From Candidatus Doudnabacteria bacterium (lineage in GTDB: Bacteria; Patescibacteriota; Doudnabacteria; UBA920; O2-02-FULL-48-8), in contig JBDTSL010000004.1 of assembly GCA_039931165.1 (NCBI GenBank), positions 21,028 through 85,027 on the forward strand: a stretch of DNA of 64,000 bases. The letters run 5' to 3'. Positions within the stretch are counted from its first letter, which is position 1, and every line of letters begins with the position of its first letter. Below are positions 1 through 64,000 of the stretch, piece after piece. The notes under the pieces are model-generated. The model was given only the letters and a program-made list of their open reading frames with translations, did no database searches and was not told where the DNA came from. The translations under genes were made by a program, and so were the position numbers.

Positions 1-58
1 CAAACTTTTTGAAAAAAAGCAAAAATCTGTTAGAATTAGAAAGAATTAACGAATAGAA

Positions 59-655
59 ATGATACTTTCCGATAAAGACATAAAAAAAGCCCTATCAAGC
101 GGTCGGATCAAAATTACCCCGGCTCCTGACCTGAAAACCCAACTCGGTTCCTGCTCCGTCGATATGCATTTAGGCAATAAATTCCGAGTTTTTAAGCATT
201 CCAGTTACGCGTATATAGATCTTAAAGGCCCGGTTGATACGGATAAACTGATGAAAGAGATCGAGGTGCCGGACGGGGAGCCGTTTATTATGCAGCCAGG
301 GGATTTCGCTTTGGCCACGACTTCGGAAAATCTTGATCTGGCTGATGACCTTCTCGGCCGCATAGAGGGTCGAAGTTCTCTCGGACGTCTTGGTATCATA
401 GTCCACGGCACCGCTTCTATTTTTGACCCGGGCTGGATCGGCACTCCGACCATGGAACTGGGAAACCTCGGTGTCATGCCGGTAGCGCTTTATCCGGGAA
501 TGAGGATTTGCGCGTTTACTTTTGAAGAAGTCTCAAGCCCGGTTGAGGTTCCTTATAGACTGAAGAAAAATAATAAATATGCGGGCCAAAAAAGCCCGCT
601 GGCTTCGAAATTATCGGTTGAAGTCAGAAAGGAGCAAAAAAACCATGAAGGATAA
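59..655 (+). CDS. dcd: dCTP deaminase
   Basis: 198 aa. N-terminal MILSDKDIKKAL..GRIKI and overall length are typical of the Dcd/dUTPase-fold dCTP deaminase family. Confidence 0.8.
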   Translation: MILSDKDIKKALSSGRIKITPAPDLKTQLGSCSVDMHLGNKFRVFKHSSYAYIDLKGPVDTDKLMKEIEVPDGEPFIMQPGDFALATTSENLDLADDLLGRIEGRSSLGRLGIIVHGTASIFDPGWIGTPTMELGNLGVMPVALYPGMRICAFTFEEVSSPVEVPYRLKKNNKYAGQKSPLASKLSVEVRKEQKNHEG

Positions 656-1334
656 TTGGCACGATCCCGGATTTGCCTCGGATTGGGATAAGGATACCGA
701 AAGAGGCAATCCCGCCCGACTGATCCATCTAGAGCTGATCAAAAGAATAGTTATCGATAATTACAGACCCGAAAATACGATTTTGGACATTGGGGCCGGC
801 TCCGGACAAGTGGAGGCTTTGATCATGGAAGTATTGCCGCAAGCGAATATTGTGGCGGTGGATTCATCGGAAGTGATGAGCGTTTTGGCAAAACGGAGAT
901 TGGAAAATTATTTGGAAACCGTTAAATTCATAAAACACGATCTGAATCAAATAAACAAGCTGGTTTTACCGAAACATGATTATAAGATTGCTATTGCTTG
1001 CCAGGTATTGCACGAAGTGCCGGATAAAAAGAAAATAATCGAATATATTTTCAAAAAATTAAGCCATGGCGGGATATTCCTTTTAGCAGACAGGTTGAAG
1101 GTAGATTTGGATAAACTGGAGCCGATCTATAAAACCGTCTTTGACTGGAACGAGCACAAAGCTAAACTGAAATGGGAAAAAAGTTTTGAATTTTATCAGG
1201 AAAAAATCGCAACGAAAGACGACTTTGCTGTAACTTTGGACGAAAACCTCGGCATCTTAAGTGCAGCTGGTTTTGAAGCCGCCTGCATTCATTTGCAGCT
1301 CGACAGAGTATTGATCGGAGGAGTAAAAAAATAA
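645..1334 (+). CDS. class I SAM-dependent methyltransferase
   Basis: Motif I ILDIGAGSGQ is present. Start moved from 579 to the ATG at 645, which has AGGAGC 9 nt upstream and removes the overlap with dcd. The stop overlaps the tmk start (TAATG). Confidence 0.65.
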   Translation: MKDNWHDPGFASDWDKDTERGNPARLIHLELIKRIVIDNYRPENTILDIGAGSGQVEALIMEVLPQANIVAVDSSEVMSVLAKRRLENYLETVKFIKHDLNQINKLVLPKHDYKIAIACQVLHEVPDKKKIIEYIFKKLSHGGIFLLADRLKVDLDKLEPIYKTVFDWNEHKAKLKWEKSFEFYQEKIATKDDFAVTLDENLGILSAAGFEAACIHLQLDRVLIGGVKK

Positions 1335-2020
1335 TGGCCAAGGGTAAATTTATAGTTATTGACGGCACCGACGGGTCAGGCAAGACCACCCAAACCAAAA
1401 TTTTGATCAACCGCCTGCAAAAAATCGGCCATAAGGTCCACTTTGAAGACTTCCCCCAGTACGGCAAAAAGTCAGCCGGGCCGGTGGAAGATTACTTGAA
1501 CGGCGAATACGGCTCGGCGAAAAAATTAGGCGCATATATTCCATCGGTGTTTTTCGCGGTCGACCGGTTCACAGCGGCAAACCGCATAAGAACCCATTTG
1601 GCGCACGGAGACGTCGTGGTCTCCAACCGATACGTCACGGCCAATATGGCCCATCAGGGAGGAAAAATTGCCAATATCAGGCAGAGGGAAAAATTTTTTA
1701 AATGGCTGGCCGAATTTGAATATATATTTTTTAAGATTCCGAAGCCGGATCTGGAAATTATTCTGCATTTGCCGCCGAAAATTTCCGTCCAGCTTGTCAA
1801 ACAGCGCGGGCCACAGCACTACATCGGCTCAAAACATCTTGACCTTCATGAAAAAGATATAAATCACATGGTGCACGCCGAAAAAGTTTATCTGCATATC
1901 GCAAAAAAATTTCATTATAAATTGGTGGAAGGTTTCGTCGATGGCCGGCTGCTCACGCCCGAGGAAGTCAGCGATAAGATTTTTCCGATAGTAAAGAAAT
2001 ACCTCAATGGCAAATTATGA
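1334..2020 (+). CDS. tmk: thymidylate kinase
   Basis: P-loop FIVIDGTDGSGKTTQ at the N-terminus; length and fold match dTMP kinase. Confidence 0.9.
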   Translation: MAKGKFIVIDGTDGSGKTTQTKILINRLQKIGHKVHFEDFPQYGKKSAGPVEDYLNGEYGSAKKLGAYIPSVFFAVDRFTAANRIRTHLAHGDVVVSNRYVTANMAHQGGKIANIRQREKFFKWLAEFEYIFFKIPKPDLEIILHLPPKISVQLVKQRGPQHYIGSKHLDLHEKDINHMVHAEKVYLHIAKKFHYKLVEGFVDGRLLTPEEVSDKIFPIVKKYLNGKL

Positions 2021-2651
2021 AATAGAAATTAAAAGCCTTATCGGGGACAAGCGAAAAGCCGACGAGCTGGTGTCAAAAATGAAGTTAGCCGACCCGGGTT
2101 TAGTTTCGGTCGGAAAACACAAGCAGATGAATCATTACTTTGTTGGCGGGAATTTGGCCAAGTTAAAAGTTAGGCTGAACCTAGAACTGCCATTTCAAAA
2201 TCCAAAGGATGCTTCTGTGCGGACCCGCTGGGCAGACGGCCGGGTTATTCTTGTGATTAAGGCTACCGTTGACGACACTACATCGAGCAATGGCACCGCT
2301 AGGCAGGAGTTTGAGAAAGTAATGAATTTAACTTTAGAACAGTTAGACAAAGCCCTGCTGGATTGCGGTTTTGAATACCAAGCCAAATGGTCGCGCGAAC
2401 GCGAGGAATACCAATATAAAAATATGAACGTCAGCATAGATAAAAACGCCGGCTATGGATATTTAGTGGAATTCGAATCAGTTATTACCGATTTAAAGAT
2501 GGCGGAACAGACCAAAACTGACATTCGAGACAGAATGAAAGAATTAGCTGTCGAAGAATTGCCTCAAGATCGTTTGGAGCGCATGTTTGACTACTATAAC
2601 AAACACTGGCAGGATTACTACGGGACTGAAAAGGTTTTTAATATCGCGTAA
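2007..2651 (+). CDS. CYTH-domain protein (CyaB/thiamine-triphosphatase-like)
   Basis: Starts MANYEIEIK; the N-terminal EIExK signature is diagnostic of CYTH domains. Overlaps the tmk stop. Confidence 0.5.
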   Translation: MANYEIEIKSLIGDKRKADELVSKMKLADPGLVSVGKHKQMNHYFVGGNLAKLKVRLNLELPFQNPKDASVRTRWADGRVILVIKATVDDTTSSNGTARQEFEKVMNLTLEQLDKALLDCGFEYQAKWSREREEYQYKNMNVSIDKNAGYGYLVEFESVITDLKMAEQTKTDIRDRMKELAVEELPQDRLERMFDYYNKHWQDYYGTEKVFNIA

Positions 2652-2681
2652 TTACGTAATTAAATATGTAATTCAAGCCGG

Positions 2682-3677
2682 ATGGAAATAAAACACCCAG
2701 AATATCAATACCTTGATTTGCTCAAGGACATAATAGCTAACGGCTCTGATAAGCCGATCTTTTTTACGCCGGAGATCATCCAGCAGTACAAAGACAAGGG
2801 CGAACAGCCGCCGATCCTTCGTTCCGTTTTTGGCAGGCAAATGAGATTTAATCTGTCTGAAGGTTTTCCGCTTCTGACCACAAAAAAAGTTTTTACCCGC
2901 GGCTTGATCCACGAATTGCTTTGGTTCTTATCAGGAAGCTCGAACATTAAATATCTGGTCGACAATAATGTCCATATTTGGGACGATTGGGCCTGGAAAA
3001 GATATCACAAACTGGCGTTGGCCGGAGCGCATCCGGACATGAGACAGGATGAATTTATTACCAAGCTGAAAAGCGAGCCCAAGGAAGGCGAATTTGTAAA
3101 AAAATGGGGAGACCTGATCACGATTTACGGCAGGATGTGGCGCAAATGGCCGGCCTCGGACGGAAGAGAGATAGACCAGCTGGGCTGGGTCATCGAAGGT
3201 TTGAAATCCAAGCCATATCGCAAATCGTATGTGGTTTCGGCTTGGAACCCTGATTTTATTTATGCCATGGCATCGAAGGGCAACGCGAACGAGGTGCCTC
3301 CGTTCTGCCACACGACTTTTCAATTCGCGGTCGTCAATAATAAATTAAATCTTGGCTTGTACCAACGAAGCGGGGATTCGTTTCTAGGCGTGCCGTTCAA
3401 TATTGCCAGCTACTCACTTCTGCTACTCATGGTCTCTCAAGTGACCGGTATTGAGCCGGGAGAATTTGTGCATTTTTTTGGCGATGTCCATATTTATTCA
3501 AACCACTTTGATGCGGTAAAGACGCAATTGGCGCGCGAACCGAAAGCCTGGCCCAGGATGAAACTAAATCCCGAAAGAAAAAATATCGATGATTTTAAAT
3601 TTGAAGATTTCACTTTGGAAAATTACGACCCGCATCCCGCCATTAAAGCCGACATTGCGAATATCGGAGGATTCTAA
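2682..3677 (+). CDS. thyA: thymidylate synthase (ThyA type) with an approx. 35-aa insertion
   Basis: VPPFCHTTFQFAV matches the LPPCH active-site motif; GVPFNIASYSLLLLMVSQVTGIEPGEFVHFFGDVHIYSNH matches the ThyA C-terminal core. Confidence 0.9.
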   Translation: MEIKHPEYQYLDLLKDIIANGSDKPIFFTPEIIQQYKDKGEQPPILRSVFGRQMRFNLSEGFPLLTTKKVFTRGLIHELLWFLSGSSNIKYLVDNNVHIWDDWAWKRYHKLALAGAHPDMRQDEFITKLKSEPKEGEFVKKWGDLITIYGRMWRKWPASDGREIDQLGWVIEGLKSKPYRKSYVVSAWNPDFIYAMASKGNANEVPPFCHTTFQFAVVNNKLNLGLYQRSGDSFLGVPFNIASYSLLLLMVSQVTGIEPGEFVHFFGDVHIYSNHFDAVKTQLAREPKAWPRMKLNPERKNIDDFKFEDFTLENYDPHPAIKADIANIGGF

Positions 3678-4162
3678 TGACAATCTCTTTCGTTGCGGCA
3701 GTATCGGAAAACGGGGTCATCGGCAGCCATAATGCAATACCGTGGCTCATTCCTGAAGACCTCAAACATTTTAAAAAGATAACCATGGGCCATGTTTGCC
3801 TTATGGGCAAGCATACTTTTGACTCCATAATGAGTTCCCTGAAAAAGCCTTTGCCCGGAAGAACTAATGTGGTCATTACCCGACAAACTGATGTTATTTT
3901 TCCTGAAGGAGTAATAACTTACCATGATCTGGATGATGCGCTCAAAAATATCAAAACCGACGAACTTATGGTTATCGGCGGTGGACAGATCTACCAACAG
4001 CTGTATGATAAGGGTATGGTAGATAAACTCTATATGACCCATGTGCATAAACATATCGATGGTGATGTCATGTTTCCCAAAGTTGATTGGTCAAACTGGA
4101 ACGAAGTTTCACGCGAAGACCGCAAAGAATTTTCATTTGTAATCTATGAACGGAAGCAGTAA
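3677..4162 (+). CDS. folA: dihydrofolate reductase
   Basis: The N-terminus ISFVAAVSENGVIGSHNAIPW and a 161 aa length match DHFR; ORF overlaps the thyA stop. Confidence 0.85.
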   Translation: MTISFVAAVSENGVIGSHNAIPWLIPEDLKHFKKITMGHVCLMGKHTFDSIMSSLKKPLPGRTNVVITRQTDVIFPEGVITYHDLDDALKNIKTDELMVIGGGQIYQQLYDKGMVDKLYMTHVHKHIDGDVMFPKVDWSNWNEVSREDRKEFSFVIYERKQ

Positions 4163-4382
4163 CATCATATTTTTAAGTATTTTTGCAGCGGTTGTCTTAC
4201 TGTGCTTGCTTTATTTTGGACTTGAATTATTTCATATGAAGAATAAGCAGATAGAAAACTTGACTGGTATCAATCCATTCAATCCGACGGGAAAGTCCAA
4301 ATACATTATAATTGCTTGCTTTGTTCTAATGATTTTAGTATTAGCAGTCACTATCACTATTCTCTCAATACGAACTAGATGA
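4146..4382 (+). CDS. small membrane protein (hypothetical)
   Basis: 78 aa with two hydrophobic helices; overlaps the folA end and the HD gene start. Confidence 0.3.
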   Translation: MNGSSNIIFLSIFAAVVLLCLLYFGLELFHMKNKQIENLTGINPFNPTGKSKYIIIACFVLMILVLAVTITILSIRTR

Positions 4383-4966
4383 CAAATCGTGATATAGATT
4401 TTTTATACGAAATTGGTTCATTAAGAAATGTGCCGCGGGGTTGGCGGCAGCATCTGGGTTTTGATGTGGCGTCCGACCTTGAACATACTTATCGCCTGAT
4501 CTGGCTGGCTTTGATAATTTCCCGCATGGAAAAGAAAGGCGACGAGAACACGATCATAAAAATGGCCCTGGTCCATGATGTCGCCGAGACCAGGACATCT
4601 GACTTAAGCTATGTCCAAAAAGTTTACGTTAAAGCGGACGAGCATAAAGCCGCTGTTGACATGTTTGCCGGCACGATAGTCGAAAGTTTTCGGCAGATCA
4701 TCGAAGATTATGAAAAAAGGGATTCGATAGAATCAAAGATCGTGAAGGACGCGGATAACCTCGATATTGATCTGGAACTCAAAGAGATCGAAGAACTGGG
4801 ATCAAAACTCCCGTTGAAGTGGGCATCGAACAGGAAATTCGTCCGCGAGCAAAAATTATATACGGAATCTGCCAAGAGACTTTGGGACGAAATTCAAACA
4901 AGCGACCCTAATTCCTGGCATATGAAAATGAATAAATGGCTGACTGACCCTAACGCTGGAAAGTGA
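4379..4966 (+). CDS. HD-domain phosphohydrolase (YfbR-like 5'-deoxynucleotidase candidate)
   Basis: MALVHDVAETRTSDL contains the HD motif. Confidence 0.6.
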   Translation: MTNRDIDFLYEIGSLRNVPRGWRQHLGFDVASDLEHTYRLIWLALIISRMEKKGDENTIIKMALVHDVAETRTSDLSYVQKVYVKADEHKAAVDMFAGTIVESFRQIIEDYEKRDSIESKIVKDADNLDIDLELKEIEELGSKLPLKWASNRKFVREQKLYTESAKRLWDEIQTSDPNSWHMKMNKWLTDPNAGK

Positions 4967-5655
4967 TGAAAATTAAATTAGTTGCTTTTGATTGGAACGG
5001 AACGATTTTGGATGATATGCTCGGAGGTGTGATTGCAGAATCAGCAACTCGAGTACATTTTGGATTTAAGGAAACCAGTTTAGAGGAAATCCAAGAGCAT
5101 TTTGAAATACCAATAAAGAAATATTGGATCAATACTGGTCTATCTTCTGAATTTTTTGATACTCATTCGGCCGAAATAGATAAAATATTCATGCAGAACT
5201 ATGAACCAGAAGAAGCACGATCTGGGTTAAGATCAGGATCCAAAGAGATATTGGATTGGTTGAAAGGCGAAAAAATAGATTCAATTATATTCAGCAATCA
5301 TATCGTCCCGCACATTGTGAGACAAACGAAAAGATTGGGAATTAGGAATTACTTCAAAGAAATACTCGCCCGAGGAGCCTTAGGTGATCTGGTTCATCAC
5401 GAAAAAACTTTTAAAGATGAGTTGTTGAAACAGTACGTCGAAGCAGGTTTTTTTGCGCCGCACCAGGTTCTGGTGGTTGGTGATACGATTGAAGAAATAG
5501 AAATTAGTAAAAAATTCGGTTATACTTCAGTTGCCTTTACTGGCGGCTGGCAAAGTACCGCGAGATTAAAATCTGCAAACCCGGATTTTTTGATAAACAG
5601 TTTAGTTGATTTAAGATCAATAATCACCCGTCTTTCCGAGCAGGCCAGTGATTGA
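4963..5655 (+). CDS. HAD-family hydrolase
   Basis: N-terminal motif I VAFDWNGTILDD (DxDGT-like) and later GDT motif (VVGDTIEE). Confidence 0.65.
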   Translation: MMKIKLVAFDWNGTILDDMLGGVIAESATRVHFGFKETSLEEIQEHFEIPIKKYWINTGLSSEFFDTHSAEIDKIFMQNYEPEEARSGLRSGSKEILDWLKGEKIDSIIFSNHIVPHIVRQTKRLGIRNYFKEILARGALGDLVHHEKTFKDELLKQYVEAGFFAPHQVLVVGDTIEEIEISKKFGYTSVAFTGGWQSTARLKSANPDFLINSLVDLRSIITRLSEQASD

Positions 5656-5755
5656 GAATTTATTATGCTGGCCGACGAAGCAATCTCTTCCATAGGTGAG
5701 ATTGCTTCGGCCGATGAAACCAGGAAAGATCGGCCTCGCAAAGACAAGATATTTT

Positions 5756-6851
5756 ATGGAAGAACTCCTAAGACAAATTAAAACACTCAAAGACCAGGCT
5801 CATGATCTTAAGGAGCATCTTTGACCTGCCTCAAAAGAAACAAAAAATCCTAGAGATAGAAGAGGCGATGTCGGATCCGGTTTTTTGGTCCGACCAAAAT
5901 TCGGCCAAAGCCAAAGCCAAGCAGCTTTCGGACCTGAAAAAACATGTTGAAGGCTGGTTTAAGTTTGAGCAAGAACTACACGATTTAGAGGGTCTCACGG
6001 CAGAAGCGGCACTTGAGTCGGACAAGGTTTTGGAGTCTGAATTAAAGGCCAAATTTAAGCTCCTGGAGGCTCAATATGGGCAACTTAGCCTCACAACCTT
6101 CCTATCCGCGAAATACGACGACCATGACGCCATCTTATCGGTCCACGCGGGCGCCGGCGGGGTGGATGCCCAGGATTGGGCGGAAATGCTTTTGCGGATG
6201 TTTTTGCGTTTCGCGGAAAAAAATAATTTCAAAGCCAATGTCATAGACGAAAGCCGGGGAGGCGAAGCCGGGATCAAAAGCGTTGTCGTGGAAATTTCAG
6301 GACCATATGCTTATGGGTATTTTAAAAGCGAAGCCGGGGTGCACCGGCTGGTAAGGCAGTCGCCGTTCAATTCCACGCATACGCGCGAAACGTCATTTGC
6401 GCTGGTTGAGGTTTTACCGGCCATTGAGCAAGATGAGTTTAAACTGAATATGGATGAGATAGAAATAGAGGCCAAAACTTCCCGAGGGCATGGCGGACAG
6501 TCGGTGAACACAACCTATTCGGCTATCAGAGCCACTCATAGACCAACAGGACTTACCGTCACCATTCAAAACGAACGTTCGCAAACGCAAAACAAAGAAC
6601 AAGCGCTGAAAATTTTGACCAGCAAACTTGCTCAATTGGAGGAACAGCGCCAGCAGGAGGAAAAGCTGAAGATCCGAGGGGAATTCCATAGCGCCGAATG
6701 GGGCAATCAGATCCGTTCATACGTTTTGCATCCGTATAAGCTGGTCAAAGACCACCGGACGAATTACGAAACATCAGATGCGCAATCCGTGCTCGAAGGA
6801 AATCTGGATGAATTCGTGAAGCAATATCTGGAAAAAAACCGGATGAAGTAG
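5756..6851 (+). CDS. prfB: peptide chain release factor 2, with programmed +1 ribosomal frameshift
   Basis: SPF tripeptide (RF2-specific) and GGQ motif (SRGHGGQSVN). Frame-0 ORF ATG 5756 to CTT-TGA at 5819-5824, with an AAGGAG SD-like element just upstream of CTT TGA C; the body continues in the +1 frame to 6851. Confidence 0.85.
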
Positions 6852-6875
6852 ACCGGTATGGTATAATGCTTATAC

Positions 6876-7553
6876 ATGATCAAATTCGACCAGGTAACAA
6901 AAACATACAACAAAGTCACAGCGATCAAGGATCTGACTTTGGAGATCCATAAAGGTGAGTTCATTTCGCTGGTTGGGCAGTCGGGCGCCGGCAAATCAAC
7001 TTTGATCTCAATGATCATCGGGGAAGAGCGGCCGGACTCGGGCCGGATATTGATCGACGACATAGACGTTTCCCAGATCCGCCGTACCGATATCCCGTAC
7101 CTGCGCCGCAAGATCGGGGTTGTTTTTCAGGATATCAAATTGCTGCCCAGGCGCACCGCCTTTGAAAATGTCGCGTTCGCGCTTGAGGTATCGGGCGAAA
7201 GCCACGCTCATATAAAAAAAGAAGTGCCGAAGATTTTGGAATTGGTCGGACTGGCAGACAAGACCAAAGCTTTCCCAAACGAAATGTCCGGAGGAGAGAA
7301 GCAACGAGTGGCGATCGCCAGAGCTCTTTCACATAATCCCGTTCTGCTCCTGGCTGACGAGCCTACCGGAAATCTGGATTCTATCAACGGTTGGGATATT
7401 ATTCAGTTGCTGCTGAAGATCAATAAAGCCGGAACCACAGTAATTCTGGCCACTCATGCTAAAGACATGGTCAATAGCGTGAAGAAACGCGTCATCACCA
7501 TAGAAAAAGGCCAAATTGTCTATGACCAAGAAAAGGGAAAATATGTATTATAA
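6876..7553 (+). CDS. ftsE: cell division ATP-binding protein FtsE
   Basis: Walker [10 protein letters not shown] and ABC signature LSGGEKQR; 225 aa, followed by ftsX. Confidence 0.9.
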
Positions 7554-7633
7554 GTATAAAGGGACAAATATAAAGTATAATGGGATGTTTGCCCGCCCTG
7601 TTCCCTTAATACTTTATACTTAATACTATTTAT

Positions 7634-8551
7634 ATGAGCTCTACTAACGCCAAAAGACTGATTGGTTCCGGATTCACCAATTTTTTCCGGAACATCTGGA
7701 TCTCGATCGCCGCCACATCCATGGTTGCCATCACTTTGTTCATTATTTCCACTATCCTAGTTTTTTATACGCTCACGGTTTTGGCGGTCCAAAATTCCAC
7801 GGACAAGGTTGGAGTAGTAACTGCTTATTTCAAGGACACTGCCACTGACAAGGAGATCGAAAGCACGCGCGCCGATATCCTGTCTTTGCCCGGAGTAAAG
7901 TCCGTGGATTACACTTCTAAAGCTCATGCCGAGGAATTATTCAAGCAGCGGCACGCGAACGAGCCGGCATTACTTGAAACTCTTACCGAATTCAGCGCTA
8001 CCGACGGCCCGATCCCGGCTTCGGTCGCTGTGCGGGCGGACAACCTTTCGGATTATCCGCATATTTACTCGACGCTGACCTCGGACAGGTACTCCGCCTT
8101 CTTCCAGACTGTCCGGGATAATCAAAAAATCATCGACAAGCTTCACCGTATTATTATTTTTATTACGAGATTTGGATTGATACTTGCCGGTATTTTCATC
8201 ATTGTCACTATCATGGTGACGTTTAATACCATCAGATTGACGATTTACAATAGGCGCGAGGAAGTGGAGATCATGCGCCTTGTGGGTGCCACTAACTGGT
8301 ACATCCGCTGGCCTTTTCTGATTGAAGGCATCATGTACGCGCTGTTCGCGACCACATTCGTCACTATCATGGTTTTGATCTTGCTCTATATGCTTTCCGG
8401 CAAGATCGAACAATTTCTGTCGATCGCGGCCCTGGGAACTACCTTATTCCAGGCAATCTTCTGGAAAATTTTGGCGGTAAACCTGGTCGCCAGCATCGTA
8501 CTGTGCGTCATCGCCTCCAGTATTGCTATGCGCAAGTATCTGCGAATTTAA
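7634..8551 (+). CDS. ftsX: cell division permease FtsX
   Basis: 305 aa with four hydrophobic helices and a large extracytoplasmic loop, downstream of ftsE. Confidence 0.85.
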   Translation: MSSTNAKRLIGSGFTNFFRNIWISIAATSMVAITLFIISTILVFYTLTVLAVQNSTDKVGVVTAYFKDTATDKEIESTRADILSLPGVKSVDYTSKAHAEELFKQRHANEPALLETLTEFSATDGPIPASVAVRADNLSDYPHIYSTLTSDRYSAFFQTVRDNQKIIDKLHRIIIFITRFGLILAGIFIIVTIMVTFNTIRLTIYNRREEVEIMRLVGATNWYIRWPFLIEGIMYALFATTFVTIMVLILLYMLSGKIEQFLSIAALGTTLFQAIFWKILAVNLVASIVLCVIASSIAMRKYLRI

Positions 8552-8638
8552 ATTCGCAGATACTTGTATATAGTATTCAGTATTCAGAGGTGAGTATCAT
8601 CCCTTTATACTTTATACTAAATACTGTATACTTTTTCT

Positions 8639-9082
8639 ATGAAAGTGATTCTAACTAAGGATGTTTCGGGGCTGGGACGGGCTGGCGATGTCAAAGAAGT
8701 TTCTGACGGACATGCCAGAAATTTTTTGTTGCCGAAACATCTGGTTCTGCCGGCCACTATTTCAGCTTTGGGGAGGGTTCAAAAAGAAGAATCGGAACGC
8801 CAAGACAAAGTAAAAAAGCATGAAGAAAAATTACTTGCCGCCAAAAGCAAACTGGAAAACAAAACGTTCATCGTAAAAGGCAAGGCCGAAAAACAGCACT
8901 TGTTTGCGGCAATTCACGAAAACCAGATTGTCGCCGCCATCAACGAAAAGCTGAATTTGGACATTGAGTCTAACCAAATAGTGCTCGAGAAACCAATTAA
9001 AAGTCTTGGTTTGCATGAATTTCATGTCCGTCTTGGCGAAAAACAATTGATTAAGGTAAAATTGGATGTTGAAGCGGTGTAG
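8639..9082 (+). CDS. rplI: 50S ribosomal protein L9
   Basis: MKVILTKDVSGLGRAGDVKEVSDGHARNFLLP is the canonical L9 N-terminus. Confidence 0.9.
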   Translation: MKVILTKDVSGLGRAGDVKEVSDGHARNFLLPKHLVLPATISALGRVQKEESERQDKVKKHEEKLLAAKSKLENKTFIVKGKAEKQHLFAAIHENQIVAAINEKLNLDIESNQIVLEKPIKSLGLHEFHVRLGEKQLIKVKLDVEAV

Positions 9083-9086
9083 TTAA

Positions 9087-9596
9087 ATGTTAAAACAAAT
9101 AGAGAAAAATTGGGGATTTACGCTTATCGAACTTTTGGTGGTCATCGCAATCATCGGACTTTTGGCTGCCGTGGTATTAGTCTCCTTAAATAGCGCCAGA
9201 GTCAAAGCCAGGGATGCCAGAAGAAAGGCAGATATCAAGCAGATGATGACAGCCTTGGAGCTTTATTATAATGACAATGGCGTATATCCGTTTTCAAACG
9301 GGTGGGCGTATAGCAACGACAGTACTTGGACAACTTTACAAACAGCCTTAGCCGCATATACAACAAAACTGCCTCATGATCCAATAGAAACAAACGGGCT
9401 TCCCTTTAATAACGACTATAGTTATGGGTTTTTTAATGAGGGGTACGGCTGCCAGCAACAATGGTTCATGATTGTATACCGTTTGGAAGTTGCAGACGGT
9501 CCTGACCCTGGAGTAATCACCTGCGATGGATTTTTATTTCAATACGGCGGCAGCGGCAGTTCCACCACAATGAAAACCGTAGGCCATGCTCGTTAA
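9087..9596 (+). CDS. type IV pilin-like / prepilin-type N-terminal cleavage-methylation domain protein
   Basis: Leader [10 protein letters not shown] followed by [21 protein letters not shown] (class III signal peptide). Confidence 0.7.
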
Positions 9597-10104
9597 GAAA
9601 ATGTCGAAACTAAAAATAACGATCTTAGGATTTACGCTTATCGAGCTTTTAGTGGTCATTGCAATCATCGGACTTCTTGCCTCTGTGGTTTTGGTGGCGA
9701 TGAACTCGGCCCGTGCAAAATCTAGAGACGCCAAAAGACGCGCTGATCTTGATCAGCTTGCGACAGCTCTCGCTGTCTACTATGATGCTAATAATTCGTA
9801 TCCAATAACAGGAGGGTATTGGGGAAATTGTTCAGGCTTTGGAAGCCATGATATAACCGGAGCCAACGGCTGGATTCCCAATCTGGCTCCGACTTACATT
9901 TCTCAGTTGCCACTTGATCCGAAACCTAACGGCATCTATGGTTGTTATCTCTATATCTCACCGGATGGTAAAGAATATAAAATTATGGCGTATGCCACAG
10001 TAGAAGGCCCATGTGTTCTGCCGACGGACCCATTATATAACCCTTCTGATGGATCCTGTAATGTGTTTGCAAGATATACACCAGGAGCAGCAGTTGCTTA
10101 TTAA
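9586..10104 (+). CDS. type IV pilin-like protein (paralogue of 25788-26372 and 26308-26832)
   Basis: [22 protein letters not shown] prepilin N-terminus. An alternative start at 9601 ([10 protein letters not shown]|FTLIEL) gives a typical short leader. Confidence 0.7.
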
Positions 10105-10171
10105 AAAATTACAATTAAAACGGACTTTAATTAGCAAATATTTAAAAAATCATTTATATTAGTAATATATT

Positions 10172-11845
10172 ATGGCTGTAAAAAAACACGGTAAAGCTGC
10201 AAAATACATCTTTGTTTCAGGAGGCGTGATTTCCGGCCTCGGAAAAGGCATTACAGCGGCATCGATTGCCGCTATTTTAAAGGGTAAGGGGTATATAATT
10301 TCACCCGTAAAGGTGGATATGTACCTGAATTTTGACGCCGGCACCATCCGGCCGCAGGAGCATGGTGAAGTGTTTGTAACCAATGATGGAATAGAGACCG
10401 ACCAGGATCTGGGCCACTACGAGCGATTTTTGGATACGGACCTGGCTAAAGTCAACTATATGACCACGGGCCAGGTTTATTCCGAAGTGATGCGAAAAGA
10501 ACGGGCATTTGCGTACAATGGCGAGGACGTGGAAGCAATTCCGCATATCACAGACGAGATCATCCGCAGATTCAAGCTAGCAGGGAGAGGCGCTGATATA
10601 GTGATCATTGAACTGGGCGGAACCGTGGGCGAATATCAAAACGGTATTTTCTTTGAAGCGTCCCGGATCATGAAACTTCGCAGCCCCTCCGACGTGATTC
10701 AGGTCCATGTTGCCTACCTGCCGATTCCCGGAAATCTCGGTGAAATGAAATCCAAACCGGTCCAGCAATCGGTGAGACTGCTCAACTCCTTGGGAATCGA
10801 ACCGGATTTTATTGTGGCCCGTGCCGAGCACTACGTGGATGACCGGCGCAAGGAAAGAATCGCGCTGTTTTGCAATGTCAGCAAAGAGGATGTCATCTCA
10901 AACCCGGACATGGCATCTATTTACGAAGTGCCGTTGGTGCTGCAGCAGCAGAAACTGGGCGAAAAAATCCTGACAAAGTTCGGACTTCCGGTTGGCAAAA
11001 AGGACCTGGAGCCTTGGAGGAAACTGGTCCGGACCATCAAAACCGTGAAAAAAGAAGCTCATATCGCGGTTGTGGGAAAATACTTCAGCACCGGGAATTA
11101 CAATCTTTCCGATGTTTATGTTTCGATAATTGAGGCGCTGAAAGCCGCCAGTTGGCAAAATAAAGCCAAGCCTGTCCTGCATTGGATCGACTCGGAAAAA
11201 ATCGAGAAAGAAGGCACAAAGCTTTTGGAAAATATGGACGGTATTGTCATCACCCCCGGATTCGGCAAAAGGGGAGTGGAGGGCATGATCTCCGCCATCA
11301 CCTACGCCCGCGAAAACATAGTCCCTTATCTGGGGTTATGCTATGGCATGCAAATGGCCTCAATCGAATTTGCCCGCAATGTTTTGAAGCTCAAAGCCGC
11401 GCATACGGTCGAAGTGGACGACGAGACACCCCACCCGATCATAAATATAATGCCTGAACAGGAAAAAAAGCTTTTGAAAAAAGATTACGGCGCCTCCATG
11501 CGTTTGGGGTCCTGGCCTTGCGTGCTTAAGCCCGGTTCAAAGGCGGAAAAAGCCTATGGATCCCGCAAGATTGAAGAGCGCCACCGCCACCGCTATGAAT
11601 TCAATAACAAATACCGCAAGCAGTTTGAAAACGCGGGTATGGTTTTTTCAGGAACCTCACCTGACGGCCATTTGGTTGAAATAATTGAACTTGCCGATCA
11701 TCCATTCTTTGTCGGCGTCCAGTTCCACCCCGAATTCAAATCCCGTCCCCTAAATCCCGGCCCGCTTTTCCGCGAATTCATCAAAGCCGCGCTGAAGAAT
11801 AAAGATTTTTTAACCACAAAAGCGACCAAAATCAAGTCTAAATAA
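10172..11845 (+). CDS. pyrG: CTP synthase
   Basis: 557 aa. N-terminal KYIFVSGGVISGLGKGITAAS and C-terminal glutamine amidotransferase GLCYGMQ motif. Confidence 0.9.
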   Translation: MAVKKHGKAAKYIFVSGGVISGLGKGITAASIAAILKGKGYIISPVKVDMYLNFDAGTIRPQEHGEVFVTNDGIETDQDLGHYERFLDTDLAKVNYMTTGQVYSEVMRKERAFAYNGEDVEAIPHITDEIIRRFKLAGRGADIVIIELGGTVGEYQNGIFFEASRIMKLRSPSDVIQVHVAYLPIPGNLGEMKSKPVQQSVRLLNSLGIEPDFIVARAEHYVDDRRKERIALFCNVSKEDVISNPDMASIYEVPLVLQQQKLGEKILTKFGLPVGKKDLEPWRKLVRTIKTVKKEAHIAVVGKYFSTGNYNLSDVYVSIIEALKAASWQNKAKPVLHWIDSEKIEKEGTKLLENMDGIVITPGFGKRGVEGMISAITYARENIVPYLGLCYGMQMASIEFARNVLKLKAAHTVEVDDETPHPIINIMPEQEKKLLKKDYGASMRLGSWPCVLKPGSKAEKAYGSRKIEERHRHRYEFNNKYRKQFENAGMVFSGTSPDGHLVEIIELADHPFFVGVQFHPEFKSRPLNPGPLFREFIKAALKNKDFLTTKATKIKSK

Positions 11846-11852
11846 ATTAATA

Positions 11853-11888
11853 AAAAACCGCCCCAGCTTCCGGAGCGGTTTTTTATTA
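11853..11888. terminator. bidirectional rho-independent terminator (hairpin with flanking A/T runs)
   Basis: aaaaaccgccccagcttccggagcggtttttt between convergent pyrG and the 382-aa gene. Confidence 0.5.
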
Positions 11889-11893
11889 GAGCT

Positions 11894-13042
11894 TTATTTT
11901 TGCGTAGTTTCCTGTTGCCAGTGATGTGATGCAAACGCGCCTAGAGTGATCAGCCAAAGTCCGAACAATACTATCCAACCCACGATCGGAATTAAGCCCA
12001 GAAGCAGCATGATCACAGCGCCGACCCCGAGATCCCGCCAGTGATTTGGGCCTGCATTTTTTTGATACCAACCCCAAACCAACCTTCCTGTATAAAACAT
12101 GACCAGAACGGAAGAAATTACAAGAAGCAAACCGTAACTGAGCATAACTATCAGTCCCAAATATACCCCAACCACGGTAATCATCAAAATAATCGCGAGA
12201 ATAGGCAGGACTACCAGTACCGCAAATCCGATTCCAAGGTCGTGCCAAGGTCTAGCCAGAGCCTCTTTGACCACAGACGCAACTTTGGCTGGAAAAAGCC
12301 AAACCAGGACCAAACCCGCGGCAAGGAGCATCAAGAATTTAAATATGCTGCCGATAATCATCATACCGGCGAAACCGCCTTTTTGAGCCACTTGTTTGTT
12401 TACTTTAGTAAACTCAATCGGTCCGACTTTAGCGCCTGGCATCACAACCGCTTCCACGGGTCCTTTAAAGCTAATTTTCCCGCTTACCTCTGCATTTGAT
12501 CCAAAGGTCAGGCTCTTGCTGGCCATGATTTCAATAACGTTGCCGCTGACCTTGCCATTGATCGTAACTTCACCGCCTCCGATTTTTAGGTTCCCGGTTA
12601 CATCAGAATCCACGGAAATATTGCCTCCACCGATCACAAGATCTCCGCCAATGCTTGCTTTTTGCGCGACAGATATATTGCCGCCGGCCACAACAAGATC
12701 CCCGTTGACAGGGCCGCTGATGGAAATATTTCCGCCCGCTATACGGGCAGTTTCACCCACCGAACCATTGATATTCAAATTTCCGCCCGCGACCAATAGA
12801 TCTTTTTCAACGTCCCCATTAACTGTGACCACTCCGCCGGCAGCGGCAAGATCACCTTTGGTTTGGCTGTTTACTGTGACGTTCGCTCCCGCTATGTAGA
12901 GATTTTTATGCGTCTCTTTCTGCAAGGTTGAAACATTGGAGTCGGTCTTGCTTGCCGGAGCTATAAACTCAGCCGCTTGGACGGTTACTGCCGCCAAAAA
13001 AGATAACGCGATCACCGCGCCTAAAACCTTAACTTTGTTCAT
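11894..13042 (-). CDS. signal-peptide plus polytopic C-terminal membrane protein with bactofilin-like beta-helical repeats
   Basis: Repeated GDLxVAGGNISV / GGNLNINGSV units typical of polymer-forming cytoskeletal (bactofilin/DUF342-like) folds; N-terminal signal peptide; C-terminal approx. 5 TM helices. Confidence 0.45.
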   Translation of the reverse strand: MNKVKVLGAVIALSFLAAVTVQAAEFIAPASKTDSNVSTLQKETHKNLYIAGANVTVNSQTKGDLAAAGGVVTVNGDVEKDLLVAGGNLNINGSVGETARIAGGNISISGPVNGDLVVAGGNISVAQKASIGGDLVIGGGNISVDSDVTGNLKIGGGEVTINGKVSGNVIEIMASKSLTFGSNAEVSGKISFKGPVEAVVMPGAKVGPIEFTKVNKQVAQKGGFAGMMIIGSIFKFLMLLAAGLVLVWLFPAKVASVVKEALARPWHDLGIGFAVLVVLPILAIILMITVVGVYLGLIVMLSYGLLLVISSVLVMFYTGRLVWGWYQKNAGPNHWRDLGVGAVIMLLLGLIPIVGWIVLFGLWLITLGAFASHHWQQETTQK

Positions 13043-13093
13043 AAATTTCGTTTCTTAATTATCTAGAGTAATTTAAGCACTAAACCTGAGCTT

Positions 13094-13130
13094 TGGCAAA
13101 TAAAAACCGCTCCAGAGCGGTTTTATTTTA
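13094..13130. terminator. rho-independent terminator hairpin
   Basis: aaaaaccgctccagagcggtttt flanked by A/T runs, downstream of rpmA on the minus strand. Confidence 0.5.
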
Positions 13131-13136
13131 AAAAAA

Positions 13137-13418
13137 TTATTTTCCAGACAATACATGCACGAATCGTCTTTGGTGCAAGTTGCCGTCAAATCCGCGGACT
13201 TTTTTGGCGGTGAATTTCACTGTGCCGATCCCGACGGAATAAAGAGTGTCGTCAGAGCCCTTGCGCACATTTTTACCCGGGTGCCACTTGGTGCCGCGCT
13301 GACGGACCAGAATCGTTCCTAGTTTGGCGGTTTGACCGCCGAAAAGTTTAATTCCCAGTCTTTTGGATTGCGAATCGCGCCCTAGGGCTGTAGATCCGCC
13401 TGCTTTTTTATGAGCCAT
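13137..13418 (-). CDS. rpmA: 50S ribosomal protein L27
   Basis: [29 protein letters not shown] is the canonical L27 sequence. Confidence 0.9.
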
Positions 13419-13473
13419 AAATCGTGTAACGAGGAGCGTAGAGCCAGTAACGTTATACGTTACGCGTTATACG

Positions 13474-14811
13474 CTATACGAGTTCCTCACCGGATTCTGT
13501 CTCCAACGCATTTGCGTCTTCTACTACAGTTTCCTGTTTAGTTTCTTCTCCATATTTAACAACAAATATTTCTCTTGCGACAACTTGATCCTTGCGGTCA
13601 TAGATGACGGACTTGCGAGGAGTTACCCGTAAAAATTTATATTTGACCGATAAATATTCAGGTAAAGGATCTAGAATAGTGTAGCCATTTTCGGTGATGA
13701 AGTCAAGGTCGGGCATAAACGCATAATCCGACATACTGACTTTATAAGCGGGGAAGGACACAACAACTTTTGAGCCCGGAGCAAGAAATTTTTTGAACTC
13801 CTTGAAAACCTGGTCGTAGAGTTTGGACAAGGTTTTGAAATTTGAGGTCATTTCGGGCTTTTTTGGAATCTTGGAGTATAGCGGGCCAAGCGTGCCTTCG
13901 GTAACCACAGCCGCGATTTTATATTTGGGTAATTGAATTGAGATTTCGGCGGCGTTGGACCGGAAAAGCTTGTAACGCCCCAGCGCGACATGATAGCGGT
14001 TGCGGAACCATTCCAGATTTTTCTCACTGTTTTCGACCATTTTCTGCTCAATGTCCGAACCAATAGCTCGATATCCCATGAGAACTGACTCCTGCAGGAT
14101 TGTGCCGGAGCCGCAGAAAGGGTCCAAAATATAGTCCATAGGTTTCAAGGGTCCGGCAAGATTGATCATGGTCTGGGCTACTTTTGGCGGGATCATCCCT
14201 ATCTTTTCGTCGCGGGCAGGTCTCTGATAATCTCTTCTTCCGTAATCTTCGTAGTTTTGGACCGATAAAGTTTTACCGACGAACAATCTTTGGTTGCCGG
14301 CGATGATCACAACCTCCGCGCCTTTAGCGAGCAGTTGGTTCTCGGTCACTTGGACGGATGAAAGCGCTTGAGATGGGAATTGAGGCAGCACGGCGCGTAT
14401 GCTTTGGGACTGATCCTGGATGATTTTTTTTATCAGGAAGGCGATTCGCGGAGCTTCTTCATAAAACTTAATGGTAGGATCAAGCGAATAAATGGATACG
14501 CCGAACTGTTTTTTGCCCGAGTATTCGTGAAAGTATTCTTTTATTCTTTTGAAAGTAAAGTAGCCGGCCAAAACCTGCGACGGGAATTCTTTTCCCTTCT
14601 TTTGAAAAGTATCGAATAAGCGTATAATTTTAATGGTGCCGCCGAGACGGGCCTGAAGCGATTCGGTATTCAATGCTTTGTCCGCCTCGATCACCACAAC
14701 CTCGGGTGAGCAGGCCATGACTTTGTAGGCCACTTCCAGTGAAGTCAGGACCGCAAGCAGCTCGGCCAAAGACAGCGTGTAAACCCTCCCTAAAATAAAC
14801 GCGTATTGCAT
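13474..14811 (-). CDS. THUMP-domain class I SAM-dependent RNA (m2G-type) methyltransferase, Trm11/RlmL-like
   Basis: PPKVAQTMINLAG ... LDPFCGSGTIL motif I, characteristic of the THUMP-associated N2-guanine RNA methylase family; 445 aa. Confidence 0.55.
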   Translation of the reverse strand: MQYAFILGRVYTLSLAELLAVLTSLEVAYKVMACSPEVVVIEADKALNTESLQARLGGTIKIIRLFDTFQKKGKEFPSQVLAGYFTFKRIKEYFHEYSGKKQFGVSIYSLDPTIKFYEEAPRIAFLIKKIIQDQSQSIRAVLPQFPSQALSSVQVTENQLLAKGAEVVIIAGNQRLFVGKTLSVQNYEDYGRRDYQRPARDEKIGMIPPKVAQTMINLAGPLKPMDYILDPFCGSGTILQESVLMGYRAIGSDIEQKMVENSEKNLEWFRNRYHVALGRYKLFRSNAAEISIQLPKYKIAAVVTEGTLGPLYSKIPKKPEMTSNFKTLSKLYDQVFKEFKKFLAPGSKVVVSFPAYKVSMSDYAFMPDLDFITENGYTILDPLPEYLSVKYKFLRVTPRKSVIYDRKDQVVAREIFVVKYGEETKQETVVEDANALETESGEELV

Positions 14812-14852
14812 ATAACGTATAATGTATAACGTGTAACCTATAACCGTTAACT

Positions 14853-15215
14853 ATGGAAAATTTAAAGAATTTTCTAAAAGCTTATCAGCAACCCTTGGTC
14901 CTGACAATCGGCTACTTGCTCGTCGCCTGTTTAGCTTTCGGCTTGGGAAGATATACGTTACCGAAACAATCAGCACGACAAGTGAGTAGCGTTAAGGTGC
15001 AGGAGGCTAGCGCAACACCTTTAAATTATAATCCAAACTCGGCTTCAATACAATCCGCCAGTGACGTAAATTGCGCCGGCAAGATCAAAGGATCTGCCAG
15101 CCTGATCTACCATGTGCCCGGAGGAGCGTTCTATAATAAAACCTCTCACCCTATCCGATGTTTTAACTCCGAAGCGGAAGCCAAGGCGGCAGGCTTCAGA
15201 AAGTCGAGTCGATAG
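14853..15215 (+). CDS. membrane-anchored hypothetical protein
   Basis: N-terminal TM helix; C-terminal conserved-looking motif IYHVPGGAFYNKT..RCFNSEAEAKAAGFR. Confidence 0.3.
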   Translation: MENLKNFLKAYQQPLVLTIGYLLVACLAFGLGRYTLPKQSARQVSSVKVQEASATPLNYNPNSASIQSASDVNCAGKIKGSASLIYHVPGGAFYNKTSHPIRCFNSEAEAKAAGFRKSSR

Positions 15216-15216
15216 C

Positions 15217-16404
15217 ATGAACATGGAGAGAATATATTTGGACTATGCCGCCACAACACCTTTAGACAATCGTGTCGCGAAAACGATGCGTGATTTTGAA
15301 TTGGAATTTTACGGCAACCCCAGCTCCACCCATCGGGAAGGCCAGGCTGCCCGAGCCAGAATTGACACCGCCCGCGAAGCGGTGGCGAAGTTTATTAACG
15401 CCAAGACTCAGGAAGTAATTTTCACCTCAGGCGCAACCGAAGCCAACAACCTGGCGATCCAGGGCACGGTCAGCCACTATATCAAAGAATTTCAGATGAA
15501 ACCTCATGTGATAACAACCATGCTTGAGCACCAGTCCGTTTACAATACAGTTAAAGAACTAAGCAAGCAGGGGATTATAGACGCGACTTTTATCAGTCCG
15601 TCCCCAGATGGACTGATAAATCCAGACGAGATCATCAAATCAATTACCGCCAACACTGTTCTAGTCAGCGTGATTTTTGTATCGAATGAGATAGGCTCAG
15701 TTTTGCCGGTAAGAGAGATCGGGCGCAAACTGGATGAGACCAATAAGCGCCAAAAATATCAGATCATGTACCACATTGACGCAGTACAGGCAGTTAAGTA
15801 TCAAAATTGCAATGTGGAAAAATTAAATTGCAGTCTTTTAACCATGTCCGCGCATAAAGTTCATGGTCCGAAGGGGATTGGCGCTTTATACACTAAATCG
15901 AGGGTCAAGATCAATAATTTACTTTATGGAGGCTCTCAGGAATACGGCAAGCGTCCAGGCACCCAAAATACCGCTGGAATTATCGGCATGGCCAAGGCGC
16001 TGGAACTTTTGGGGACATTGGAGAACCGGCAGGAGGCCGGGAAAAAAATTTCCGTTCTAAGGAATAAATTAATTGAAGGAATAAAAAAAATAGATCAAGC
16101 TGATTTGAACGGCCCGGAGGGGGAGATGCGTTCGCCGGATAACGTCAGCTTTACTTTTTATGGGGTAGACCAGGACGCTCTCATGACCGCTCTCGACCTG
16201 GCCGGCATTGCCGCTTCCACCGGTTCTGCGTGCGTTTCAGGCTCATCTGAACCGTCTTATGTCATTGAGTCCTTAGGTAAAATCGGCAGCAAGCCCGCCG
16301 CCACAGTACGATTTACGCTTGGAAAAAGCACTAAAAATTCAGATATTGTTTATACGTTGAAAGCGCTTTTGAAAATAATCCCGCAGCTTCGCCGAACTGT
16401 ATGA
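15217..16404 (+). CDS. cysteine desulfurase (NifS/IscS family, PLP-dependent)
   Basis: MNMERIYLDYAATTP N-terminus; SAHKVHGPKGIGALY (PLP-lysine region); C-terminal STGSACVSGS active-site cysteine loop. The track ORF start at 15112 is over-extended; the ATG at 15217 follows the stop of the upstream gene. Confidence 0.8.
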   Translation: MNMERIYLDYAATTPLDNRVAKTMRDFELEFYGNPSSTHREGQAARARIDTAREAVAKFINAKTQEVIFTSGATEANNLAIQGTVSHYIKEFQMKPHVITTMLEHQSVYNTVKELSKQGIIDATFISPSPDGLINPDEIIKSITANTVLVSVIFVSNEIGSVLPVREIGRKLDETNKRQKYQIMYHIDAVQAVKYQNCNVEKLNCSLLTMSAHKVHGPKGIGALYTKSRVKINNLLYGGSQEYGKRPGTQNTAGIIGMAKALELLGTLENRQEAGKKISVLRNKLIEGIKKIDQADLNGPEGEMRSPDNVSFTFYGVDQDALMTALDLAGIAASTGSACVSGSSEPSYVIESLGKIGSKPAATVRFTLGKSTKNSDIVYTLKALLKIIPQLRRTV

Positions 16405-16474
16405 ACTGGCCCTTGACTATTCGTCAAAACTACTGTATACTAATTAGTCTTTTGTAATAACTAATTCCAACCTA

Positions 16475-17227
16475 ATGAAAAATAAATTTTGGTTAATCTT
16501 AGCTCTGATTTTACTCGCCGCCGGTGGAGCGTATTTTGTTTCCAAAAATCCTACCGCTCACAAAGTGGCGGATGTGGTCGTAGGTAAAACCCCGCCTCAG
16601 CCACCCGATATAACTTTCAATCCCTCTGTTCCTGATGTCGTGAAGGCGACTTCAGCTTTGCTGAACGTTCCTTTTGTTTCGCAGGCCCCGACCGGGAACT
16701 GGGCTGATCAGAAACAGGAAGACGGCTGTGAAGAAGCTGCGGTGCTCATGTCCTGGCTTTGGATCAATGATAAGTCAATCACTCCGGCCGATGCGGAAAA
16801 GACCATTATCAATATGGCTGACTTTGAAACCGCCCATTACGGAAATTATGCCGATACGGACGCGCAGGATACTGCCAAATTTTTCACCGACTATTACGGC
16901 TATACGAATATTGAAGTGAAAATCAATATCACGATTGATGACATTAAAAACGCTCTGCGGGCAGGCAAGTTGGTCTTAGCTCCGGCCAATGGCACCAAAT
17001 TAGGCAATCCGCATTATAAATCACCTGGCCCAACCACCCATTTTTTGGTCATCAAAGGTTTTGACGATGCCACGGGGTTGTTTACCACAAATGACTCAGG
17101 GACTCAGTATGGCAAAAACTACACTTATAACTATCAAACTTTATTTAACGCATTGGTAAATTATCCCACAGGCAATCATCTGGATCAGACAGGCCGGCCC
17201 AAGGCCATGATCATCGTGACAAAATAA
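16475..17227 (+). CDS. membrane-anchored papain-fold (peptidase C39-like) domain protein
   Basis: N-terminal TM; VPFVSQAPTGNW...DGCEEAAVLMSW (Cys region) and HFLVIKGFDD...FTTNDSG (His / Asp-Asn region) resemble the C39_2 / BtrH-like architecture. Paralogue at 36130-36780. Confidence 0.5.
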   Translation: MKNKFWLILALILLAAGGAYFVSKNPTAHKVADVVVGKTPPQPPDITFNPSVPDVVKATSALLNVPFVSQAPTGNWADQKQEDGCEEAAVLMSWLWINDKSITPADAEKTIINMADFETAHYGNYADTDAQDTAKFFTDYYGYTNIEVKINITIDDIKNALRAGKLVLAPANGTKLGNPHYKSPGPTTHFLVIKGFDDATGLFTTNDSGTQYGKNYTYNYQTLFNALVNYPTGNHLDQTGRPKAMIIVTK

Positions 17228-17338
17228 AAAAAAAGGGGACACAGAGATAAAATAATAAGCGCAAACTTCAGACAGGAGAGTTCGGGAGCAAAGTAACAGA
17301 AGGGCTTATTTCAAGAACGTTAGCTAGTCGCACAATGT

Positions 17339-17389
17339 ACCTTATACGACAACACTTTTTTAAGCCCTATTTGTGTTGTCGTATAAGGT
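17339..17389. repeat. perfect 17-bp inverted repeat (stem) with 17-nt loop in a 300-bp noncoding region
   Basis: accttatacgacaacac / gtgttgtcgtataaggt; no ORF of 60 aa or more on either strand across 17228-17530. Confidence 0.6.
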
Positions 17390-17492
17390 CGCGGAGTTGC
17401 TGCGACAAAATCATATTTATCCCCTAGCCGTTTGTCGCGAAATTTCGCGCGAAATTTATTTGAAATTACTAAATTAATAATCAGAGATTCAA

Positions 17493-17520
17493 AAACCGAC
17501 CAGCAGGGTCGGTTTTGTCT
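17493..17520 (-). terminator. rho-independent terminator for the M23 peptidase gene
   Basis: aaaaaccgaccagcagggtcggtttt hairpin immediately downstream of the minus-strand stop at 17531. Confidence 0.5.
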
Positions 17521-17530
17521 CTCCCCTATT

Positions 17531-18835
17531 TTAGAGGAAGTTTAGGGGATTATAGGTTGCTCCATAAGGCACATCGTATGGACCATATATGTTCGGGTAA
17601 GCGCCGGGTGAAATCCCAAAACCTTCCGCATCAAAGACTGTAAAGTGCAGGTGATACCCGCGATGAGGCCCATAAATTAATCTGGTGGTGTTGCCGGTAT
17701 TACCTTCAAATCCCACAAGGTCGCCTTGTTTGACTGATTGTCCTTTGTTCAAAGTAAAGCTGCTCATATGACCATATAAAGACACGATTGCCCGGCCGCT
17801 GAATTGCCCAACTGTGTGTTTGATCGCAACCCAGTTGCCGTAGGCACCCGTACCTGTGCCTGTCCCGACCACCACCCCGTCACCGGCCGCGTAAATCGGA
17901 CTTCCTGGCGGGGCTGCGATGTCTATGCCGTTATGATAATTATATCCGAGCGCCGTAAATCCCGTATTGCCGTAGCCTTGCGTCAGAGTTCCTTCCATCG
18001 GCCAGCCGAGCAGGCCGTGGATCGAAGGCAGTTTGCGGTTTCCAAGCTTGGCGCTGATAGCCGCGTCAAGATCGAAAATTTCCTTGTTCAACTGATTTTC
18101 CTGTTGCTGGGAATCCGTCAACAGCCTTTGATAGGCTTTTTCCTGCCCCTTGGTTTCGTCCAGGACTTTTTGCCGCGCGACTCTTTGGCCGCTAAGACTG
18201 GCTTTACTGGTGTCCAGCTGGACCAGCAAATTATCCAGACTGGCTTTTTCGGCTTTTAAATCCGCCTGCCGCAGCTGCAGATCAGCTTGCAGTTTTTTGA
18301 TCTTGGTCAATGCTTGTTGGCTTTGATCCTGAATGCTCGAAACATATTGGACCTGGTCCAAGAATTGCTGGAAATTTTCGTTTTCAAGAGCTATTTCCAG
18401 AGGACTCCGCTGGTCCAGATCGTTAATATCCACCATCAGCGTCTTTAAGATCGCTTTCTGTTTGGTTATGTCATTTTCGGTTTTTACTATTTTGTCCGTC
18501 ACATCCGCGATGGCTATGTTGGACGCGTCAATTTTAGCCCGGGTTGCGTCTATTTGCGCAGAGGCTTCCGCAATTTGCAGGTCAAGTATGGCTAAGGTAT
18601 TTTTCAGGGTATTGGCCTGGGATTGTTTTTGCTTGATCTGGCTCTGGTAATCCGTAATTTTCTGGAGTATTGCGTCAAGCTGTTTCTGCTTGTCCAGTTT
18701 CTGCGCTGCGAGCTGATCCGCTGTTTGGCCTAAGACCTTGGGAGTCGCGCTGATAGCAAAAATAACGCCCACAATGAGCAGACCGGAAATTAATTTCTTT
18801 AAATTATTTTTATTTTGTTTCGAAATGATAGACAT
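17531..18835 (-). CDS. M23-family metallopeptidase with N-terminal coiled coil (EnvC-like murein hydrolase/activator)
   Basis: Long Q/L/K-rich coiled coil, then HNGIDIAAPPGSPIYAAGDGVV ... HMS, the M23 (LytM) core. Confidence 0.8.
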   Translation of the reverse strand: MSIISKQNKNNLKKLISGLLIVGVIFAISATPKVLGQTADQLAAQKLDKQKQLDAILQKITDYQSQIKQKQSQANTLKNTLAILDLQIAEASAQIDATRAKIDASNIAIADVTDKIVKTENDITKQKAILKTLMVDINDLDQRSPLEIALENENFQQFLDQVQYVSSIQDQSQQALTKIKKLQADLQLRQADLKAEKASLDNLLVQLDTSKASLSGQRVARQKVLDETKGQEKAYQRLLTDSQQQENQLNKEIFDLDAAISAKLGNRKLPSIHGLLGWPMEGTLTQGYGNTGFTALGYNYHNGIDIAAPPGSPIYAAGDGVVVGTGTGTGAYGNWVAIKHTVGQFSGRAIVSLYGHMSSFTLNKGQSVKQGDLVGFEGNTGNTTRLIYGPHRGYHLHFTVFDAEGFGISPGAYPNIYGPYDVPYGATYNPLNFL

Positions 18836-18881
18836 ATGCGTTTATTCTATCATTTTATGGGGTTTTTGTAAAGCTGCTACG

Positions 18882-20384
18882 TTACTTGAACAAAATTTCT
18901 GCCGCCTTGCTGACGCGCTTTATGATTTGTTCTTTGCCGTCGGGCAACACGGAAAAAGCGTCCATGATTTCATAGGGTCCCGGCGAAGCTTCAAGACCGG
19001 TCAGAGCCACCCTCAATGGCCAGAGCACTTCTCCGGTTTTAAGCTTCTCTGACTCGATAAACTTTTTGGTTTCGGATTCCAAAATATCTCTCTTGAATTT
19101 TTTTGCCGGTAAGGTTTGCAGGAAAGTTTGCAGACTCTCTAGATTTTTTATAATTGTCTGTTTTTCCGTTTTTTTCCAAATTAAAAGCTGAGGATCATAT
19201 GTGGGTTCTTTAAAAAAGTATTCTACCCTCTCCCCTATCTCGGACAATTTCCTCAGCCTTCCGCGTTCGAGTTCCAATATCTTTTCGATGAATTCTTTCG
19301 GATATTTACCGGTTTCAATCCCAGTTTTTATGAGATAGGGCAGACAGCGAGCAAACAATTCTTCGATTTTCAGTCTACGAATGTACATGCTGTTAAACCA
19401 ATCAAGCTTATCCAGATCAAAAATCGCTCCCGAACGGTTAACTTTGTCCAAAGAAAAAACCTGAACCAATTCCAGCATGCTGAAAATTTCCTGCTCGGTT
19501 TTAGGATTCCATCCTTGAAAAGCCAGAAAATTTATCAAGGCTTCGGGTAGGTAGCCTTTTTCCAAAAAATCTTGGACCGAAACGTCACCTTCTCTTTTTG
19601 ACAGTTTCTTGCCGGTTGTCTTGGATAGAATCGGCGGCAGGTGGACGAATGTCGGTAGCTTCCAACCGAATGCCTGATACAGCAAAATATGCTTTGGAGT
19701 GGATGGGATCCATTCATTGGATCTGATTACATGGGTTATTTCCATCAAATGATCATCCACTACTACCGCCAGATGGTATGTAGGAAACCCATCGGATTTT
19801 AACAACACCTGGTCATCTACTTCGTTCGAAGAAATTTTTATCGGTCCGTAAACCAAATCGATAAATTCAATCAAGTGATCGGGATGGACATTTAGCCTGA
19901 TGACGTGGGATTCGCCGTTTTTAATTTTTTGCGCCACCTCAGCTTCTGAAAATTTCAAACAAAACTTGTCATACTTAGGCGGAAGTTTGTTTACCTGTTG
20001 CTCCTGGCGCAATTGTACAAGGCGTTCTTTCGTGCAAAAACAGTAATAGGCGGCTTTTTTATCTAACAACTCCTGGGCGTATTTTTTATATATATCCAAC
20101 CTCTGAGACTGAATATAAGGCCCCTTATCGCCCCGGGATTTCAGGCCATTATCCCAGTACGGTCCTTCGTCGGTATTAATTCCCAATTCATGCAGCGATT
20201 GAACAATATTCTCAAGGGAGCCCGGAACCAGTCTTTCTTGATCCGTGTCCTCGATACGCAAAATATATTTGCCGTTGTTTTTTCTGGCGAATAAAAAATT
20301 GTAAAGAAATGTCCTTATGCCGCCAATGTGTAACAGACCCGTAGGACTTGGCGCGTTTCTTACTCTTACTTCAATTTTATCCAT
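18882..20384 (-). CDS. gltX: glutamate--tRNA ligase
   Basis: RVRNAPSPTGLLHIGGIRT (HIGH region) and KLSKR (KMSKS variant). Confidence 0.9.
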   Translation of the reverse strand: MDKIEVRVRNAPSPTGLLHIGGIRTFLYNFLFARKNNGKYILRIEDTDQERLVPGSLENIVQSLHELGINTDEGPYWDNGLKSRGDKGPYIQSQRLDIYKKYAQELLDKKAAYYCFCTKERLVQLRQEQQVNKLPPKYDKFCLKFSEAEVAQKIKNGESHVIRLNVHPDHLIEFIDLVYGPIKISSNEVDDQVLLKSDGFPTYHLAVVVDDHLMEITHVIRSNEWIPSTPKHILLYQAFGWKLPTFVHLPPILSKTTGKKLSKREGDVSVQDFLEKGYLPEALINFLAFQGWNPKTEQEIFSMLELVQVFSLDKVNRSGAIFDLDKLDWFNSMYIRRLKIEELFARCLPYLIKTGIETGKYPKEFIEKILELERGRLRKLSEIGERVEYFFKEPTYDPQLLIWKKTEKQTIIKNLESLQTFLQTLPAKKFKRDILESETKKFIESEKLKTGEVLWPLRVALTGLEASPGPYEIMDAFSVLPDGKEQIIKRVSKAAEILFK

Positions 20385-21102
20385 GATGCTTCAATTTATA
20401 TTTATAAACTTTCCAAATAAACACCGGCACCGCGTTCCAGATCCGTTTTGCCCGCCAAGGCTGGGTGATCAGCCTCCAAAGCCATTCTAAGCCCATGTGG
20501 TGCATAAAACCGGGCGGCTGAGAACGAATTCCTGATAAATAGTCAAATGTCCCGCCCAGGCCGATCGCCACCTTGGAATTGAGTTTTTTGGCGTTGTCAG
20601 AAAGCCACAATTCCTGCCTCGGCGGAGAGTACGCTATGAGCAGTATATCAGAATTGGCTTCGTTTATCTCCCTAAGGACGGACGCGTCAAATGGACGGCC
20701 GGATAAAGCTAATTTTATCTTAATGTTAGGATAGAGTTTTTTTAGTTCATACGCGGATTGAGCGGCGACATTGTCGCTGCCGCCCACGAGCGCTAGCGAG
20801 TAATTATTTTCCGAAGCCAGTTTGGCAATTTCATACACAAATTTCCTGCCAGTGATCCTTTCTTTTATCTCTGACCCAAGAAATTTCGCCGCCCAAACAA
20901 TACCGGCTCCGTCAGCTAAAGATAAATCGGCGTTATTTAAAGCGTCTTTATATTTTTTATCACTTTGCGCAAACACTATCATCTCCGAGTAAGGCGTTAC
21001 AACATAATGCGAATAGCCTGATCTAACGAAATTATCGATGAGCGAGATGGCCTCATCCTTAGTGACATTATCAATATTAACCCCGGCAACATTTATTTTC
21101 AT
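20377..21102 (-). CDS. WecB/TagA/CpsF-family glycosyltransferase
   Basis: 241 aa; GGTFDYLSG motif of N-acetylmannosaminyltransferase-type enzymes. Confidence 0.7.
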   Translation of the reverse strand: MKINVAGVNIDNVTKDEAISLIDNFVRSGYSHYVVTPYSEMIVFAQSDKKYKDALNNADLSLADGAGIVWAAKFLGSEIKERITGRKFVYEIAKLASENNYSLALVGGSDNVAAQSAYELKKLYPNIKIKLALSGRPFDASVLREINEANSDILLIAYSPPRQELWLSDNAKKLNSKVAIGLGGTFDYLSGIRSQPPGFMHHMGLEWLWRLITQPWRAKRIWNAVPVFIWKVYKYKLKHHG

Positions 21103-21629
21103 GAAAGCAAGGCCTCCAAAAGCGGAATATATTTCGGGTGATGAAGCAAAAGTTTGCTTTCGTAAAGCAAAACCGTTTCGGCTTTGAAACTAAGCTTTTT
21201 CAATTCCTGGTTTGGAAAATTTTCCATTTTACGCTGGCGGTTCATGACATTATCCATGTGCAGATTGCCTAAATTTACATGCGGGTAGTAACTGCGGTCC
21301 TGAAAACTAAAACCGATTTGCCGGTAATCCTCCTCCAGCCTGGCCCGCAGGTCTTTCAGGGCTTGATTCTCCTTCAGAGTGATATGCAACTGGTTGTGAA
21401 CTTTAGCGATCGCTTGAAACTCGACAGCAATAGCCGCCTGGCCATGCACAAAACTCAAAAAACAGCTTTTTACTTTTTCAACCTCCGCATCCGAAAGCTC
21501 GCCAAAATAATTCAACGTAATGTGCAGATTAGTGGTGTTGATGTACGGGATGGGCAGACGGCCGTTCGTAATTTCCTCCACTTGCCGTTTGGTTGTCTCA
21601 GGCAGAGGAATAGCAATAAAAAGTCTCAT
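21099..21629 (-). CDS. thpR: RNA 2',3'-cyclic phosphodiesterase / 2'-5' RNA ligase family (2H phosphoesterase)
   Basis: Two H-x-T-x motifs (LHITLNY and LHITLKE); MRLFIAIPLP start typical of LigT/ThpR. Confidence 0.65.
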   Translation of the reverse strand: MRLFIAIPLPETTKRQVEEITNGRLPIPYINTTNLHITLNYFGELSDAEVEKVKSCFLSFVHGQAAIAVEFQAIAKVHNQLHITLKENQALKDLRARLEEDYRQIGFSFQDRSYYPHVNLGNLHMDNVMNRQRKMENFPNQELKKLSFKAETVLLYESKLLLHHPKYIPLLEALLS

Positions 21630-21890
21630 TTATCCTCCCACCAAAGAATTACTTTGTCTTTTTTTTAACTGCACATAAGATCTTTTTCTTAACTTTAAAT
21701 TATGCTCTCTAGTCCAGGCATCTTTGGCTAACTTATAAGCCTCATAATAAATAATTTCAAAAGGAACACGACTTCGAATCGACAAGATTTTTTGAGAGTT
21801 ATGCTCGTTAAATCTTCTCTTCAAATCATTCGTGCAGCCTATATAGTTTTGGCCATCTTTTTTACTTTTCAAAATATATACATATTGCAT
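21630..21890 (-). CDS. GIY-YIG nuclease-domain protein (UPF0213-like)
   Basis: MQYVYILKSKKDGQNYIGCTNDLKRRFNEHN matches the GIY-x10-YIG motif. Confidence 0.7.
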   Translation of the reverse strand: MQYVYILKSKKDGQNYIGCTNDLKRRFNEHNSQKILSIRSRVPFEIIYYEAYKLAKDAWTREHNLKLRKRSYVQLKKRQSNSLVGG

Positions 21891-21954
21891 AAAAATAGCT
21901 TTGGTGGGAGGGTAAATCCTTTAAATTATAGCATAATTCTGTTAGAATGGATTT

Positions 21955-22206
21955 ATGGAAATTAAGCGTCAATTTAAGAAACATTCTGAAAAACACCTCC
22001 ACTCCCCTTCTCACGTTTTGGCTGACGAACTATCAAAACGGCTTGCGGACACAAGGAATTTTGGCTTTTATTTAAAAATGGCCACAATGTATGATCACAA
22101 TCTTTTGCGCCGTTTGGCCGGAGAAGTGCTTGAAAGCAAGACCACAAAAAAACCCGGCGCTTTATTTGCCTACTTAATCAAAAAACACAGCGATGAGCAA
22201 TCTTAA
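21955..22206 (+). CDS. hypothetical small basic protein
   Basis: 83 aa with no recognisable motif; overlaps the def start by 14 nt. Confidence 0.3.
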   Translation: MEIKRQFKKHSEKHLHSPSHVLADELSKRLADTRNFGFYLKMATMYDHNLLRRLAGEVLESKTTKKPGALFAYLIKKHSDEQS

Positions 22207-22675
22207 AATCGTCACAATCCCCGATCCGATACTGACGCGCAAGACCGAAGCGGTGAAAGATTTCAACCCGGCGCTAAACAAGCTGGTCACAGACATGATC
22301 CAAGCCTGCAAAACCGCCAACGGCATCGGCTTGGCAGCGCCGCAAATCGGAAAATCGATCCGACTTTGCATTATCGACCTTGACCACCTCGGCCTGGCGC
22401 CTTTTGCCTTGGTCAATCCCCAAATCAAAAAAAGATCATGGAAAAAAATTGAGATGGAGGAAGGATGCCTGTCTATACCGGGAATATTCGGGATTGTTAA
22501 GCGTCCGGCTAAAATCTCAGTCGAAGCGCAAAATTTAGATGGCAAAAAACATACATTTGTCGCCGACGGATTGGTGGCCCGTGTCATCCAGCACGAGGTT
22601 GATCATTTGGATGGAATTTTATTCACTTCAAAAATGAGCAAGCAAACCTTAGGCAGACCCAAGGACAAAATGTGA
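22193..22675 (+). CDS. def: peptide deformylase
   Basis: GIGLAAPQIG, EGCLSIPG and HEVDHLDG motifs. Confidence 0.9.
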   Translation: MSNLKIVTIPDPILTRKTEAVKDFNPALNKLVTDMIQACKTANGIGLAAPQIGKSIRLCIIDLDHLGLAPFALVNPQIKKRSWKKIEMEEGCLSIPGIFGIVKRPAKISVEAQNLDGKKHTFVADGLVARVIQHEVDHLDGILFTSKMSKQTLGRPKDKM

Positions 22676-23628
22676 CCCAGATGCAAAAAATCATCTTTAT
22701 CGGAACAACTGAATTCGGCATCCCAACCTTAGAAAAGCTCTCCGCCAAAGGCGGATCCGCCTCCGGCGGAAAACCTCCTTATGAGCTTGTTTTAATCATA
22801 ACCCAACCGGACAAACCGGTCGGCCGCAAGCAGATCATAACAGCATCCCCTATCAAAATCTGGGCTCAAAAAAATAGTGTTCCTGTGATCCAACCAGAAA
22901 AAATTCTGGATTCTATATCCCAGATTCTTGATTCTGGTCCAGATTTAATCCTTGTGGCGGCCTATGGGCAGATCATTCCAAAAGCTATACTGGATATACC
23001 GAAATTTGGCTCTGTAAATATTCATGGTTCCCTGCTCCCAAAATATCGCGGGGCGTCCCCCATACAGGCGGCAATTCTCAATGGAGATAATGAAACAGGC
23101 ATAACACTCATAAAAATGGACGAAAAAATGGACCATGGACCAATTGTCGCAAAGCAGGTTGTCCGCCTCGCGGGGCTTGAAACTTACCCTGAACTTTATA
23201 AAAAACTTGCCGATATTTCTGCTGACCTGATAGTTGAAACCTTGCCCCGCTTGTTTGAAGGGAAGCTGAAAGCCGCGGAGCAGGTCCATCCACATGCAAC
23301 TTATACCAAGCTCTTAAACAGGGAGGACGCCAGGATCGATTGGTCCCAAAGCGCCAAATTGATCGGCCAAAAAATCCGCGCGCTTAATCCCGAGCCCGGC
23401 ACTTGGACCACACTGGACGGCAAGACGGTAAAAATTATCGAGGCTAAAATATTGAGCGAAGCAAAAATCGAACTACCCGGCAAAATTTATATCCGTTCCG
23501 GAGAACTGGCTGTCAAATGCCTGGACGGCAGCGTGATAATTGAAAAACTCCAGCCTGAAGGAAAAAATATGATGTCAGGAAAAGATTTTCTGAATGGATT
23601 AAAAATCGGAAACAAACTGTTTATCTAA
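22672..23628 (+). CDS. fmt: methionyl-tRNA formyltransferase
   Basis: Formyltransferase N-domain (NIHGSLLPKYRGASPIQ) plus C-terminal domain; overlaps the def stop. Confidence 0.9.
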   Translation: MTQMQKIIFIGTTEFGIPTLEKLSAKGGSASGGKPPYELVLIITQPDKPVGRKQIITASPIKIWAQKNSVPVIQPEKILDSISQILDSGPDLILVAAYGQIIPKAILDIPKFGSVNIHGSLLPKYRGASPIQAAILNGDNETGITLIKMDEKMDHGPIVAKQVVRLAGLETYPELYKKLADISADLIVETLPRLFEGKLKAAEQVHPHATYTKLLNREDARIDWSQSAKLIGQKIRALNPEPGTWTTLDGKTVKIIEAKILSEAKIELPGKIYIRSGELAVKCLDGSVIIEKLQPEGKNMMSGKDFLNGLKIGNKLFI

Positions 23629-23630
23629 AC

Positions 23631-24332
23631 TTAGGCGATAGACCTTCCGCCGTCGACATATAGCACCTGGCCGGTCACAAATTCAGCGTCCAGAAGATAC
23701 AAAATTGCCTTGCTAATCTCATGCGCCCCGCCCCATTTACCGAGCGGCGTGTTTTTAAGAACCTCGGCATTATCTGCATCCGAAAGACCATCCGGCTTTA
23801 AAATCGGGCCCGGGGCGATGCAATTGACCATTATTTTGGGCGCCAGTTCCTTAGCCAGAGATTTGGTCAAGCCGACAACTGCCGATTTGGCGACGTTATA
23901 AGGCAAATAATCTTTATAGGGCTGGGTCAAAACCGACCAGTCGGAAATAAAAATCATTTTGCCGGACGGCATTTCTGCGGCAGCGGCTTTTGCCATCAAG
24001 AAGGAGCTTTTAGCGATAGTATTCAGATTTTTATCCCAGTCAGCTTCCGAAACTGTTGCCCAGGGAGTTTTCGGGTAAATTGCCGCCATATGGATCAGGC
24101 CGTCGACCTGTCCGAAACGGGTTTTCGTCTGCGAAACAACTCCGGCAGTATCCTTCGTTTTGGACAGGTCTGCCTGGACATAAAGTATATCGGACTTAAC
24201 GCCGGATAGGTCCGGTTTAGTCGTCAAATAAGTAACAGCTAATTTTGCGCCTAAACCATCAAGTGTCCTGGCTACGTCCAGGCCGATGCGCGCGACTCCT
24301 GTCAAAATAAATACTTTATTTTTAATTTCCAT
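23631..24332 (-). CDS. SDR-family oxidoreductase, enoyl-ACP reductase (FabI)-like
   Basis: VFILTGVARIGLDVARTL...GAKLAVTYL N-terminus and PYNVAKSAVVGLTKSLAKEL (Y-x6-K) resemble FabI. Confidence 0.55.
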   Translation of the reverse strand: MEIKNKVFILTGVARIGLDVARTLDGLGAKLAVTYLTTKPDLSGVKSDILYVQADLSKTKDTAGVVSQTKTRFGQVDGLIHMAAIYPKTPWATVSEADWDKNLNTIAKSSFLMAKAAAAEMPSGKMIFISDWSVLTQPYKDYLPYNVAKSAVVGLTKSLAKELAPKIMVNCIAPGPILKPDGLSDADNAEVLKNTPLGKWGGAHEISKAILYLLDAEFVTGQVLYVDGGRSIA

Positions 24333-24334
24333 AT

Positions 24335-24970
24335 CTAGACCTCAAATTCTTTCCCCAACTCGGGCAAAATCACTTCAATCCCTTTTGGAGGAATTATTGT
24401 TTTATACACGCCGTAAACAAACTGGGTTGATTTAAATCCGCCGTCGTGGACAGGAAAACCTTTTACAGGCTTGACTTCCATAACATAATTTATTGATTCT
24501 TTGATATTAGCCCAAGAGCCGGCAGTCGGGAATGCCAAAACCTCAACTTTTTTCGGAGGAATATACAAAGCGTCGCCCGGAAAAAAAAGTTTGTTCTGGA
24601 TAAAGTAACCGGTATTCAACACCTGCCCGTATTCCTCGAAGATCTCAGCGTGCTTGGTCCCAAAGCCTTCAATCAATATCTGGCCGAATTTCTTGCTTTG
24701 GCCGTCCTCAAGAGTTTCGAACACAATATTCTCGGAGCTGAGTATATTTCCGACAGAGCTGTTTGTTATCACTTTTGCGTCAGGATTATTGGCCAAAACG
24801 GCTTTTACAGATTCAATATGTAAATGATCTCCGTGTTCATGAGTAATCAAAATAATATCGATGTCCTTCAGAACATTTTGTTCCGTGGTATACATACCGG
24901 GGTCGGTCAAAATTTTCATCCCCGCATCTTCAATGATCATGCAACAGTGACCCAGTTTCGTAATCTTCAT
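24335..24970 (-). CDS. MBL-fold metallo-hydrolase
   Basis: ILITHEHGDHLH (HxHxDH) motif. Start set at the internal Met (MKITKLG) to avoid a 43-bp overlap with murI. Confidence 0.7.
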   Translation of the reverse strand: MKITKLGHCCMIIEDAGMKILTDPGMYTTEQNVLKDIDIILITHEHGDHLHIESVKAVLANNPDAKVITNSSVGNILSSENIVFETLEDGQSKKFGQILIEGFGTKHAEIFEEYGQVLNTGYFIQNKLFFPGDALYIPPKKVEVLAFPTAGSWANIKESINYVMEVKPVKGFPVHDGGFKSTQFVYGVYKTIIPPKGIEVILPELGKEFEV

Positions 24971-24972
24971 AA

Positions 24973-25761
24973 TTAATATCTGGCTAATTCTAAACTTATC
25001 TTTTTCCCGAACCATTTTTTCGCGTTCAACAGAAAATCTCTGTTTAACTTTGTAACGTAAAACTTTCTGTCTTTTCTTTTGGAAAGTTTATTTTCAATTT
25101 CAGGATGGCGACCCAGGTAATCGGCGAGCTTCACCGGAATGATCTCATCCTGGCTGATAAGTTTGATCCCCCGTCCAAGGCCCCTGGCAAACTGATCTTT
25201 GATCACAGCATAGTGCGTGCAGCCCAAAATCAGGTTTTTGACTTTTTTATCATTCACTAATCCCGTGTACTTGGCCACCGCCGACTTAAGCTTGCCTAAT
25301 TGGCCGGTTTCGAGCAAGAGTACCAGTTCCGGGGCCGGCAGCTCGAATACTCTGAGCTTAGGGTTTATTTTCCTAAGCTCTCTGGTGTAAGCGCGCGCGC
25401 GGACCGTGCCCGTGGTGGCCAGAACGCAGACATCGCCGGCTGAGATCAACTCCACGGTCGGACGAATAACTCCCAAAACCTTTCTGCCGGCAAAATTTGT
25501 GGGCAAATATTCTTTCTGGATCTTCCGCAGTGCCTGGGAGGAGGAAGTATTGCAAGCCACGATGACCAGGAGGCACCCCCGGTCAAACAAAAATTTAATA
25601 GCCTTGCCTGTTAGATTGTAAATTTGCTTACGGCTTTTTTCCCCATAAGGAAGGTTTTTTGTATCCCCTAGAAAAACATAATCATACTTGGGAAGCCTAT
25701 TTGCCACTGCCTTCAGCAAATAAAGACCTCCCAGCCCCGAGTCAAAAAAACCTATTTTCAT
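24973..25761 (-). CDS. murI: glutamate racemase
   Basis: MKIGFFDSGLGGL N-terminus and GCTHY second catalytic Cys region. The upstream extension to 25878 in the ORF track is rejected. Confidence 0.85.
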   Translation of the reverse strand: MKIGFFDSGLGGLYLLKAVANRLPKYDYVFLGDTKNLPYGEKSRKQIYNLTGKAIKFLFDRGCLLVIVACNTSSSQALRKIQKEYLPTNFAGRKVLGVIRPTVELISAGDVCVLATTGTVRARAYTRELRKINPKLRVFELPAPELVLLLETGQLGKLKSAVAKYTGLVNDKKVKNLILGCTHYAVIKDQFARGLGRGIKLISQDEIIPVKLADYLGRHPEIENKLSKRKDRKFYVTKLNRDFLLNAKKWFGKKISLELARY

Positions 25762-25787
25762 AAGAAAAGTATAACATACCGGGAACT

Positions 25788-26372
25788 TTACCAGCCGGAT
25801 GCTCCGGCGGAAAATCTTGCAAAGGTGCAGCTTCTCGATGCCGGATCCCACATCGGATCCGTTTGAGGAATCGAACATATGCTCTCTACGGTGATATGGG
25901 CTAAAATTTTAAAGTCGATGCCATCTGAACGGTATAAATAACATTTGTCGGTGTCCATTGGTTTCGGATCGAGAGGCAAAATTCCAACATAAGTTGGAGC
26001 TAAGTTGGGTATCCAGCCGTTGGCTCCGGTGACACCGTGGCTTCCGTAGGTTGTACAATTTCCCCACCATGTGCCTGCCGTAGTTGGATAAGCGTTATTG
26101 GCGTCATAATAAACCGCCAAAGCCGTCGAGAGCTGAGTGAGATCGGCCCGCCTCCTAGCGTCTCTTGATTTGGCCCTGGCAGAACCTAAAGCCACCAAAA
26201 CAATCGAAGCCAAAAGCCCGATGATGGAGATGACCACCAAAAGTTCGATCAAAGTGAATCCTAATTTATTTTTATTTAACTTTGCCACAAATAATCCGCT
26301 TTTTAACTTACCAATCGACAGATGCCGATGAGGAATATCTGGCAAAAACACAGCCTGGTCTGGCTGGATCAT
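25788..26372 (-). CDS. type IV pilin-like protein (paralogue)
   Basis: KLNKNKLG|[21 protein letters not shown]; the C-terminal region is about 75% identical to 9586-10104. The real start is probably a GTG about 26282 ([10 protein letters not shown] leader) rather than the ATG at 26372. Confidence 0.65.
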
Positions 26373-26832
26373 ATAAAGGATCAGTGGTAGGGACAGGACA
26401 ATTTTCTACAGTCAGATATGCCAAAATTTTATAATCCGTACCATTTGACTGATATAAGTAACATTTACCAGTATTCGGCGGTATCGCATCTCCTGGTAAC
26501 TGTCCAATGTAGGTTGGGGCCAAATTCGGGATCCACCCACTTGCACCGGTTGTCCCGTGAGCGCCATAACCTATACAATTTCCCCACCAAGAACCTGAAG
26601 TTGTGGGATAAGCATTGTTGGCATCATAATAAACAGCCAAGGCCGAAGAGGCCTGATCAATATCAGAACGCCTCTTGGCGTCCCGCGCTTTGGCCCTAGC
26701 GGAATTTAAAGCAACCAAAACTATCGAAGCCAAAAGCCCGATGACTGAGATGACCACCAAAAGTTCGATCAAAGTGAACCCGGCCTGAAAATTTTTTTTA
26801 TTCATGCATCCCTGACGCACAAATTTGATCAT
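26308..26832 (-). CDS. type IV pilin-like protein (paralogue)
   Basis: MNKKNFQAG|[21 protein letters not shown], then RRSDIDQ...[13 protein letters not shown]...[15 protein letters not shown], conserved with the other two paralogues. The likely start is the internal Met at about 26805. Confidence 0.65.
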
Positions 26833-26857
26833 ATGATTGTGTTTGATAAATTTTGAT

Positions 26858-27199
26858 TTAAATCAACTCATCTATTTTCGCGGCTAGGATAAAGTCATTT
26901 TCCGACAGACCTCCTACAGAGTGGGTCCACAGCTCTATCACAACCTTGCCATAAGAAACCCGCATGTCCGGATGATGGTCTTCGGCTGCGGCGACGATAG
27001 CCACCTCGTTTACGAAACCCATAGTCCCCGCAAAATTTTTAAACTTGAATTCCCGCCGGAGTTTTTTTCCATCGTTTACTGTCCAACCCTTATCAATCTT
27101 GGAAATATATCTGCCGATTTCTTTTTTTCCAAAAGCCGGCATTCCGCCTTCACAAGGAATACAGCGCTTTTCCGAAAGCTTCGGCATTATTTTTTTCAT
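26858..27199 (-). CDS. pterin-4a-carbinolamine dehydratase (PCD/DCoH)
   Basis: 113 aa with AEDHHPD...W motif characteristic of PCD. Confidence 0.7.
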   Translation of the reverse strand: MKKIMPKLSEKRCIPCEGGMPAFGKKEIGRYISKIDKGWTVNDGKKLRREFKFKNFAGTMGFVNEVAIVAAAEDHHPDMRVSYGKVVIELWTHSVGGLSENDFILAAKIDELI

Positions 27200-27275
27200 T
27201 TTTAATGACTTAATTTAAAAAATATTGGTCTAAAATAGCGGCAATGATTGCCGCTGTTTTAATGTTCCAATTATT

Positions 27276-27710
27276 TTATTTCCAAGTGCCAAGGATCGCG
27301 CCGAAGATCAGAAGCTGCACCAACTGATACGAATTGTTGAGTGTCCAGAGTTTCCAGGATTTGCCTTCCCAGAATACACTGCCCATGCTGACAGTGGCGA
27401 TAAAGCCGAGCCAGCTTATAAAACCTGTCATCAGGCCGGCGTTCAGCCAGGTCGTGTTCATGTAGCTCTGGGCAAAGATAATCGCTTGGGTCAGGACCCA
27501 GGCCATGACCAAAGAACCGATAAATGTCAGTGTGTAACTTTTCATCATTTCTTTTTTCATTTCTTCCTTTTTGCCCGGGCTCCATTTATCCATGCCGACC
27601 ATCTGCATGAACATTTTGCCGAACATTGGCCCATACCACACCGAGCCCAGGACCATGCTGACGATACCGCAAACCAATATAGCCCAATAATTCACAGGAA
27701 CAGCTGCCAT
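27276..27710 (-). CDS. DUF1761-like integral membrane protein
   Basis: N-terminus NYWAILVCGIVSMVLGSVWYGPMFGKMF and four hydrophobic helices. Confidence 0.45.
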   Translation of the reverse strand: MAAVPVNYWAILVCGIVSMVLGSVWYGPMFGKMFMQMVGMDKWSPGKKEEMKKEMMKSYTLTFIGSLVMAWVLTQAIIFAQSYMNTTWLNAGLMTGFISWLGFIATVSMGSVFWEGKSWKLWTLNNSYQLVQLLIFGAILGTWK

Positions 27711-27767
27711 AAGATTGCTCTTTTAATTATTTGTCTAACTTAAGCTTAATCCGGGGAGTATTATTCG

Positions 27768-28316
27768 TCAATCAAATTTGAACTCGCGCATTTCACGCAG
27801 ATTTATTTTGTAAACCTCGCGAATGACGATATCAGCGGTACCGAAAACGGCATTCTTCCAGTCAAAGCCTAATTGCTTAGCCGTAGCTTGTATCGATTCT
27901 TCAGTGGGGCCCTCAAACTCAACATATGTCGGGATCTTGGGCCAGGTGTCAATGTCCACAACTACTTCTCCAAGCTTAAACTTATGGCGAATTTTTTCCT
28001 GTTGCCTGTCCATGACCAAGCCGAGCTCTTCCAAAACCAATTTCATTTTGTCCGGTTCTTCCAGTTTAAATTCAATTTCCAAAGTACCGGTAGCGGTAAT
28101 CCGCTCCACGTGCTTGTAAGTAAAAAAGACCCCTTTGGAGGTTTTCCGGATCCGGGCAAACTTTCTTTCCTGATACCACTTCCCCGCCGGGTCATGAAAA
28201 ATCTGTTCGGTGATCAGCTCCTCGCCCAGGTCCGAAGCGCCCAAGCTGCGCAAAGAGCTGATGAGTTTTGTCTTGTCTACTTCCAGAAACTTAACTTCAA
28301 TTTCCCGATTATCCAT
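27768..28316 (-). CDS. CYTH-domain protein (second paralogue)
   Basis: MDNREIEVKFLEV with the EIExK signature; 182 aa. Confidence 0.5.
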   Translation of the reverse strand: MDNREIEVKFLEVDKTKLISSLRSLGASDLGEELITEQIFHDPAGKWYQERKFARIRKTSKGVFFTYKHVERITATGTLEIEFKLEEPDKMKLVLEELGLVMDRQQEKIRHKFKLGEVVVDIDTWPKIPTYVEFEGPTEESIQATAKQLGFDWKNAVFGTADIVIREVYKINLREMREFKFD

Positions 28317-28468
28317 TAAAGCTGTTCGGTTACTACTCCTTCGTGTTTGCCGTCTTTACAAGTGCAAACTCTCATTGGCTGGCCGTTCAGATGACAACCT
28401 TCAGTATCGCAGCTCTTCGGACCCGATGAAACCACACCGCATGCGGGACAGACATAATGATTTTCCAT
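28316..28468 (-). CDS. small Cys-rich (zinc-ribbon-like) protein, 50 aa, not in the ORF track
   Basis: Minus-strand ATG at 28468 to TAA at 28316-28318 encodes MENHYVCPACGVVSSGPKSCDTEGCHLNGQPMRVCTCKDGKHEGVVTEQL. Its stop overlaps the CYTH start (ATG 28316-28314) by 1 nt, implying translational coupling. Confidence 0.4.
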   Translation of the reverse strand: MENHYVCPACGVVSSGPKSCDTEGCHLNGQPMRVCTCKDGKHEGVVTEQL

Positions 28469-28488
28469 AAAATTTGCTTGCAAATTTT
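28469..28488. promoter_or_regulatory. perfect 9-bp inverted repeat (AAAATTTGC-TT-GCAAATTTT), operator-like
   Basis: Abuts the start of the small Cys-rich ORF; a GC-rich hairpin (accccgac...gtcggggt, 28481-28504) follows the upstream gene. Confidence 0.35.
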
Positions 28489-28520
28489 ACCCCGACCACA
28501 GCGTCGGGGTAAATAGTTAA

Positions 28521-29285
28521 TTATTTGATTTCAAAAGTAATGCTAACCGTAGCCGTGACGTCCTGGCTTCCGGGTTCGATCGTCGGGGCAACGGACTTCA
28601 CGTCAGAGCCTCCACCTCCCATGCCAGTGGCATAAGGCATAGGTGTCGGATAGCCGGCATTGTTCTCGGAAATACTGACGATCCTGCCGAGTTTCAGCCC
28701 GGTGGCGTCTGCCAGCTCCTGAGCTTTTTGTTTGGCCTTATCGATGGCCTGTTTGCGGGCAACTTGCTTAAGGTTGTCCGGGTCATCAAAACTGAACTGC
28801 ACTCCCTGGATCTGATTGCCCCCGCTGAGCACGGCGCCCGCCAAAATCTTGCTCAGGTTATCTGTTGATTTATCGACTCCATGAACTTTTACGCTTATGC
28901 TTTGACTTCCTTGGTAGCCATTTATGGTATTTTTACCATTCTGATAATCATAACTTGGATAAACGCTGAAGTTAGAGGTGGTTATATCTTTTGAAGCAAT
29001 TCCCTGCTGTTTAACAAAATCCGTGATCTTATTCGCTTTGAGGGTCATGTCATCCTGGACTAGCTTGGCCGTCGTTGAGCTAGAAACCACTCCTACATTA
29101 ATGGTTGCCAGATCGGGCGTGGCGGAAGCCTTGCCTTCAGCAGACATCGAAATCGTGTTTTTCGGCTGTGAGGGCCTGAAATCCTGAGAAACGGTATACC
29201 CCTTTTCCAAAACCACTAAAACTAAAAAAATTCCAAGCAAGATCGCCAAAGTTTGCCAAAGCCAGGGCTTAATATTGGTTTCCAT
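28521..29285 (-). CDS. SIMPL (DUF541) domain protein
   Basis: N-terminal TM, then TPDLATINVGVVSSSTTAKLVQDDM...ITDFVKQQGIASKDITTSNFSVYPSY, matching the DUF541/SIMPL pattern. Confidence 0.5.
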   Translation of the reverse strand: METNIKPWLWQTLAILLGIFLVLVVLEKGYTVSQDFRPSQPKNTISMSAEGKASATPDLATINVGVVSSSTTAKLVQDDMTLKANKITDFVKQQGIASKDITTSNFSVYPSYDYQNGKNTINGYQGSQSISVKVHGVDKSTDNLSKILAGAVLSGGNQIQGVQFSFDDPDNLKQVARKQAIDKAKQKAQELADATGLKLGRIVSISENNAGYPTPMPYATGMGGGGSDVKSVAPTIEPGSQDVTATVSITFEIK

Positions 29286-29384
29286 GAGTGTTTGAGGTTA
29301 ATAATGCTTATTATAGCAAAAATAAATAGCAACCAAAAATCCCGATCTGCGCGCGGGCGTTTCTGAGTTTTCAGGGTAGAAAGT

Positions 29385-31109
29385 CTAAGGCGCGTTGAGT
29401 ATCGGGTCCGGCACCAGCCACTGGCAGCTGGTCTTGTCTTTTTTTATCCGCGAAATGTCCAGCTGTATGTCCGCTTGATGACTATCTATTAAAGATCGGA
29501 CAATACTTTGGATTTGCGCTGAAGTAAAGCTGCTCAAATCAAACTCTACCATTGAATAATCCGTCAGCTCGAATCTGTGGGTTTCGACATCAGGAGAAGG
29601 CGCAGTTTTGTTGATGACAAAAAACATTCTGGAATATTTTTGCTTGATAGCGTTTGGGTCAAACCCGAAATTCATTTCCAACAAAGTTTTCGATTCCGTG
29701 CCGGTCAGGAATAGCGGGTAGTACCTAAACCAGCAGTCGCTGTCAGAGACTCTGACGATGATCAGGTCATTCGTGGTTAAACCCAAAGCACGCATTTCTT
29801 CGGCTGTCCGATAAAATTTCTCGTGTTCGGATTGATAAATATAAGCTTGCGCGCGGCGAGATTTAAAAGCCTGGTCAAATCTCACGGATTCGTAGCCAGT
29901 AACCAATAAAGCGATCGATAAGGCTAGAACATATATGTAGCGGAAGTCTTCAGACTTCCATAATTTTCGAAACCTAAACGTTTCCGCTACTTGGCGCACA
30001 CAAATTGTCAGGGCGTATAAAATAAAAAACAAGCTCAGCAAATAACTTTGATAAATGAAATTCGGCACTTTCGATGTGACCAAGGAAATAGCCAAGAGGT
30101 TCCAGACAAACCAGCCGCCGGACAAACCAAGCAGTATTTTATCTTTCCTCTCACCTTTATACTTTATGCTTAATACTATTCCAAGCGTTATCCCTGCATA
30201 ATATACCCATGTCCAACGAAAAAGATATCTTTGCGGCAAATAGTCGGACAGATACCAATGCCAGGGCCTGGCCCATCCCTCCAGCTGCCTGAAATGGGTA
30301 AAAGAAACAAATATTTCACTTTTAAACGTCTGAGGGGAACTGAAGAATAAAGGCAGAAGACAAACCAGAAGCAAAAAAAGAAAAAACAGAACGGATGCCG
30401 ACACTTTTTTGTTTATTGTTCGGTGATCCCAAATAAGCAAGCCAAAAAAAGTTGCGGCCGGTATCGCGCCCAGCAAATTTTTCGCCATGACCGGCAAAGC
30501 CACGACCAAACCGATAAGAGCAAACTTCCAAATAGGATAGTTTAATCGCAGCTCTTGATCTTTTTCCAAATACCAAAGATTGGCTAAGAATCCAAACACA
30601 ACCGTAAAAGCCAAAACAATATCGGAAGCGCCAAAGGCGTAACCTGAGATCAGTTCATGGGTGAAAGGAGTGTTCAGCCAGAAGATCGCGGCTATTGTAG
30701 CAGCGAGTGCGGCCGATAAATTTTGACGGAATCTATAAATACCGCAAATAAACAGTAAACCTGCCGGACAAAGGACAAAGGCATATGACAGCCTTTTGAC
30801 CTCAATACTGACCTGGCCGTCGAGATTAAAAAATAGATATGGCACATAAGCAAAAAGTGGCGGGATATGCTGCCAGTAAGGCCCCTCCATCCAATTCCCC
30901 TCCTGATCTACGAGCGGATTGACGCGAACCATAGGCGGAAAAAGTTTCCTCGTCAGGTTCGCTGCCACCACGGAATTCGACGATTCGTCATGCGCCAGAA
31001 GGTCTTTTTTGAATATCCAAGGAAAATCCGATTTTGTATTGAACAAAAACAAAGTCGTGAAGATCAGGCAGAGTATGGCAACAATAATTTGATTCTGATA
31101 TTTTCTCAT
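29385..31109 (-). CDS. polytopic membrane protein, probable GT-C fold glycosyltransferase (PMT/ArnT-like)
   Basis: 574 aa, at least 10 TM helices, DE dipeptide in the first extracytoplasmic loop (LLAHDESSN), and a C-terminal soluble domain. Confidence 0.4.
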   Translation of the reverse strand: MRKYQNQIIVAILCLIFTTLFLFNTKSDFPWIFKKDLLAHDESSNSVVAANLTRKLFPPMVRVNPLVDQEGNWMEGPYWQHIPPLFAYVPYLFFNLDGQVSIEVKRLSYAFVLCPAGLLFICGIYRFRQNLSAALAATIAAIFWLNTPFTHELISGYAFGASDIVLAFTVVFGFLANLWYLEKDQELRLNYPIWKFALIGLVVALPVMAKNLLGAIPAATFFGLLIWDHRTINKKVSASVLFFLFLLLVCLLPLFFSSPQTFKSEIFVSFTHFRQLEGWARPWHWYLSDYLPQRYLFRWTWVYYAGITLGIVLSIKYKGERKDKILLGLSGGWFVWNLLAISLVTSKVPNFIYQSYLLSLFFILYALTICVRQVAETFRFRKLWKSEDFRYIYVLALSIALLVTGYESVRFDQAFKSRRAQAYIYQSEHEKFYRTAEEMRALGLTTNDLIIVRVSDSDCWFRYYPLFLTGTESKTLLEMNFGFDPNAIKQKYSRMFFVINKTAPSPDVETHRFELTDYSMVEFDLSSFTSAQIQSIVRSLIDSHQADIQLDISRIKKDKTSCQWLVPDPILNAP

Positions 31110-31243
31110 CTGCTTAATTCTACCTTACTCTTGACAATATCGCCAAAAAAGAGTACAATTAATTGTTAAGTAAATAACAGACTCGATACCAAAATTGTCA
31201 GATTTTTTGACCCATTTGGATGCTCGGGTCAAAGAAATAATTT

Positions 31244-32626
31244 ATGAACGCATCCGCGTCAACAGCCTCTTTCGAGGGCCTGGGCATCGCCCCGCAATTG
31301 CTCGAAATCCTGGTAAAATTAAACTTCACGATCCCGACCCCGATCCAACTGCAATCCATTCCGATAGCGATTGAAGGCAAGGACGTCATGGGTATCGCCC
31401 AAACCGGCACGGGCAAGACCCTGGCTTTTGGTATCCCCATGATCCAAAGACTGGCCCAAAATAAAGGCCGGGGCCTGGTGATCCTGCCGACACGGGAGCT
31501 GGCCTTGCAGGTAGATGAAGCCATCCAAAAAATAGGACGCTCTCTGGGACTTAAAACCGCGGTGCTTATCGGCGGCGAACCGATTAACAGGCAGATTCGG
31601 TCATTGCGCCAAAACCCTCACATTATCATCGGTACTCCCGGTCGCATGAACGACCATTTGGAGCAAAAAACACTTGATCTGTCATCTGTCAACATTTTGG
31701 TGCTTGATGAAGCGGACAGGATGCTGGATATGGGCTTCGAACCGCAGATCAGAAGGATCCTGGCAAAAATCCCAAAAACCCGGCAGACTATGCTGTTCTC
31801 AGCCACAATGCCCGACCAGATCGTCCGGATTGCGACAGCCTATATGTCTCTGCCGATCCGGATCGAGGTCGCCCCCGCCGGTTCCACTGTCCGGGAGATA
31901 TCCCAGGAGGTGTTCTTTGTAAATCGCGATAAAAAACTGTCTTTGCTGGAAAAAGTGCTGGCTGAGCATAAAGGTTCGGTTCTGGTTTTCACCCGGACCA
32001 AATACGGCGCTAAAAAAATCGCGCACGCGGTGCGGAACATGAGGCACACCTCTTCCGAAATTCATTCCAACCGTTCTCTGGGCCAGCGCAAAGAAGCTCT
32101 GGAAGGGTTTAAGATCGGCCGGTATAAAGTTTTGGTCGCGACAGACATTGCCGCCCGCGGCATTGACGTGACCGGCATCGAACTGGTGATCAACTATGAC
32201 CTGCCTGAAAATCCGGAAGATTACGTCCACCGCATCGGCAGAACCGGCCGCGCCGGACTGTCGGGCAAGGCAGTATCATTTGCCACTCCTGACCAGCGCC
32301 ATGACGTCAGATCAATTGAGAGACTGATAAAGATCAGCCTGCCGATCAAGCAGTCGCCAGAATTGGCCTCTGGCTTTGCGCCGGCAGACCAGCCCAGGCA
32401 TAGTTACGTCAGACAAATGGGGCGTCAGTCTTCCGACAGGCCCCGACGGGACGGACCTCCTTCCAGGTTCGGCAAGTCAAGAAATAAGTTCAAACAGCGT
32501 GAACAATTTCCCCGTCACAAGCCGGGAGCGCCGCTGGATCAAGGTTTCGATGCCAATCACCGAAAACCAACCGGCAATTTTGACTCGAACCGCATTTCTT
32601 ACAGGAATGACCGGGATTCATTCTAA
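31244..32626 (+). CDS. DEAD-box ATP-dependent RNA helicase with R/G-rich C-terminal tail
   Basis: AQTGTGKT (motif I), DEAD, SAT and HRIGRTGRAG motifs. Confidence 0.9.
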   Translation: MNASASTASFEGLGIAPQLLEILVKLNFTIPTPIQLQSIPIAIEGKDVMGIAQTGTGKTLAFGIPMIQRLAQNKGRGLVILPTRELALQVDEAIQKIGRSLGLKTAVLIGGEPINRQIRSLRQNPHIIIGTPGRMNDHLEQKTLDLSSVNILVLDEADRMLDMGFEPQIRRILAKIPKTRQTMLFSATMPDQIVRIATAYMSLPIRIEVAPAGSTVREISQEVFFVNRDKKLSLLEKVLAEHKGSVLVFTRTKYGAKKIAHAVRNMRHTSSEIHSNRSLGQRKEALEGFKIGRYKVLVATDIAARGIDVTGIELVINYDLPENPEDYVHRIGRTGRAGLSGKAVSFATPDQRHDVRSIERLIKISLPIKQSPELASGFAPADQPRHSYVRQMGRQSSDRPRRDGPPSRFGKSRNKFKQREQFPRHKPGAPLDQGFDANHRKPTGNFDSNRISYRNDRDSF

Positions 32627-32721
32627 TAATAAAAGCTGCGCATTTCAAATTTCTTTTTGGCTAACGAGTGTGATAAAAATAGTTATCCCGGGTTATACCC
32701 GGTTATGCACCGTTTTTGACT

Positions 32722-32755
32722 TTGACAAAAAATAGCGAAGTTCTATGATGAATTT
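32722..32755 (+). promoter_or_regulatory. sigma-70-like promoter (TTGACA-N16-TATGAT)
   Basis: tttgacTTGACAaaaaatagcgaagttcTATGATgaa in a gene-free interval; downstream are AAAGGAG plus a 17-codon ORF and a terminator. Confidence 0.4.
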
Positions 32756-32896
32756 GAAAGGAGAGAACAAATAATGCAGCAGGACTTAATAACGCATAGA
32801 GCGCGTTTCCTCTGTAGCGAAAACTAGCAGGCCGGTTTAGGCCTTCAAATAAAAAAATAATTATCGCATACCTATGGAAACATCGCACTTTTGCTA

Positions 32897-32924
32897 AAAG
32901 CCGCACGATACCGTGCGGCTTTTA
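32897..32924. terminator. bidirectional rho-independent terminator
   Basis: aaaagccgcacgataccgtgcggctttt, a perfect 10-bp stem flanked by A4/T4. Confidence 0.6.
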
Positions 32925-32935
32925 GGTTGCGGCAA

Positions 32936-33310
32936 TTATTGGATAAGTTGCTGAATGTCCGAAGGTTTGATCTGCTGAACTTGATTCAGGCTGACTCCGC
33001 TTGAAGAAAAAATCACTGTGGCCAATATCACGAAGAGTAGGATCGATATCGCGGTTAGCGCCACACAAATCAACGCGGCTTCCTGGCCGTCTTCCTTGCC
33101 GCTAAAATAAAATTTAACCGCAAAAAATATGCCGACAGGAGGAACGGCTACCGAAATTATGTAGGCCCATTTTTTTTGTTTATCGGTCAGCTGGTCGGCC
33201 TTCCCGCTCTGCATGGCCATAATGGCCAAGGCCGCAACATCAATTTTTTTGTCCTGCTGGGCCAGTCTTTTGTAGGTTTCGAGCTCTTGAGCCAGTTTAT
33301 CTTCATTCAT
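32936..33310 (-). CDS. hypothetical membrane protein
   Basis: 124 aa; two hydrophobic helices in the C-terminal half. Confidence 0.3.
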   Translation of the reverse strand: MNEDKLAQELETYKRLAQQDKKIDVAALAIMAMQSGKADQLTDKQKKWAYIISVAVPPVGIFFAVKFYFSGKEDGQEAALICVALTAISILLFVILATVIFSSSGVSLNQVQQIKPSDIQQLIQ

Positions 33311-33346
33311 AAGTTTTGGTTACCTGTATTATATACCCGGTCGTCA

Positions 33347-34864
33347 TTACGCGAAACCCGGAAAGAAATCGATTTTGATCTGACTGCCCGGAATTCCAAG
33401 AGTTTTCAGGTTTTTTTCGAACGCCACGACCATACCGTGCGAACCCGAAATATAAAACATCCGTTCCTTATAATCCCCGACTTCGTCTGTGATCTTTTTT
33501 GCGGTCAGGTGGCCGTCTCTTTCCGTCATGATGTAAACGGTTTTGATCCCAAGCCTTTGCTCGGCTTGTTCAAAAATCTCCCGATAGCTGGCTTCGTCTT
33601 GGTTTCTGTTCGAGTAAAACAAAACGATATTCCTTTTTTCGTTACGGTCCAGAAGATATTTGATCATGCTCCGGAAAGGAGTGATGCCGATGCCTCCTGC
33701 CAAGAACACAAGCTTTTTTTTCGGGTCATCAGGTAAAGTAAAATCCCCGGATAATTGTCCGGCCAAAACTTCGCTCTCCGGTTTCAGGGCAATCAAAGTT
33801 CGTTTAAAACTGCTGGCTTCAGGGTAAAATTTTACCCCTATATGGACATCGGGTTCTGTCGGAGAAGACGCTAAAGTAAAATACCGGCGATTGCCTCTGC
33901 TGTCCGGATTTTTATGACCTACGGTCCATTCCATATATTGCCCGGGCTTGAAACTTAGGCGGCTGTTGGCCCGAAACACAAAGTCGTACGTATCCGAACC
34001 CATTTCCTTAATAGCCTTAAGTGATAACATGTATTTTTCCTTGGGGCTCAGAATGTATGAAAAAACATTTCCGGCCAGTAGTGCCATCTCTGGAGTTGAG
34101 TAGAAAGAACCGATGTGGATGTTTGGTCCAAAAAGCAAACCCACCAAAGCTCCATAAATAATCCTGGCCGATTTCCTGGGCGGCGTGGTCAGCGGCTCAG
34201 TCAGCATGATGAAAGCAAAAAATATGATCGGAGAATGCATCAAAATCTGTTGGATCAGAACAAACGGAGTAGAACGGGATGGTGAAAACGCGACGATCGA
34301 AACTGCGGCAGCAAGCAAGAAACTTATGACCAGTTCGAAGCGCTGGATTTTACGGGTAACCAGTAGCCCTCCTAAGATCACCAGGGGCAACAGCGACAAG
34401 GTTCCCACCCACCAGCTGGCCGATTGATTGATGGTCAGGGCTGTCAATGCAACGGCAAATGCCGCGGGATTGAAAAAATGTTTTCCCCGGAAAGCCAAAA
34501 TATATTTTACAGACATGCCCCAAACCGCGGCCCAGAACAAAAACATCAGGCTGCTGAAATAACCGGCTCCGGATGCGGCAGGTGGAGTTATAATTAATGC
34601 CAAAATCAAGGCTGTGATGTATACCGACTCGACGTTGGCCGGCACTTTAAACACTCGGGAAAAAGTTTCGTTTGCAGCCCAACAAATCACCAATAGAATT
34701 AAAACTTCAAAAATAAGATCCAACGGCTTGAAAGCCAAAATCCCAAGAGCGGAAAAAACCACGGCTACGATTACCAACACCATCAAAAAATACAGCACCA
34801 GCCGGTACATCGTGATTTTGTTCAAATAACTATCAATAAAGTTAAGCATTGGCATACTCTTCAA
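33347..34864 (-). CDS. membrane-bound FAD/NAD(P)-binding oxidoreductase (polytopic N-domain + FNR-like C-domain)
   Basis: N-terminal approx. 250 aa with 6-8 TM helices; C-terminal RRYFTLASSP (FAD-binding R-x-Y-S/T-like) and FLAGGIGITPFRSM (NAD-binding) motifs. Confidence 0.6.
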   Translation of the reverse strand: MKSMPMLNFIDSYLNKITMYRLVLYFLMVLVIVAVVFSALGILAFKPLDLIFEVLILLVICWAANETFSRVFKVPANVESVYITALILALIITPPAASGAGYFSSLMFLFWAAVWGMSVKYILAFRGKHFFNPAAFAVALTALTINQSASWWVGTLSLLPLVILGGLLVTRKIQRFELVISFLLAAAVSIVAFSPSRSTPFVLIQQILMHSPIIFFAFIMLTEPLTTPPRKSARIIYGALVGLLFGPNIHIGSFYSTPEMALLAGNVFSYILSPKEKYMLSLKAIKEMGSDTYDFVFRANSRLSFKPGQYMEWTVGHKNPDSRGNRRYFTLASSPTEPDVHIGVKFYPEASSFKRTLIALKPESEVLAGQLSGDFTLPDDPKKKLVFLAGGIGITPFRSMIKYLLDRNEKRNIVLFYSNRNQDEASYREIFEQAEQRLGIKTVYIMTERDGHLTAKKITDEVGDYKERMFYISGSHGMVVAFEKNLKTLGIPGSQIKIDFFPGFA

Positions 34865-35588
34865 ATCCGCTGGTCATAGTCGCGATCTTATTATTATCAA
34901 TCATATAACCTTCGAAGCCTGGCAATTTTTCGATAAAAACTATCCCTTCCTTTCCCATGGCGAACGCTGCGGTGGCAAACCTGTCAGCTTCGTAAATATT
35001 CGGCCCGATCACTGTCAGGCTGATTATATCAGCAATATCTTGACCGATATCGTGAGGATTGTAAATATGCTGGCCGCGGATATATGTCCCGGAAGTGGCG
35101 ATGCCTTCGGACTTGAGAAAGACCACTTTTAAGATCTGCTTTTGGTCAAAAGGATTCTTGATCCCCACTCGCCATGATTTTCCCTGGCCGTTGCTGCCGC
35201 TGACCTGGACGTCTCCGCCGGCTTCAATAAAATAATTTTTAAAACCGGCTTTTTTTAGAATTTCAGCGGCATTGTAAATCGCCCAGCCTTTGACCAGACC
35301 CGAAGGATCAGATGTCCCGTCCGGTTTTTTGATGTCGAAGTAACCATTGGTTTGGTTTTTCGTCTGTTCCGAAAGCTCGAGCATGTTTTTCATTAGGGCG
35401 CTTATGTCCGCGGGTTTGATCTCGCCCCTGTTCATTCGGCTCATCTCGCTGTCAAACTTATATGTGCTGAAGCGCCGGTCGATCTGGTCAAAGTAATTAA
35501 AAATTTGCTCCAAATCCCCTGCCGTTACAAGGCTGTCGATCACCTCTACGGTTACCGGCATACCCATAATAATCCTGGTCGATTTCAC
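34842..35588 (-). CDS. apbE: ApbE-family FAD:protein FMN transferase
   Basis: Shows the ApbE fold regions (MGMPVTVEV, GWAIYNAAEILKKAGFKNYFIEAGGD, ATSGTY); 248 aa, slightly short. Confidence 0.75.
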   Translation of the reverse strand: MKSTRIIMGMPVTVEVIDSLVTAGDLEQIFNYFDQIDRRFSTYKFDSEMSRMNRGEIKPADISALMKNMLELSEQTKNQTNGYFDIKKPDGTSDPSGLVKGWAIYNAAEILKKAGFKNYFIEAGGDVQVSGSNGQGKSWRVGIKNPFDQKQILKVVFLKSEGIATSGTYIRGQHIYNPHDIGQDIADIISLTVIGPNIYEADRFATAAFAMGKEGIVFIEKLPGFEGYMIDNNKIATMTSGFEEYANA

Positions 35589-35601
35589 AAAAAAATTACT
35601 C

Positions 35602-36036
35602 CTAATTTTTAGCCTGAGCCAGGGCTGAAGCCAAAGTTTGCCTGTAAGCCAGACTTGATTGCGTTGCCCCAGAAACGATGTTCACATTCGCGCTCTGGAC
35701 TTGGATTGCCTCCTGCTTCATGATCGGCATTGCCTGAGTATTGATTTGAATAGAGGTGCGGCGATCGTTGGGATATTGCAGAAATATAATATCGGTTATT
35801 TTACCGCCTGAAATTACGGCATTAACCTGAAAAGGTCCATAAAAAGCATCGGCAACCATACCCATATACTGTCCGTCCTTATATAGAGCCTTGGTCTGCG
35901 GAGTCGGATAAACTGGAGTTTGATCCGTAGGCGTTGTGGTAACGGTATTGTTGGTACTTTTTAAAATGCTTCTCTCGTAAGCGACATAAACAACAAATGC
36001 CAGCACAACTGTCAGCGACAAAAGGAATTTTTTCAT
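35602..36036 (-). CDS. FMN-binding domain protein (extracytoplasmic, flavinylation target candidate)
   Basis: Signal/TM at the N-terminus; FMN_bind-like C-terminus with ..IVSGATQSSLAY (S/T-G-A-T flavinylation motif). Confidence 0.6.
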   Translation of the reverse strand: MKKFLLSLTVVLAFVVYVAYERSILKSTNNTVTTTPTDQTPVYPTPQTKALYKDGQYMGMVADAFYGPFQVNAVISGGKITDIIFLQYPNDRRTSIQINTQAMPIMKQEAIQVQSANVNIVSGATQSSLAYRQTLASALAQAKN

Positions 36037-36129
36037 AAGAATATTATACCCGATATATCTTATGCGGCCAAACTTGAAAGATATTTCTGGGTACTTTCAA
36101 AATAGTTCCGCAGCATCTATAATTAGAGC

Positions 36130-36780
36130 ATGAATACTAAATCAATTTTGCTGGCTGGGCTGGGAATAATTGTTATCATCGCGGTGGGATTTGTTTTTTC
36201 ACGCCCTCGGATCCCTAAAACCCTGATTCTGGCAGTTCCATTTACCGCTCAAGCGCCGACCAATAACTGGTCTCGCAACGAGGACTGCGAAGAAACAAGC
36301 GTCGCTATGGCCACAGCTTACCTTAACGGCCAATCCGGGGACATGATGTCTGCGGGGGATGCCCAGAATGCCATAAATCAGCTTAAAAATTGGGAGAATA
36401 TCAACACCGGCTACAATGCCAATACCGGCGCTGATGCCACCACAAAAATGGCCGAAGGTGCGTTCAAACTGAAAGTGACACAGATCAAGGACTTTACCGA
36501 ACTCGATCTGAAGTCGGCGCTGGCGAAGCATCATCCGGTGCTCCTGCCTATCAATGCCAAATTGCTTGCCAACACTTACAAGGACAACGGCCCGACTTAT
36601 CACATGATAGTGGTCCGAGGCTTCGACGAGCGCGGCTTCATCATCAATGACCCGGGTACGAATTCCGGAGACGGGAATGTCTATACATTTGAAACTTTAA
36701 AAAATGCTTCAGCCAATTGGAATCAAACGACAGGCTCAATGGAATCGGCAAATAAGATCGCTTTAATATTGTCTAAATAA
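36130..36780 (+). CDS. membrane-anchored papain-fold (peptidase C39-like) domain protein, paralogue of 16475-17227
   Basis: VPFTAQAPTNNWSRNEDCEETSVAMATAYL and HMIVVRGFDERGFIINDPG mirror the motifs of the other copy. Confidence 0.5.
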   Translation: MNTKSILLAGLGIIVIIAVGFVFSRPRIPKTLILAVPFTAQAPTNNWSRNEDCEETSVAMATAYLNGQSGDMMSAGDAQNAINQLKNWENINTGYNANTGADATTKMAEGAFKLKVTQIKDFTELDLKSALAKHHPVLLPINAKLLANTYKDNGPTYHMIVVRGFDERGFIINDPGTNSGDGNVYTFETLKNASANWNQTTGSMESANKIALILSK

Positions 36781-36795
36781 TGTTGATGCTTTCTT

Positions 36796-36869
36796 TGGCT
36801 GGGGAGGAAGGATTCGAACCTTCGATGATGGATTCAGAGTCCATTGCCTTACCACTTGGCTACTCCCCA
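36796..36869 (-). tRNA. tRNA-Gln (anticodon CUG)
   Basis: Minus-strand TGGGGAGTAGCCAAGTGGTAAGGCAATGGACTCTGAATCCATCATCGAAGGTTCGAATCCTTCCTCCCCAGCCA folds as a cloverleaf: 7-bp acceptor with U1-A72, D-arm GCC/GGC, anticodon stem ATGGA/TCCAT with loop CTCTGAA, T-arm GAAGG-TTCGAAT-CCTTC, and encoded CCA. Confidence 0.8.
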
Positions 36870-36877
36870 AAGTTGTA

Positions 36878-37582
36878 TTATTTTACCATTAAACTGTATT
36901 TAATTAAAGCCCACAGCGATTCGGTTTGGCCTTTGAAATTCATATGTTTGCCTTCGCCTTTTGATCTCGGAGCATAACTGATCGGGACTTCAATAATTTT
37001 ATAACCGAGCTTGCTCAGCCTGGCAGTCACCTCCGGCTCAAAACCAAACCTTTTTGATTCTAGCTTATCGAGCACTGAACTTAAAGCCTTCCGACTAAAT
37101 GCTTTATAACAGGTCATAATGTCCGTGATATTTTGCCCGGTAAACAGATTGCCAAAGCGCGTAAAAGCTTTATTAAAAAAACTATGCCAAAAAAGCAGAT
37201 CTGGATTTTCCTTCAGATAGCGTGAACCATAAACGACTTCAGCTTTCAATTTCCAGAACGGCGCCAGAACATTTTCAATCTCCGCGGGATCGTATTCCAG
37301 ATCCGCATCCTGGATGACAATAATGTCGCCTGTGGCATGCTGAAATCCGGTATGCAGCGCGCCGCCTTTGCCCTGGTTTATATCGTGAACAAACACGGTA
37401 ATTTGAGGGTCTTGCAGTTTCCTCACAAACTCGGTTGTTCCATCGGTTGAATGATCATCCACCAAAATAATTTCTTTTTCCAGACCGCCGGATCCCGCAA
37501 GCTGGACTTGAGTCAGAAGCTCTTGAATAGTCGCCAGCTCGTTGTAGACGGGAATGATTATGCTGATTTTTTTATAATCCAT
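36878..37582 (-). CDS. family 2 glycosyltransferase (polyprenol-phosphate sugar transferase-like)
   Basis: IIIPVYNE...DDHSTDGT...DAD motifs of GT2 (DPM1-like). Confidence 0.8.
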   Translation of the reverse strand: MDYKKISIIIPVYNELATIQELLTQVQLAGSGGLEKEIILVDDHSTDGTTEFVRKLQDPQITVFVHDINQGKGGALHTGFQHATGDIIVIQDADLEYDPAEIENVLAPFWKLKAEVVYGSRYLKENPDLLFWHSFFNKAFTRFGNLFTGQNITDIMTCYKAFSRKALSSVLDKLESKRFGFEPEVTARLSKLGYKIIEVPISYAPRSKGEGKHMNFKGQTESLWALIKYSLMVK

Positions 37583-37641
37583 GTCTTAAGTTTAGCTTTT
37601 TTGATCAAAAAAAAGAAGCGCAGGTTTAGGGACCCTGCGCT

Positions 37642-37824
37642 TTAGCGTGACTGAGTGGCCGGTGCCGGTTTCGGAGTCGATTCACTCCGCCCTCGAGTGA
37701 GGAAATATGCGCAGACCGAGACGATGATCACGATGACCGCCGCGACCATCACGAACTTCTTGCTGTCAAACCCGTACGAGGCTTGCTGCCGGCGGCCGAA
37801 ACTCGGCTCGTTAATTGCAGACAT
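37642..37824 (-). CDS. small single-TM protein (hypothetical)
   Basis: 60 aa with one hydrophobic helix; low confidence that it is expressed. Confidence 0.2.
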   Translation of the reverse strand: MSAINEPSFGRRQQASYGFDSKKFVMVAAVIVIIVSVCAYFLTRGRSESTPKPAPATQSR

Positions 37825-37902
37825 AGCATTCCTCCTGGAAAGAGAACCTTGTCCACACTATAAATCATTCGGCCAAGCCTCGCAACATGATATAATCAAG
37901 AC

Positions 37903-38160
37903 ATGTTTGATAATATCAAAGACCTCTACAATCTGCGCAAACAGGCCGCGGAACTGCAAAACCAGCTCGGCTCTGAAAAGTTCACGGAAACCTCGGGCAA
38001 CGTGACATTAACCCTGAATGGGAACCAGGAGCTTCTGGAGGTTAAAATCACAGACGGATCTGATATAAAAAACCTTGAAACTGATTTTAAAAACGCTTAT
38101 AACAAGGCCCAAAACAAGCTTAAGTCCGCTTTGGCTTCGAAGTTCCAAGGCATGCTTTAG
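37903..38160 (+). CDS. YbaB/EbfC-family nucleoid-associated protein
   Basis: 85 aa; MFDNIKDLYNLRKQAAELQNQL ... VTLTLNGNQELLEVKID pattern of YbaB. Confidence 0.65.
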   Translation: MFDNIKDLYNLRKQAAELQNQLGSEKFTETSGNVTLTLNGNQELLEVKITDGSDIKNLETDFKNAYNKAQNKLKSALASKFQGML

Positions 38161-38233
38161 TTGAAATCCTCAGCTAATTCGGATATAATCTTAAAGGCTT
38201 CGTTAGAAGTCTTTATTTATTAAACACCATACC

Positions 38234-40231
38234 ATGCTTACAGAATCTTCGATATTTGGCCTGTCGATCTTTGCCGGCCTTGCCGCGATCGCCTACGGAT
38301 TGATCCTTACATACTGGGTTCTGCAAAAACCGGACGGAGATAAAAAAATGCAGGAAATCGCCTCCGCCATCCAGGAAGGCGCGACCGCCTATCTGACCCG
38401 CCAATACTCGACCGTGGCCGTGGTCGCCGTCATTCTGGCCGTGCTGATCTGGAAAATTTTGGGTGTGCACTCGGCGCTTGGATTCGTGCTGGGAGCTGTG
38501 GCTTCGGCAGGTGCCGGATTTACTGGGATGTTCGTAGCTGTGCGCGCCAATGTCCGGACTGCCCAAGCGGCCAGATCGGGGCTGAAAGAAGCTTTCTCGC
38601 TGGCTTTCAATGGAGGCGCAGTCACCGGATTGTTTGTGGTCGGTTTAGGTCTTTTGTCGGTCTCATTATTTTATCATTTTACGAATGATCTTAATTCCCT
38701 TGTCGGATTGGCGTTCGGAGCCAGCTTAATTTCGGTATTCGCCAGGCTTGGCGGCGGAATTTTCACAAAAGGCGCCGATGTCGGAGCTGACTTGGTAGGA
38801 AAAATAGAAGCCGGCATCCCCGAGGATGATCCTCGGAATCCGGCAGTGATCGCGGACAACGTCGGAGACAACGTCGGAGACGACGCCGGCATGGCCGCTG
38901 ACTTATTCGAAACCTATGCCGTGACCACGATCGCCGCCATGCTTTTGGGAAACATTATTTATAAAGACAACTCTCTTTTCATTCTCTACCCGTTGGCTCT
39001 CGGCTCGGTTGCGGTATTTGCGTCGATCATCGGCACTTTTTTCGTGCGCTTGGTGAACAAACAAATCATGACCGCACTTTACAAAGGCTTGATCGTTTCA
39101 GCAATTTTGTCCGCTATCGGGTTTTATTGGGTGACGAAAAGCCTGTTTATCCCTTTTTTCGGCGTCGGCTTATTTTACTCCTCTTTGGTAGGATTGGGCG
39201 TGACAGCCGCCATGGTCATTATCACCGAATACTACACCTCAAAAAAATTTAAACCAGTCCAATCTATCGCCCAGGCCTCAACCACCGGGCACGGGACGAA
39301 TATCATTACCGGGCTTGCCGTATCAATGCAGGCAACCGCGCTTCCGGTGCTGACAATCATTGCTGGCATTTTGCTTTCATATCACTTTGCGGAAATCTAT
39401 GGCACTGCCATTGCCACGGTTTCGATGTTGTCCATGGCAGGGATCATCGTGGCCATCGACGCTTTTGGTCCCATCACGGACAACGCCGGAGGCATTGCCG
39501 AAATGGCCGGGCTTCCGGATTCAGTACGGCAGTCAACCGATGCGCTGGATGCGGTTGGCAACACAACGAAAGCGGTAACCAAAGGATATGCCATAGCATC
39601 CGCCGGACTTGCCGCTGTGGTGTTATTTGCCTCATACACCCATGAACTTGCCGGCTTGGGCAGGAACCTGACCTTTGATCTGTCGGACACAAAGGTGCTG
39701 GCCGGGTTGCTTATTGGCGCTGCCCTTCCATATCTGTTCGCTTCCATGGCCATGCAGGCTGTTGGCAAGGCCGGACATGCCGTAGTGGAAGAAGTCCGGA
39801 GGCAGTTCAAAGAAATTCCGGGAATTATGGCTGGCACCGCTAAACCGGATTATGCGCGGGCTGTGGATATCGTGACCAAAGCTGCCATTAGAGAAATGGT
39901 TTTACCGGCACTGCTTCCGGTCGTGGTTCCGATTCTGGTTGGTATAATCCCGTTTCTGGGCGCCAAAGCCTTGGGCGGAGTTTTAGTCGGCTCGATCATC
40001 ACGGGCTTGTTTGTAGCCATTTCCATGACTTCGGGCGGAGCGGCCTGGGATAACGCCAAAAAATTCATCGAAGAAGGCCACTATGGCGGCAAAAAATCCT
40101 TGGCCCACCAGGCCGCAGTGACCGGCGACACGGTCGGCGATCCTTATAAAGACACAGCGGGTCCCGCCATAAATCCAATGATAAAAATAATTAATATCGT
40201 AGCGCTGCTGATCATCAGTTTTCTCGCCTAG
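38234..40231 (+). CDS. hppA: membrane-bound proton/sodium-translocating pyrophosphatase (V-type H+-PPase)
   Basis: 665 aa, about 15 TM helices. [45 protein letters not shown] is the PPase signature. Confidence 0.9.
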
Positions 40232-40237
40232 CTTGAC

Positions 40238-40280
40238 CATAAAAACAAACCGGATTTTGAAAAGTCTGGTTTTTGTTTTA
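40238..40280 (+). terminator. rho-independent terminator after hppA
   Basis: aaaaacaaaccggattttgaaaagtctggtttttgtttt. Confidence 0.5.
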
Positions 40281-40329
40281 TAATTAAGACAATTGTTTTG
40301 CTTCTTTCCGTCAACCCAAAGGAGGGCCA

Positions 40330-40785
40330 ATGGACACGAGCAGCTCTTCGGCCAAAAAGTCGTCCGTTCCCGTTCGGCCCGAAAGTTCGTGGGAGGACCC
40401 GGCAATTTCTACTGAATCTCGGGTCATCGACGAGGATGCTATTTCCCGCTTCTCCGCGGCGGTCGGCGAAGACAATCAGATCCACTTCTCGGACAGAGCC
40501 GCCCAGGAAGCTGGGTTCCTCCGAAGAGTGGCGCCCGGCAAACTGGTGGAGAGCATCGGCGTCGATCTGATCCGCAGGTCACTCAATTCTCACAGCCGCT
40601 ACCCGATTCTGCTCGAGGATTGCTGGCGGCTACTGGCCCCGGTCTATATCGGAGATGAGATCTTTCTCAGGTACACATACCGCAACAAGCTCGGTGTGTG
40701 CGTGATCGGTGGCGAAATTTACGCCATCAGGGCAGACCAAGAAGTGCGCGTAGCTTCGGGATCGATCAAGGCCAAGTGCCCGTAG
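40330..40785 (+). CDS. MaoC-like (hotdog-fold) dehydratase domain protein, GC-rich and probably horizontally acquired
   Basis: VGEDNQIHFSD resembles the MaoC GDxNPxH motif; GGAGGG RBS 6 nt upstream. Local GC is about 58% against a window average in the low 40s. Confidence 0.55.
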   Translation: MDTSSSSAKKSSVPVRPESSWEDPAISTESRVIDEDAISRFSAAVGEDNQIHFSDRAAQEAGFLRRVAPGKLVESIGVDLIRRSLNSHSRYPILLEDCWRLLAPVYIGDEIFLRYTYRNKLGVCVIGGEIYAIRADQEVRVASGSIKAKCP

Positions 40786-40858
40786 TTGTTGCGATGACGC
40801 TAGAAGAGGCTGACAAGCCAAAAACTTGTCTACCTCTCTTTTTTTTAATCATGCCCAA

Positions 40859-41953
40859 TTAAAAAACCTTGTCTATAACCCCGCCGCCTAAAAGTTCTTC
40901 GCTGTTGTAAATCACCGAGGATTGGCCTGGAGTTATCGCCCGTTGTGCCTGTTCAAAAACGACTTCAAGTTTGTTACCGGTTTTTTGTTTGATATTTGCC
41001 TGAAATTCCGGATGATGATACCTGATAGAAACCCCTGTTCTGGTAGGAAAATCGGGGGTTTGTCCCACCCAGGAAAGGTCAGTAACGGAAAATGTATTTT
41101 TCCAAAGATCTGCGTCAGTTTTGTTGTTCGTGACTACCAATCGATTGCCCTCAAAATCTTTTCTGGTCACATAATAAGGACCTTGGCCTCCCAGATTCAT
41201 GCCTTCTCTTTGGCCGATAGTATAATACGGCAACCCGTCATGAACACCCAAAACCTGTCCGTTGGCTGTCATAATCTCTCCTGCTTTGGTTTTAATATGA
41301 GCTTTTAAAAACTCGGTGACATTGATCTTGCCGATAAAGCAAATTCCCTGTGAATCTTTTTTAGCCGCATTAGGCAAATCGAATTTCTTTGCCAATGCTC
41401 TCACTTCCGATTTCGCCATGTGCCCGATTGGAAACAGGATTTTTTCCAGCTGATGCTGTTTTAATGTATATAAAAAATAGCTTTGGTCCTTGGCCGGGTC
41501 AATGCCTTTCAACAAATGATAACTGTTATCCGATTTCTGATATCTGACTCGCGCATAATGACCGGTAGCCACGAAATCTGCGCCTAACCGCAAGGCCTTT
41601 TCCAAAAAAACCTTGAATTTTATTTCGGTATTGCACATCACATCCGGATTAGGAGTGCGTCCGGCGGAATATTCCCGCAAAAAATACTCGACGACTTTAT
41701 CGTAGTATTCGTTTTCAAAATTCCAGACGTAAAAAGGAATATTCAGCAATTGGGCCACCTTGCGCGCGTCCTCCGAATCTTCGGCCCATGAGCAGCCAAA
41801 ATCGCCGAAATCCTCGCTCCAATTTTTCATATACACGCCAATAACATCAAAGCCTTGCTGTTTGAGCAAAGCAGCTGTAACTGAAGAATCCACACCGCCG
41901 GACATGCCGACAACAACAGTTTTTTTCTTTGAATTAAGCATAGCGAATATCAT
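40859..41953 (-). CDS. mnmA: tRNA-specific 2-thiouridylase
   Basis: VVGMSGGVDSSV PP-loop and MnmA C-terminal domain; 364 aa. Confidence 0.9.
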   Translation of the reverse strand: MIFAMLNSKKKTVVVGMSGGVDSSVTAALLKQQGFDVIGVYMKNWSEDFGDFGCSWAEDSEDARKVAQLLNIPFYVWNFENEYYDKVVEYFLREYSAGRTPNPDVMCNTEIKFKVFLEKALRLGADFVATGHYARVRYQKSDNSYHLLKGIDPAKDQSYFLYTLKQHQLEKILFPIGHMAKSEVRALAKKFDLPNAAKKDSQGICFIGKINVTEFLKAHIKTKAGEIMTANGQVLGVHDGLPYYTIGQREGMNLGGQGPYYVTRKDFEGNRLVVTNNKTDADLWKNTFSVTDLSWVGQTPDFPTRTGVSIRYHHPEFQANIKQKTGNKLEVVFEQAQRAITPGQSSVIYNSEELLGGGVIDKVF

Positions 41954-41992
41954 AGCAAATTTATAGCCAATTGTAACTCTTACGTTTTTGTT

Positions 41993-43831
41993 TCAATCGA
42001 ATTGGATTTTATCGCCGGGTTTGAGCGTTCCCTGCTTTTGTTCCGGTTCGGCGGGTTTGGTTTCTTCGGTTTTGATTACCGGGGGCGCCGGTTGAATCCG
42101 CGGCTGCTGTTCGGGTACTTGCTTTTTTGAAGCATCTTTACCGAGCGAAAGTGCCAGAGAACTGCTTAAATCCTCCAGAGCCGAAGTGGCTTTCCCAACT
42201 CTCTCGGTAATCTTTTCCGCCGCCAGCTTATTCACAGTTTCCCAAACCGGGTTTTGCGCGGGTTTTTTATCCGCCATTCTTCTGCCCGAATTATTTTCCG
42301 ACTGCTGTGCCGGCCTCCGTTCGGGTCTCCTGGTTTCCTGTCTGCGCGGCTGTTCAGACTGGCTGATCCTGGGGGCAGAAGGCACCGGCCTTTCAGAACG
42401 AGTAGCCGGAGCCGGAAGCGCTTGGTTGACTTGGACAGGAGGAGAAATAACCGCCGGACGGTCCTGGTAGCGTAAACTTTCTTGCAGCTCTTCTTGCTCA
42501 ACAGCGCCGCTCTCTGACGCAGCGGCTTGAGCGTGAAATTCCGAACCCATCCACTTGTTGATCTTCTCTTCCACTCCTTCCCGTTTGTTCGCATAGCGTT
42601 CCCTGGAAATACTGACAACTTTTTCTTCGTTGCCGGTGATCTCCGCGATTGGCGGCAGAGTTGTCGCAGAAAAAGGTGTCGATGAAACTCCGTTGATCAT
42701 CAGCTTCAAATAAACGTGATATTTGGTCAGATTGACCAGATCGTTCAGCAGATACGTCGGGTCGAATTCCTTTTCCAAAAATTCGGCGTCGTCAGCCCCG
42801 GTGCGGAAGCAAATCAATGTTCCGACGTTGCCGAAGATCGCATCCCTGACAACAGTATTTTTTTTATCCGTGACCAGCTGGCCGATGTACTGATGGGCCA
42901 CGATCAAATTCAGCCGGTATTTCCGGGCTTCGGACAGAATGTTTGCGAAAGATTCGGTGGCAAAGTTCTGGAACTCGTCCACATACAGATAAAAATCCTC
43001 CCGTTCTTCCTCAGGAATATCCACGCGGCTCATGGCCGCAAGCTGTAGCTTGGTAATGATCATGGCGCCCAGCAAAGCCGAATTGTCCTCGCCGATCCTG
43101 CCTTTCGACAGGTTGATCAGGAAAATTTTCTTGTTATCCATGATCTCCCGCAGATCAATGGAGCTTTTCGTTTGGCCCACAATGTTGCGGATAATGGCGG
43201 ATGATAAAAATTGCCCGACCTTGTTTTGAATAGGCGCGATGGCCTCGTTTCGGAATTTGTCGTTGTAATTGGCGAACTCATCCACCCAAAACGATTTGAC
43301 CACGGGATCTTTGATATTATCCACAATCCTTTTCCGATAGGTTTTGTTGACCAGCATCCGAGCGATTCCGAGCAAAGTATTGCCTGGCGAATCAAGCAGG
43401 GCCAGAATCGTGTTGTTCAGAATATACTCCATTCGCGCCGACCAGACTCCGGCCCAGATCTTCGTGAACACGCCCATCAGTCCTGATGCCACCAAATGTT
43501 TATATTTCGGGTCTACTGATTCCAAAGGGTTAAAAGCAATGGGAAAATCGCTGTCCGCGGGATTCAGATAGACTACGTCATTAACCCGGTTGGACGGGAT
43601 GTAGTTGAGGATCTTTTCCACGGAGTCGCCATGCGGATCTACAAAAGCAACCCCATGCCCATCCTGAATGTCCTGGATGACCATATTTTCGATGAGGGTG
43701 GTTTTGCCCATCCCGGTTTTGCCGATGATATACATGTGGCGCCTGCGGTCATCCCGGCGGATACCGAAAGACACATCCCGGTTCCGGAAATTGGTTTTTG
43801 CGAACAGTGTTATGTCATTATCAGAGGCCAT
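41993..43831 (-). CDS. FtsK/HerA-superfamily P-loop ATPase, TraD/VirD4 (type IV coupling protein)-like, lacking an N-terminal TM domain and carrying a Q/P/R/E-rich disordered C-terminal tail
   Basis: Walker A IIGKTGMGKTTL, DPHGD, Walker B FYLYVDEFQNF, and RKYRLNLIVAHQYIGQL (TraG/TrwB-like R..Q..QL region). The last approx. 170 aa are low complexity. Confidence 0.5.
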   Translation of the reverse strand: MASDNDITLFAKTNFRNRDVSFGIRRDDRRRHMYIIGKTGMGKTTLIENMVIQDIQDGHGVAFVDPHGDSVEKILNYIPSNRVNDVVYLNPADSDFPIAFNPLESVDPKYKHLVASGLMGVFTKIWAGVWSARMEYILNNTILALLDSPGNTLLGIARMLVNKTYRKRIVDNIKDPVVKSFWVDEFANYNDKFRNEAIAPIQNKVGQFLSSAIIRNIVGQTKSSIDLREIMDNKKIFLINLSKGRIGEDNSALLGAMIITKLQLAAMSRVDIPEEEREDFYLYVDEFQNFATESFANILSEARKYRLNLIVAHQYIGQLVTDKKNTVVRDAIFGNVGTLICFRTGADDAEFLEKEFDPTYLLNDLVNLTKYHVYLKLMINGVSSTPFSATTLPPIAEITGNEEKVVSISRERYANKREGVEEKINKWMGSEFHAQAAASESGAVEQEELQESLRYQDRPAVISPPVQVNQALPAPATRSERPVPSAPRISQSEQPRRQETRRPERRPAQQSENNSGRRMADKKPAQNPVWETVNKLAAEKITERVGKATSALEDLSSSLALSLGKDASKKQVPEQQPRIQPAPPVIKTEETKPAEPEQKQGTLKPGDKIQFD

Positions 43832-43880
43832 AGAATTTAGAATTTAGAATATAGAATATAGAATATAGAATATAGAATAT
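43832..43880. repeat. heptanucleotide tandem repeat (TAGAATT)x2-(TAGAATA)x5 immediately 5' of the ATPase start codon
   Basis: tagaatttagaatttagaatatagaatatagaatatagaatatagaatata on the plus strand (ATTCTA-type units on the coding strand). Confidence 0.8.
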
Positions 43881-43918
43881 AAAATTTAGAATAAAGTCCA
43901 AATTCCAAATTCCATATT

Positions 43919-45244
43919 CTACCTAATCGGCAGATCCATCGGCGGCGCCGATTTGACTGTCTGAACTCTCTCCAGCTGCGAAATCCTGGTATGCGGGACC
44001 TGCGGGAAGTGAAAAATACTCGCCAGCTCTTCGGTGTTCATGATGACCTTGCCTACGCCCTGCCAACTGCTGCGCGTTAAAATCCAATGCAGTATGTGCC
44101 GCCTGCGTTTCAACTTTTGATTTTCAATATATGGCCGCTCCAGCCTTTCGGAAATATGAAACGAAGGGCCTTCGGTCCAGCTGTGGCCTATATCGGGCTT
44201 CATGCCGTTGAGGTTAACATCATCAAAATTGCGGAAAGCTCCGACAATTTCCGGGATCCTCAAAGATTTGTTGATTTTTCCTTTGGGCGCCAGATAAAAA
44301 GTTCTGATACGGACTTCGTATCCGATTTTTGAAGCAGCATGTTCAATGGCGTTTATCGCCAGCTTTTCATTATCGGTTTTGTGAAGCATCAGGCTCGGCG
44401 GTTCTTCCTGCACTCGGGATGCTGGCGCATGCTCTTCAGCAGGCCCGGCAACAATGCCGACCAAAATTTTGGCGATCAGGTCAGGGACAAAATGAACAAT
44501 TTTCAGTAGCCAGTCATCCCCGTGCTTTTCCGGCACACCTTTCAGCTTTTCCACAAGATGTTTAGTGTGATTTTTCCAGGAATCATCAATGGGCTTGATG
44601 ACCAGCTGGAATAACAGCAATTCGTAAGGCTGGATATTACTCATGACCTCTATGACATTTGAAAGCGGATCGATAAATGTTTCCTGGGCGCCGTGCTCAT
44701 AAGACGAATCCTGCAGATATGTCCGGATCGGGTAAGCATTATCCTTCTTTTTCAGCCACTCCGTGCCCCAAAATTCAAAGTCCGCGTGTTCCGGATCATA
44801 ATGATGGGGCAGATTGCGCAGATAATCCTCGATTTCGCGGATCTCAGCCTTGGCGTATTGGGCAAACACCGCGCTTTCCAATAAATTCCGGAAACGGGTA
44901 GGAATTCTGAAAATATAAGAAACTTTGCCGCCCAGGCTGACAATTTCGCACGAAACAGATAAAACGGTTTTTCCGGACAACTGCTCGCCCCAGCTGTAGT
45001 TTGTATGTATCGCGTGCAGCGCCGCGAAGATCTGCTCCATAGCCAGCGGCGACTTTTCGTTCAGCTCATCGATCTTCACTTCCAAAAGAACCCATTCGAT
45101 CGAATTAGCGTACTTAATGCGGTTCGCGTCCCGCTTCAACCACCAGAGCATCCAGACCAGAAACACCAAAAAAACGGTCCACCCATACCCGCTGATCAAA
45201 ACAATGTCAACCAAATAATGAAAATAATCGCTAAGAAACGACAT
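43919..45244 (-). CDS. membrane-anchored hypothetical protein (441 aa)
   Basis: N-terminal hydrophobic helix (VDIVLISGYGWTVFLVFLVWMLWWL); contains GEQLSGKT (GxxxxGKT-like). Stop and start overlap the flanking genes. Confidence 0.35.
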   Translation of the reverse strand: MSFLSDYFHYLVDIVLISGYGWTVFLVFLVWMLWWLKRDANRIKYANSIEWVLLEVKIDELNEKSPLAMEQIFAALHAIHTNYSWGEQLSGKTVLSVSCEIVSLGGKVSYIFRIPTRFRNLLESAVFAQYAKAEIREIEDYLRNLPHHYDPEHADFEFWGTEWLKKKDNAYPIRTYLQDSSYEHGAQETFIDPLSNVIEVMSNIQPYELLLFQLVIKPIDDSWKNHTKHLVEKLKGVPEKHGDDWLLKIVHFVPDLIAKILVGIVAGPAEEHAPASRVQEEPPSLMLHKTDNEKLAINAIEHAASKIGYEVRIRTFYLAPKGKINKSLRIPEIVGAFRNFDDVNLNGMKPDIGHSWTEGPSFHISERLERPYIENQKLKRRRHILHWILTRSSWQGVGKVIMNTEELASIFHFPQVPHTRISQLERVQTVKSAPPMDLPIR

Positions 45245-46376
45245 CGGTTGATTCCTCCGTTGCTAAAGCAAATTTATCTTTTCCGACTTTTTGAAAATGT
45301 TTGCGGTTGGAAAGCCCTACCAGGATCGTGTTTCTTTTCACCTGGCGCCGCTTCATGACCTCGGCTATGATTTCTTCCCGGCCAATGGGCCTGTTGAAAG
45401 ATTTCAATATTTCACGGATCACATCCGCAACCACGCCTTTTTTGTATCCCCACTCCGACAGCGCGTAAATGCCGCGGCCGATCAGCACAAACCGGGTGTC
45501 CTTGATCAGCTCATTATGGACAGTTTCCTGATAAGCGACCCGGTCGTCGAATTTATTATCGTTGATAAGTTTAGTGATCGCCGAATAGTGCTCCGGCTTT
45601 CCGTGATGCTTCATTACCAGATAAGCCTTATCCCCTACGTCGCGGGGTTTGACTTCACTCCAATGCCGCAGCCCGATCTCGCTGAACGGATTGATTTGGA
45701 TGATCTTGGACACTCCGAGATAGCTGTGCAGGATATTATCATTAAATTCCAATTCGTGCTCCTTGAAATACGCCGTCTGCCTGAATTTTTGGTATAAAGC
45801 ATCCTGGCTTAAGACATGCTTGTCAGATTCGAGGATAGCCGTAAATTCCTTCACCACCTTCTCAAGTTTGGAGAAGTCAAAGCCCAAAATATACCATGAC
45901 TCAAAGTACTCCCCGGAATCGTGAAGGTTTTTAAACTGCTCTCCCATGCATAAGAGAAACTTGACCGCATTCAGTTCATTGTTGTCCGATTTGCTGATCA
46001 GAGTAGTCTGCATCAAAGAATCCTCGCTCATGATGCTTCCGTGCTCGACGATCGTATCGAAGATCAGCTGCAGGGCTTTTTCCAGAGGAGGAAAATGCTG
46101 TTGTTTTAATAAATTCAAGGAATCTTTTTCGATCTGGCGAACTCGCTCCCGGGTCAAATTATTTTTTTTTCCGATCGACTCCAGTGTTTCGATCTCTTTG
46201 CCGGACAAGCCAAACCGCTTGCTTAAAATCTCCCGATCCCGTTCTTTCAAGCGCGACAAAAGATCATTGACCAAAACTATAGGCTGAAAATCGTTCAGAC
46301 TGGTTTGGGTCTGACTGCCCATGATCTGGTCGAGAATGTTTGAATTGCTCTGATTGTTCAACTCTTCAGAAGCCAT
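45231..46376 (-). CDS. sigma-70 region-4-like HTH protein with C-terminal HARE-HTH-like winged helix
   Basis: LSRLKERDREILSKRFGLSGKEIETLESIGKKNNLTRERVRQIEKDSL is a near-canonical sigma region 4.2; C-terminal HYSAI...DTRFVLIGRGIYALSEWGY matches the HARE-HTH (RpoE-delta-like) pattern. No sigma region 2. Confidence 0.45.
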   Translation of the reverse strand: MASEELNNQSNSNILDQIMGSQTQTSLNDFQPIVLVNDLLSRLKERDREILSKRFGLSGKEIETLESIGKKNNLTRERVRQIEKDSLNLLKQQHFPPLEKALQLIFDTIVEHGSIMSEDSLMQTTLISKSDNNELNAVKFLLCMGEQFKNLHDSGEYFESWYILGFDFSKLEKVVKEFTAILESDKHVLSQDALYQKFRQTAYFKEHELEFNDNILHSYLGVSKIIQINPFSEIGLRHWSEVKPRDVGDKAYLVMKHHGKPEHYSAITKLINDNKFDDRVAYQETVHNELIKDTRFVLIGRGIYALSEWGYKKGVVADVIREILKSFNRPIGREEIIAEVMKRRQVKRNTILVGLSNRKHFQKVGKDKFALATEESTDVVS

Positions 46377-46580
46377 AAAATTAAATCAATAATAGTATAG
46401 CACAAATTTTCATTTCTGTCAAGAGCCTTGACGAAAATTCTAACCTTTCAGATAGTATATTTATGAAAAATCAGGATTTTAAGCCCGCGCGCGAAGTTTT
46501 GGAGAAATTACATAAAGAGCCGGATACTGGCCAGAATTCACCAAAACCCGAAAACCAAGAACCAAAATATGTAACAAAAA

Positions 46581-47483
46581 TTAAGCCGAACGTTTTCTCA
46601 ATTCCCAATTATGCCAGACGATCAGGATCGGGCTGGCTATGAAGATGGAAGAGTAAGTTCCTGCCACAATGCCGATCAGCAAGGCAAGCACAAAGTAATG
46701 AATACTCTCCCCGCCGAACAGGAACAAGGACAAAAGGACAAAAATAACCGTAAGCGAAGTGTTAAGAGAGCGCACCAAGGTCTGATTGATGCTGTTATTG
46801 ATAATTTCCGACAGGGACGAACCGGCGCGGACGCGCAAATTTTCTCTGATCCGGTCAAAGACTACGATCGTATCGTGAACCGAAAATCCCAAAACCGTCA
46901 TCATGGCCGTCACAAACAGGCTGTCGACCTCGATGCCTTTGAAGTGTCCCAGAATGGAAAATGCTCCAAGGACAATGAGCAGGTCGTGAAGCAAAGCCAC
47001 AACCGCCGCGATGCCGAAACGCCAGGATGAGACCGGTTTGGAAACTTTTCTGAAAGCGTAAGCAATATAGAAAATAATTCCCAAAGAAACCAGGATCAGC
47101 TGGACAAAAGCCTGTGAACGCAATTCTTTGCCTATCACCGGGCCGATGGATGTGAATTGCTGTTCGATGACTGGGCCGAATTTATCGGACAAGGCCTTCA
47201 TTAATTTGGCATGTTCGGCCTGTTCCTGAGGGCCGGTGCGGATGATGACTTCATTGTTGCCGGCTGGCTGGATCTGAGCGCCTGTAAACCCGCTAGCAGA
47301 CAGGACTGTTTGAATTTCGCTTGCCTGCGGAGCGGCTTTGTTAAATTGAATCTGGGTCAAGGCTCCTCCGGTAAAATCAATGCCTGGTTTCAGCTTGAAA
47401 CTGACCAGAGAAACGATGCCGGCAACCAAAAGCAGGCCGGAGACCAGAAACCAGAATTTGTAATACTTCATTATGTTAAGCAT
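46581..47483 (-). CDS. secF: protein translocase subunit SecF
   Basis: 300 aa with 6 TM helices, downstream of and overlapping secD. Confidence 0.85.
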   Translation of the reverse strand: MLNIMKYYKFWFLVSGLLLVAGIVSLVSFKLKPGIDFTGGALTQIQFNKAAPQASEIQTVLSASGFTGAQIQPAGNNEVIIRTGPQEQAEHAKLMKALSDKFGPVIEQQFTSIGPVIGKELRSQAFVQLILVSLGIIFYIAYAFRKVSKPVSSWRFGIAAVVALLHDLLIVLGAFSILGHFKGIEVDSLFVTAMMTVLGFSVHDTIVVFDRIRENLRVRAGSSLSEIINNSINQTLVRSLNTSLTVIFVLLSLFLFGGESIHYFVLALLIGIVAGTYSSIFIASPILIVWHNWELRKRSA

Positions 47484-48828
47484 TTGATTTCTCCTCGATC
47501 ATTGTCCTGACCCCGTACAAACCGTGCCTGACCAGAATATTATGCCCGACTAGCATCCGCAGAAATGTCCTGGTCACCGTGATGGCGGTGAACATCGAAA
47601 CAATAATGCCCAAAGCCAGAGTAATGGCAAATCCTCGGATAATGCTTGAGCCAAAATAATACAAAATCAATGTGGTGATCAAGCTTGAAAAATTGGAATC
47701 GCGGACAGACAGCCAAGCCCGGTTAAATCCGTCTTCCACAGCCAGACGCAGGGTTTTGCCTTTGCGCAATTCCTCTTTCATGCGCTCAAAAATCAAAATA
47801 TTGGCGTCCACCGCCATACCGATCGAAAGAATAAATCCTGCGATGCCGGCCAAAGTCAGAGTGATGCCGAATAATTTGAAAATTGCCAAGGTCAAAATGG
47901 TATAAACCGCCAAGGCTAAGACAGCGAGAACTCCTGGCAAACGATAATAAATGATCATGAACAGCGCCACGATCGCAAACCCGATCAAACCCGCGGCCAC
48001 GGACTTCCGGACCGACTGCAGTCCCAGAGTGGCGCCTACGTTTTGCTGGGAGACCAGTTTGATCGGCACAGGCAATGCTCCGGCGTTGAGCCGGGTCACC
48101 AAATCCTTGGCTTCAGCAACCGTGAACTGGCCGGTGATCACGGCTTGGCCGTCGGTGATGGGCGTATTAACGGTCGGCGAGGATAAAATCTGACCATCGA
48201 GAAAAATGGCGATTCTTTTTCCCACGTTACGGGTCGTAATGTCGGAAAATAATTTAGTGCCTTCGGCGTCAAATTGAAGGGAGACTTGCGGCAGGCCGGT
48301 CCGCTGGTCAAACTCCAGAGTGGCTCTCTTGAATTGCTTGCCGGAAAGCCCGGTGGCCTTGAATGCGTCGTCAGCGGACAAGGTTACTTGGCCGTTTTTG
48401 TCAGGCGTGACATTCGGCGGATTCGGATTCTCTTCTCGGAATTCCAGAAAAGGGGTTTGCCCGATCAGGGCAATCGCTTGATTTATATCCTTCACTCCGG
48501 GTAATTCGACGATCAGACGGTTGCTGCCCGAGACCTGAACCAGAGGTTCCGATACGCCAATGGCGTTCACTCGGCGTTCAATAACGTCGCGAGCGGAACT
48601 CATGGCATCACCCTGAACCTCGGACGGGATGTTCTTCAGGTCTCCCTCGTACACCAGATGCGTGCCACCCTGCAGATCAAGGCCCAGTTTCAGGCTGAAC
48701 TGCTGGTCGTAGTTGATTTTAAACCGTTTGAGATTGATCTTGCTTCCGGCAGGAATGTCTAAATAAACCGCGCCCGCGGCCAGAAGCAAAATGGCTAAAA
48801 AAGTTAAATAAAGTCTTCGCTTTGACAT
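47476..48828 (-). CDS. secD: protein translocase subunit SecD
   Basis: 450 aa; periplasmic domain plus C-terminal 6 TM helices. Confidence 0.85.
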   Translation of the reverse strand: MSKRRLYLTFLAILLLAAGAVYLDIPAGSKINLKRFKINYDQQFSLKLGLDLQGGTHLVYEGDLKNIPSEVQGDAMSSARDVIERRVNAIGVSEPLVQVSGSNRLIVELPGVKDINQAIALIGQTPFLEFREENPNPPNVTPDKNGQVTLSADDAFKATGLSGKQFKRATLEFDQRTGLPQVSLQFDAEGTKLFSDITTRNVGKRIAIFLDGQILSSPTVNTPITDGQAVITGQFTVAEAKDLVTRLNAGALPVPIKLVSQQNVGATLGLQSVRKSVAAGLIGFAIVALFMIIYYRLPGVLAVLALAVYTILTLAIFKLFGITLTLAGIAGFILSIGMAVDANILIFERMKEELRKGKTLRLAVEDGFNRAWLSVRDSNFSSLITTLILYYFGSSIIRGFAITLALGIIVSMFTAITVTRTFLRMLVGHNILVRHGLYGVRTMIEEKSNA

Positions 48829-48875
48829 AAAAAAAGAGGTAATTCCTCAAAAGGGATTATAATAAATATTTAAAA

Positions 48876-49400
48876 TTAAGACAAGCGGCGTTTTTTAATG
48901 ATGACATCGACTTTTCTGGGAGCTGTTTTGGCCGCTTTTTCGATCAGCCAGGAGCTGGACTGGATCTTGCCGCCGGCGCCGACATTATAAACCATTTTTA
49001 TGCCGTATCTTTGGCATACCGCCAGATCCCGGTTCAGCGAAGAGGAGCGGTTTCGGGCATCCTGAATATTGCGGTCGCCGCCGTTGGCGAAAATATCCGG
49101 CTTGAGCCTGCGCAATTCCTCGCTTACGCTCATATCTTCGGGATCGTGTTTATGTCCGGAAACCAATACCTCATCCACGTATTTGATTGCTTCCAAAACT
49201 TCTTTGCGCTCTTTCACGGTCATGAATGTGAACTTTTTTTTCTTCAGAAGCCAGTTATCGTTGTTTAATATCACCACCAGAACATCGCCCAAATCTTTGG
49301 CTTCTTTTAGCATCCGGATATGGCCAGGATGGATCGGATCAAATCCGCCGGACACCGCGACCACCTTTGGTTTTTTATTCTGGGTCATAAACCTCGTCAA
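48876..49400 (-). CDS. cytidylyltransferase-family nucleotidyltransferase (RfaE-II/TagD/RibL-like)
   Basis: VVAVSGGFDPIHPGHIRML (HxGH) motif. Confidence 0.6.
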   Translation of the reverse strand: MTRFMTQNKKPKVVAVSGGFDPIHPGHIRMLKEAKDLGDVLVVILNNDNWLLKKKKFTFMTVKERKEVLEAIKYVDEVLVSGHKHDPEDMSVSEELRRLKPDIFANGGDRNIQDARNRSSSLNRDLAVCQRYGIKMVYNVGAGGKIQSSSWLIEKAAKTAPRKVDVIIKKRRLS

Positions 49401-49950
49401 TCAGCTTCTTAGTTAAAAATCTGGGCAATCCCATGACCGTGCCTTTCTCGCCCTCAATGTACGCAATGTATGGCTTGATCGGCGGATCATCCGGATGAAA
49501 CGCGCCGGCGAAATCAAAAATTCGTCCGAGCTTTATCATTTCTTCAATGAGATTATGTGGTATTTTTTGAAAGTATACTTTTGCGGAATCGACTCCCTGA
49601 ACCGATCTGCCGTTGCCGGTATTTGTCACCACAACGCCACAAATTACTTCCGCAGGAAGCAAGCCGTAAGACTGCAGCATTTCCCGCGCCTCATAATCAC
49701 TGCCGGGTTTTTCATAGAGCCTGCCGTCGTGCAGAACAATCGTATCACACGTGATCAAAAGAGCCGGCTGGGTGATCTGCTGCCTTAGATTTTCGGCCTT
49801 AGCCGAGGCGAGCATAAGAGGCAATAACCGCAAATCTTCGGACCGGATCATTTTTTCGTCAATCTGTGGCCTGAGGACATCAAACCGATACCCCCAATCC
49901 GAAAGCAATTTTTGGCGCCTTGGTGAGCTGGAACCCAGAATCATTTTCAT
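49375..49950 (-). CDS. maf: Maf-like nucleoside triphosphate pyrophosphatase
   Basis: MKMILGSSSPRRQKLL N-terminus typical of Maf. Confidence 0.8.
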   Translation of the reverse strand: MKMILGSSSPRRQKLLSDWGYRFDVLRPQIDEKMIRSEDLRLLPLMLASAKAENLRQQITQPALLITCDTIVLHDGRLYEKPGSDYEAREMLQSYGLLPAEVICGVVVTNTGNGRSVQGVDSAKVYFQKIPHNLIEEMIKLGRIFDFAGAFHPDDPPIKPYIAYIEGEKGTVMGLPRFLTKKLIDEVYDPE

Positions 49951-49993
49951 GTGTTTATTTTAGCATTTTATTTGACTTCTCGGAATCAGCGGA

Positions 49994-50338
49994 TCATATA
50001 TTATAAGTTTTTGTAAAATAAATAAAAATCAAGGCCAAAGCCACGAATACCGCGATTCCTATGCCTATCGCTTTATTGGCTCCAATTTTGTCTGAATAAT
50101 AATATATCACGAACATATAAGGCAGCCAGGCCACGATAGTCCCTAGCAGGACAAACAGGGAATGCTTGGATACAGCCTTGTTTCCGGACACTCTGGCAAT
50201 AAAAAGATACGATATCCAGGTCGAGACCGGGAATAACGCCGCCAGCCTGGAAATAGTCGGCCAACCTGAGTTCGCAAAATAAGTAATTATCGTGGTTACC
50301 GCGCCGCCAACAATAAAAACCAACAAATATTCTTTCAT
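49994..50338 (-). CDS. hypothetical membrane protein (4 TM)
   Basis: 114 aa with four hydrophobic helices. Confidence 0.3.
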   Translation of the reverse strand: MKEYLLVFIVGGAVTTIITYFANSGWPTISRLAALFPVSTWISYLFIARVSGNKAVSKHSLFVLLGTIVAWLPYMFVIYYYSDKIGANKAIGIGIAVFVALALIFIYFTKTYNI

Positions 50339-50349
50339 TTATAATATTT

Positions 50350-51291
50350 TTACTTATCCCATACAAATCCCCGTCCGAAATGCCCCCAAACCGCGGTCTG
50401 GGCGTAACCTGTCTTATCAAGTTTTAACAAAGTCCTGATCCCGCCCGGCGACAAATCATATTCTTCAGGAAACTTCACTTCCTTGCTGTCCAGTAAGAGT
50501 GTTTTCATTACCGGTTGGGGCTTTCCGATGGCATAGGCAATTTTTACCAATGCTTCTTTCGCATTATTTTTTCTGACCGAATCTGCCGCGATCTTTCTCG
50601 CTATATAAGCGCCCGAGCGGTCGACTTTGGTATAATCTTTTCCCGAAAATGAGCCACCGCCAACCGGTACATTAGGGCCATAGTTATCGATAACAATTTT
50701 GCGTCCTGAAAGACCTGTGTCCGCGTCAAATCCGCCCAAGCTCCATTCGCCGGCCGGGTTTATCAAATATTCTTCTGCAGCAATTTTCGATTGAACCAAT
50801 TTTAATAACTCCGGTATTTCGGCATTTTGGAAACTGGCCACAACCGTTAGGATTTTATTTCCATCGGTTGTCACCTGTGTCTTACCGTCAAAAGGATAAA
50901 CATTATAAATTTCCCTGCAAAGATTCCGAGCCAACTCATATTCCAAGGGCATCAGGTTTTCGGTTTCATTGCAGGCATATCCGACCATAATTCCCTGGTC
51001 GCCTGCGCCTCCTGTATCCACGCCTTGGGCGATTTGCGGACTTTGGCTTGTAGCGTTAACGGTAACTTTAAAATCAGGACCTACAAGGCCCTGTACGACC
51101 CCGGATATATCCACCGAAGCTTTGCTGGTAATTTCCCCGCTGACAGTGATCATCCCGTGCCCTCCCATGACCTCCACTGCCACCCGCGCTGCTTTATCTT
51201 GCGACAAAAAAGCATCCAGGATCGAATCTGCGATAAAATCACAAATTTTATCCGGATGCTTTGGGGAAACGAATTCAGCCGTCTTGATCAT
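50350..51291 (-). CDS. metK: S-adenosylmethionine synthetase (short form)
   Basis: SPKHPDKICDFIADSILDAFL (GHPDK motif) and DTGGAGDQGIMVGYA. Start set at the internal Met (MIKTAEFVS), clear of the response-regulator gene. Confidence 0.8.
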   Translation of the reverse strand: MIKTAEFVSPKHPDKICDFIADSILDAFLSQDKAARVAVEVMGGHGMITVSGEITSKASVDISGVVQGLVGPDFKVTVNATSQSPQIAQGVDTGGAGDQGIMVGYACNETENLMPLEYELARNLCREIYNVYPFDGKTQVTTDGNKILTVVASFQNAEIPELLKLVQSKIAAEEYLINPAGEWSLGGFDADTGLSGRKIVIDNYGPNVPVGGGSFSGKDYTKVDRSGAYIARKIAADSVRKNNAKEALVKIAYAIGKPQPVMKTLLLDSKEVKFPEEYDLSPGGIRTLLKLDKTGYAQTAVWGHFGRGFVWDK

Positions 51292-51301
51292 ATCGAGGCT
51301 A

Positions 51302-51676
51302 TTAGACAAAAAGTTTCTCGATCTGCTTGACCACAAGATCGGGAGTCACCGCTGTTTTAACGAAATAATCCACCGCGCCCAATTCCTTGGCGCGGTTAAT
51401 TTCCTTCAGCCCCGTCAGACTGGACATCACGAAAACCGGGGTTGTGATTTTTCTTTTTTTCAGATCATCCAGAACCTCGAGCCCGTTGAACAGCGGCATC
51501 ATGAGATCCAAAAGCATGACGTCATAATGCTCCTCCGCGATCCGGCGCAAGGCATCCTTGCCATCAGCCGCCACTGCCACATCAAAGCCTTCCAGGCGGA
51601 ACCTGTTTGCCATGACATCGGCCAAAAGCAGGTCGTCTTCAACTATCAAAACGCTTTTTTTTTCTTTCAGTGCCAT
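51302..51676 (-). CDS. single-domain response regulator (CheY-like receiver)
   Basis: VLIVEDD...D (phospho-acceptor in LLDLMMP) ...K; 124 aa, no output domain. Confidence 0.8.
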   Translation of the reverse strand: MALKEKKSVLIVEDDLLLADVMANRFRLEGFDVAVAADGKDALRRIAEEHYDVMLLDLMMPLFNGLEVLDDLKKRKITTPVFVMSSLTGLKEINRAKELGAVDYFVKTAVTPDLVVKQIEKLFV

Positions 51677-51683
51677 ATTGATA

Positions 51684-52283
51684 TTATTGTATGGGATTCG
51701 TTTGCTGCCGTCCAGTGGATAGAGTGGAGATTGAGCACAGTCCGCCCCACAACCCCAGTTTGTTGGTTCTGGCTGAAATTTCGGCGGCTAAAAATTCGGC
51801 GGATTTAGAGACATCAGGCGGATAAGGATAAGCGAAGGCGTAGCCCTGCTTGACCAGTTCCATGTTCACGAAAGTTCCGTCTTCCAGATAAACAAATCCG
51901 AGCCATCGGCCGTATTTGTCGGTTTCTTCCACGTCTTTATAAAATTTAATGGTTTTACCCTCTGCAAGTTGCTTATTTTTTTCCGCGGCTTCTTTAGCAA
52001 AGCATTGAACCGGTTTGCGCTGGTCAAATTCCTCAGGCGTATCAATGCCGACATACCTCAAATGGTCACCGTTGACCAAAACAATCGTGTCTCCGTCAAT
52101 TACTTGTGTCACTTTAATCGGGACACCATGTTCGGTTTTGATACTCTTGTCATATTTTATGCCGGACACCACCGGCAGGGTGGGTTTGACGCGGCGCTGA
52201 AAATAAACGCTTGTGACCAGCGTAAGCAATGCGATAAATAAAAATAGGAGTTTGTTTTTCACAGCATTATCTTTTTTCGGCAA
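51684..52283 (-). CDS. membrane-anchored thermonuclease (staphylococcal nuclease, SNase-like)
   Basis: N-terminal TM; VIDGDTIVL..RYVGIDTPE...R..G..W motifs of SNase. Confidence 0.75.
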   Translation of the reverse strand: MPKKDNAVKNKLLFLFIALLTLVTSVYFQRRVKPTLPVVSGIKYDKSIKTEHGVPIKVTQVIDGDTIVLVNGDHLRYVGIDTPEEFDQRKPVQCFAKEAAEKNKQLAEGKTIKFYKDVEETDKYGRWLGFVYLEDGTFVNMELVKQGYAFAYPYPPDVSKSAEFLAAEISARTNKLGLWGGLCSISTLSTGRQQTNPIQ

Positions 52284-54957
52284 TACGTTTTTGGTGTTCA
52301 GATGTATTCAAAAGCCCGCACTTCTTCCATTTCTTTCCTGAACCGCAAGGGCAAGGATCGTTGCGGCCGATCCCAGCGCTCAGCGCTGAGCGCTCAGCGC
52401 TGACAGTTGGCTGCGCCACAACATCAACTTTAAAGATCGTGAATGCGATCTGCCGGTTTATCTCATTCAAAAGTTTTTGGAACAATTGATACCCTTCGTT
52501 CTTGAATTCCTGTAAAGGATCCCTCTGGCCGTAGCCGCGCAGTCTTACGGAATCGCGCAAGTGTTCGATAGTATCCAGATGTTCCTGCCACAATGTATCG
52601 ATTGAGCGCAAATAAACCATCTTCTCTAATTGATTCATTACATCAGATCCAAGTTTTTCCTGCTTGCGCTTATATTCCCTTTCCGCGATCTGGACAAAGT
52701 GATTTATCAATTCAATTGAATCTTTCGAGTCAATTATATCTGATGGCTGCATCGGTAAAAATCCTGCCAGCTCCTGGTGCAGTTGCTCCAAATTCACTTC
52801 TTCCGCCGTCAGAGTAAAATTAACCAATTCGGTTATTTCTTTTTCCATTGATCCCAAAATTTCTTCAGCCAAAGATTCTTTGCGGTTCAGAACATCCTTA
52901 CGTTTGCCGTAAATTATAGTCCGCTGCTTGTTCATGACATCGTCATATTCCAGGACGTGTTTGCGTGTATCGAAGTTCAGGCCCTCGATCTTCTTTTGCG
53001 CCGATTCGATGGATCTGGAGATCAGGCCATGCTCGATCGGCTGATCATCCGGAATTCCCAAAGTCTCCATCATTTTCTGTACGCGTTCGCCGCCGAACAG
53101 CCTCATCAGGTCATCCTCCAAAGATAAAAAGAACTGCGAGGAACCGGGATCGCCTTGGCGACCCGCGCGTCCGCGCAATTGGTTATCGATACGCCTGGAT
53201 TCATGCCGCTCAGTGCCGATCACAGCCAGTCCCCCCAGCGATTTGATCTGTTCCTGCTGTTTCGGGTCCGGAATACTTCCGCCCAAAATAATGTCCACAC
53301 CTCGGCCGGCAATATTTGTCGCCAAAGTAACCGCGCCCAAACGACCTGCCTGCGCGATAATATGGGCTTCCCGTTCGTTATTCTTGGCATTCAAGGTCTC
53401 ATGAGCCACACCTGCGTTTGCCAGAAGCTGTGAGAGCATTTCGTTTCTCTCTATCGAGATCGTGCCGATCAAGATCGGCCTGCCGGCTTTGTTTAGTTCT
53501 TTGATCGTTCTTATAAGGGCAGTCCACTTCCCTTCCGCGTTTTTATAAACCTGGTCCGTTAAATCCGCGCGGACCATGGGTTTGTTGGTCGGGATCTGGA
53601 CCACTTCCAATTTATAAATTTTATGGAACTCCTCGGCCTCAGTCTCGGCAGTGCCGGTCATGCCGGAGAGTTTATGGTAGAGCCGGAACAAGTTTTGGAA
53701 CGTTATAGTAGCAAGAGTTTTGCTTTCTTGCTGAATTTTCACCGGCTGCCTGTAAACCGCGTTCTCCTTGGCCTCGATCGACTGGTGCAAGCCCTCCGAA
53801 TACCTGCGGCCGTACATCATGCGCCCCGTAAATTCATCAACTATGACTATTTCCCCTGACTTCACCACATACTGCTGGTCTCTTTTATATAGTTCCTTGG
53901 CGCGCAAGGCATTTTCATTATGGTGGACCAGCGCCACATCACTGTACAAATTCGGAACGTTCAAAATTTTCTCCAGTTTTGTAATACCTTTATCGTTTAT
54001 CATCACGGCTTTGTGCTTTTCGTCCACAGTGTAATCCTCATCCTTCATCAGCTTCTCGGCAGCTTTGGCGAATTCCAAGTATTTTTCGGTTGGATCAGTG
54101 TCAGGAGCCGAGATGATCAAAGGGGTACGCGCTTCATCAATCAAGATTGAATCGACTTCGTCCACAATCGCGTAAAACAAATCCCGCTGGACCATCTGTT
54201 CTTTGGACCAAACCATATTATCGCGCAAATAGTCAAAACCATATTCATTGTTCGTGCCATATACAATATCCGCGGCATAAGCGGCCCTGCGTCCGATCGG
54301 CCGCATGTCTTTGACATCCAAAACCAAACCCTGCACCTGCGACTCGACGTTCTTTATCTCTTCTTCGTCAGGAGCATACGCCGGGTCATACAGAAAAGCC
54401 TGCTCATGCTGGATGGAGGCCACCGATAAACCCAAATAATGATAGATTTGCCCCATCCAGGAAGCCTGCCAGCGGGCCAAATAGTCATTGACCGTGATCA
54501 GATGCACTCCGCGGCCGGCCAAAGCATTCAGATACATCGGCAGCGTCGCAACCAAGGTTTTTCCTTCTCCGGTCCGCATTTCCGCGATCGAACCTTCGTG
54601 CAGGACCATGCCGCCGAGAAGCTGGACATCATAATGTCTCTGTCCGATGGTTCGTTTGGCAGCTTCTCTTACCGAAGCAAACGCCTGCGGCAATATTTCG
54701 TCAAGATATTTTTTTGTCTCTATCAAATCTAAAGACGCCAGATCGGATTTCCATTTGGCAGTAAGTTCCTTCAGCTGGTCCTGCGACTTGGTCTCAAATT
54801 CTTTTTCTAGCGCGTTGATCTCGTCAACTTTCTTGCCCAGGCGCTTGACCACAGATTCGTTTGAAGAACTGAATAGATTGGATAAAAATGACATAAAAGC
54901 TTGCTTAGTATACCAACTTATGACCATTTTGAAAAGAATAAAAAACCGCCCCGACAA
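52267..54957 (-). CDS. secA: preprotein translocase ATPase SecA
   Basis: 896 aa; DEAD-like motor domains and C-terminal zinc finger CPCGSGKKWKKC. Confidence 0.95.
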   Translation of the reverse strand: MSGRFFILFKMVISWYTKQAFMSFLSNLFSSSNESVVKRLGKKVDEINALEKEFETKSQDQLKELTAKWKSDLASLDLIETKKYLDEILPQAFASVREAAKRTIGQRHYDVQLLGGMVLHEGSIAEMRTGEGKTLVATLPMYLNALAGRGVHLITVNDYLARWQASWMGQIYHYLGLSVASIQHEQAFLYDPAYAPDEEEIKNVESQVQGLVLDVKDMRPIGRRAAYAADIVYGTNNEYGFDYLRDNMVWSKEQMVQRDLFYAIVDEVDSILIDEARTPLIISAPDTDPTEKYLEFAKAAEKLMKDEDYTVDEKHKAVMINDKGITKLEKILNVPNLYSDVALVHHNENALRAKELYKRDQQYVVKSGEIVIVDEFTGRMMYGRRYSEGLHQSIEAKENAVYRQPVKIQQESKTLATITFQNLFRLYHKLSGMTGTAETEAEEFHKIYKLEVVQIPTNKPMVRADLTDQVYKNAEGKWTALIRTIKELNKAGRPILIGTISIERNEMLSQLLANAGVAHETLNAKNNEREAHIIAQAGRLGAVTLATNIAGRGVDIILGGSIPDPKQQEQIKSLGGLAVIGTERHESRRIDNQLRGRAGRQGDPGSSQFFLSLEDDLMRLFGGERVQKMMETLGIPDDQPIEHGLISRSIESAQKKIEGLNFDTRKHVLEYDDVMNKQRTIIYGKRKDVLNRKESLAEEILGSMEKEITELVNFTLTAEEVNLEQLHQELAGFLPMQPSDIIDSKDSIELINHFVQIAEREYKRKQEKLGSDVMNQLEKMVYLRSIDTLWQEHLDTIEHLRDSVRLRGYGQRDPLQEFKNEGYQLFQKLLNEINRQIAFTIFKVDVVAQPTVSAERSALSAGIGRNDPCPCGSGKKWKKCGLLNTSEHQKRIAEKR

Positions 54958-54972
54958 GTCAGGACGGTTCTC

Positions 54973-55890
54973 TTATTTCAGTGCTTTTGCCTTGTACTTA
55001 TACAAGATCATCTTCATTAATAGCTTGGCGGCCATGAAGTCAGGAGCTTGAAGTCCTTTGATCGGGGCAAGCTCAACCAAGTCCATGCCGACAATATTTT
55101 TTCTTTTACAAACTTCGCGGATGATGGGCAAAATCTCGTCCCAAAAAGGCCCTCCTGGTTCCGGCGTGCCGGTGGAAGGGATCATGGCAGCGTCGAAGCA
55201 GTCAATGTCAAAACTAAGATAAACATTCTCTCCCAAGCTGTTTACGATCTCATCTATCTTCCAGCTCTTGCGGTCGCGCGCCAAAAAAACTTTCACGCGG
55301 TCAGGATTGCTCTGCCAAAATTCGTATTCCAATTTATTAAAATTCCTGATGCCCACCAGAGTAGCTTTCTTGATATTCGGTAAGCCTAAGGAATATTTCA
55401 ACCACGCCGCATGAGTGAATGGATTAAGCGACCACCTGTCTCCCAGATCTAAATGCGAATCGAAAACTAAAACCGATACTTCTTTATATTTTTCATTCAA
55501 AGCCTGGGCAAATCCGTAGCTGATCGAGTGCTCCCCGCCGATCACAACAGGTAATTTTTTGGCGTCAATAATTTCACTGACAATTTTTTTCAGAAGTGCG
55601 CAGGCGGCTTCCGGCTCTTTCGGCAGTTCGGGCTGATGTGTGGTCCAAAACTTGATCTGGTTTTGTATATCATCCAGCAATTCATCGTCAAATGTTTCCA
55701 CCTGATACGAGGCTTCGATCAAACCCGCCGGGCCTTTATCCGTCCCATGCCCAAAAGTCACCGTACCTTCATAACCGAAAGGCACTATAACAGCATCTGA
55801 TGAATCAAAAGTAATCTCGGGCTTAACGCCGAGATTAAAGATGTCCAAGAAAGGCTTAGGTTGATATGCTTTTTTAAGATCAAATATCAT
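54973..55890 (-). CDS. speB: agmatinase / arginase-family ureohydrolase
   Basis: GGEHSIS, DSHLDL and SFDIDCFDAA metal-binding motifs. Confidence 0.75.
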   Translation of the reverse strand: MIFDLKKAYQPKPFLDIFNLGVKPEITFDSSDAVIVPFGYEGTVTFGHGTDKGPAGLIEASYQVETFDDELLDDIQNQIKFWTTHQPELPKEPEAACALLKKIVSEIIDAKKLPVVIGGEHSISYGFAQALNEKYKEVSVLVFDSHLDLGDRWSLNPFTHAAWLKYSLGLPNIKKATLVGIRNFNKLEYEFWQSNPDRVKVFLARDRKSWKIDEIVNSLGENVYLSFDIDCFDAAMIPSTGTPEPGGPFWDEILPIIREVCKRKNIVGMDLVELAPIKGLQAPDFMAAKLLMKMILYKYKAKALK

Positions 55891-56855
55891 TGATTCAAAA
55901 CGTAAGCAAAAATCAGAGGTGCCACGATAGTCGCGTCAGACTCGATAACAAATCGAGGGGTGGTCACATCCAGCTTGCCCCAGGTAATTTTCTCATTGGG
56001 CACGGCTCCCGAATACGAACCATAAGAAGTAGTAGAATCCGATATCTGGCAAAAATAGCCCCACAGTTTGCATTTTTCCCGTAGATCCTGTTGGATCAAC
56101 GGCACGACGCAAATTGGAAAATCTCCCACAATTCCCCCGCCGATCTGGAAAAAACCAATATCTGAATCCTTGGAATTTTGTTTATACCAGTCGATCAAAT
56201 ACGCCATTTGTTCCATTCCTGATTTCACCACGCCGTAATCTGATACTTCCTTGCGTATGACGTTTGCCACAAATATATTGCCTAATGTGCAATCCTCCCA
56301 GCCCGGGGTAAAAATCGGGATATTTTTCTCGCAGGCGGCCAGAACCCAGGAATTCTTCGGATCGATCTGGTAAAATTCCTTCAGTACGCCGCCGCGAATG
56401 AGCTGATACATAAACTCCCAAGGGAAATATCTCTCCCCTGCCTTATCAGCGTTCTTCCAAAATTTGAGGACCAACCGTTCGATCCGACGCATTGCTTCTT
56501 CCTCAGGAATACAGGTGTCAGTGACGCGGTTAAGGTTGTTTTTCAGCAGATCGACCTCATCCTGATCCGAAAGATTTCGGTAATTAGGTATCCTTTTATA
56601 GTGATCGTGAGCGATCAAATTAAAAATATCTTCTTCCAGGTTATTCGCGCTGCATGATATGGCGTGAATTTTGTCCTGGCGGATCATTTCAGCCAAAGAC
56701 AAGCCTAACTCAGCAGTGCTCATGGCTCCGCCCATGGCCAAAAACATCTTGCCGCCTTTTTCCAAATGCTTGACATATGCTTCAGAGGCGTCCACCACAA
56801 CCGCGGAATTGAAATGGCGGTAATGGTGTTTGATAAAATCTTTTATCGGTCCCAT
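55887..56855 (-). CDS. deoxyhypusine synthase-like (DHS/homospermidine synthase family) protein
   Basis: 322 aa; NAD-binding Rossmann-like fold with the FQIGGGIVGDF motif typical of DHS-like proteins. Confidence 0.55.
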   Translation of the reverse strand: MGPIKDFIKHHYRHFNSAVVVDASEAYVKHLEKGGKMFLAMGGAMSTAELGLSLAEMIRQDKIHAISCSANNLEEDIFNLIAHDHYKRIPNYRNLSDQDEVDLLKNNLNRVTDTCIPEEEAMRRIERLVLKFWKNADKAGERYFPWEFMYQLIRGGVLKEFYQIDPKNSWVLAACEKNIPIFTPGWEDCTLGNIFVANVIRKEVSDYGVVKSGMEQMAYLIDWYKQNSKDSDIGFFQIGGGIVGDFPICVVPLIQQDLREKCKLWGYFCQISDSTTSYGSYSGAVPNEKITWGKLDVTTPRFVIESDATIVAPLIFAYVLNQ

Positions 56856-56908
56856 ATATTTTGGGTTAATTATGTAGCCTTTTCTTCTTTAGCAAGGCGG
56901 GCCGCCAA

Positions 56909-58276
56909 TTACCAACCGAACTGCTTGCCAACTTCTTCTGATGTCTCGCGCCGGCGCGCCAATTTGATCTCCCCGTTCTGGCAGATGATTTTTGCCGGAC
57001 TGGATAGCAGGCAATGATGCGAAGCCAGAGGGTCTTGATAAGCGCCGGTGTCATAAAACGCCACGTACAAGTCCTCGCCGTTTAGGTCCTCCATGCGCGG
57101 CATAAAAATATTACCGCCGCCAGACGTATATCTGTCGTCGGAATCACAGCTAGAACCGGCAAACCACACTGATTGCAGTTTATTTTCCTTCATATAATTG
57201 ACCGGGGTCACGTGCCATTTCCATTTGATCGACCAGGTATCCAGCAGGTCGTTCATAAAACTGCCGTCAATCACATACCACTTGCGTTTACTGCCCTCGG
57301 ACACGGCTTTTTCAGCGATGATCTTATAAATTGTGATCTGCGCCGGTGAAGCGACATATCTTCCCCATTCCACGATCAGATTGGGGTGCTTCAGGTTATT
57401 TTTATCGCAGAATTTCTTGGCCACGCGCACGATCTGATTGATCGCGGTCTTCGCCGAATAGAACTTTCCCTTCTTTTCATAGGGAACGCCGGCGCCTCCG
57501 CCCAGATCGATCGTATCCAGCCCGGGATTGGTTTTTTTCAGTTCTTTAAAAATTTCCAAAGCCCGCTTGAACGGATGAACCAGGCCGTCTACGCGTTCTA
57601 TCTGTGAGGAGATATGATAGTGCAAAACACTCAAATTCCTGATCTTGCCGATTTTCAAAATTTCGTCCTCTTGAAACCCATAACGGTTAAAATGTTTATC
57701 CCAATGAGATCTGACCTTGACATTCATATTCAGACGGATACCGGTTTCGCCTTTGAATTTTTTGAACCGCTCAAGTTCTTTATAATCTTCAATGATCGGA
57801 ATGACCGTAAGTCCTTTGGCTTTCAGCTCTTCGATCAGTTTAATGTAGGCCTCATTTTTCGGCCCGTTGCAGATTACGCGGATCTTAGGGTTGAATTTTT
57901 CCTGCTCGAGCATGCGCTTGACCAGCCATAATTCATTCACGGAAGCCACATCGAAATGCCCACCTTCGGAAACGACAGGCAATACGAATTCCTTGTTCTG
58001 ATTGACCTTCATGGCGTAGTGGTAATAAAACCGGCCTTTATAGCCATGCAGCTTGATGTAGGCGTTGAAAATGTCGATCAGATCGCGGACTCGGCTCTCC
58101 AAAATGTGGGGGAAGACAACCTCAAGAGGCGAACCGTATTTTTTTATGAGTTCGAAAATATTGTATTGGTAATTTCCTTCTTTGACGACCAGCTTCCCGT
58201 CCCTGGTGATGTCAAATGGTTGAGTATTGTACTCCTCGACTCCGAGTTTCCAAAACCGTTTGAAATTTTTTTGCAA
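56909..58276 (-). CDS. PLP-dependent fold-III (Orn/DAP/Arg) decarboxylase, probable biosynthetic arginine decarboxylase
   Basis: HYAMKVNQN (PLP-lysine), DLGGGAGVPY, and SSCDSDD (EsGD-like) motifs; the N-terminus resembles the SpeA PLEVVFPHILESRV region. Confidence 0.55.
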   Translation of the reverse strand: MQKNFKRFWKLGVEEYNTQPFDITRDGKLVVKEGNYQYNIFELIKKYGSPLEVVFPHILESRVRDLIDIFNAYIKLHGYKGRFYYHYAMKVNQNKEFVLPVVSEGGHFDVASVNELWLVKRMLEQEKFNPKIRVICNGPKNEAYIKLIEELKAKGLTVIPIIEDYKELERFKKFKGETGIRLNMNVKVRSHWDKHFNRYGFQEDEILKIGKIRNLSVLHYHISSQIERVDGLVHPFKRALEIFKELKKTNPGLDTIDLGGGAGVPYEKKGKFYSAKTAINQIVRVAKKFCDKNNLKHPNLIVEWGRYVASPAQITIYKIIAEKAVSEGSKRKWYVIDGSFMNDLLDTWSIKWKWHVTPVNYMKENKLQSVWFAGSSCDSDDRYTSGGGNIFMPRMEDLNGEDLYVAFYDTGAYQDPLASHHCLLSSPAKIICQNGEIKLARRRETSEEVGKQFGW

Positions 58277-58514
58277 CTAGATCTTTCGGGATTGTCCGCC
58301 GACGCGTCCTCCGAAGCTTTTTGCGTAGGAGGAAATTATGAAACGAAGACGGAAAAAAATAATATCAAGTTTATTTTAAACCTATTGTTCAGGTTGTCAA
58401 GCCGGATAGTAGAAATTTGACAGCCTTCGGCTTAACAAAATCAAATTTCACTACCCGATACTCGTCCGGTAGTGAAGTTCGATTATTTTTTTGCGCAAGC
58501 GAATCTAACTTCTA

Positions 58515-58853
58515 CTAACGGATTTTTCCTTTTGCTGTCCGCGCGCCCCGGCGGTATTGCGTGGTTTTTTTGTCTTTGAATTTGGCGATCTGTTCTTTCA
58601 GCTTTGGGATACATAGGTCAACCGCCGCGTAAATATCTTCAGCCTCAGCGTCCGCTCTCATCAGCTTCCCGCCCATGACCAGCATGATTTCCGCCCGGAA
58701 AACCTCGCCTTTATGATGGTGGCGGTCCCGCTCCAACTCAACCTTGCCCTCTAAAGTATGGATATATTTACTCAAATTCCCGACTTTCTCATCCACATAC
58801 CGCTTGATGGGAGAGGTTAGTTCCAGATGTGTTGCTTTAATGGCGATGTTCAT
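58515..58853 (-). CDS. hpf: ribosome hibernation promoting factor (HPF/RaiA)
   Basis: MNIAIKATHLELTSPIKRYVDEKV N-terminus characteristic of S30AE/HPF. Confidence 0.8.
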   Translation of the reverse strand: MNIAIKATHLELTSPIKRYVDEKVGNLSKYIHTLEGKVELERDRHHHKGEVFRAEIMLVMGGKLMRADAEAEDIYAAVDLCIPKLKEQIAKFKDKKTTQYRRGARTAKGKIR

Positions 58854-59137
58854 AGTTTTACGAATTTACTGATTATCACAAAATGACTTATTTTTTTCTA
58901 TGTTTTGTTTTGGCGTCTCTTATGATCACAGCGCCGGAAATTTTTTTAATGATCAGTCTTTGCTTAGTGCGCCAGCCAAGCGCCTGGATGATTGCCGCGG
59001 GGATCACAACCGACCGGGACCTCGATGCGCCAACGCTGGTAAGCTTCCTGATTTTACTTTTAGGCATATAGGTTGCTCCATATTTTAGTCATGAGCAGAG
59101 TCATGAGCAATAAATTAATTTGGTAATTATTATGTCT

Positions 59138-60514
59138 TTATTCTACCAGTTTCCTGGCCAACAAATCAATATCTCCGGCGCCCATCATAAGTACAGCGTC
59201 GAAATCCTTTATTTTATCCCTGATCAGCGTTTCTGCTTCGTCTAAATTTTGCGCAAAAGTTGCTTTCACATTTCGCAGGACAAGCTCACGGGCCAGATCA
59301 TTGGAACTGATCTGCTCTCCGTGCTCGCGCCCGGCCACGTCAAATATCTCCGGTAATATAACTTCATCGGCTATGAGCAGCGATTCGATAAATTCCCCGA
59401 ATAAAGACTTGGTTCTGTTTCTGTGATGGGGTTGAAATACGACCAGGATTTTCTTATCGGGATAAAACTGCTTTGCGGCTTCGATCGTGGCAGTCACACC
59501 AGCGGGATGATGGGCATAATCGGAAATTACAACTTTTCCGTCCAGCCTGCCGACAATTTCAAACCTGCGCCAAATGCCGGCATAATTTTCCAAAGTTTGC
59601 GCGATTGAAGCGGGTTCAACAGAAAGCTTGAGTCCAGCTAAAATCGCTCCCAAAGCGTTTGAAACATTAAATAAGCCGGGTACTTGCAACTGAAAAGTTC
59701 CGATTTTTTCGTCATTTAGATGCAAATCAAAAGTTTGACTGCCCCCTGCGCCCTGCCCCCTGACCCCTAAATTTAAAGCCTGCAAATCCGCGTAATGGCG
59801 GATTCCAAATGTAAACTTGTGACAGGTCGCGTGCTTGCCTACATCAACGGCATTATGGTCATCGGCGTTATAAATCAGAATTCCGTCTGAGGGCAACGAT
59901 TTAATGTATTCGGAAAAAGCCCGTTTGATGTCTGACAAATCCTTATAGTAGTCCAGGTGATCTTCCGCGACGTTGGTCAAAACGATCATCTTCGGCTTGT
60001 TCTCCAGCATTTTTCGGGCGTATTCATCAGACTCGGCGACGAAAAACCGCCCCAAGCCCATGCGGGCATTGGCTTTAAATTTATCGCTTTCATTTTTGGG
60101 TGAAAGCAATGAGCCGATCAGCACCGTGGGGTCCAAGCCGGCATTTTCCAAGATCTTTCCCAAAATCGCGGAAGTTGTGGACTTGCCGTTGGTTCCGGTC
60201 ACTCCAATGCCGTATTTATCTTCCATGAGCCGACCCAAGGCCTGACCCTGGCTCAGTTTGGCAATGTTTATCTTATCAAGTTCTTCCGCCGGCACGGCGG
60301 GGGTATAAATCACCAGATCAGGACTGCCTTCCACAATGTTAGAACCGAAGGAAATTTTAATCCCAAGTTTAACCAGGTCCCGGGTAATTTCCGATTCTTT
60401 CAGATCCGATCCGGAAACATTTTTTCCCATTGCAAAAAGCAGACGCGCAAGTCCTGAAACACCAATCCCGCCTATTCCCAGACAGTAAATATTTTTTGCT
60501 TCTTTGATCGTCAT
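59138..60514 (-). CDS. murC: UDP-N-acetylmuramate--L-alanine ligase
   Basis: IYCLGIGGIGVSGLARLL...GSDL N-terminus and Mur ligase central domain GTNGKSTT. Confidence 0.9.
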   Translation of the reverse strand: MTIKEAKNIYCLGIGGIGVSGLARLLFAMGKNVSGSDLKESEITRDLVKLGIKISFGSNIVEGSPDLVIYTPAVPAEELDKINIAKLSQGQALGRLMEDKYGIGVTGTNGKSTTSAILGKILENAGLDPTVLIGSLLSPKNESDKFKANARMGLGRFFVAESDEYARKMLENKPKMIVLTNVAEDHLDYYKDLSDIKRAFSEYIKSLPSDGILIYNADDHNAVDVGKHATCHKFTFGIRHYADLQALNLGVRGQGAGGSQTFDLHLNDEKIGTFQLQVPGLFNVSNALGAILAGLKLSVEPASIAQTLENYAGIWRRFEIVGRLDGKVVISDYAHHPAGVTATIEAAKQFYPDKKILVVFQPHHRNRTKSLFGEFIESLLIADEVILPEIFDVAGREHGEQISSNDLARELVLRNVKATFAQNLDEAETLIRDKIKDFDAVLMMGAGDIDLLARKLVE

Positions 60515-60623
60515 ATTTTGATCTTAAACAAATAACGCATTTGCGAGGAGGCCTTATTGAGGTTTAACTTTGCGGCCGACGAAGCAATCTTCTACGTTTA
60601 GACTGCCGCGCAACCGCCAATGC

Positions 60624-61628
60624 TTAAGCTTGAGAATAGCGGTCGCTCGCAGATTCGATTTTTTCTGATTTTTCAACTTTATAATTTTCGATTAGTTTTC
60701 TGATCTGCGGAACTGCTTCCTCTGCGGCTCTCCGGCCCTCCAAATAAATTTTTTCCAAACTGCTAAATTCGGTCTTGCCGAAATGTTTGACTTTCGGCTC
60801 GATCATCAGATCGCATGCTATATGAGACTCGTCCCATTGCTCCTCGATCTCGAACGAATGATCGATGGCCTTGGACAAAACTGACATAACTCCGGGAATT
60901 TTAATATCTTCTTCTTCCAAAATATCGGATTGGGAATCTATCCTAAACAGTAGTCTTGGCGATAATTTTGGGATGACCTTCTCCCGGATGAACTGCAAAC
61001 CCGTGAGCCGGGTCAGAAATCTGTACCCACGCCATATCGGCATCCTTTTTTCATAAATGAACTTAGTTGCCGCGAGATTGACCCCGATCACTATATCCGC
61101 TCCCATTTCTTTGGTCGGCAAGGTCGGCACAATATTGACCAAGCCACCATCCACCAGAACATGCTTGTCCCAAATCACAGGTTCGAATAAACCGGGAACC
61201 GCGACACTGGCCTTGAAAGCCTTGTTCAAACTGCCGGTGGTCAGGGTCACCAATTCCCCGGTATTGATATCGGTCGCGGAAAACCCCAATTTCGGATGCT
61301 GAATGTCTTCAAAGTTCAGATTTTTGGTAAAGCCATTCAACTCTTCGCTCATTTTGTCTCCATGCAGATGGAATAATGCCCCTTTAGCCTTGTGGGTGGA
61401 CCAGAGCCGCAGCATTTTCGGAAAGGTCAGCGTATACATAAATCTTTTCAGTTTGTCCATCGTGCCCAACGCGAAACTGGCACCGGTCAGCGCGCCGGAT
61501 GAGCATCCGACAATATAATCAATCGGAATATTTTGCTCACGCAGAACTTCCAGCACGCCTATGTGGGCAACAGCCCGGCCTGAAGCGCCAGATAAAGCGA
61601 TCCCGATTTTTGGTTTATAATTGTTCAT
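60624..61628 (-). CDS. patatin-like phospholipase
   Basis: GIALSGASGRAVAHIGVL (oxyanion) and GCSSGAL (GxSxG nucleophile), with a DGG catalytic Asp. Confidence 0.8.
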   Translation of the reverse strand: MNNYKPKIGIALSGASGRAVAHIGVLEVLREQNIPIDYIVGCSSGALTGASFALGTMDKLKRFMYTLTFPKMLRLWSTHKAKGALFHLHGDKMSEELNGFTKNLNFEDIQHPKLGFSATDINTGELVTLTTGSLNKAFKASVAVPGLFEPVIWDKHVLVDGGLVNIVPTLPTKEMGADIVIGVNLAATKFIYEKRMPIWRGYRFLTRLTGLQFIREKVIPKLSPRLLFRIDSQSDILEEEDIKIPGVMSVLSKAIDHSFEIEEQWDESHIACDLMIEPKVKHFGKTEFSSLEKIYLEGRRAAEEAVPQIRKLIENYKVEKSEKIESASDRYSQA

Positions 61629-61703
61629 TTACCCCACACCAAAAAAAATTATTTGAATAAATATTTTTCATCGTCAGTACTTTAATATACATAGGCAGCG
61701 GCG

Positions 61704-62816
61704 TCATTCTCCTTGATTGGTGTGGGGGTGAACTTGCTTAATCACAACCTTGGCGAGAAGCATGGCGGCATCTTTGGGCATTAATTTTGAGATATTCCGG
61801 CTCAAAATGCCGGTTTGCGCTTGATTAAATTTCAAATTGTTGATAACTCGAGCCAAATTATCTGTCGTAGCCTCATCTCGTGATAATACGGCGGCTGAGT
61901 GCGCCTCCTGCAATATTCTAGCATTATCTTCCTGATGAGTATTGGGCATGGGAATAATGATCGCCGGCTTGCCCAGCGCTGAAAGCTCCGCGATGGTGGA
62001 CAAGCCCGCTCTGGCCACGACCAAATGCGCCAGCTTTAGAATTGCCGCGTATTCTGGAAAAGCAAGAAATTCAAAAGGAAGATAATTTCGGCTGGAAAAA
62101 GTCACACTATTTTTATTTTTGCCGGTTATATGCACGACCTGATGTGTTTTTACCAAAACAGGCAAAATTTCTCCTATCAGCTGATTGATCTGCTTAGCGC
62201 CGGTAGCACCCCCTAAAACCAATAGGATCGGCAGCTCTTCGTGCAGATTAAAAAACTTTTTGGCATCAACGGCGGAATTGAACAAATCCGGCCTGACCGG
62301 ATTGCCAACCCATTGGGCGGCGGGTTTTAATCTTTTTTCAAACAAACCCGAGCCCGAATAAAATTCCTTGCTGGTTTTTTCAAAAGCCGTGGTGATCTGG
62401 TCGGCAATCGGCGAAATTAGTTTATTCGCCAAACCGATCCGGGCGTCCTGCTGATGGATCACTATTTTGGCGCCATAAAGCCTGGCGGCCCAAGCCACAG
62501 GGACCGCGACAAACGAACCGGCCGAAAATACCACATCCGGCCGGAATTTTCGGACAATTCTTAATGATGACAAGAATCCTGTTATCAATACAATAGGAGC
62601 GAATAAATTTTGGATCGTAAAAAACCGGCGCCATCTCGCTGCGGGAATGGATACGAATCGGATATTGGCCGGTTCAACCATGGCTCTGTCCGGCCCGGTT
62701 CGAGTTCCCACGAACAAAAATTCCGTCTTCGGCCGGAGTTTTCTGATTTCCATAGCCACGGCAATAACCGGTGTTACCGGACCGCCCGTGCCGCCGCCTG
62801 CTAAAAGTATTTTCAT
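61704..62816 (-). CDS. murG: undecaprenyldiphospho-muramoylpentapeptide beta-N-acetylglucosaminyltransferase
   Basis: MKILLAGGGTGGPVTP N-terminus and GT28 C-terminal domain. Confidence 0.9.
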   Translation of the reverse strand: MKILLAGGGTGGPVTPVIAVAMEIRKLRPKTEFLFVGTRTGPDRAMVEPANIRFVSIPAARWRRFFTIQNLFAPIVLITGFLSSLRIVRKFRPDVVFSAGSFVAVPVAWAARLYGAKIVIHQQDARIGLANKLISPIADQITTAFEKTSKEFYSGSGLFEKRLKPAAQWVGNPVRPDLFNSAVDAKKFFNLHEELPILLVLGGATGAKQINQLIGEILPVLVKTHQVVHITGKNKNSVTFSSRNYLPFEFLAFPEYAAILKLAHLVVARAGLSTIAELSALGKPAIIIPMPNTHQEDNARILQEAHSAAVLSRDEATTDNLARVINNLKFNQAQTGILSRNISKLMPKDAAMLLAKVVIKQVHPHTNQGE

Positions 62817-62825
62817 AAGTATGAA

Positions 62826-63944
62826 CTATAACCTATCACCTATAACCTCATTATAAAGCTTAATAGTCTGCTCTGCAGCTTCTTTCCAGCTGAAATGCCT
62901 GGACCTGCTCAACGCCAAATTAGCCAGTTCTTCCAGCCGCTGCGGGTTTTGTAAAAGCCGGTAAAGCACATCCGCCATGTTTGATAAATTTTCAGGGTCA
63001 AAATATTCCGCGCCCTGGCCCATGATCTCGCGAAGAGTAGGGATATCGGAACAGGCAACAGGGATGCCGCAGGCAGCCGCTTCAAGCGCTATCAAGCCAA
63101 ATCCTTCAATTAAGGAAGGTAAAACAAACAAAGTCGCCCCGTTATAAAGTTGATTTAAATCGGCATCGCTGACTCTTCCCAAGACCTTTACTCGTGATTT
63201 GTTTTTGATGCCCAAGACCTTTTCGGCGATGTCCGGATATGACGGATCAGACGCCCCAACCAAGACCAGCTCCAGGTCCATGCCTTTGGTGATAAGTATA
63301 TCAAATGCAAGGGAGAGCTGAGGCAAATTTTTATACCGGCGCCAAACACCTACGTTTAGTATATATGGCTTGCTGAACCCAAATTTATTGGACATGGCCT
63401 TATAGGCCTCCTGCTTATCAAGCATATGGTATCCCTGGCTGATTCCTTCATAGACCACGTTAATTTTATCTGCAGGAATTGGAAAATGCTCAAGAATGGA
63501 TTTTTTAGTGGCGTTGGAGACAGCGATTATTTTTTTGGAACGCCGGATCGCATTCCGCAAAATTAAGTTGTAAGCGATCCTGTGAAAAAAATGGGACTTT
63601 TTCCTGCCCGGAAACAGAGTATGCGTTAAATCGTGAATAGTCACAACAAACGGCCGGCGATAAAACAACGGCACGTTGAAATGCGGAAAATGAACCAAAT
63701 CAAGTTTTTCTCTTTTTAAAATTCCTGGAAATTTTAATTGTTCGGCAAATGAATAGTGCGGTATATCGGCAATCACAATTTTTTGGTTGTATTGTTTATA
63801 ATTCGCGGATTTATCGATGTCACGAAAAAATAAAATATATTGATTGGTTTTATCTTGCTTCAAAATCTCATGACTAAGATCGGTAATATACCGGTCTATC
63901 CCCGACCCCCCGCCGATCATGCGCAAATCCACACCTATTTTCAT
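62826..63944 (-). CDS. family 4 (GT-B) glycosyltransferase
   Basis: Two-domain GT-B architecture with C-terminal E-x7-E-like region (IEGFGLIALEAAACGIPV). Confidence 0.7.
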   Translation of the reverse strand: MKIGVDLRMIGGGSGIDRYITDLSHEILKQDKTNQYILFFRDIDKSANYKQYNQKIVIADIPHYSFAEQLKFPGILKREKLDLVHFPHFNVPLFYRRPFVVTIHDLTHTLFPGRKKSHFFHRIAYNLILRNAIRRSKKIIAVSNATKKSILEHFPIPADKINVVYEGISQGYHMLDKQEAYKAMSNKFGFSKPYILNVGVWRRYKNLPQLSLAFDILITKGMDLELVLVGASDPSYPDIAEKVLGIKNKSRVKVLGRVSDADLNQLYNGATLFVLPSLIEGFGLIALEAAACGIPVACSDIPTLREIMGQGAEYFDPENLSNMADVLYRLLQNPQRLEELANLALSRSRHFSWKEAAEQTIKLYNEVIGDRL

Positions 63945-64000
63945 GCCTTTTCTAATGAATTAAAATATTCTTTAACTTTATCTTGATGCCTCTTTATTGC

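What the first reader, a model, noticed from the sequence alone, without database searches (positions are those of the whole stretch)
59..5655. Thymidylate supra-operon with embedded non-canonical enzymes
dcd, tmk, thyA and folA form a complete dCTP to dUMP to dTMP to dTDP route in one co-directional, overlapping string. Four extra genes are interleaved: a class I SAM methyltransferase, a CYTH (triphosphate tunnel) protein, an HD-domain YfbR-like 5'-deoxynucleotidase candidate and a HAD hydrolase, plus a tiny membrane protein. Tight coupling (TAATG and 4 to 14-nt overlaps) argues for co-expression. CYTH, HD and HAD enzymes all act on (deoxy)nucleotide phosphates, so this may be a dNTP pool homeostasis/sanitation module. 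The SAM methyltransferase inside a dTMP operon is unexpected. ThyA also carries an approx. 35-aa insertion after the IWDDWA motif.
Basis: partly seen in the sequence, partly recalled or inferred. Interest (0 to 1): 0.5.

Follow-up and report, generated by a model that had tools for sequence, protein, structure and literature searches.

The report
Thymidylate operon with a conserved tunnel triphosphatase
This is a real thymidine-nucleotide synthesis operon of a tiny uncultured bacterium (Candidatus Doudnabacteria). Its surprise is not the methyltransferase but a triphosphate-tunnel (CYTH) enzyme that sits beside thymidylate synthase across this bacterial group, in the position other members give to a dUTPase-like protein, so it may be an unrecognised way of making dUMP.

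Summary
All nine ORFs at 59-5655 exist, carry the domains named, and are packed as described (overlaps of 1-17 nt, one 30-nt gap). The window comes from a Candidatus Doudnabacteria MAG.

Comparison with about 160 related loci splits the "extra" genes into three classes.
- **CYTH gene:** core. In 80 species-level genomes it lies next to thyA (73), folA (75) and dcd (70), in at least 7 gene orders, and a phage contig also carries CYTH-thyA-folA.
- **tmk, HD and HAD:** recurrent but lineage-restricted accessories (28, 24 and 9 of 80). They sit among other variable nucleotide hydrolases (NUDIX, HIT, deoxyribosyltransferase-like).
- **Methyltransferase and 78-aa membrane ORF:** sporadic insertions. 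The methyltransferase recurs in one related lineage (L001-L003) and resembles BelI/CysG small-molecule O-methyltransferases.

In thyA-anchored loci, CYTH and a Dcd/Dut-superfamily paralogue never co-occur: 16 loci have CYTH only, 32 the paralogue only, 0 both. The two occupy the same positions.

This is inferred, not shown.

The ThyA insertion is the known Lactobacillus casei-type small domain. This ThyA subfamily also has an unusual C-terminal extension and altered phosphate-binding arginines.

The parts
9..36 (+). Promoter-like site (TTGAAA-16 nt-TAGAAT, TG-extended) 22 nt upstream of dcd. Weak evidence only.
   Evidence: The number of such sites in the region is not above the shuffle expectation.
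59..655 (+). dcd, dCTP deaminase (dCTP to dUTP). Mono- versus bifunctionality is unresolved.
   Evidence: TIGR02274 193.8 bits, above cutoff. The catalytic Ser/Arg/Glu motifs GRSSLGRLG and MELGN are present. PDB similarity is equal to E. coli (monofunctional) and M. tuberculosis (bifunctional) enzymes. It is 92% identical in L001.
645..1334 (+). Class I SAM methyltransferase of the BelI/CysG/MM_2633-like small-molecule type. A sporadic insertion, probably a passenger.
   Evidence: Pfam and NCBIfam hits are generic, with nothing above an equivalog cutoff. Only 16 homologues turned up in 5.8 billion proteins. Profile A2 hits BelI/CysG at E 4e-27. The His-His-Asp metal motif aligns as H123-E124-D193. 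The gene is absent from the other loci surveyed, apart from L001-L003.
1334..2020 (+). Tmk-family kinase (dTMP to dTDP inferred), a divergent paralogue.
   Evidence: PF02223 63.5 bits. TIGR00041 scores 71.1, below the 83.25 cutoff. The best PDB hit is M. tuberculosis TMPK, matched over the full length. It is present in 28 of 80 CYTH loci. In L125, L129 and L133 it sits in tandem with a second Tmk-family gene (query tmk2, whose L090 copy scores 148 bits against TIGR00041).
2007..2651 (+). CYTH / triphosphate tunnel metalloenzyme and conserved partner of thyA. Candidate pyrimidine dNTP (dUTP/dCTP) hydrolase.
2682..3677 (+). thyA, thymidylate synthase. It belongs to a Patescibacteria subfamily with an L. 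casei-type insert, a pre-Cys insertion, an N-terminal loop insertion and a 4-aa C-terminal extension (IGGF).
   Evidence: TIGR03284 354 bits and NF002496 342.5 bits against a cutoff of 325. In the AF2 model, mean pLDDT is under 50 for residues 328-331 and 52-60 for the three 10-residue blocks spanning 181-210, which hold the pre-Cys insertion.
3677..4162 (+). folA, dihydrofolate reductase, translationally coupled to thyA (TAATG). Its Shine-Dalgarno GGAGGA is encoded by the ThyA C-terminal extension.
   Evidence: PF00186 173 bits. It is linked to CYTH in 75 of 80 loci.
4146..4382 (+). 78-aa ORF with two hydrophobic segments. It is lineage-specific and of uncertain reality.
   Evidence: Only sub-threshold family hits: Pfam Claudin_3 16.9 bits against a cutoff of 28.7, and NCBIfam 15.7 bits against 50. 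It has no counterpart in any related locus. It is a singleton cluster, called only in a Logan assembly and not in the NCBI annotation.
4379..4966 (+). HD-domain phosphohydrolase of the HD_3 family (YfbR/HDDC2/OxsA-like). Accessory (deoxy)nucleotide phosphohydrolase.
   Evidence: PF13023 76.2 bits and PF12917 28.2 bits; NCBIfam YfbR equivalog 19.3 against a cutoff of 122. PDB hits are the oxetanocin-like protein 1xx7, HDDC2 and YGK1. The H...HD...D motif is conserved. It is present in 24 of 80 loci and is 90% identical in L001.
4963..5655 (+). HAD-superfamily hydrolase with an atypical motif I (FDWNGT). Substrate unknown.
   Evidence: PF13419 52.3 bits; all NCBIfam hits are far below their cutoffs. 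It has no PDB relative at E 1e-6. Motif I is Asp-x-Asn in 10 of the 11 family members listed; the 11th ORF (L036) is over-extended and its motif is not shown. It is present in 9 of 80 loci.

Best explanation
The region is the pyrimidine deoxynucleotide (thymidylate) operon of a Candidatus Doudnabacteria genome, wedged between the rplKA and prfB-ftsEX-rplI housekeeping genes.

**Steps assigned by family membership**
- Dcd deaminates dCTP to dUTP.
- ThyA methylates dUMP to dTMP with methylene-tetrahydrofolate.
- FolA recycles the dihydrofolate.
- The Tmk-family kinase phosphorylates dTMP.

**Inferred step**
The CYTH (triphosphate tunnel metalloenzyme) protein directly upstream of thyA is a catalytically competent triphosphate hydrolase. 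I infer that it converts dUTP, and possibly dCTP, to the monophosphate. That would feed ThyA and keep dUTP out of DNA. It would be a fold-unrelated replacement for the Dut-like protein that holds the same operon position in other Patescibacteria.

**Other genes**
- HD and HAD are variable accessory hydrolases. They belong to a floating set (with NUDIX, HIT, deoxyribosyltransferase-like proteins and extra kinases) that trims or cleans deoxynucleotide pools.
- The methyltransferase and the small membrane ORF are lineage-specific insertions with no demonstrated link to the pathway.

**Sub-confidences**
- Thymidylate operon: about 0.95.
- CYTH is an integral, catalytically active pathway component: about 0.8.
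- Its reaction is dUTP/dCTP to dNMP: about 0.4.
For: **Family assignments.**

**Synteny with a relative.** L001 carries dcd-MT-CYTH-thyA-folA-HD-HAD-prfB-ftsE-ftsX-rplI.

**CYTH-anchored survey of GTDB species genomes.**
- 372 species encode the family.
- In the best 80 loci, thyA is adjacent in 73, folA in 75 and dcd in 70. At least 7 different orders and orientations occur.
- CYTH is followed on the same strand by thyA (37 loci) or dcd (18 loci), with a median gap of 10 nt.

**CYTH looks catalytically active.** The catalytic motifs are invariant and the fold is a genuine tunnel fold.

**thyA-anchored survey of 82 loci.**
- CYTH only in 16, Dut-like only in 32, both in 0.
- Restricted to loci with at least 2.5 kb on both flanks: 8 / 20 / 0, with 3 having neither. 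Fisher p = 2e-5.
- No Dut-like ORF occurs in any CYTH-anchored locus; all 73 Dcd-superfamily ORFs there score better with the Dcd profile.

**The swap occurs in two architectures.**
- dcd-tmk-X-thyA.
- dCMP-deaminase-(X)-thyA-folA-(X).
- On a ThyA tree the two states interleave, needing at least 7 changes among 58 taxa.

**Supporting observations.**
- Dcd co-occurs with the Dut-like gene in 8 loci (L090, L103, L104, L108, L121, L125, L133, L164). This suggests these Dcd enzymes need a separate triphosphate-hydrolysing partner.
- A phage contig carries CYTH-thyA-folA.
- No dut lies in the 64-kb window.
- Iyer et al. 2021 (PMC7824862) independently speculated that phage CYTH triphosphatases play a dUTPase-like role.
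Against: - Two CYTH loci (L019, L026) also carry a canonical dut right after thyA, so the two are not strictly exclusive.
- The Dut-like paralogue lacks the canonical dUTPase motif-3 Asp, which is Gln, Ala, Pro or His in the variants seen. The motif-4 Gln is His instead. Its own activity is therefore unproven, and the shared 'slot' could stand for something other than dUTP hydrolysis.
- From my own knowledge, characterised tunnel enzymes mostly remove the gamma-phosphate (tripolyphosphate, thiamine triphosphate, RNA 5' ends) or cyclise ATP. None is known to be dUTP-specific.
- Dcd could be bifunctional (dUMP-forming), which would make a dUTPase unnecessary. Sequence similarity does not decide this.
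- I could not scan whole genomes for dut.
- The exclusivity statistic is not corrected for phylogeny, and thyA itself appears to be exchanged horizontally.
Confidence: 0.5

Rival explanations
1. The CYTH protein is a general inorganic tripolyphosphate/pyrophosphate or non-specific NTP phosphohydrolase, like NeuTTM, CthTTM or YgiF. It is merely co-transcribed with thyA. The Dcd enzymes here are bifunctional and make dUMP themselves.
Against: A housekeeping triphosphatase would not be expected to stay glued to thyA through at least 7 rearrangements. It would not be expected to travel with thyA-folA in a phage, or to be mutually exclusive with a Dut-like gene in the same slot. Orthologous Dcd genes (about 60% identical) co-occur with a separate Dut-like gene.
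Confidence: 0.25
2. The CYTH protein and the Dut-like paralogue are alternative non-hydrolytic or regulatory nucleotide-binding partners. Examples would be a dTTP/dUTP sensor, a nucleotide cyclase, or a ThyA-associated subunit. They would not be dUMP-producing enzymes.
For: The Dut-like paralogue lacks both the deaminase Glu and the dUTPase Asp. The closest solved folds include class IV adenylate cyclase. The ThyA subfamily has a remodelled C-terminus and phosphate site that might accommodate a partner.
Against: Every catalytic tunnel residue is invariant across the CYTH family, which argues for an enzyme. The cyaB equivalog score is below its cutoff, 34.6 against 57.95. The ThyA extension is also present in ThyA proteins linked to the Dut-like gene, so it is not CYTH-specific. 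No regulator-type domain is present.
Confidence: 0.12
3. The cluster is a DNA-base hypermodification pathway. The ThyA homologue would act as a hydroxymethylase, or on a non-dUMP substrate, and the methyltransferase, kinase and hydrolases would process the modified nucleotide.
For: The ThyA subfamily is atypical: the arginines equivalent to R126' and R127' are replaced, there is a C-terminal extension, and insertions flank the catalytic Cys. A methyltransferase and kinases lie nearby.
Against: - FolA in 75 of 80 loci, and in many loci GlyA, accompany ThyA. That fits dihydrofolate production, the hallmark of true thymidylate synthase.
- N177, which selects uracil, and all catalytic residues are conserved.
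- ThyA is about 50% identical to E. coli ThyA and scores above the equivalog cutoffs.
- The methyltransferase is absent from nearly all related clusters and resembles carboxyl O-methyltransferases.
Confidence: 0.03

Closest known systems
E. coli-type de novo dTMP route (Dcd, Dut, ThyA, FolA, Tmk) and thyA-folA operons, including phage T4 frd-td (from established knowledge)
   Same: The chemistry and most of the enzymes are the same. thyA and folA are adjacent and translationally coupled, and dcd and a Tmk-family kinase lie in the same string.
   Different: No canonical Dut is present. A CYTH tunnel enzyme sits between the kinase and thyA. Variable HD, HAD, NUDIX, HIT and deoxyribosyltransferase-like genes are interleaved.
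CYTH / triphosphate tunnel metalloenzymes (CyaB and Yersinia class IV adenylate cyclase, thiamine triphosphatase, YgiF, NeuTTM, CthTTM, PH1012/PH1819)
   Different: - It is below the cyaB equivalog cutoff.
- It has a family-specific conserved loop (VDDTTSSNGTAR) and an aromatic-rich C-terminal tail (QDRLxRMFDYYNxNWQDYYGT).
- Its genomic context, thymidylate synthesis, is not reported for any characterised member.
dUTPases: trimeric all-beta Dut, archaeal Dcd-like Dut (P. furiosus, PDB 9ln0), and phage T4 gp56 dCTPase/dUTPase (functional analogues)
   Same: The CYTH gene occupies the operon slot next to thyA that a Dcd/Dut-superfamily paralogue occupies in other Patescibacteria. The two are mutually exclusive.
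   Different: The fold is unrelated, so this is not a family member. The activity is untested. The replaced paralogue is itself atypical, with its motif-3 Asp changed to Gln, Ala, Pro or His and its motif-4 Gln changed to His.
Long-form thymidylate synthases (Lactobacillus casei, Enterococcus faecalis, Staphylococcus aureus)
   Same: The insertion after the IWDxW motif lies at the same place. The proteins align in one stretch, residues 47-326 against 29-315 of 316.
   Different: - The insert is about 15 residues shorter than in L. casei.
- There is an extra insertion of about 8 aa before the catalytic Cys, and one of about 12 aa in the Arg21 loop.
- SRR becomes RKS.
- There is a 4-aa C-terminal extension, whereas 124 of the 141 closest 50%-identity cluster representatives whose alignment reaches the C-terminal region end exactly at the canonical residue.
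BelI/CysG metal-dependent carboxyl O-methyltransferases and MM_2633 (PDB 9fce, 9fcd, 3dtn; PMC11408123)
   Same: They are the best solved relatives of the methyltransferase family (profile E 4e-27). The His-His-Asp metal-binding positions align.
   Different: The window protein has Glu at the second His position. There is no biosynthetic cluster context, the substrate is unknown, and only 16 homologues were found.
YfbR / HDDC2 / OxsA HD-domain (deoxy)nucleotide phosphohydrolases
   Same: It belongs to the HD_3 family, with conserved H...HD...D metal ligands. The closest structures are the oxetanocin-like protein 1xx7, HDDC2 and YGK1.
   Different: It is far below the YfbR equivalog cutoff, 19.3 against 122. 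Whether it acts on mono-, di- or triphosphates cannot be told.

Membership tests
Thymidylate synthase ThyA (EC 2.1.1.45) | Profile score above curated equivalog cutoffs | tested here: met
   TIGR03284 354.4 bits (cutoff 108.35), NF002496 342.5 (cutoff 325), PF00303 318.8.
Thymidylate synthase ThyA (EC 2.1.1.45) | Catalytic Cys-His plus E58, W80, Y94, Q165, R166, S167, D169, N177, H207 and Y209 (E. coli numbering) | tested here: met
   All are conserved in the window protein (C209, H210, N240 and so on). C146, H147, Q165, R166, D169 and N177 are invariant in all 70 related sequences, and the other six are conserved in 66-69 of 70.
Thymidylate synthase ThyA (EC 2.1.1.45) | Four-arginine dUMP phosphate site (R21, R126', R127', R166) | tested here: not met
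   Only R166 is kept in register. SRR becomes RKS in the window type and AHN in the sister type. The R21 loop carries a 12-14-aa insertion with Lys at the aligned position. From my own knowledge, single substitutions of the three non-essential arginines are tolerated in L. casei TS.
Thymidylate synthase ThyA (EC 2.1.1.45) | C-terminus ends at the canonical residue, whose carboxylate closes the active site | tested here: not met
   There are four extra residues (IGGF), and relatives have up to 25. In every solved-TS row whose alignment reaches query position 326, the chain ends one residue later. 124 of the 141 closest cluster representatives that align to the C-terminal region end at the canonical position.
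Thymidylate synthase ThyA (EC 2.1.1.45) | Produces dihydrofolate (functional coupling to DHFR) | tested here: met
   This is indirect evidence. folA is adjacent in the window and in 75 of 80 loci, and glyA is in the cluster in 25 of 80. Enzymatic proof is not available.
CYTH / triphosphate tunnel metalloenzyme | N-terminal ExExK motif and paired basic/acidic tunnel residues | tested here: met
   E5, E7, K9, R72, K85, E101, E103, R130, R132, D145, K146, E155 and E157 are invariant in 23 sequences; R74 is conserved in at least 90%.
CYTH / triphosphate tunnel metalloenzyme | Eight-stranded antiparallel beta-barrel tunnel fold | tested here: met
Class IV adenylate cyclase (CyaB) | Score above the TIGR00318 equivalog cutoff | tested here: not met
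   34.6 bits against a cutoff of 57.95.
dUTPase (trimeric Dut / Dcd-like Dut) | Homology to the dUTPase superfamily (five Dut motifs) | tested here: not met
   The CYTH protein has no dUTPase-family hit and its fold is unrelated. The claim is 'may work like', not 'is a member'.
dUTPase (trimeric Dut / Dcd-like Dut) | dUTP to dUMP + PPi activity | not testable with these tools
   It is inferred only from operon position and mutual exclusivity with a Dut-like paralogue.
dCTP deaminase (Dcd) | Equivalog score and catalytic Ser/Arg/Glu | tested here: met
   TIGR02274 193.8 bits. The GRSSLGRLG and MELGN motifs are present. The Glu motif is present in all 60 Dcd-cluster ORFs of related loci.
Bifunctional dCTP deaminase-dUTPase | dUMP-forming activity, or sequence determinants of it | tested here: inconclusive
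   PDB similarity is equal to E. coli (153.8 bits) and M. tuberculosis (148.9 bits) enzymes. I know of no reliable sequence discriminator.
dTMP kinase (Tmk) | Equivalog cutoffs | tested here: not met
   TIGR00041 71.1 against a cutoff of 83.25, and NF005923 107.4 against 193. Family level is met: PF02223 63.5 bits, and all 30 PDB hits are thymidylate kinases.
YfbR-type 5'-deoxynucleotidase | Equivalog cutoff and HD metal ligands | tested here: inconclusive
   PF12917 28.2 bits is just above its cutoff of 25.9. NCBIfam NF003009 gives 19.3 against a cutoff of 122. The H...HD...D ligands are present.
HAD phosphatase | Motif I DxDx(T/V), with the second Asp as general acid/base | tested here: not met
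   Motif I is F-D-W-N-G-T (Asn at position +2) in 10 of the 11 family members listed; the 11th ORF is over-extended. The fold-level assignment holds: PF13419 52.3 bits.
BelI/CysG-type metal-dependent O-methyltransferase | His-His-Asp metal-binding motif on a class I Rossmann fold | tested here: inconclusive
   Family profile E is 4e-27 to BelI. H123 and D193 are invariant. The second position is His in most homologues but Glu in the window protein. The motif is defined in PMC11408123.

The most novel reading that the evidence does not exclude
This CYTH family would be a previously unrecognised, fold-independent class of pyrimidine deoxynucleoside-triphosphate diphosphatase, that is, a dUTPase or dCTPase. 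It would have displaced the Dut-superfamily enzyme in the thymidylate operons of a large part of the Patescibacteria (at least 372 species-level genomes) and in some of their phages. It would work alongside a thymidylate synthase subfamily whose C-terminal closure mechanism has been rebuilt.
Probability: 0.4. Interest if true: 0.75.

Novelty: new variant of a known kind. Interest (0 to 1): 0.6.

Why it matters
dUTP hydrolysis both feeds thymidylate synthase and keeps uracil out of DNA. Yet many prokaryotic genomes lack any recognisable dUTPase ("Life without dUTPase", PMC5122711).

If this tunnel enzyme does that job, it would fill such a gap for a major uncultured bacterial radiation. It would add a new fold to the short list of dUTPase solutions. 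It would also give the large, mostly uncharacterised CYTH superfamily a concrete housekeeping role.

The prediction can be tested directly with one recombinant protein and a dut complementation assay.

Separately, a thymidylate synthase clade with an extended C-terminus and only one of the four phosphate-binding arginines kept in register challenges textbook structure-function rules for a heavily studied drug target.

Tried and rejected
- **Methyltransferase as a nucleotide or nucleic-acid modifier tied to dTMP synthesis:** rejected. It is absent from related clusters, and its closest solved relatives are small-molecule carboxyl O-methyltransferases.
- **Hypermodification pathway or ThyA acting as a hydroxymethylase:** rejected on FolA/GlyA linkage and conserved N177.
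- **ThyA insertion as a novelty:** rejected. It is the known L. casei-type insert.
- **Deciding Dcd mono- versus bifunctionality from PDB similarity:** inconclusive.
- **Rfam scan of the window:** only one tRNA, with no riboswitch or leader near the operon.
- **Promoter and terminator scan:** counts are no better than shuffles. Only a plausible promoter lies upstream of dcd, and there is no convincing terminator after HAD.
- **PHROGs:** no phage family matches the CYTH protein.
- **AF2 model of ThyA:** the C-terminal extension and the pre-Cys insertion are low-confidence, so there is no structural insight.
- **Literature searches for a CYTH link to thymidylate synthase, dUTPase or CPR bacteria:** nothing beyond a speculative sentence on jumbo phages.

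Full report
**Observation**

Pfam and NCBIfam confirm the following:
- dCTP deaminase: TIGR02274 193.8 bits.
- A class I SAM methyltransferase.
- A Tmk-family kinase: PF02223 63.5 bits. It is below both NCBIfam dTMP-kinase cutoffs, although every PDB relative is a thymidylate kinase.
- A CYTH protein.
- ThyA: TIGR03284 354 bits.
- DHFR.
- An HD_3/YfbR-like protein.
- A HAD hydrolase.

The methyltransferase starts at 645 (MKDNW), not at the first ATG of the ORF. This matches the NCBI protein and all homologues. The gene junctions are -11, -1, -14, +30, -1, -17, -4 and -4 nt.

The window derives from a 91-kb contig of a Candidatus Doudnabacteria MAG. Downstream lie prfB, ftsE, ftsX, rplI and pyrG. 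prfB carries its canonical CTT TGA C +1 frameshift site.

**Conservation of the string**

A related Doudnabacteria lineage (L001-L003) carries rplK-rplA-dcd-MT-CYTH-thyA-folA-HD-HAD-prfB-ftsE-ftsX-rplI. It lacks tmk and the small ORF.

Protein identities between the two genomes are uneven:

| Protein | Identity |
|---|---|
| Dcd | 92% |
| HD | 90% |
| FtsE | 92% |
| RF2 | 87% |
| CYTH | 68% |
| FolA | 66% |
| HAD | 55% |
| ThyA | 50% |
| MT | 45% |

The low ThyA value reflects two ThyA subtypes that replace one another at the same locus. The window type is 81-82% identical in six other CYTH-anchored loci, and 76-88% identical in more than 120 database clusters.

**The methyltransferase**

Only 16 homologues exist in the 5.8-billion-protein collection. 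Those outside Doudnabacteria sit in unrelated contexts: a MAG labelled Stellaceae, and contigs where the gene lies just upstream of polA. No other thymidylate cluster of the roughly 160 surveyed contains the gene.

A profile of the family hits BelI/CysG at E 4e-27. These are the metal-dependent 3-isopropylmalate carboxyl O-methyltransferases of beta-lactone biosynthesis. The next hits are MM_2633 and CmoA. The His-His-Asp metal motif described for BelI/CysG (PMC11408123) aligns with H123-(E/H)124-D193.

It is therefore a small-molecule-type methyltransferase and a sporadic insertion.

**The CYTH gene is the conserved partner**

A scan of one genome per GTDB species found 372 species encoding it. 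The best 80 loci carry labels including Doudna-, Kaiser-, Adler-, Colwell-, Taylor-, Davies- and Moranii-bacteria, Paceibacterota and Minisyncoccia.

Within 8 kb of the CYTH gene, the counts among these 80 loci are:

| Gene | Loci (of 80) |
|---|---|
| folA | 75 |
| thyA | 73 |
| dcd | 70 |
| tmk | 28 |
| HD | 24 |
| HAD | 9 |
| MT | 0 |

At least seven orders and orientations occur:
- dcd-tmk-CYTH-thyA-folA
- folA<-CYTH-dcd-thyA-glyA
- dcd-CYTH-thyA-folA<
- folA-dcd-CYTH-thyA
- CYTH-dcd-thyA-folA
- CYTH-thyA-folA-dcd<
- folA<-tmk<-CYTH-thyA-dut-dcd<

CYTH is followed directly by thyA (37 loci) or dcd (18 loci), with a median gap of 10 nt.

Other recurrent neighbours are glyA and folD. Further neighbours are an AAA_17/18 kinase, Nuc_deoxyrib_tr-like, NUDIX and HIT proteins, and an F420-ligase-like protein.

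A phage contig (L089) carries CYTH-thyA-folA, and its ThyA is of the same subfamily.

**What fills the same slot elsewhere**

Window-type ThyA genes in other Patescibacteria lack CYTH. Instead they show dcd-tmk-[179-aa Dcd/Dut-superfamily protein]-thyA-...-folA-glyA, or dCMP-deaminase-thyA-folA-[the same protein].

That paralogue scores below the Dcd cutoff. It matches the archaeal dUTPase model PRK02253 over its full length (72 bits) and lacks the deaminase Glu.

A thyA-anchored metagenome scan (80 loci) plus two earlier loci gave the following:

| Loci considered | CYTH only | Dut-like only | Both | Neither |
|---|---|---|---|---|
| All 82 | 16 | 32 | 0 | 34 (mostly short contigs) |
| At least 2.5 kb on both flanks | 8 | 20 | 0 | 3 |

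For the second row, Fisher p = 2e-5, uncorrected for phylogeny.

Profile searches found no Dut-like ORF in any CYTH-anchored locus. The swap occurs in both the dcd-based and the dCMP-deaminase-based architectures (L144 and L145 have CYTH). On a ThyA tree the two states interleave, needing at least 7 changes in 58 taxa.

**Interpretation**

The only chemical step missing from the minimal conserved set (Dcd, ThyA, FolA, GlyA) is triphosphate-to-monophosphate conversion. The only unassigned conserved gene is a triphosphate-hydrolase fold. It alternates with a Dut-superfamily protein.

The most economical reading is that the CYTH enzyme hydrolyses dUTP to the monophosphate. In the dCMP-deaminase clusters the substrate may be dCTP.

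This is inference. The caveats are:
- L019 and L026 have both CYTH and a canonical dut.
- The Dut-like paralogue has Gln, Ala, Pro or His instead of the catalytic motif-3 Asp. It has an invariant His at the motif-4 Gln position. This may be a compensating swap, but it is unproven.
- Dcd bifunctionality cannot be excluded.
- Whole genomes could not be checked for dut. None lies in the 64-kb window.

No paper in the searchable library links CYTH proteins to thymidylate synthesis or to CPR bacteria. Iyer et al. 2021 speculate that CYTH triphosphatases of jumbo phages could act like dUTPases.

**ThyA**

The insertion of about 35 aa is the known small-domain insert of long-form TS. The protein aligns in one stretch with L. 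casei, E. faecalis and S. aureus enzymes.

Less ordinary features are shared by every ThyA in these loci except the divergent L047 homologue, whether CYTH- or Dut-like-linked:
- A 7-8-aa insertion before the catalytic Cys.
- A C-terminal extension of 4-25 aa, nearly always carrying a Gly-Gly motif.
- Replacement of the arginines equivalent to R126' and R127'.
- In the window type, a 12-14-aa insertion in the Arg21 loop.

All catalytic residues, including N177, are conserved. Among the 141 closest 50%-identity cluster representatives that align to the C-terminal region, 124 end exactly at the canonical residue. Only 8 carry the GG[FY] extension.

In the window the extension (ATC GGA GGA TTC) also encodes the folA ribosome-binding site. 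The AlphaFold model is uninformative there.

FolA/GlyA linkage argues that the enzyme is a true thymidylate synthase.

**Accessories**

- The HD protein belongs to the YfbR/HDDC2/OxsA family, with intact metal ligands.
- The HAD family has Asp-x-Asn in motif I, which is atypical for phosphatases.
- The 78-aa ORF is a singleton absent from the NCBI annotation.

**Verdict**

But the emphasis was misplaced.
- The methyltransferase is a passenger.
- The ThyA insert is known.
- The overlooked point is the CYTH enzyme as a candidate analogue of dUTPase.

This makes it a new variant of a known pathway, of moderate-to-high interest and cheaply testable.

Noticed in passing
window 2682-3677, and ThyA genes of L001-L171: A Patescibacteria ThyA subfamily has three unusual features: a C-terminal extension with a GG[FYLI] motif, a 7-8-aa insertion before the catalytic Cys, and loss of the arginines equivalent to R126' and R127' (plus W83Y in one subtype). 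The elements that normally close the active site appear to have changed together.
   Followed up: partly
window 2682-3677 versus L001 9426-10364, L009, L010: Two ThyA subtypes replace one another at the same locus. One has PPFCH...ANIGGF and the other PICHNMYQ...SGGF. The closest relatives (Dcd 92-93% identical) carry the other subtype, only about 50% identical, which implies gene replacement by recombination.
   Followed up: partly
window 645-1334 versus L001 8001-8690: The methyltransferase at the same operon position is only 45% identical between two genomes whose flanking Dcd is 92% identical. That is about as distant as homologues from a MAG labelled Stellaceae (40%). Either it evolves very fast or it was acquired or replaced independently at a hotspot between dcd and CYTH.
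   Followed up: partly
L090 5329-5868; L091 4065-4613; 30 further loci among L103-L170: A Dcd/Dut-superfamily paralogue next to thyA lacks the deaminase Glu. Its dUTPase motif-3 Asp is replaced by Gln, Ala, Pro or His, while the motif-4 Gln position is an invariant His. It keeps a conserved C-terminal YRGQWQGGR. It may be a dUTPase with a rearranged catalytic pair, and it is uncharacterised.
   Followed up: partly
L089 5920-8500 (IMGVR_UViG_3300034197_000017, 83.7 kb): A viral contig carries the CYTH-thyA-folA triad, with the same ThyA subfamily features (C-terminus ...TTVGGY).
   Followed up: partly
L056 2026-3474: There is an in-frame Dcd-ThyA fusion ORF of 482+ aa that runs off the contig end. 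It sits directly after CYTH in a CPR MAG, and could be a real fusion or a read-through or assembly artefact.
   Followed up: partly
window 4963-5655, and 10 related HAD genes: HAD motif I is FDWNGT (Asp-x-Asn) in 10 of the 11 members listed, instead of the phosphatase DxD. It resembles the DWAGT of phosphonatase-type HADs. The substrate class is unclear.
   Followed up: partly
window 4146-4382: This 78-aa ORF with two hydrophobic segments fills the folA-HD gap and overlaps both neighbours. It is a singleton in the 15-billion-protein collection and is not annotated by NCBI.
   Followed up: partly
window 1334-2020; L125, L129, L133: The window's Tmk-family kinase is a divergent paralogue, below the NCBIfam cutoffs. 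In some genomes it sits in tandem with a second Tmk-family gene (query tmk2). It may therefore have a different dNMP specificity.
   Followed up: partly
window 5757-6851: prfB has the canonical programmed +1 frameshift site, CTT TGA C at about 5818-5824, preceded by the Shine-Dalgarno-like AAGGAG.
   Followed up: yes
L010 5962-6693 and 5 other loci (cluster c27): An F420-0:gamma-glutamyl ligase-like (CofE-like) gene recurs beside dcd or folA in these clusters. It could be a folate polyglutamylation analogue.
   Followed up: no
window 38234-40231; 41993-43831; 29385-31109: Three other features of the window: a membrane H+-pyrophosphatase (878 bits), a type IV secretion coupling-protein-like ATPase, and a 574-aa ORF with no Pfam hit at E <= 1e-5.
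   Followed up: no

What the first reader, a model, noticed from the sequence alone, without database searches (positions are those of the whole stretch)
7553..7633. Recurring ATACT-rich approx. 28-nt motif in intergenic regions (and once inside a CDS) forming long imperfect hairpins
The motif TCCCTT(T/A)ATACTTTATACT(T/A)AATACT occurs upstream of ftsX (7596-7630, with inverted copies at 7557-7590 that can pair with it). It occurs again upstream of rplI (8600-8637, again with an inverted partner GTATATAGTATTCAGTAT at 8566-8583). It also lies within the coding sequence of the 574-aa membrane protein (about 30148-30178, CACCTTTATACTTTATGCTTAATACTATTCC). The ftsX stop is also embedded in a perfect 17+17-bp palindrome (caagtatctgcgaattt|aaattcgcagatacttg, 8533-8566). 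This looks like a family of small repeated structured elements (regulatory protein-binding sites, REP/MITE-like units or attenuators), not chance AT-richness.
Basis: seen in the sequence. Interest (0 to 1): 0.5.

Follow-up and report, generated by a model that had tools for sequence, protein, structure and literature searches.

The report
Heptamer repeat arrays upstream of genes
The "ATACT motif" is a tandem array of a 7-base, promoter-box-like unit (NNATACT), usually preceded by an inverted copy, inserted between tightly packed genes of a Candidatus Doudnabacteria genome. It most likely supplies the -10 promoter box for leaderless ftsX and rplI messages, and it belongs to a widespread but functionally untested class of heptanucleotide repeats.

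Summary
The sequence facts hold. TCCCTT(W)ATACTTTATACT(W)AATACT lies 6 nt before the ftsX and rplI start codons. A look-alike sits at 30152-30177, and a perfect 17+17 palindrome spans the ftsX stop. None is expected by chance.

The motif is a period-7 tandem repeat, (NNATACT)3-4. It is one of about six AT-rich heptamer arrays in the window, which use different units.

Ten related Doudnabacteria have a 7-nt ftsX-rplI spacer. In these, TATAAT overlaps the ftsX stop codon exactly at -12..-7 of rplI. The window and two relatives instead carry a 73-87-nt insert, [AGTATNN]n-loop-[NNATACT]4. This insert puts TATACT at the same -12..-7 offset, and the old hexamer has decayed.

Best reading (confidence 0.5): the last heptamer is the -10 box of a leaderless-type promoter, and the inverted arm forms an insulating hairpin.

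The copy inside the coding sequence is ancestral coding DNA, not an insertion. REP/MITE and attenuator readings are poorly supported.

In-register NNATACT arrays occur in many CPR and Bacteroidota genomes. The closest described relatives are the TAACTGA heptamer repeats of Beggiatoaceae. No transcript data exist, so function is inferred.

The parts
6876..7553 (+). ftsE (ABC ATPase), the gene upstream of the first spacer
   Evidence: Pfam ABC_tran, E = 8e-39. In most relatives its stop overlaps the ftsX start as ATGA.
7547..7585 (-). Two inverted partial copies of the motif. Read on the - strand they are TCCCTTTATACTTATA and TCCCATTATACTTTATATTT.
   Evidence: Sequence. Inverted-repeat arm 7566-7585 against 7602-7621 is 85% complementary. 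The - strand carries the promoter-like match TTTATA-16-TATAAT at 7574..7547, 10 of 12.
7602..7627 (+). Direct array: TCCCT followed by TAATACT, TTATACT, TAATACT. AATACT lies at -12..-7 of the ftsX ATG, followed by ATTTAT and then the ATG at 7634.
   Evidence: TRF period 7, 3.3 copies. No Shine-Dalgarno sequence. Relatives have an ATGA overlap or 6-24-nt spacers here.
7634..8551 (+). ftsX
   Evidence: Pfam FtsX and FtsX_ECD. 100% identical to a Candidatus Doudnabacteria MAG protein.
8533..8566 (.). Perfect 17+17 palindrome. Its left arm is the last ftsX codons plus the TAA stop. Its right arm is window-specific.
   Evidence: It is absent from L127, L129 and all other relatives.
8566..8599 (+). 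Inverted arm of the rplI element: GTATAT followed by AGTATTC, AGTATTC, AGAGGTG, AGTATCA
   Evidence: The hairpin 8566-8631 has MFE -20.7 kcal/mol and z = -4.4.
8600..8638 (+). Direct array: TCCCT followed by TTATACT, TTATACT, AAATACT, GTATACT and TTTTCT. TATACT lies at -12..-7 of the rplI ATG (8639), with a -35-like TTTATA (8604-8609) 17 bp upstream.
   Evidence: L129 shares 24 of 24 nt (CCTTTATACTTTATACTAAATACT), and L127 and L129 share the TATACT-N6-ATG arrangement.
8639..9082 (+). rplI (ribosomal protein L9)
   Evidence: Pfam Ribosomal_L9_N and Ribosomal_L9_C.
30147..30180 (+). Look-alike on the antisense strand of the 574-aa membrane-protein gene (29385..31109, - strand). It is coding DNA for the peptide GIVLSIKYKGER, not an inserted element.
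   Evidence: Alignment A1 shows no insertion at this site. Homologue DNA encodes the same peptide with similar codons. It is 29 of 34 nt identical to the ftsX copy.
13450..13480 (-). Sister array with another unit (CGTATAA on the - strand), upstream of an L27-like ORF
   Evidence: TRF and sequence. The same junction in relative L005 is 5 nt.
14811..14844 (+). Sister array (ATAACGT, 4.9 copies) between the divergent starts of the methyltransferase gene and gene 14853
43830..43919 (-). Sister palindromic array. On the - strand it reads [GGAATTT]3 then [ATTCTAT/ATTCTAA]9, abutting the ATG of a T4SS coupling-protein-like gene.
   Evidence: Hairpin z = -5.2. The same unit type fills the ftsX-rplI spacer of L139.
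62826..62848 (-). Sister array (GTTATAG, about 3 copies, on the - strand) just upstream of murG

Best explanation
The motif is a tandem array of a 7-bp unit, NNATACT, whose core TATACT is a sigma-70 -10-like hexamer.

In this Doudnabacteria lineage an insert of about 75-90 nt, [inverted units]-loop-[direct units], has been placed between genes that were ancestrally overlapping or 7 nt apart. The last direct unit sits so that its hexamer occupies -12..-7 relative to the A of the start codon. RNA polymerase would then start at or next to the ATG and make a leaderless (or 1-2-nt-leader) mRNA with no Shine-Dalgarno sequence. With four or more units, the 7-bp periodicity also places a -35-like TTTATA 17 bp upstream.

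The inverted arm pairs with the proximal direct units. In the window the extra perfect palindrome adds a second hairpin. These hairpins would lie at the 3' end of the upstream transcript, where they probably terminate or insulate read-through.

The arrays probably arise by 7-nt replication slippage of the -10 region plus fold-back (inverted) duplication. They are then homogenised between nearby sites.

Shown here: the anatomy, the insertion status, the offset conservation and the hairpin statistics. Inferred: promoter use, leaderless translation, terminator function and the mutational origin.
For: 1. Period-7 structure, intergenic position and no Shine-Dalgarno sequence.
2. In 10 relatives with a 7-nt ftsX-rplI spacer, TATAAT overlaps the ftsX stop as (A/G)TA-TAA-T and lies exactly at -12..-7 of rplI. 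In the window, L127 and L129 the array puts TATACT at the same offset. There the stop-overlapping hexamer has decayed to TTTAAA, TGTAAA or TATAAA.
3. Across Doudnabacteria gene starts, -10-like hexamers peak sharply 6 nt before the start codon. The counts are 15 of 157 annotated genes, and 15 against a mean of 2.9 per position in 235 ORFs. Examples outside the arrays include TATAAT-N6-ATG at 36130 and 36036(-).
4. The promoter scan calls TTTATA-17-TATACT at 8604-8632.
5. The array is far more conserved than its flanks: 24 of 24 plus 6 of 6 nt between the window and L129, whose FtsX is only 77% identical.
6. In 125 NNATACT arrays from other genomes, the distance from the last ATACT to the next long-ORF start peaks at 5-7 nt. 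Inverted copies lie upstream in 21 cases and downstream in 2, so the direct units always face the gene.
7. Hairpins are significant in the window (z = -4.4), L127 (-5.7) and L129 (-2.9). In L127 and L129 they leave the last TATACT unpaired.
Against: - There are no transcript data.
- The ftsX array offers only AATACT (4 of 6) with no -35-like hexamer, and its hairpin is not better than shuffles.
- Distances in other genomes spread over 5-7 nt rather than a strict 6.
- Bacteroidota are not expected to use a TATAAT-type -10 (my own knowledge), yet they carry the same arrays with a broader distance distribution.
- Other arrays in the window (TATAACG, ATTCTAT) do not place a good -10 exactly at -12..-7.
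- A promoter needs one unit, so the tandem repetition itself is not explained by promoter function.
- The TAACTGA repeats in the same kind of position in Beggiatoaceae are not -10-like (PMC4679880).
Confidence: 0.5

Rival explanations
1. The array is a Shine-Dalgarno-independent translation-initiation element within a polycistronic mRNA. The A/U-rich, unstructured direct repeats just 5' of the ATG serve as a ribosome or S1 landing pad, or as binding sites for an RNA-binding protein. This is the model proposed for TAACTGA repeats.
For: - The position is immediately upstream of start codons that lack a Shine-Dalgarno sequence.
- The window shows low Shine-Dalgarno usage: 13 of 67 genes by a loose pattern.
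- The hairpin leaves the last units single-stranded in L127, L129 and at 43.8 kb.
- The same arrays occur in Bacteroidota, a phylum that does not rely on Shine-Dalgarno sequences (my own knowledge), and in CPR.
- The MacGregor 2015 proposal (PMC4679880).
Against: - It does not explain why the array reproduces the exact -12..-7 offset of the ancestral TATAAT.
- It does not explain why that TATAAT, including the synonymous NTA codon choice and the T after TAA, is kept only where it lies 6 nt from the ATG.
- The unit is not complementary to the 16S 3' end (my own reasoning, not computed).
Confidence: 0.2
2. The main function is RNA structure. The inverted and direct arms, plus the 17+17 palindrome, form intercistronic hairpins. 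These would act as intrinsic terminators, as 3'-end stabilisers, or as RNase III processing sites that separate the ftsEX and rplI messages.
For: - The rplI-spacer hairpin (z = -4.4) is followed by UUUUUCU in the window, and by UUUUUCC in L127.
- The palindrome region gives z = -7.2.
- Hairpin potential is kept in three genomes and in elements with other units: L139, L134 and window 43.8 kb.
- RNase III is among the RNases retained in CPR (PMC12641178).
Against: - Only 21 of 125 arrays have an inverted partner.
- The ftsE-ftsX spacer hairpin is not significant.
- The stems are A/U-rich and the simple terminator scan calls none.
- The pairing register differs between genomes and no compensatory changes were seen.
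- This reading is compatible with, rather than an alternative to, the promoter reading.
Confidence: 0.1
3. The arrays are functionally neutral by-products of a mutational bias: 7-nt polymerase slippage plus fold-back template switching. They are tolerated only where they do no harm.
For: - Heptanucleotide repeats are the most abundant long SSR class in prokaryotes and have been ascribed to slippage (Mrazek 2007, as summarised in PMC4679880).
- Different units occur at different sites.
- Presence is patchy among close relatives.
- The right arm of the 17+17 palindrome is a de novo inverted copy of the gene end.
Against: - The array shows 30 of 31 nt conservation between genomes whose FtsX is 77% identical.
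- The orientation is polar, with 21 inverted copies upstream against 2 downstream.
- The offset to the start codon is fixed.
- rplI lost both its ancestral -10 and its tight junction, so something in the insert must now drive its expression.
Confidence: 0.12
4. It is a REP/MITE-like mobile element, or a set of operator sites for one DNA-binding regulator, spread to several loci.
For: - The architecture is an imperfect palindrome.
- Copies within one genome share genome-specific variants: the TCCCTT prefix in both window copies, CTGGATACT in both L127 spacers, and AGATACT units in L007, L056 and L108.
- The copy inside the coding sequence is 29 of 34 nt identical to the ftsX copy.
- A true MITE-like element (CCCGTTAGAAATA inverted repeats with an ATGA(A) duplication) occupies the same spacers in other Doudnabacteria.
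Against: - Only two intergenic copies occur in 64 kb, and they are 1 kb apart.
- No target-site duplication was seen by eye at the insert boundaries.
- The arms are built of short tandem units of variable number rather than a fixed sequence.
- The copy in the coding sequence is ancestral coding DNA.
- No transposase or RAYT association was looked for.
Confidence: 0.08

Closest known systems
TAACTGA heptamer direct repeats of marine Beggiatoaceae, some Cyanobacteria and Bacteroidetes (MacGregor 2015, PMC4679880)
   Same: Both are tandem heptanucleotide repeats of 2-6 copies. Both are mostly intergenic, in forward orientation, within a few nucleotides of start codons that lack a Shine-Dalgarno sequence, including ribosomal-protein genes. 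In both cases close relatives have shorter spacers without the repeats, and function is unknown.
   Different: The unit here is NNATACT, which is -10-like, while TAACTGA is not. An inverted array is frequently present upstream here, whereas BOGUAY has 169 direct sets and a single indirect one. The hosts here are CPR. Here an ancestral TATAAT at the same offset supports a promoter role.
Long simple sequence repeats with 7-nt units (Mrazek et al. 2007, as cited in PMC4679880) and cyanobacterial STRR heptamer repeats (Mazel et al. 1990, my own knowledge)
   Same: Period-7 tandem repeats enriched in non-coding DNA, thought to arise by polymerase slippage.
   Different: Those classes are defined only by periodicity. 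They are usually longer arrays with no fixed relation to start codons and no palindromic pairing.
Leaderless-gene promoters (-10 box about 6-7 nt upstream of the start codon), as mapped in Mycobacterium (PMC3898074, PMC4633059)
   Same: A TANNNT hexamer ends 6 nt before the ATG/GTG, there is no Shine-Dalgarno sequence, and the genes are housekeeping genes.
   Different: The classical cases have a single -10 box. Here the box is the last unit of a tandem array with an inverted partner. The leaderless status in CPR is inferred only from sequence.
7-bp repeats in the hmw1A/hmw2A promoter region of Haemophilus influenzae (PMC8262952, PMC12721329)
   Same: Heptanucleotide repeats lie between the promoter and the start codon and affect expression. 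RNA structure and RNase III are involved.
   Different: Those are long, perfect, hypermutable arrays that drive phase variation of adhesins. The arrays here are short (3-4 units), imperfect (80-87% matches) and conserved between species.
REP/BIME and MITE-type intergenic palindromes (my own knowledge)
   Same: Imperfect palindromes in intergenic spacers within operons, with possible terminator or stabiliser roles.
   Different: REP and MITE elements are high-copy, of fixed sequence, and linked to RAYT or a transposase. Here the copy number is low, the unit number varies and no target duplication was seen.

Membership tests
Heptanucleotide direct repeats upstream of start codons (TAACTGA-type, MacGregor 2015) | Head-to-tail repeats with a 7-nt period, at least 2 copies | tested here: met
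   TRF period 7: 3.3 copies at 7605-7627, 4.6 copies at 8603-8634.
Heptanucleotide direct repeats upstream of start codons (TAACTGA-type, MacGregor 2015) | Intergenic, forward orientation, within a few nucleotides of a start codon, no canonical ribosome-binding site | tested here: met
   6 nt to the ftsX and rplI ATGs, with no Shine-Dalgarno sequence. Arrays from other genomes peak at 5-7 nt.
Heptanucleotide direct repeats upstream of start codons (TAACTGA-type, MacGregor 2015) | The same unit recurring at many loci of one genome (169 sets in BOGUAY) | tested here: inconclusive
   Only 2 intergenic NNATACT arrays occur in the 64-kb window. The rest of the source MAG could not be scanned.
Leaderless-type sigma-70 promoter | A -10 hexamer (TANNNT) ending about 6 nt before the start codon, with no Shine-Dalgarno sequence | tested here: met
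   TATACT-N6-ATG for rplI and AATACT-N6-ATG for ftsX. The ancestral TATAAT lies at the same offset in 10 relatives. A clade-wide peak at 6 nt is seen.
Leaderless-type sigma-70 promoter | Transcription starts at the A of the ATG, and the 5'-triphosphate AUG mRNA is translated | not testable with these tools
   This needs TSS mapping or ribosome profiling.
REP / MITE-like mobile palindromes | Many dispersed, near-identical copies | tested here: not met
   The window holds 3 matches, one of which is ancestral coding DNA. Other arrays use other units.
REP / MITE-like mobile palindromes | Terminal inverted repeats flanked by a target-site duplication | tested here: not met
   Inverted arms are present. 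No duplication was seen by eye at the insert boundaries when compared with empty sites. By contrast, the CCCGTTAGAAATA element of relatives does show an ATGA(A) duplication.
REP / MITE-like mobile palindromes | Association with a RAYT or transposase in the genome | not tested
   Only 9 window proteins were scanned against Pfam.
Intrinsic terminator / attenuator | A G+C-rich stem followed by a U-tract. For an attenuator, also alternative structures or a leader peptide. | tested here: not met
   The consensus scan calls no terminator in either spacer. The stems are A/U-rich. A U5 run follows the hairpin only in the window and L127. No alternative-structure logic was found.
Phase-variable SSR (contingency locus) | A long, pure repeat tract with copy-number polymorphism between strains | tested here: inconclusive
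   The ATACT arrays are short and imperfect (80-87% matches). They have 4 units in all three species. No strain-level data were available. The 9-copy array at 43830-43893 is a better candidate.
Known RNA families (Rfam 15) | A match at or near a family's gathering score | tested here: not met
   At gathering thresholds the window yields only tRNA-Gln. The permissive scan of 7450-8750 gives only sub-threshold hits to miRNA precursors and other unrelated families.

The most novel reading that the evidence does not exclude
NNATACT-type palindromic heptamer arrays may be a distinct, self-propagating class of cis-element shared by CPR bacteria and Bacteroidota. In this reading, a -10-derived heptamer is amplified by a period-7-specific slippage and fold-back process and is copied between loci, including exchange with the antisense strand of a coding sequence. 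The result would be portable terminator-plus-leaderless-promoter cassettes that rewire operons in ultra-compact genomes. A dedicated heptamer-binding factor might also be involved.
Probability: 0.15. Interest if true: 0.75.

Novelty: new variant of a known kind. Interest (0 to 1): 0.5.

Why it matters
Gene expression signals in CPR/Patescibacteria are almost unstudied. Three points give this finding value if the inference holds.

1. **A testable case of leaderless transcription.** The rplI promoter box appears to be embedded in the stop codon of ftsX and to be conserved across a candidate phylum.

2. **An operon junction remodelled in evolution.** A repeat array seems to have taken over the role of that promoter box. 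This gives the puzzling heptanucleotide repeats, seen upstream of start codons in several phyla, a concrete mechanistic hypothesis.

3. **Practical use for annotation.** The signature helps start-codon and operon annotation in CPR metagenome-assembled genomes.

Tried and rejected
- **Source contig look-up.** Exact-protein look-up of the source contig failed twice. A genome-wide count in the source MAG was therefore impossible.

- **Raw hit count in the GTDB scan.** This count is not evidence by itself. My own estimate of chance matches runs from about 17 at 50% GC to about 140 at 40% GC. What counts is that 111 of 128 hits extend in register to at least 4 units, and that they cluster in CPR and Bacteroidota, with only two Firmicutes-type records.

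- **Long hairpin in the ftsE-ftsX spacer as an RNA structure.** Rejected as unsupported (z = -0.5 on the + strand and -1.5 on the - strand).

- **Copy at 30152 as an element inserted in frame.** Rejected. There is no indel relative to 13 homologues and the peptide is conserved.

- **Rfam.** Nothing was found.

- **Literature.** Full-text search for the repeat sequences themselves found no relevant paper. Searches for leaderless genes in CPR gave nothing specific.

- **Covariation in the three-genome hairpin alignment.** No compensatory pairs were found, and three sequences are too few to decide.

- **Single gain versus repeated gain.** The FtsX tree interleaves array-bearing and empty genomes. 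This was left unresolved.
Full report
**The observation**

The window comes from a Candidatus Doudnabacteria (CPR/Patescibacteria) metagenome-assembled genome. Its FtsX is 100% identical to an NCBI MAG protein on a 91-kb contig.

The motif TCCCTTWATACTTTATACTWAATACT matches exactly at 7602-7627 and 8600-8625, and with three mismatches at 30152-30177. Dinucleotide shuffles expect none. A 19-mer derived from the two intergenic copies alone still recovers the third copy at one mismatch, again with 0.00 expected.

The inverted partners are real:
- Arms 7566-7585 and 7602-7621 are 85% complementary.
- The arm 8566-8599 pairs with 8605-8631.
- The perfect 17+17 palindrome at 8533-8566 spans the ftsX stop codon.

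The two hairpins are not equally convincing. The ftsE-ftsX spacer folds no better than shuffled sequence (z = -0.5). The rplI hairpin, folded without the palindrome, gives z = -4.4.

**What the motif is made of**

It is a tandem repeat with a 7-nt period.
- Before ftsX: TAATACT, TTATACT, TAATACT.
- Before rplI: TTATACT, TTATACT, AAATACT, GTATACT.

The left halves of both spacers carry the reverse complement, AGTATNN units.

The window contains further AT-rich heptamer arrays built from other units, all at gene junctions:
- CGTATAA/ATAACGT on both sides of a methyltransferase gene (13450-13480 and 14811-14844).
- ATTCTAT/GGAATTT abutting the ATG of a T4SS coupling-protein-like gene (43830-43919). 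This one is again palindromic, with hairpin z = -5.2.
- GTTATAG before murG (62826-62848).

Across 255 kb of Doudnabacteria DNA, 11 period-7 and 4 period-14 arrays make up 15 of the 28 tandem repeats found in the 7% of sequence that is non-coding. The other 93% holds 12 period-7 arrays.

**The arrays are insertions**

Gene order prfA-ftsE-ftsX-rplI-pyrG is conserved.
- Most relatives have ftsE and ftsX overlapping as ATGA.
- Most relatives have exactly 7 nt between ftsX and rplI.
- The window has 80 nt and 87 nt at these two junctions.

Two relatives carry the same kind of insert in the ftsX-rplI spacer: [AGTATNN]2-3, a loop, [NNATACT]4, 6 nt, then ATG. These are L127 (FtsX 81% identical) and L129 (77% identical). 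L129 shares 24 of 24 nt (CCTTTATACTTTATACTAAATACT) plus the final TATACT with the window. That is far above the divergence of the flanking genes. L127 also has an array in its ftsE-ftsX spacer.

Other Doudnabacteria fill the same spacer with different palindromic inserts:
- ATTCT-type heptamers in L139.
- ATTCG-type repeats in L140 and L144.
- A CCCGTTAGAAATA-type hairpin element in L134.

On an FtsX tree, the array-bearing genomes (L129, the window, L127) are interleaved with empty-site genomes (L143, L001, L128). Gain and loss are therefore dynamic. I could not decide between one gain with two losses and repeated gains.

**The key comparative result**

In all ten genomes with a 7-nt spacer, the ftsX end reads (A/G)TA-TAA-T. 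The hexamer TATAAT therefore overlaps the stop codon and lies exactly at -12..-7 of the rplI start, followed by 6 nt and then ATG or GTG. This requires a particular synonymous codon (NTA) and a T after the stop codon, neither of which the protein demands.

The three array-bearing genomes put TATACT, the core of the last heptamer, at precisely the same -12..-7 offset. Their stop-overlapping hexamer has decayed to TTTAAA, TGTAAA or TATAAA. Two other insert-bearing genomes have also lost the hexamer (L134, L144).

The signature is not confined to rplI.
- Over 157 annotated Doudnabacteria genes, -10-like hexamers end 6 nt before the start codon in 15 cases, against about 4 at other positions.
- Over 235 ORF starts, the count at 6 nt is 15 against a mean of 2.9 per position. 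Six of those 15 are orthologous rplI sites.
- Window examples include GGGTATAAT-ATTCTT-ATG (gene 35602..36036, - strand) and CTATAAT-TAGAGC-ATG (gene starting at 36130).

Only 13 of 67 window genes show even a loose Shine-Dalgarno match. A -10 box 6 nt before the start codon is the classical sequence signature of leaderless genes. This is established knowledge, and it has been mapped experimentally in mycobacteria (PMC3898074, PMC4633059).

**Mechanism proposed**

The last heptamer would act as the -10 element of a promoter that starts transcription at or next to the ATG. Because 3 x 7 = 21 bp, an array of at least four units also places TTTATA 17 bp upstream of TATACT. The promoter scan picks this up at 8604-8632.

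The inverted arm pairs with direct units to form a hairpin at the end of the upstream message. In the window that hairpin is followed by UUUUUCU and preceded by the perfect palindrome. In L127 and L129 the hairpin leaves the last TATACT unpaired. I read this as a terminator or insulator followed by a promoter.

The anatomy, offsets, conservation and hairpin statistics are shown. Promoter use, leaderless translation and termination are inferred.

The right arm of the 17+17 palindrome is an inverted copy of the last ftsX codons and is absent from all relatives. This shows that fold-back duplication operates at this locus. Together with 7-nt slippage, it is a plausible origin for the palindromic arrays.

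**Weak points**

- The ftsX array has only AATACT and no -35-like hexamer.
- Other arrays in the window do not put a good -10 at exactly -12..-7.
- A promoter does not need tandem repetition.
- There are no transcript data.

**Distribution**

The raw count is uninformative, because chance matches in AT-rich genomes could be of that order (my estimate). However:
- 111 of 128 hits extend in register to 4-9 units.
- 103 lie outside open reading frames.
- They come overwhelmingly from CPR lineages and Bacteroidota. The CPR lineages include Levyibacteriota, Microgenomates, Roizmanbacteria, Saccharibacteria, Paceibacterota and another Doudnabacteria. There are only two Firmicutes-type records.
- Where a long ORF follows, the gap from the last ATACT to the start codon peaks at 5-7 nt. 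That is 16 of the 53 arrays outside open frames that are followed by a long ORF. The peak is sharpest in the CPR and unclassified small-genome records and broader in Bacteroidota.
- Inverted AGTAT units lie upstream of the direct array in 21 cases and downstream in 2. The direct units therefore always face the gene.
- The genes served are housekeeping ones such as clpP, smc, rplK, rplI and ftsX.

**The copy inside the coding sequence**

The segment 30152-30177 lies on the antisense strand of a 574-aa membrane-protein gene. It encodes GIVLSIKYKGER. Thirteen homologues align through this stretch without an indel, and several keep SIKYK. Homologue DNA uses similar codons. The reverse complement in L125 even reads TCCCTTTTATATTTTATACTTACTACT. 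The segment is therefore ancestral coding sequence, not an inserted element.

Even so, it is 29 of 34 nt identical to the ftsX-upstream copy, including positions outside the heptamer register. Some copying between the two loci, in an unknown direction, seems likely. This remains unexplained.

Arrays within one genome also share genome-specific variants, which points to homogenisation between sites:
- TCCCTT in both window copies.
- CTGGATACT in both L127 spacers.
- AGATACT units in three arrays of one Patescibacteria genome.

**Comparison with known systems**

The closest described relatives are the TAACTGA heptamer direct repeats of marine Beggiatoaceae, Cyanobacteria and a few Bacteroidetes. 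They show the same period, the same position just upstream of start codons lacking a Shine-Dalgarno sequence, the same absence from close relatives, and unknown function (PMC4679880). That paper also summarises Mrazek et al. 2007, who found heptanucleotide units to be the commonest long SSR class and attributed them to polymerase slippage.

The present arrays differ in four ways: the unit, its -10-like core, the frequent inverted partner, and the comparative evidence for a promoter role.

They fail the tests for several other classes:
- REP/MITE: low copy number and no target duplication seen.
- Intrinsic terminator or attenuator.
- Any Rfam family.

A full-text search for the repeat sequences found no prior description.

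**Verdict**

The feature is real and non-random. It is best described as a new variant of the known class of heptanucleotide repeats upstream of start codons. It carries a specific, testable mechanism, a -10 box for leaderless genes plus an insulating hairpin, held at about 0.5 confidence. Interest is moderate.

Noticed in passing
L125 7260-7359; L134 6926 to about 7020; L137 and L138 5905-5998: A MITE-like hairpin element (CCCGTTAGAAATA, about 70 nt of AT-rich DNA, TATTTCTAACGGG) sits exactly at start codons in other Doudnabacteria, with an apparent ATGA(A) duplication on both sides. It occupies the same ftsE-ftsX and ftsX-rplI spacers. It is absent from the window.
   Followed up: partly
L008, L009, L011, L019, L026, L032 (4 copies), L063, L074 (2 copies), L093: Prevotella and Alloprevotella genomes carry a dispersed element of about 37 nt, GCAAGAATGTAATACTTAATACTTTATACTTAATACT. 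In L032 the copies alternate with a TTTCCCAAAGGGAA mini-hairpin. This looks like a separate repeat family built on the same heptamer.
   Followed up: no
window 43830-43919 (- strand): This is the longest and purest heptamer array: 9 copies of ATAGAAT plus 4 of AAATTCC. It is palindromic (hairpin z = -5.2) and directly abuts the ATG of a T4SS coupling-protein-like gene (41993..43831). It is a candidate for copy-number (phase) variation.
   Followed up: partly
window 13450-13480 and 14811-14844: Inverted TATAACG-type heptamer arrays flank the DNA methyltransferase gene (13474..14811, - strand). In relative L005 the same junctions are only about 3-5 nt long. An ORF for ribosomal protein L27, shorter than 100 aa, lies at about 13130-13420 (- strand).
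   Followed up: partly
window 30147-30180 versus 7597-7630: Antisense coding DNA of the 574-aa membrane protein is 29 of 34 nt identical to the ftsX-upstream array. An RNA carrying the array would therefore be complementary to that mRNA. The direction and meaning of the copying are unknown.
   Followed up: partly
ftsX stop codon in L001, L005, L128, L130, L131, L133, L136, L141, L142, L143: A conserved TATAAT is formed by the last ftsX codon, the TAA stop and the following T, exactly 6 nt before rplI. The promoter box appears to be embedded in the upstream gene's stop codon across a candidate phylum.
   Followed up: yes
window 17339-17389: A perfect 17-nt inverted repeat (ACCTTATACGACAACAC / GTGTTGTCGTATAAGGT) with a 17-nt loop lies inside a 303-nt intergenic region that has no Rfam match.
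   Followed up: no
window 52374-52401 and 59739-59768: Period-7 repeats lie inside coding DNA: CAGCGCT x4 (itself palindromic) and CTGCCCC x4.3.
   Followed up: no
window 25885-26184 and 26405-26704: A 300-nt direct repeat at 70% identity, spaced 520 nt apart, indicates tandem paralogous genes (ORFs 25788..26372 and 26308..26832).
   Followed up: no

What the first reader, a model, noticed from the sequence alone, without database searches (positions are those of the whole stretch)
17228..17530. 300-bp gene-free convergent intergenic region with a perfect 17-bp stem-loop and a 14-bp CG palindrome: candidate ncRNA
No ORF of 60 aa or more exists on either strand, which is unusual in this otherwise gene-dense window. 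The region contains ACCTTATACGACAACAC-(17 nt)-GTGTTGTCGTATAAGGT (a perfect 17-bp stem), then GTCGC..GCGAC and CGCGAAATTTCGCG repeated (cgcgaaatttcgcgcgaaattt). It ends with the terminator of the M23 gene. Perfect stems this long are rarely maintained by chance. Candidates are an sRNA (6S-like or other), a structured 3' UTR element, or a remnant recombination site.
Basis: seen in the sequence. Interest (0 to 1): 0.55.

Follow-up and report, generated by a model that had tools for sequence, protein, structure and literature searches.

The report
Chromosome dimer-resolution (dif) site with hairpins
The perfect hairpin is most likely not an RNA gene: it is part of the site near the replication terminus where this uncultured (CPR) bacterium probably untangles joined daughter chromosomes, a site shared by many related bacteria and copied by their phages.

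Summary
The 17-bp perfect hairpin (17339-17355 / 17373-17389) is real and not a chance match, but it does not look like a free-standing RNA gene. Its left arm is one arm of a 28-bp site, ta-GTCGCACAA-TGTACC-TTATACGAC-aa (17325-17352), built like a dif site (11-6-11).

- **Distribution:** this core lies downstream of the M23 gene in all 14 Doudnabacteria genomes examined.
- **Resemblance to dif:** one arm equals the XerC arm of alpha-proteobacterial dif, and the centre (TRTAnC) is dif-like.
- **Position:** genes converge on the site, and it lies in the 11-19 kb zone where GC skew changes sign.
- **Recombinase:** a XerA-like Xer family is widespread in Patescibacteria and abuts the site in one contig.
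- **The hairpins:** Compensatory changes preserve both helices in 9 genomes (18 of 36 pairs), with no strand bias. P2 is absent in 6 of the 14 relatives.

Best reading: a chromosome dimer-resolution site with lineage-specific accessory arms. An ncRNA is not supported but not excluded.

The parts
17325..17352 (.). 28-bp dif-like core: arm B GTCGCACAA (17327-17335), centre TGTACC (17336-17341), arm A TTATACGAC (17342-17350), plus 2 flanking bases on each side
   Evidence: Single match in the window. The same 9-6-9 site is found in 14 Doudnabacteria genomes, 34 viral contigs and 120 metagenome contigs. Base frequencies over 160 sites give centre T-R-T-A-n-C and R-Y flanks. Arm A equals the XerC arm of Mesorhizobium loti dif.
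17339..17355 (.). Hairpin P2, left arm: the last 3 bases of the centre, arm A and 5 flanking bases
   Evidence: Helix 2 of alignment A2 is 91% paired, and 9 of its 17 pairs show changes on both sides.
17373..17389 (.). Hairpin P2, right arm (A'): an inverted extra copy of arm A with its flank
   Evidence: An extra inverted arm A lies on this side of the core in 14 of 160 sites, against 1 of 160 on the other side.
17390..17409 (.).
   Evidence: Alignment A2. Helix 1 is 95% paired, and 9 of its 19 pairs show changes on both sides. The DNA fold of the + strand recovers it.
17410..17430 (.). P1 loop, with the motif CCCTAGCC (17422-17429) conserved in several relatives
17431..17449 (.).
17492..17516 (.). 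GC-rich stem-loop with T-runs on both sides: terminator of the M23 gene, usable from both directions
   Evidence: Sequence and folds. An equivalent hairpin follows the M23 stop in all relatives.
17517..17527 (-). GGGGAGAGAC on the - strand, directly after the M23 stop: a G-rich motif pointing toward the core
   Evidence: TAGGGGAGA is conserved after the stop codon in all Doudnabacteria loci. GGG[GA]AG points toward the site on both sides in 160 sites: 94 against 14 on one side and 54 against 13 on the other.
16475..17227 (+). Flanking gene: C39-like peptidase, convergent with M23
   Evidence: Pfam PF13529.
17531..18835 (-). Flanking gene: EnvC-like M23 peptidase. The core follows this gene in Doudnabacteria, and an M23 gene lies within 5 kb of the site in 51 of 120 metagenome loci
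   Evidence: Pfam PF01551.

Best explanation
The region holds the chromosome dimer-resolution site (dif) of this Candidatus Doudnabacteria chromosome.

**Core (inferred mechanism).** The functional core is the 28-bp sequence at 17325-17352: two 11-bp imperfect inverted arms around a 6-bp centre. A Xer-family tyrosine recombinase, probably a single XerA-like enzyme, would bind the arms. It would exchange strands across the centre and so convert chromosome dimers into monomers near the replication terminus at cell division.

**Hairpins (shown as sequence pattern, function inferred).** A second pair of arm-like inverted repeats (X and Y, hairpin P1) follows. These three extra arm-like sequences all lie on the arm-A side of the core. 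I take them to be accessory recombinase-binding or hairpin-forming elements that tune the reaction, for example its directionality, as accessory sites do at cer/psi, Tn3 res or the Tn4430 resolution site.

**What is shown and what is inferred.**
- Shown: the site architecture, its conservation, its position, the covariation of the hairpins, and the existence of a Xer family in the phylum.
- Inferred: recombinase binding, strand exchange, and any role of the accessory arms.
For: 1. **Architecture.** The site has 9-bp arms and a 6-bp centre, and R-Y flanks extend the arms to 11 bp.
2. **Similarity to known dif.** Arm A read in reverse (GTCGCATAA) is the XerC arm of Mesorhizobium loti dif, AAGTCGCATAA-GATAGA-TTATGGAACTT (6 such arms in the Kono catalogue). 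The centre consensus TRTAnC, reverse GnTAYA, resembles GATATA and TGTATA.
3. **Conservation.** The site is present once, 0.18-2.4 kb downstream of M23, in all 14 Doudnabacteria genomes that have sequence there, although their M23 proteins are only 50-74% identical.
4. **Terminus position.** In the window, cumulative GC skew rises to 11.3 kb, is flat from 13 to 19 kb, then falls steadily to 64 kb. Genes are on the + strand to the left and the - strand to the right. Of 16 metagenome loci with at least 2.5 kb on both sides, 14 show the same polarity, and the two exceptions are phage-like.
5. **Recombinase.** A Xer-like gene starts about 95 nt from the site in L090. Its family has at least 7977 members with E <= 1e-10, is named XerD, XerC or 'tyrosine recombinase/integron integrase' from Saccharibacteria and Patescibacteria, and sits on contigs up to 0.95 Mb. 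It passes only the NCBIfam XerA cut-off.
6. **Signs of recombination at the site.** L110 has a perfect site and a degenerate one with a 7-nt centre, in direct orientation, flanking 0.95 kb. The cargo between M23 and the next conserved gene varies among Doudnabacteria.
7. **The hairpin is dispensable.** It is present in 8 of 14 Doudnabacteria genomes, whereas the core is present in all.
Against: - No Xer gene lies in the 64-kb window or in any Doudnabacteria locus held, and whole genomes could not be read. One copy per chromosome, and a position opposite oriC, are therefore untested.
- The skew maximum is at 11.3 kb, 6 kb from the site.
- GC skew and gene orientation are confounded with each other in short loci.
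- Arm B (TTGTGCGAC) matches no XerD arm in a catalogue of 641 genomes.
- The strong covariation of P1 and P2, including GC-rich extensions outside the arm-like parts, is not what simple protein-binding sites predict. It fits a folded single strand better.
- Nothing here shows binding or recombination.
Confidence: 0.72

Rival explanations
1. A structured non-coding RNA, either an sRNA or a 3'-UTR element, is transcribed across the two hairpins P1 and P2. The resemblance of their arms to a recombination site would be secondary.
For: Two helices of 19 and 17 bp are kept by compensatory changes in 9 genomes. In total 93.5% of cells are paired, 18 of 36 pairs change on both sides, and the covariation score is 0.459 against 0.183 in shuffles (0 of 500 shuffles reach it). 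Slid controls pair far less, 22-45%. Fold z-scores are -5 to -6. A terminator usable in both directions lies at 17492-17516. Model R1 finds the module in other lineages: L069, L127, L132, L067 and L110 at 43-64 bits.
Against: There is no Rfam match. I found no promoter conserved among the relatives, only one weak promoter-like match in the window. Mismatches are symmetric between strands, 12 G-T against 7 A-C, as expected for DNA inverted repeats. The helices are built from copies of the recombinase arms. P2 is absent in 6 of 14 Doudnabacteria genomes and in about 90% of all sites, while the core is universal. An extra arm occurs on one side of the core only.
Confidence: 0.13
2. The site is only an attachment site or scar for mobile elements (phages or small islands that bring or borrow an integrase) and has no role in chromosome segregation.
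For: The same site occurs in 34 viral contigs, usually just upstream of or between the terminase small and large subunit genes. Tyrosine recombinase genes lie within 100-250 nt of the site in L060, L083, L090 and L138. Cargo next to the site varies. L110 has direct repeats flanking a small insert.
Against: An intergenic 28-bp target kept unchanged across genomes of 25-68% G+C, and across 14 species whose flanking protein has diverged to 50% identity, needs a host function. The site sits where genes and skew converge. No held locus carries both terminase and host marker genes. Mobile elements that use dif are a known consequence of dif, not an alternative to it.
Confidence: 0.08
3. The hairpin is a transcription terminator or a palindromic operator for the flanking cell-wall genes.
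For: It lies between two convergent genes, and palindromes are common operators.
Against: The stem is only 41% G+C, the loop is 17 nt, and no T-run follows it. A canonical terminator already exists at 17492-17516. The site lies at the 3' ends of both genes. The same sequence occurs in unrelated gene contexts and in phages.
Confidence: 0.03

Closest known systems
XerCD/dif of Proteobacteria (28 bp, 11-6-11, at the terminus)
   Same: Length and layout match, and the inner AA-N6-TT positions are shared. Arm A is identical to the XerC arm of alpha-proteobacterial dif sites such as Mesorhizobium loti. The centre is TA-rich, one arm is more conserved than the other, and the site lies where genes and GC skew converge.
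   Different: The second arm (TTGTGCGAC) is not a XerD arm. It looks like a second, slightly different XerC-type arm and is found in none of the 641 catalogued dif sites. No XerC/XerD pair has been identified.
Single-recombinase Xer systems: archaeal XerA/dif, XerH/difH, XerS/difSL (review PMC5357621)
   Same: The arms are nearly symmetric. The Patescibacteria recombinase family found next to the site in L090 passes only the NCBIfam XerA model, at 230-240 bits against a cut-off of 220. In L090 the gene and the site form a module, as in some archaea and as with xerS/xerH.
   Different: These are bacteria, not archaea. In the window and in most loci the recombinase gene is not adjacent. FtsK dependence is unknown.
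Resolution sites with accessory sequences: cer/psi (about 180 bp next to the XerC arm), Tn3 res subsites, Tn4430 IRS with extra TnpI motifs (the transposon sites are from my own knowledge)
   Same: The extra arm-like motifs (A', Y, X) lie within about 100 bp, on one side of the core only, and that side is the XerC-like arm side.
   Different: At cer and psi the accessory proteins are ArgR, ArcA and PepA, not recombinase arms. Here the extra motifs form covarying inverted repeats, which those systems do not require. Only about 9% of sites have them.
Folded single-strand recombination sites: CTX-phi attP (two inverted dif-like sites that fold, PMC5357621) and integron attC
   Same: Inverted dif-arm-like repeats a few tens of nt apart can fold into long imperfect hairpins. 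One arm (Y) carries a conserved extra base. Covariation indicates that pairing is maintained.
   Different: The element sits in a chromosome near the terminus, not in a single-stranded phage or a gene cassette. The perfect stem covers only one arm, so the hairpin does not rebuild a complete two-arm site.
IMEX (mobile elements integrating at dif with host Xer)
   Same: Phage contigs carry the same site, and L110 shows a perfect and a degenerate site, the latter with a longer centre, in direct orientation around a small insert.
   Different: By my recollection, the described IMEX are filamentous phages and genomic islands. Here the carriers are tailed phages with the site next to the terminase genes. 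Integration was not observed.

Membership tests
Xer/dif chromosome dimer-resolution site | Two imperfect inverted arms of about 11 bp separated by a 6-bp central region | tested here: met
   GTCGCACAA-N6-TTATRCGAC with R-Y flanks. Base frequencies over 160 sites, flank covariation, window copy at 17325-17352.
Xer/dif chromosome dimer-resolution site | Sequence resemblance to characterised dif: XerC-type arm and TA-rich centre | tested here: met
   Arm A read in reverse, GTCGCATAA, equals the XerC arm of M. loti dif. The centre TRTAnC compares with GATAGA and TGTATA.
Xer/dif chromosome dimer-resolution site | Canonical XerD arm (TTATGTnAAnT-like) on the other side | tested here: not met
   Arm B is TTGTGCGAC, and no GTGCGAC arm occurs in the Kono catalogue. 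This argues against a classical XerC+XerD site and for a single-recombinase variant.
Xer/dif chromosome dimer-resolution site | Location in the replication terminus region, at the GC-skew shift point | tested here: met
   The window's cumulative skew maximum is at 11.3 kb, with a plateau to 19 kb and the site at 17.3 kb. Genes converge on it. Of 16 other loci, 14 show the same polarity. The position relative to oriC could not be tested.
Xer/dif chromosome dimer-resolution site | Single copy per chromosome | tested here: inconclusive
Xer/dif chromosome dimer-resolution site | Cognate Xer recombinase encoded by the same genome | tested here: inconclusive
   None is found in the window or the Doudnabacteria loci. 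A large XerA-like family exists in Patescibacteria and abuts the site in L090.
Xer/dif chromosome dimer-resolution site | Recombinase binding and strand exchange at the site | not testable with these tools
   This needs biochemistry or genetics.
Known non-coding RNA family (Rfam) | Match to a curated covariance model | tested here: not met
   Only tRNA-Gln at 36.8 kb reaches the gathering threshold. In 17100-17650 all matches have E > 1 and are spurious miRNA-type hairpin matches. No tRNA or tmRNA lies there.
Novel structured RNA gene | Secondary structure conserved through compensatory changes | tested here: met
   P1 and P2: 18 of 36 pairs change on both sides, and 0 of 500 shuffles reach the observed score.
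Novel structured RNA gene | Strand-specific signals: promoter, terminator, G-U but not A-C pairs | tested here: not met
   12 G-T against 7 A-C. There is only one weak promoter-like match, which I did not find conserved.
Novel structured RNA gene | A transcript with defined ends | not testable with these tools
   No expression data are available.
Intrinsic terminator | G+C-rich stem, short loop, and a following U-tract | tested here: not met
   The P2 stem has 7 G-C pairs of 17, a 17-nt loop and no T-run after it. The real terminator is at 17492-17516.
Resolution site with accessory recombinase-binding arms (res/IRS/cer-like) | Extra arm-like motifs clustered on one side of the crossover core | tested here: met
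   A', Y and X all lie on the arm-A side. An extra inverted arm A occurs in 14 of 160 sites, against 1 of 160 on the arm-B side. Binding was not tested.
IMEX-type integrated element | Cargo flanked by a dif and a degenerate dif-like site in direct orientation | tested here: not met
   The window has a single site and no cargo between M23 and the C39 gene. The pattern is seen in L110 only.

The most novel reading that the evidence does not exclude
Patescibacteria (CPR) would use a previously undescribed dif variant served by a single XerA-like recombinase. In some lineages the site would carry built-in hairpin-forming copies of its own arms, acting as folded or extruded accessory elements and possibly replacing FtsK control. 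A broad group of tailed CPR phages would carry the same site beside their terminase genes and use the host enzyme for integration or for resolving their own dimers. That would make them a tailed-phage counterpart of the filamentous IMEX phages.
Probability: 0.25. Interest if true: 0.75.

Novelty: new variant of a known kind. Interest (0 to 1): 0.58.

Why it matters
- **A terminus marker for CPR genomes.** If correct, this gives the first sequence definition of the chromosome dimer-resolution site for a very large, uncultured bacterial radiation. It would be a 28-bp marker that locates the replication terminus in fragmented CPR genomes. That helps genome finishing, growth-rate estimates from coverage, and checks of genome binning.
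- **A simpler Xer system.** It points to a single XerA-like recombinase acting on a nearly symmetric site in bacteria with minimal genomes. This bears on how a simple cell-division apparatus handles chromosome dimers.
- **Two unexpected features.** Neither is expected from textbook dif. One is the covarying hairpins made of extra copies of the recombinase arms. The other is the same site in tailed phages next to the packaging genes. Both can be tested directly.

Tried and rejected
- **Known RNA families.** Rfam at gathering and permissive thresholds, and ARAGORN, found nothing in the region.
- **Promoter and terminator scan.** It gave one weak promoter-like match inside the P1 loop, which I did not find conserved, and a 5-bp stem inside the CG palindrome.
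- **RNase P, SRP, 6S or tmRNA.** I considered these from motif resemblances by eye and dropped them, because Rfam gives no match and the element is absent in close relatives.
- **A loop-to-flank pseudoknot.** AGGGCTTA at 17300-17307 pairs with TAAGCCCT at 17361-17368, 8 bp in the window. Relatives show only 4-6 bp, so I did not pursue it.
- **A recombinase gene in the window.** Ten ORFs of about 300 aa have unrelated Pfam families. phmmer with E. coli XerC/XerD and with the CPR Xer family finds none.
- **Contig ends near the site as a sign of population rearrangement.** 14 of 118 metagenome sites lie within 150 nt of a locus end, which is not clearly above expectation.
- **KOPS-like skew of GGGGAG.** It runs 15 toward and 2 away in the window, but this is confounded with coding-strand purine bias, so it is only noted.
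- **Secondary sites.** 4 loci have them, against 4 hits in shuffled sequence. Only L110 is convincing.
- **Integrated prophage junctions.** No locus holds both terminase and host marker genes.
- **Cultured phages and plasmids.** BLAST with a 30-nt consensus site gave only borderline matches.
- **Protein search with the L090 fragment alone.** It gave 2 hits; the alignment query was needed.
- **Strand assignment from wobble pairs.** Early single examples favoured the - strand, but the full count does not.

Full report
**1. The observation**

The region 17228-17530 lies between the stop codons of two convergent genes. One is a C39-like peptidase (16475-17227, + strand) and the other an M23 peptidase (17531-18835, - strand). 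It contains no ORF of 60 aa or more.

- The hairpin is exactly as described: ACCTTATACGACAACAC at 17339-17355, a 17-nt loop, and GTGTTGTCGTATAAGGT at 17373-17389.
- It is the only perfect inverted repeat of this length in the window, and its arm occurs nowhere else even with three mismatches.
- By my arithmetic, about 7e-4 such repeats are expected by chance in 64 kb.
- Alone it folds at -16.9 kcal/mol as DNA, z = -9.35. The whole region gives z = -6.1 and -5.1 on the two strands.
- The GTCGC..GCGAC repeat (17388-17406), the CGCGAAATTTCGCG palindrome (17436-17449) and the M23 terminator (17492-17516) are all there.
- The gap is not exceptional in size: my crude map shows six other gaps of 284 nt or more.

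**2. Tests of the RNA reading**

Rfam finds only a tRNA-Gln elsewhere in the window. Within 17100-17650 it finds nothing better than E = 1.1, and those are spurious matches of any long hairpin to miRNA precursor models. ARAGORN finds nothing there. The promoter scan gives one weak match.

**3. Related genomes**

The M23 protein identifies the organism as Candidatus Doudnabacteria, a CPR/Patescibacteria lineage. I collected the region downstream of M23 from 14 distinct genomes: the window, L002, L003, L004, L005, L006, L008, L012, L015, L016, L017, L174, L175 and L176. Their M23 proteins are 50-74% identical to the window's.

- All 14 carry one copy of GTCGCACA(A/T)-N6-TTnTnCGnC, 0.18-2.4 kb downstream of M23.
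- One arm (GTCGCACAA, arm B) is nearly invariant. The other (TTATRCGAC, arm A) varies more.
- The inverted extra copy that creates the hairpin is present in 8 of the 14 genomes and absent in 6: L004, L005, L006, L008, L015 and L017.
- The conserved unit is therefore the 24-bp core, not the hairpin.

**4. How widespread the core is**

Their G+C ranges from 0.25 to 0.68.

Over 160 non-identical sites:
- The unconstrained centre has the consensus T-R-T-A-n-C.
- The two bases outside each arm are R-Y.
- Those outer bases are more often complementary within a site than expected from their frequencies: at offset 2, 94 Watson-Crick pairs against 63 expected.

The site is thus 11-6-11 = 28 bp, the dif format (Kono et al. 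2011; Castillo et al. 2017).

- Arm A read in reverse (GTCGCATAA) is identical to the XerC arm of Mesorhizobium loti dif, AAGTCGCATAA-GATAGA-TTATGGAACTT (Carnoy and Roten 2009). It occurs six times in the Kono catalogue.
- Arm B occurs in none of the 641 catalogued sites.
- Both arms are XerC-like, which suggests a single recombinase.

**5. Position**

In the window the cumulative G-C count climbs to a maximum at 11.3 kb. It stays on a plateau from 13 to 19 kb and then falls steadily to 64 kb. Genes are almost all on the + strand up to 11.8 kb and mostly on the - strand beyond 17.5 kb. This is the signature of a replication terminus, and the site lies inside the transition zone.

- Among metagenome loci with at least 2.5 kb on both sides, 14 of 16 have higher skew on the left than on the right, with genes converging on the site. 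The two exceptions look like phage contigs.
- An EnvC-like M23 peptidase gene lies within 5 kb of the site in 51 of 120 loci.
- An FtsQ-type POTRA gene lies near the site in 30 of 120 loci, in most of them with its 3' end abutting the site. FemAB and DegT-like genes also recur.

**6. The recombinase**

No tyrosine recombinase is encoded in the window or in the Doudnabacteria loci. Four metagenome loci have one within 100-250 nt of the site.

- The L090 gene fragment has a Xer-type N-terminal domain. Its family is very large, with at least 7977 proteins at E <= 1e-10.
- Family members are about 304-321 aa and sit on contigs up to 0.95 Mb. Their sources name them XerD, XerC or 'site-specific tyrosine recombinase/integron integrase', from Saccharibacteria, Saccharimonadales and Patescibacteria.
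- Four members score about 250 bits to both the XerC and XerD models, below the cut-offs of those models. They pass only the archaeal XerA model, at 230-240 bits against 220.
- This fits a single-recombinase system acting on a nearly symmetric site.
- I could not show that the window's own genome encodes it.

**7. The hairpins**

Read on the M23 strand, the Doudnabacteria module has this order:
1. the stop codon;
2. AUAGGGGAGA;
3. the terminator hairpin;
4. an AT-rich stretch;
5. X, a roughly 20-40-nt loop (21 nt in the window), often with GGCTAGGGRA, and Y;
6. A', a loop, and A;
7. the centre, then arm B.

- X pairs with Y to form P1, at window 17431-17449 with 17390-17409.
- Each of X, Y and A' contains an arm-like sequence: TTTYRCGAC, GYARCAA with one extra base, and TTATRCGAC.
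- On an alignment of nine genomes (A2), 93.5% of cells form standard pairs. Of 36 pairs, 18 have changes on both sides (51 cells). The covariation score is 0.459 against 0.183 +/- 0.021 in shuffles (0 of 500), and slid controls pair at 22-45%.
- The covariation includes the GC-rich extensions outside the arm-like parts.
- Mismatches show no strand preference: 12 G-T against 7 A-C.
- A covariance model of the module (R1) finds it in other lineages: L069 at 64 bits, L127 at 62, L132 at 52, L067 at 49 and L110 at 43.
- Over all sites, an extra inverted arm A lies within 110 nt on the arm-A side in 14 of 160, against 1 of 160 on the arm-B side and about 2 expected by chance.

Pairing, or concerted evolution of the repeats, is therefore maintained, but as an optional, one-sided addition to the core.

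**8. Phages and mobile elements**

- In the viral contigs the site usually lies just upstream of, or between, genes that PHROGs identifies as terminase small and large subunits, in one case with an HNH endonuclease nearby.
- Only one viral locus has an integrase, and it is 3.4 kb away.
- No held locus joins terminase genes to host markers, so integration is not shown.
- L110 carries a perfect site and a degenerate one with a 7-nt centre and its own hairpin module, in direct orientation, 962 bp apart around one small ORF. That is the arrangement expected for an element integrated by Xer.
- In Doudnabacteria the cargo between M23 and the next conserved gene differs from genome to genome.

**9. 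A polar G-rich motif**

GGG[GA]AG points toward the site on both sides: 94 against 14 on the arm-B side, with a sharp peak 20-40 nt away, and 54 against 13 on the arm-A side, with a peak at 140-220 nt. In the window the arm-A-side copy is the GGGGAGAGAC that directly follows the M23 stop (17517-17527, - strand).

The orientation recalls the FtsK-orienting sequences that converge on dif. Equally, the two copies could pair with each other. The window-wide skew of GGGGAG, 15 against 2, is confounded by coding-strand bias. I leave this unexplained.

**10. Conclusion**

- The core at 17325-17352 is best explained as a dif-type site for a Xer recombinase, confidence about 0.7.
Their role is unknown. 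I favour accessory binding or folding that controls the reaction, with low confidence.
- A structured RNA remains possible, at about 0.13, because of the covariation. It lacks any strand-specific support.
- The site differs from every catalogued dif in its second arm, in its likely single XerA-like partner, in the optional hairpin module, and in being carried by tailed phages. I therefore rate it a new variant of a known kind.

Noticed in passing
L110:1009-1032 and L110:1971-1995: A perfect site and a degenerate one (7-nt centre, arm TTATGCAAC, followed by its own two-hairpin module) lie in direct orientation 962 bp apart around one small ORF. This looks like a small element integrated by Xer recombination.
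   Followed up: partly
L018-L051 (viral contigs), e.g. L028:12557-12580, L021:7552-7575, L044:4136-4159: The same 24-bp site sits just upstream of, or between, the terminase small and large subunit genes of tailed phages. Only one locus has an integrase, 3.4 kb away. Neither integration nor a role in packaging was shown.
   Followed up: partly
window 17517-17527 (- strand) and the flanks of 160 sites in L002-L176: A G-rich motif, GGG[GA]AG(T), points toward the site from both sides at preferred distances: 20-40 nt from arm B and 140-220 nt from arm A. It could be an FtsK-orienting type of signal or the two halves of a long-range helix.
   Followed up: partly
L090:3159-3182 and L090:3275-3724: A Xer-type gene starts about 95 nt from the site. 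Its family is very large in Patescibacteria and passes only the NCBIfam archaeal XerA cut-off, not the XerC or XerD cut-offs.
   Followed up: partly
L176:3868-5652, L012:11745-12077, L015:6743-7030, L002:1700-2420: The content between M23 and the C39/aminotransferase genes varies among Doudnabacteria: nothing, a 95-110 aa ORF, an ABC transporter, or other ORFs. In L176 the whole module, including AATAGGGGATAC and a terminator, follows the ABC transporter instead of M23.
   Followed up: partly
window 6876-8551 and 17531-18835; metagenome loci such as L063 and L078: Cell-division genes cluster around the site. FtsE/FtsX-like genes and the EnvC-like M23 gene are in the window. In other lineages M23 and ftsQ converge on the site, with femAB and degT-like genes behind ftsQ.
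   Followed up: no
L013 and L014, beyond 5.8 kb upstream of M23: Two contigs have an identical M23 region but different left flanks: an adh_short/GSDH block in one and ATP synthase genes in the other. This is either a rearrangement between strains or an assembly chimera.
   Followed up: no
window 17300-17307 and 17361-17368: AGGGCTTA upstream of the core is complementary to TAAGCCCT in the P2 loop (8 bp). L012 has a 6-bp equivalent, and other genomes have only 4 bp.
   Followed up: partly
L001:3779 (= window about 17468): The only other contig of this organism, from a Logan assembly, ends inside the intergenic region about 118 nt past the core. The cause is unknown.
   Followed up: no
window 8526-8573: A 24-nt-arm palindrome (88% complementary, no spacer) lies at the 3' end of the FtsX-like gene.
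   Followed up: no
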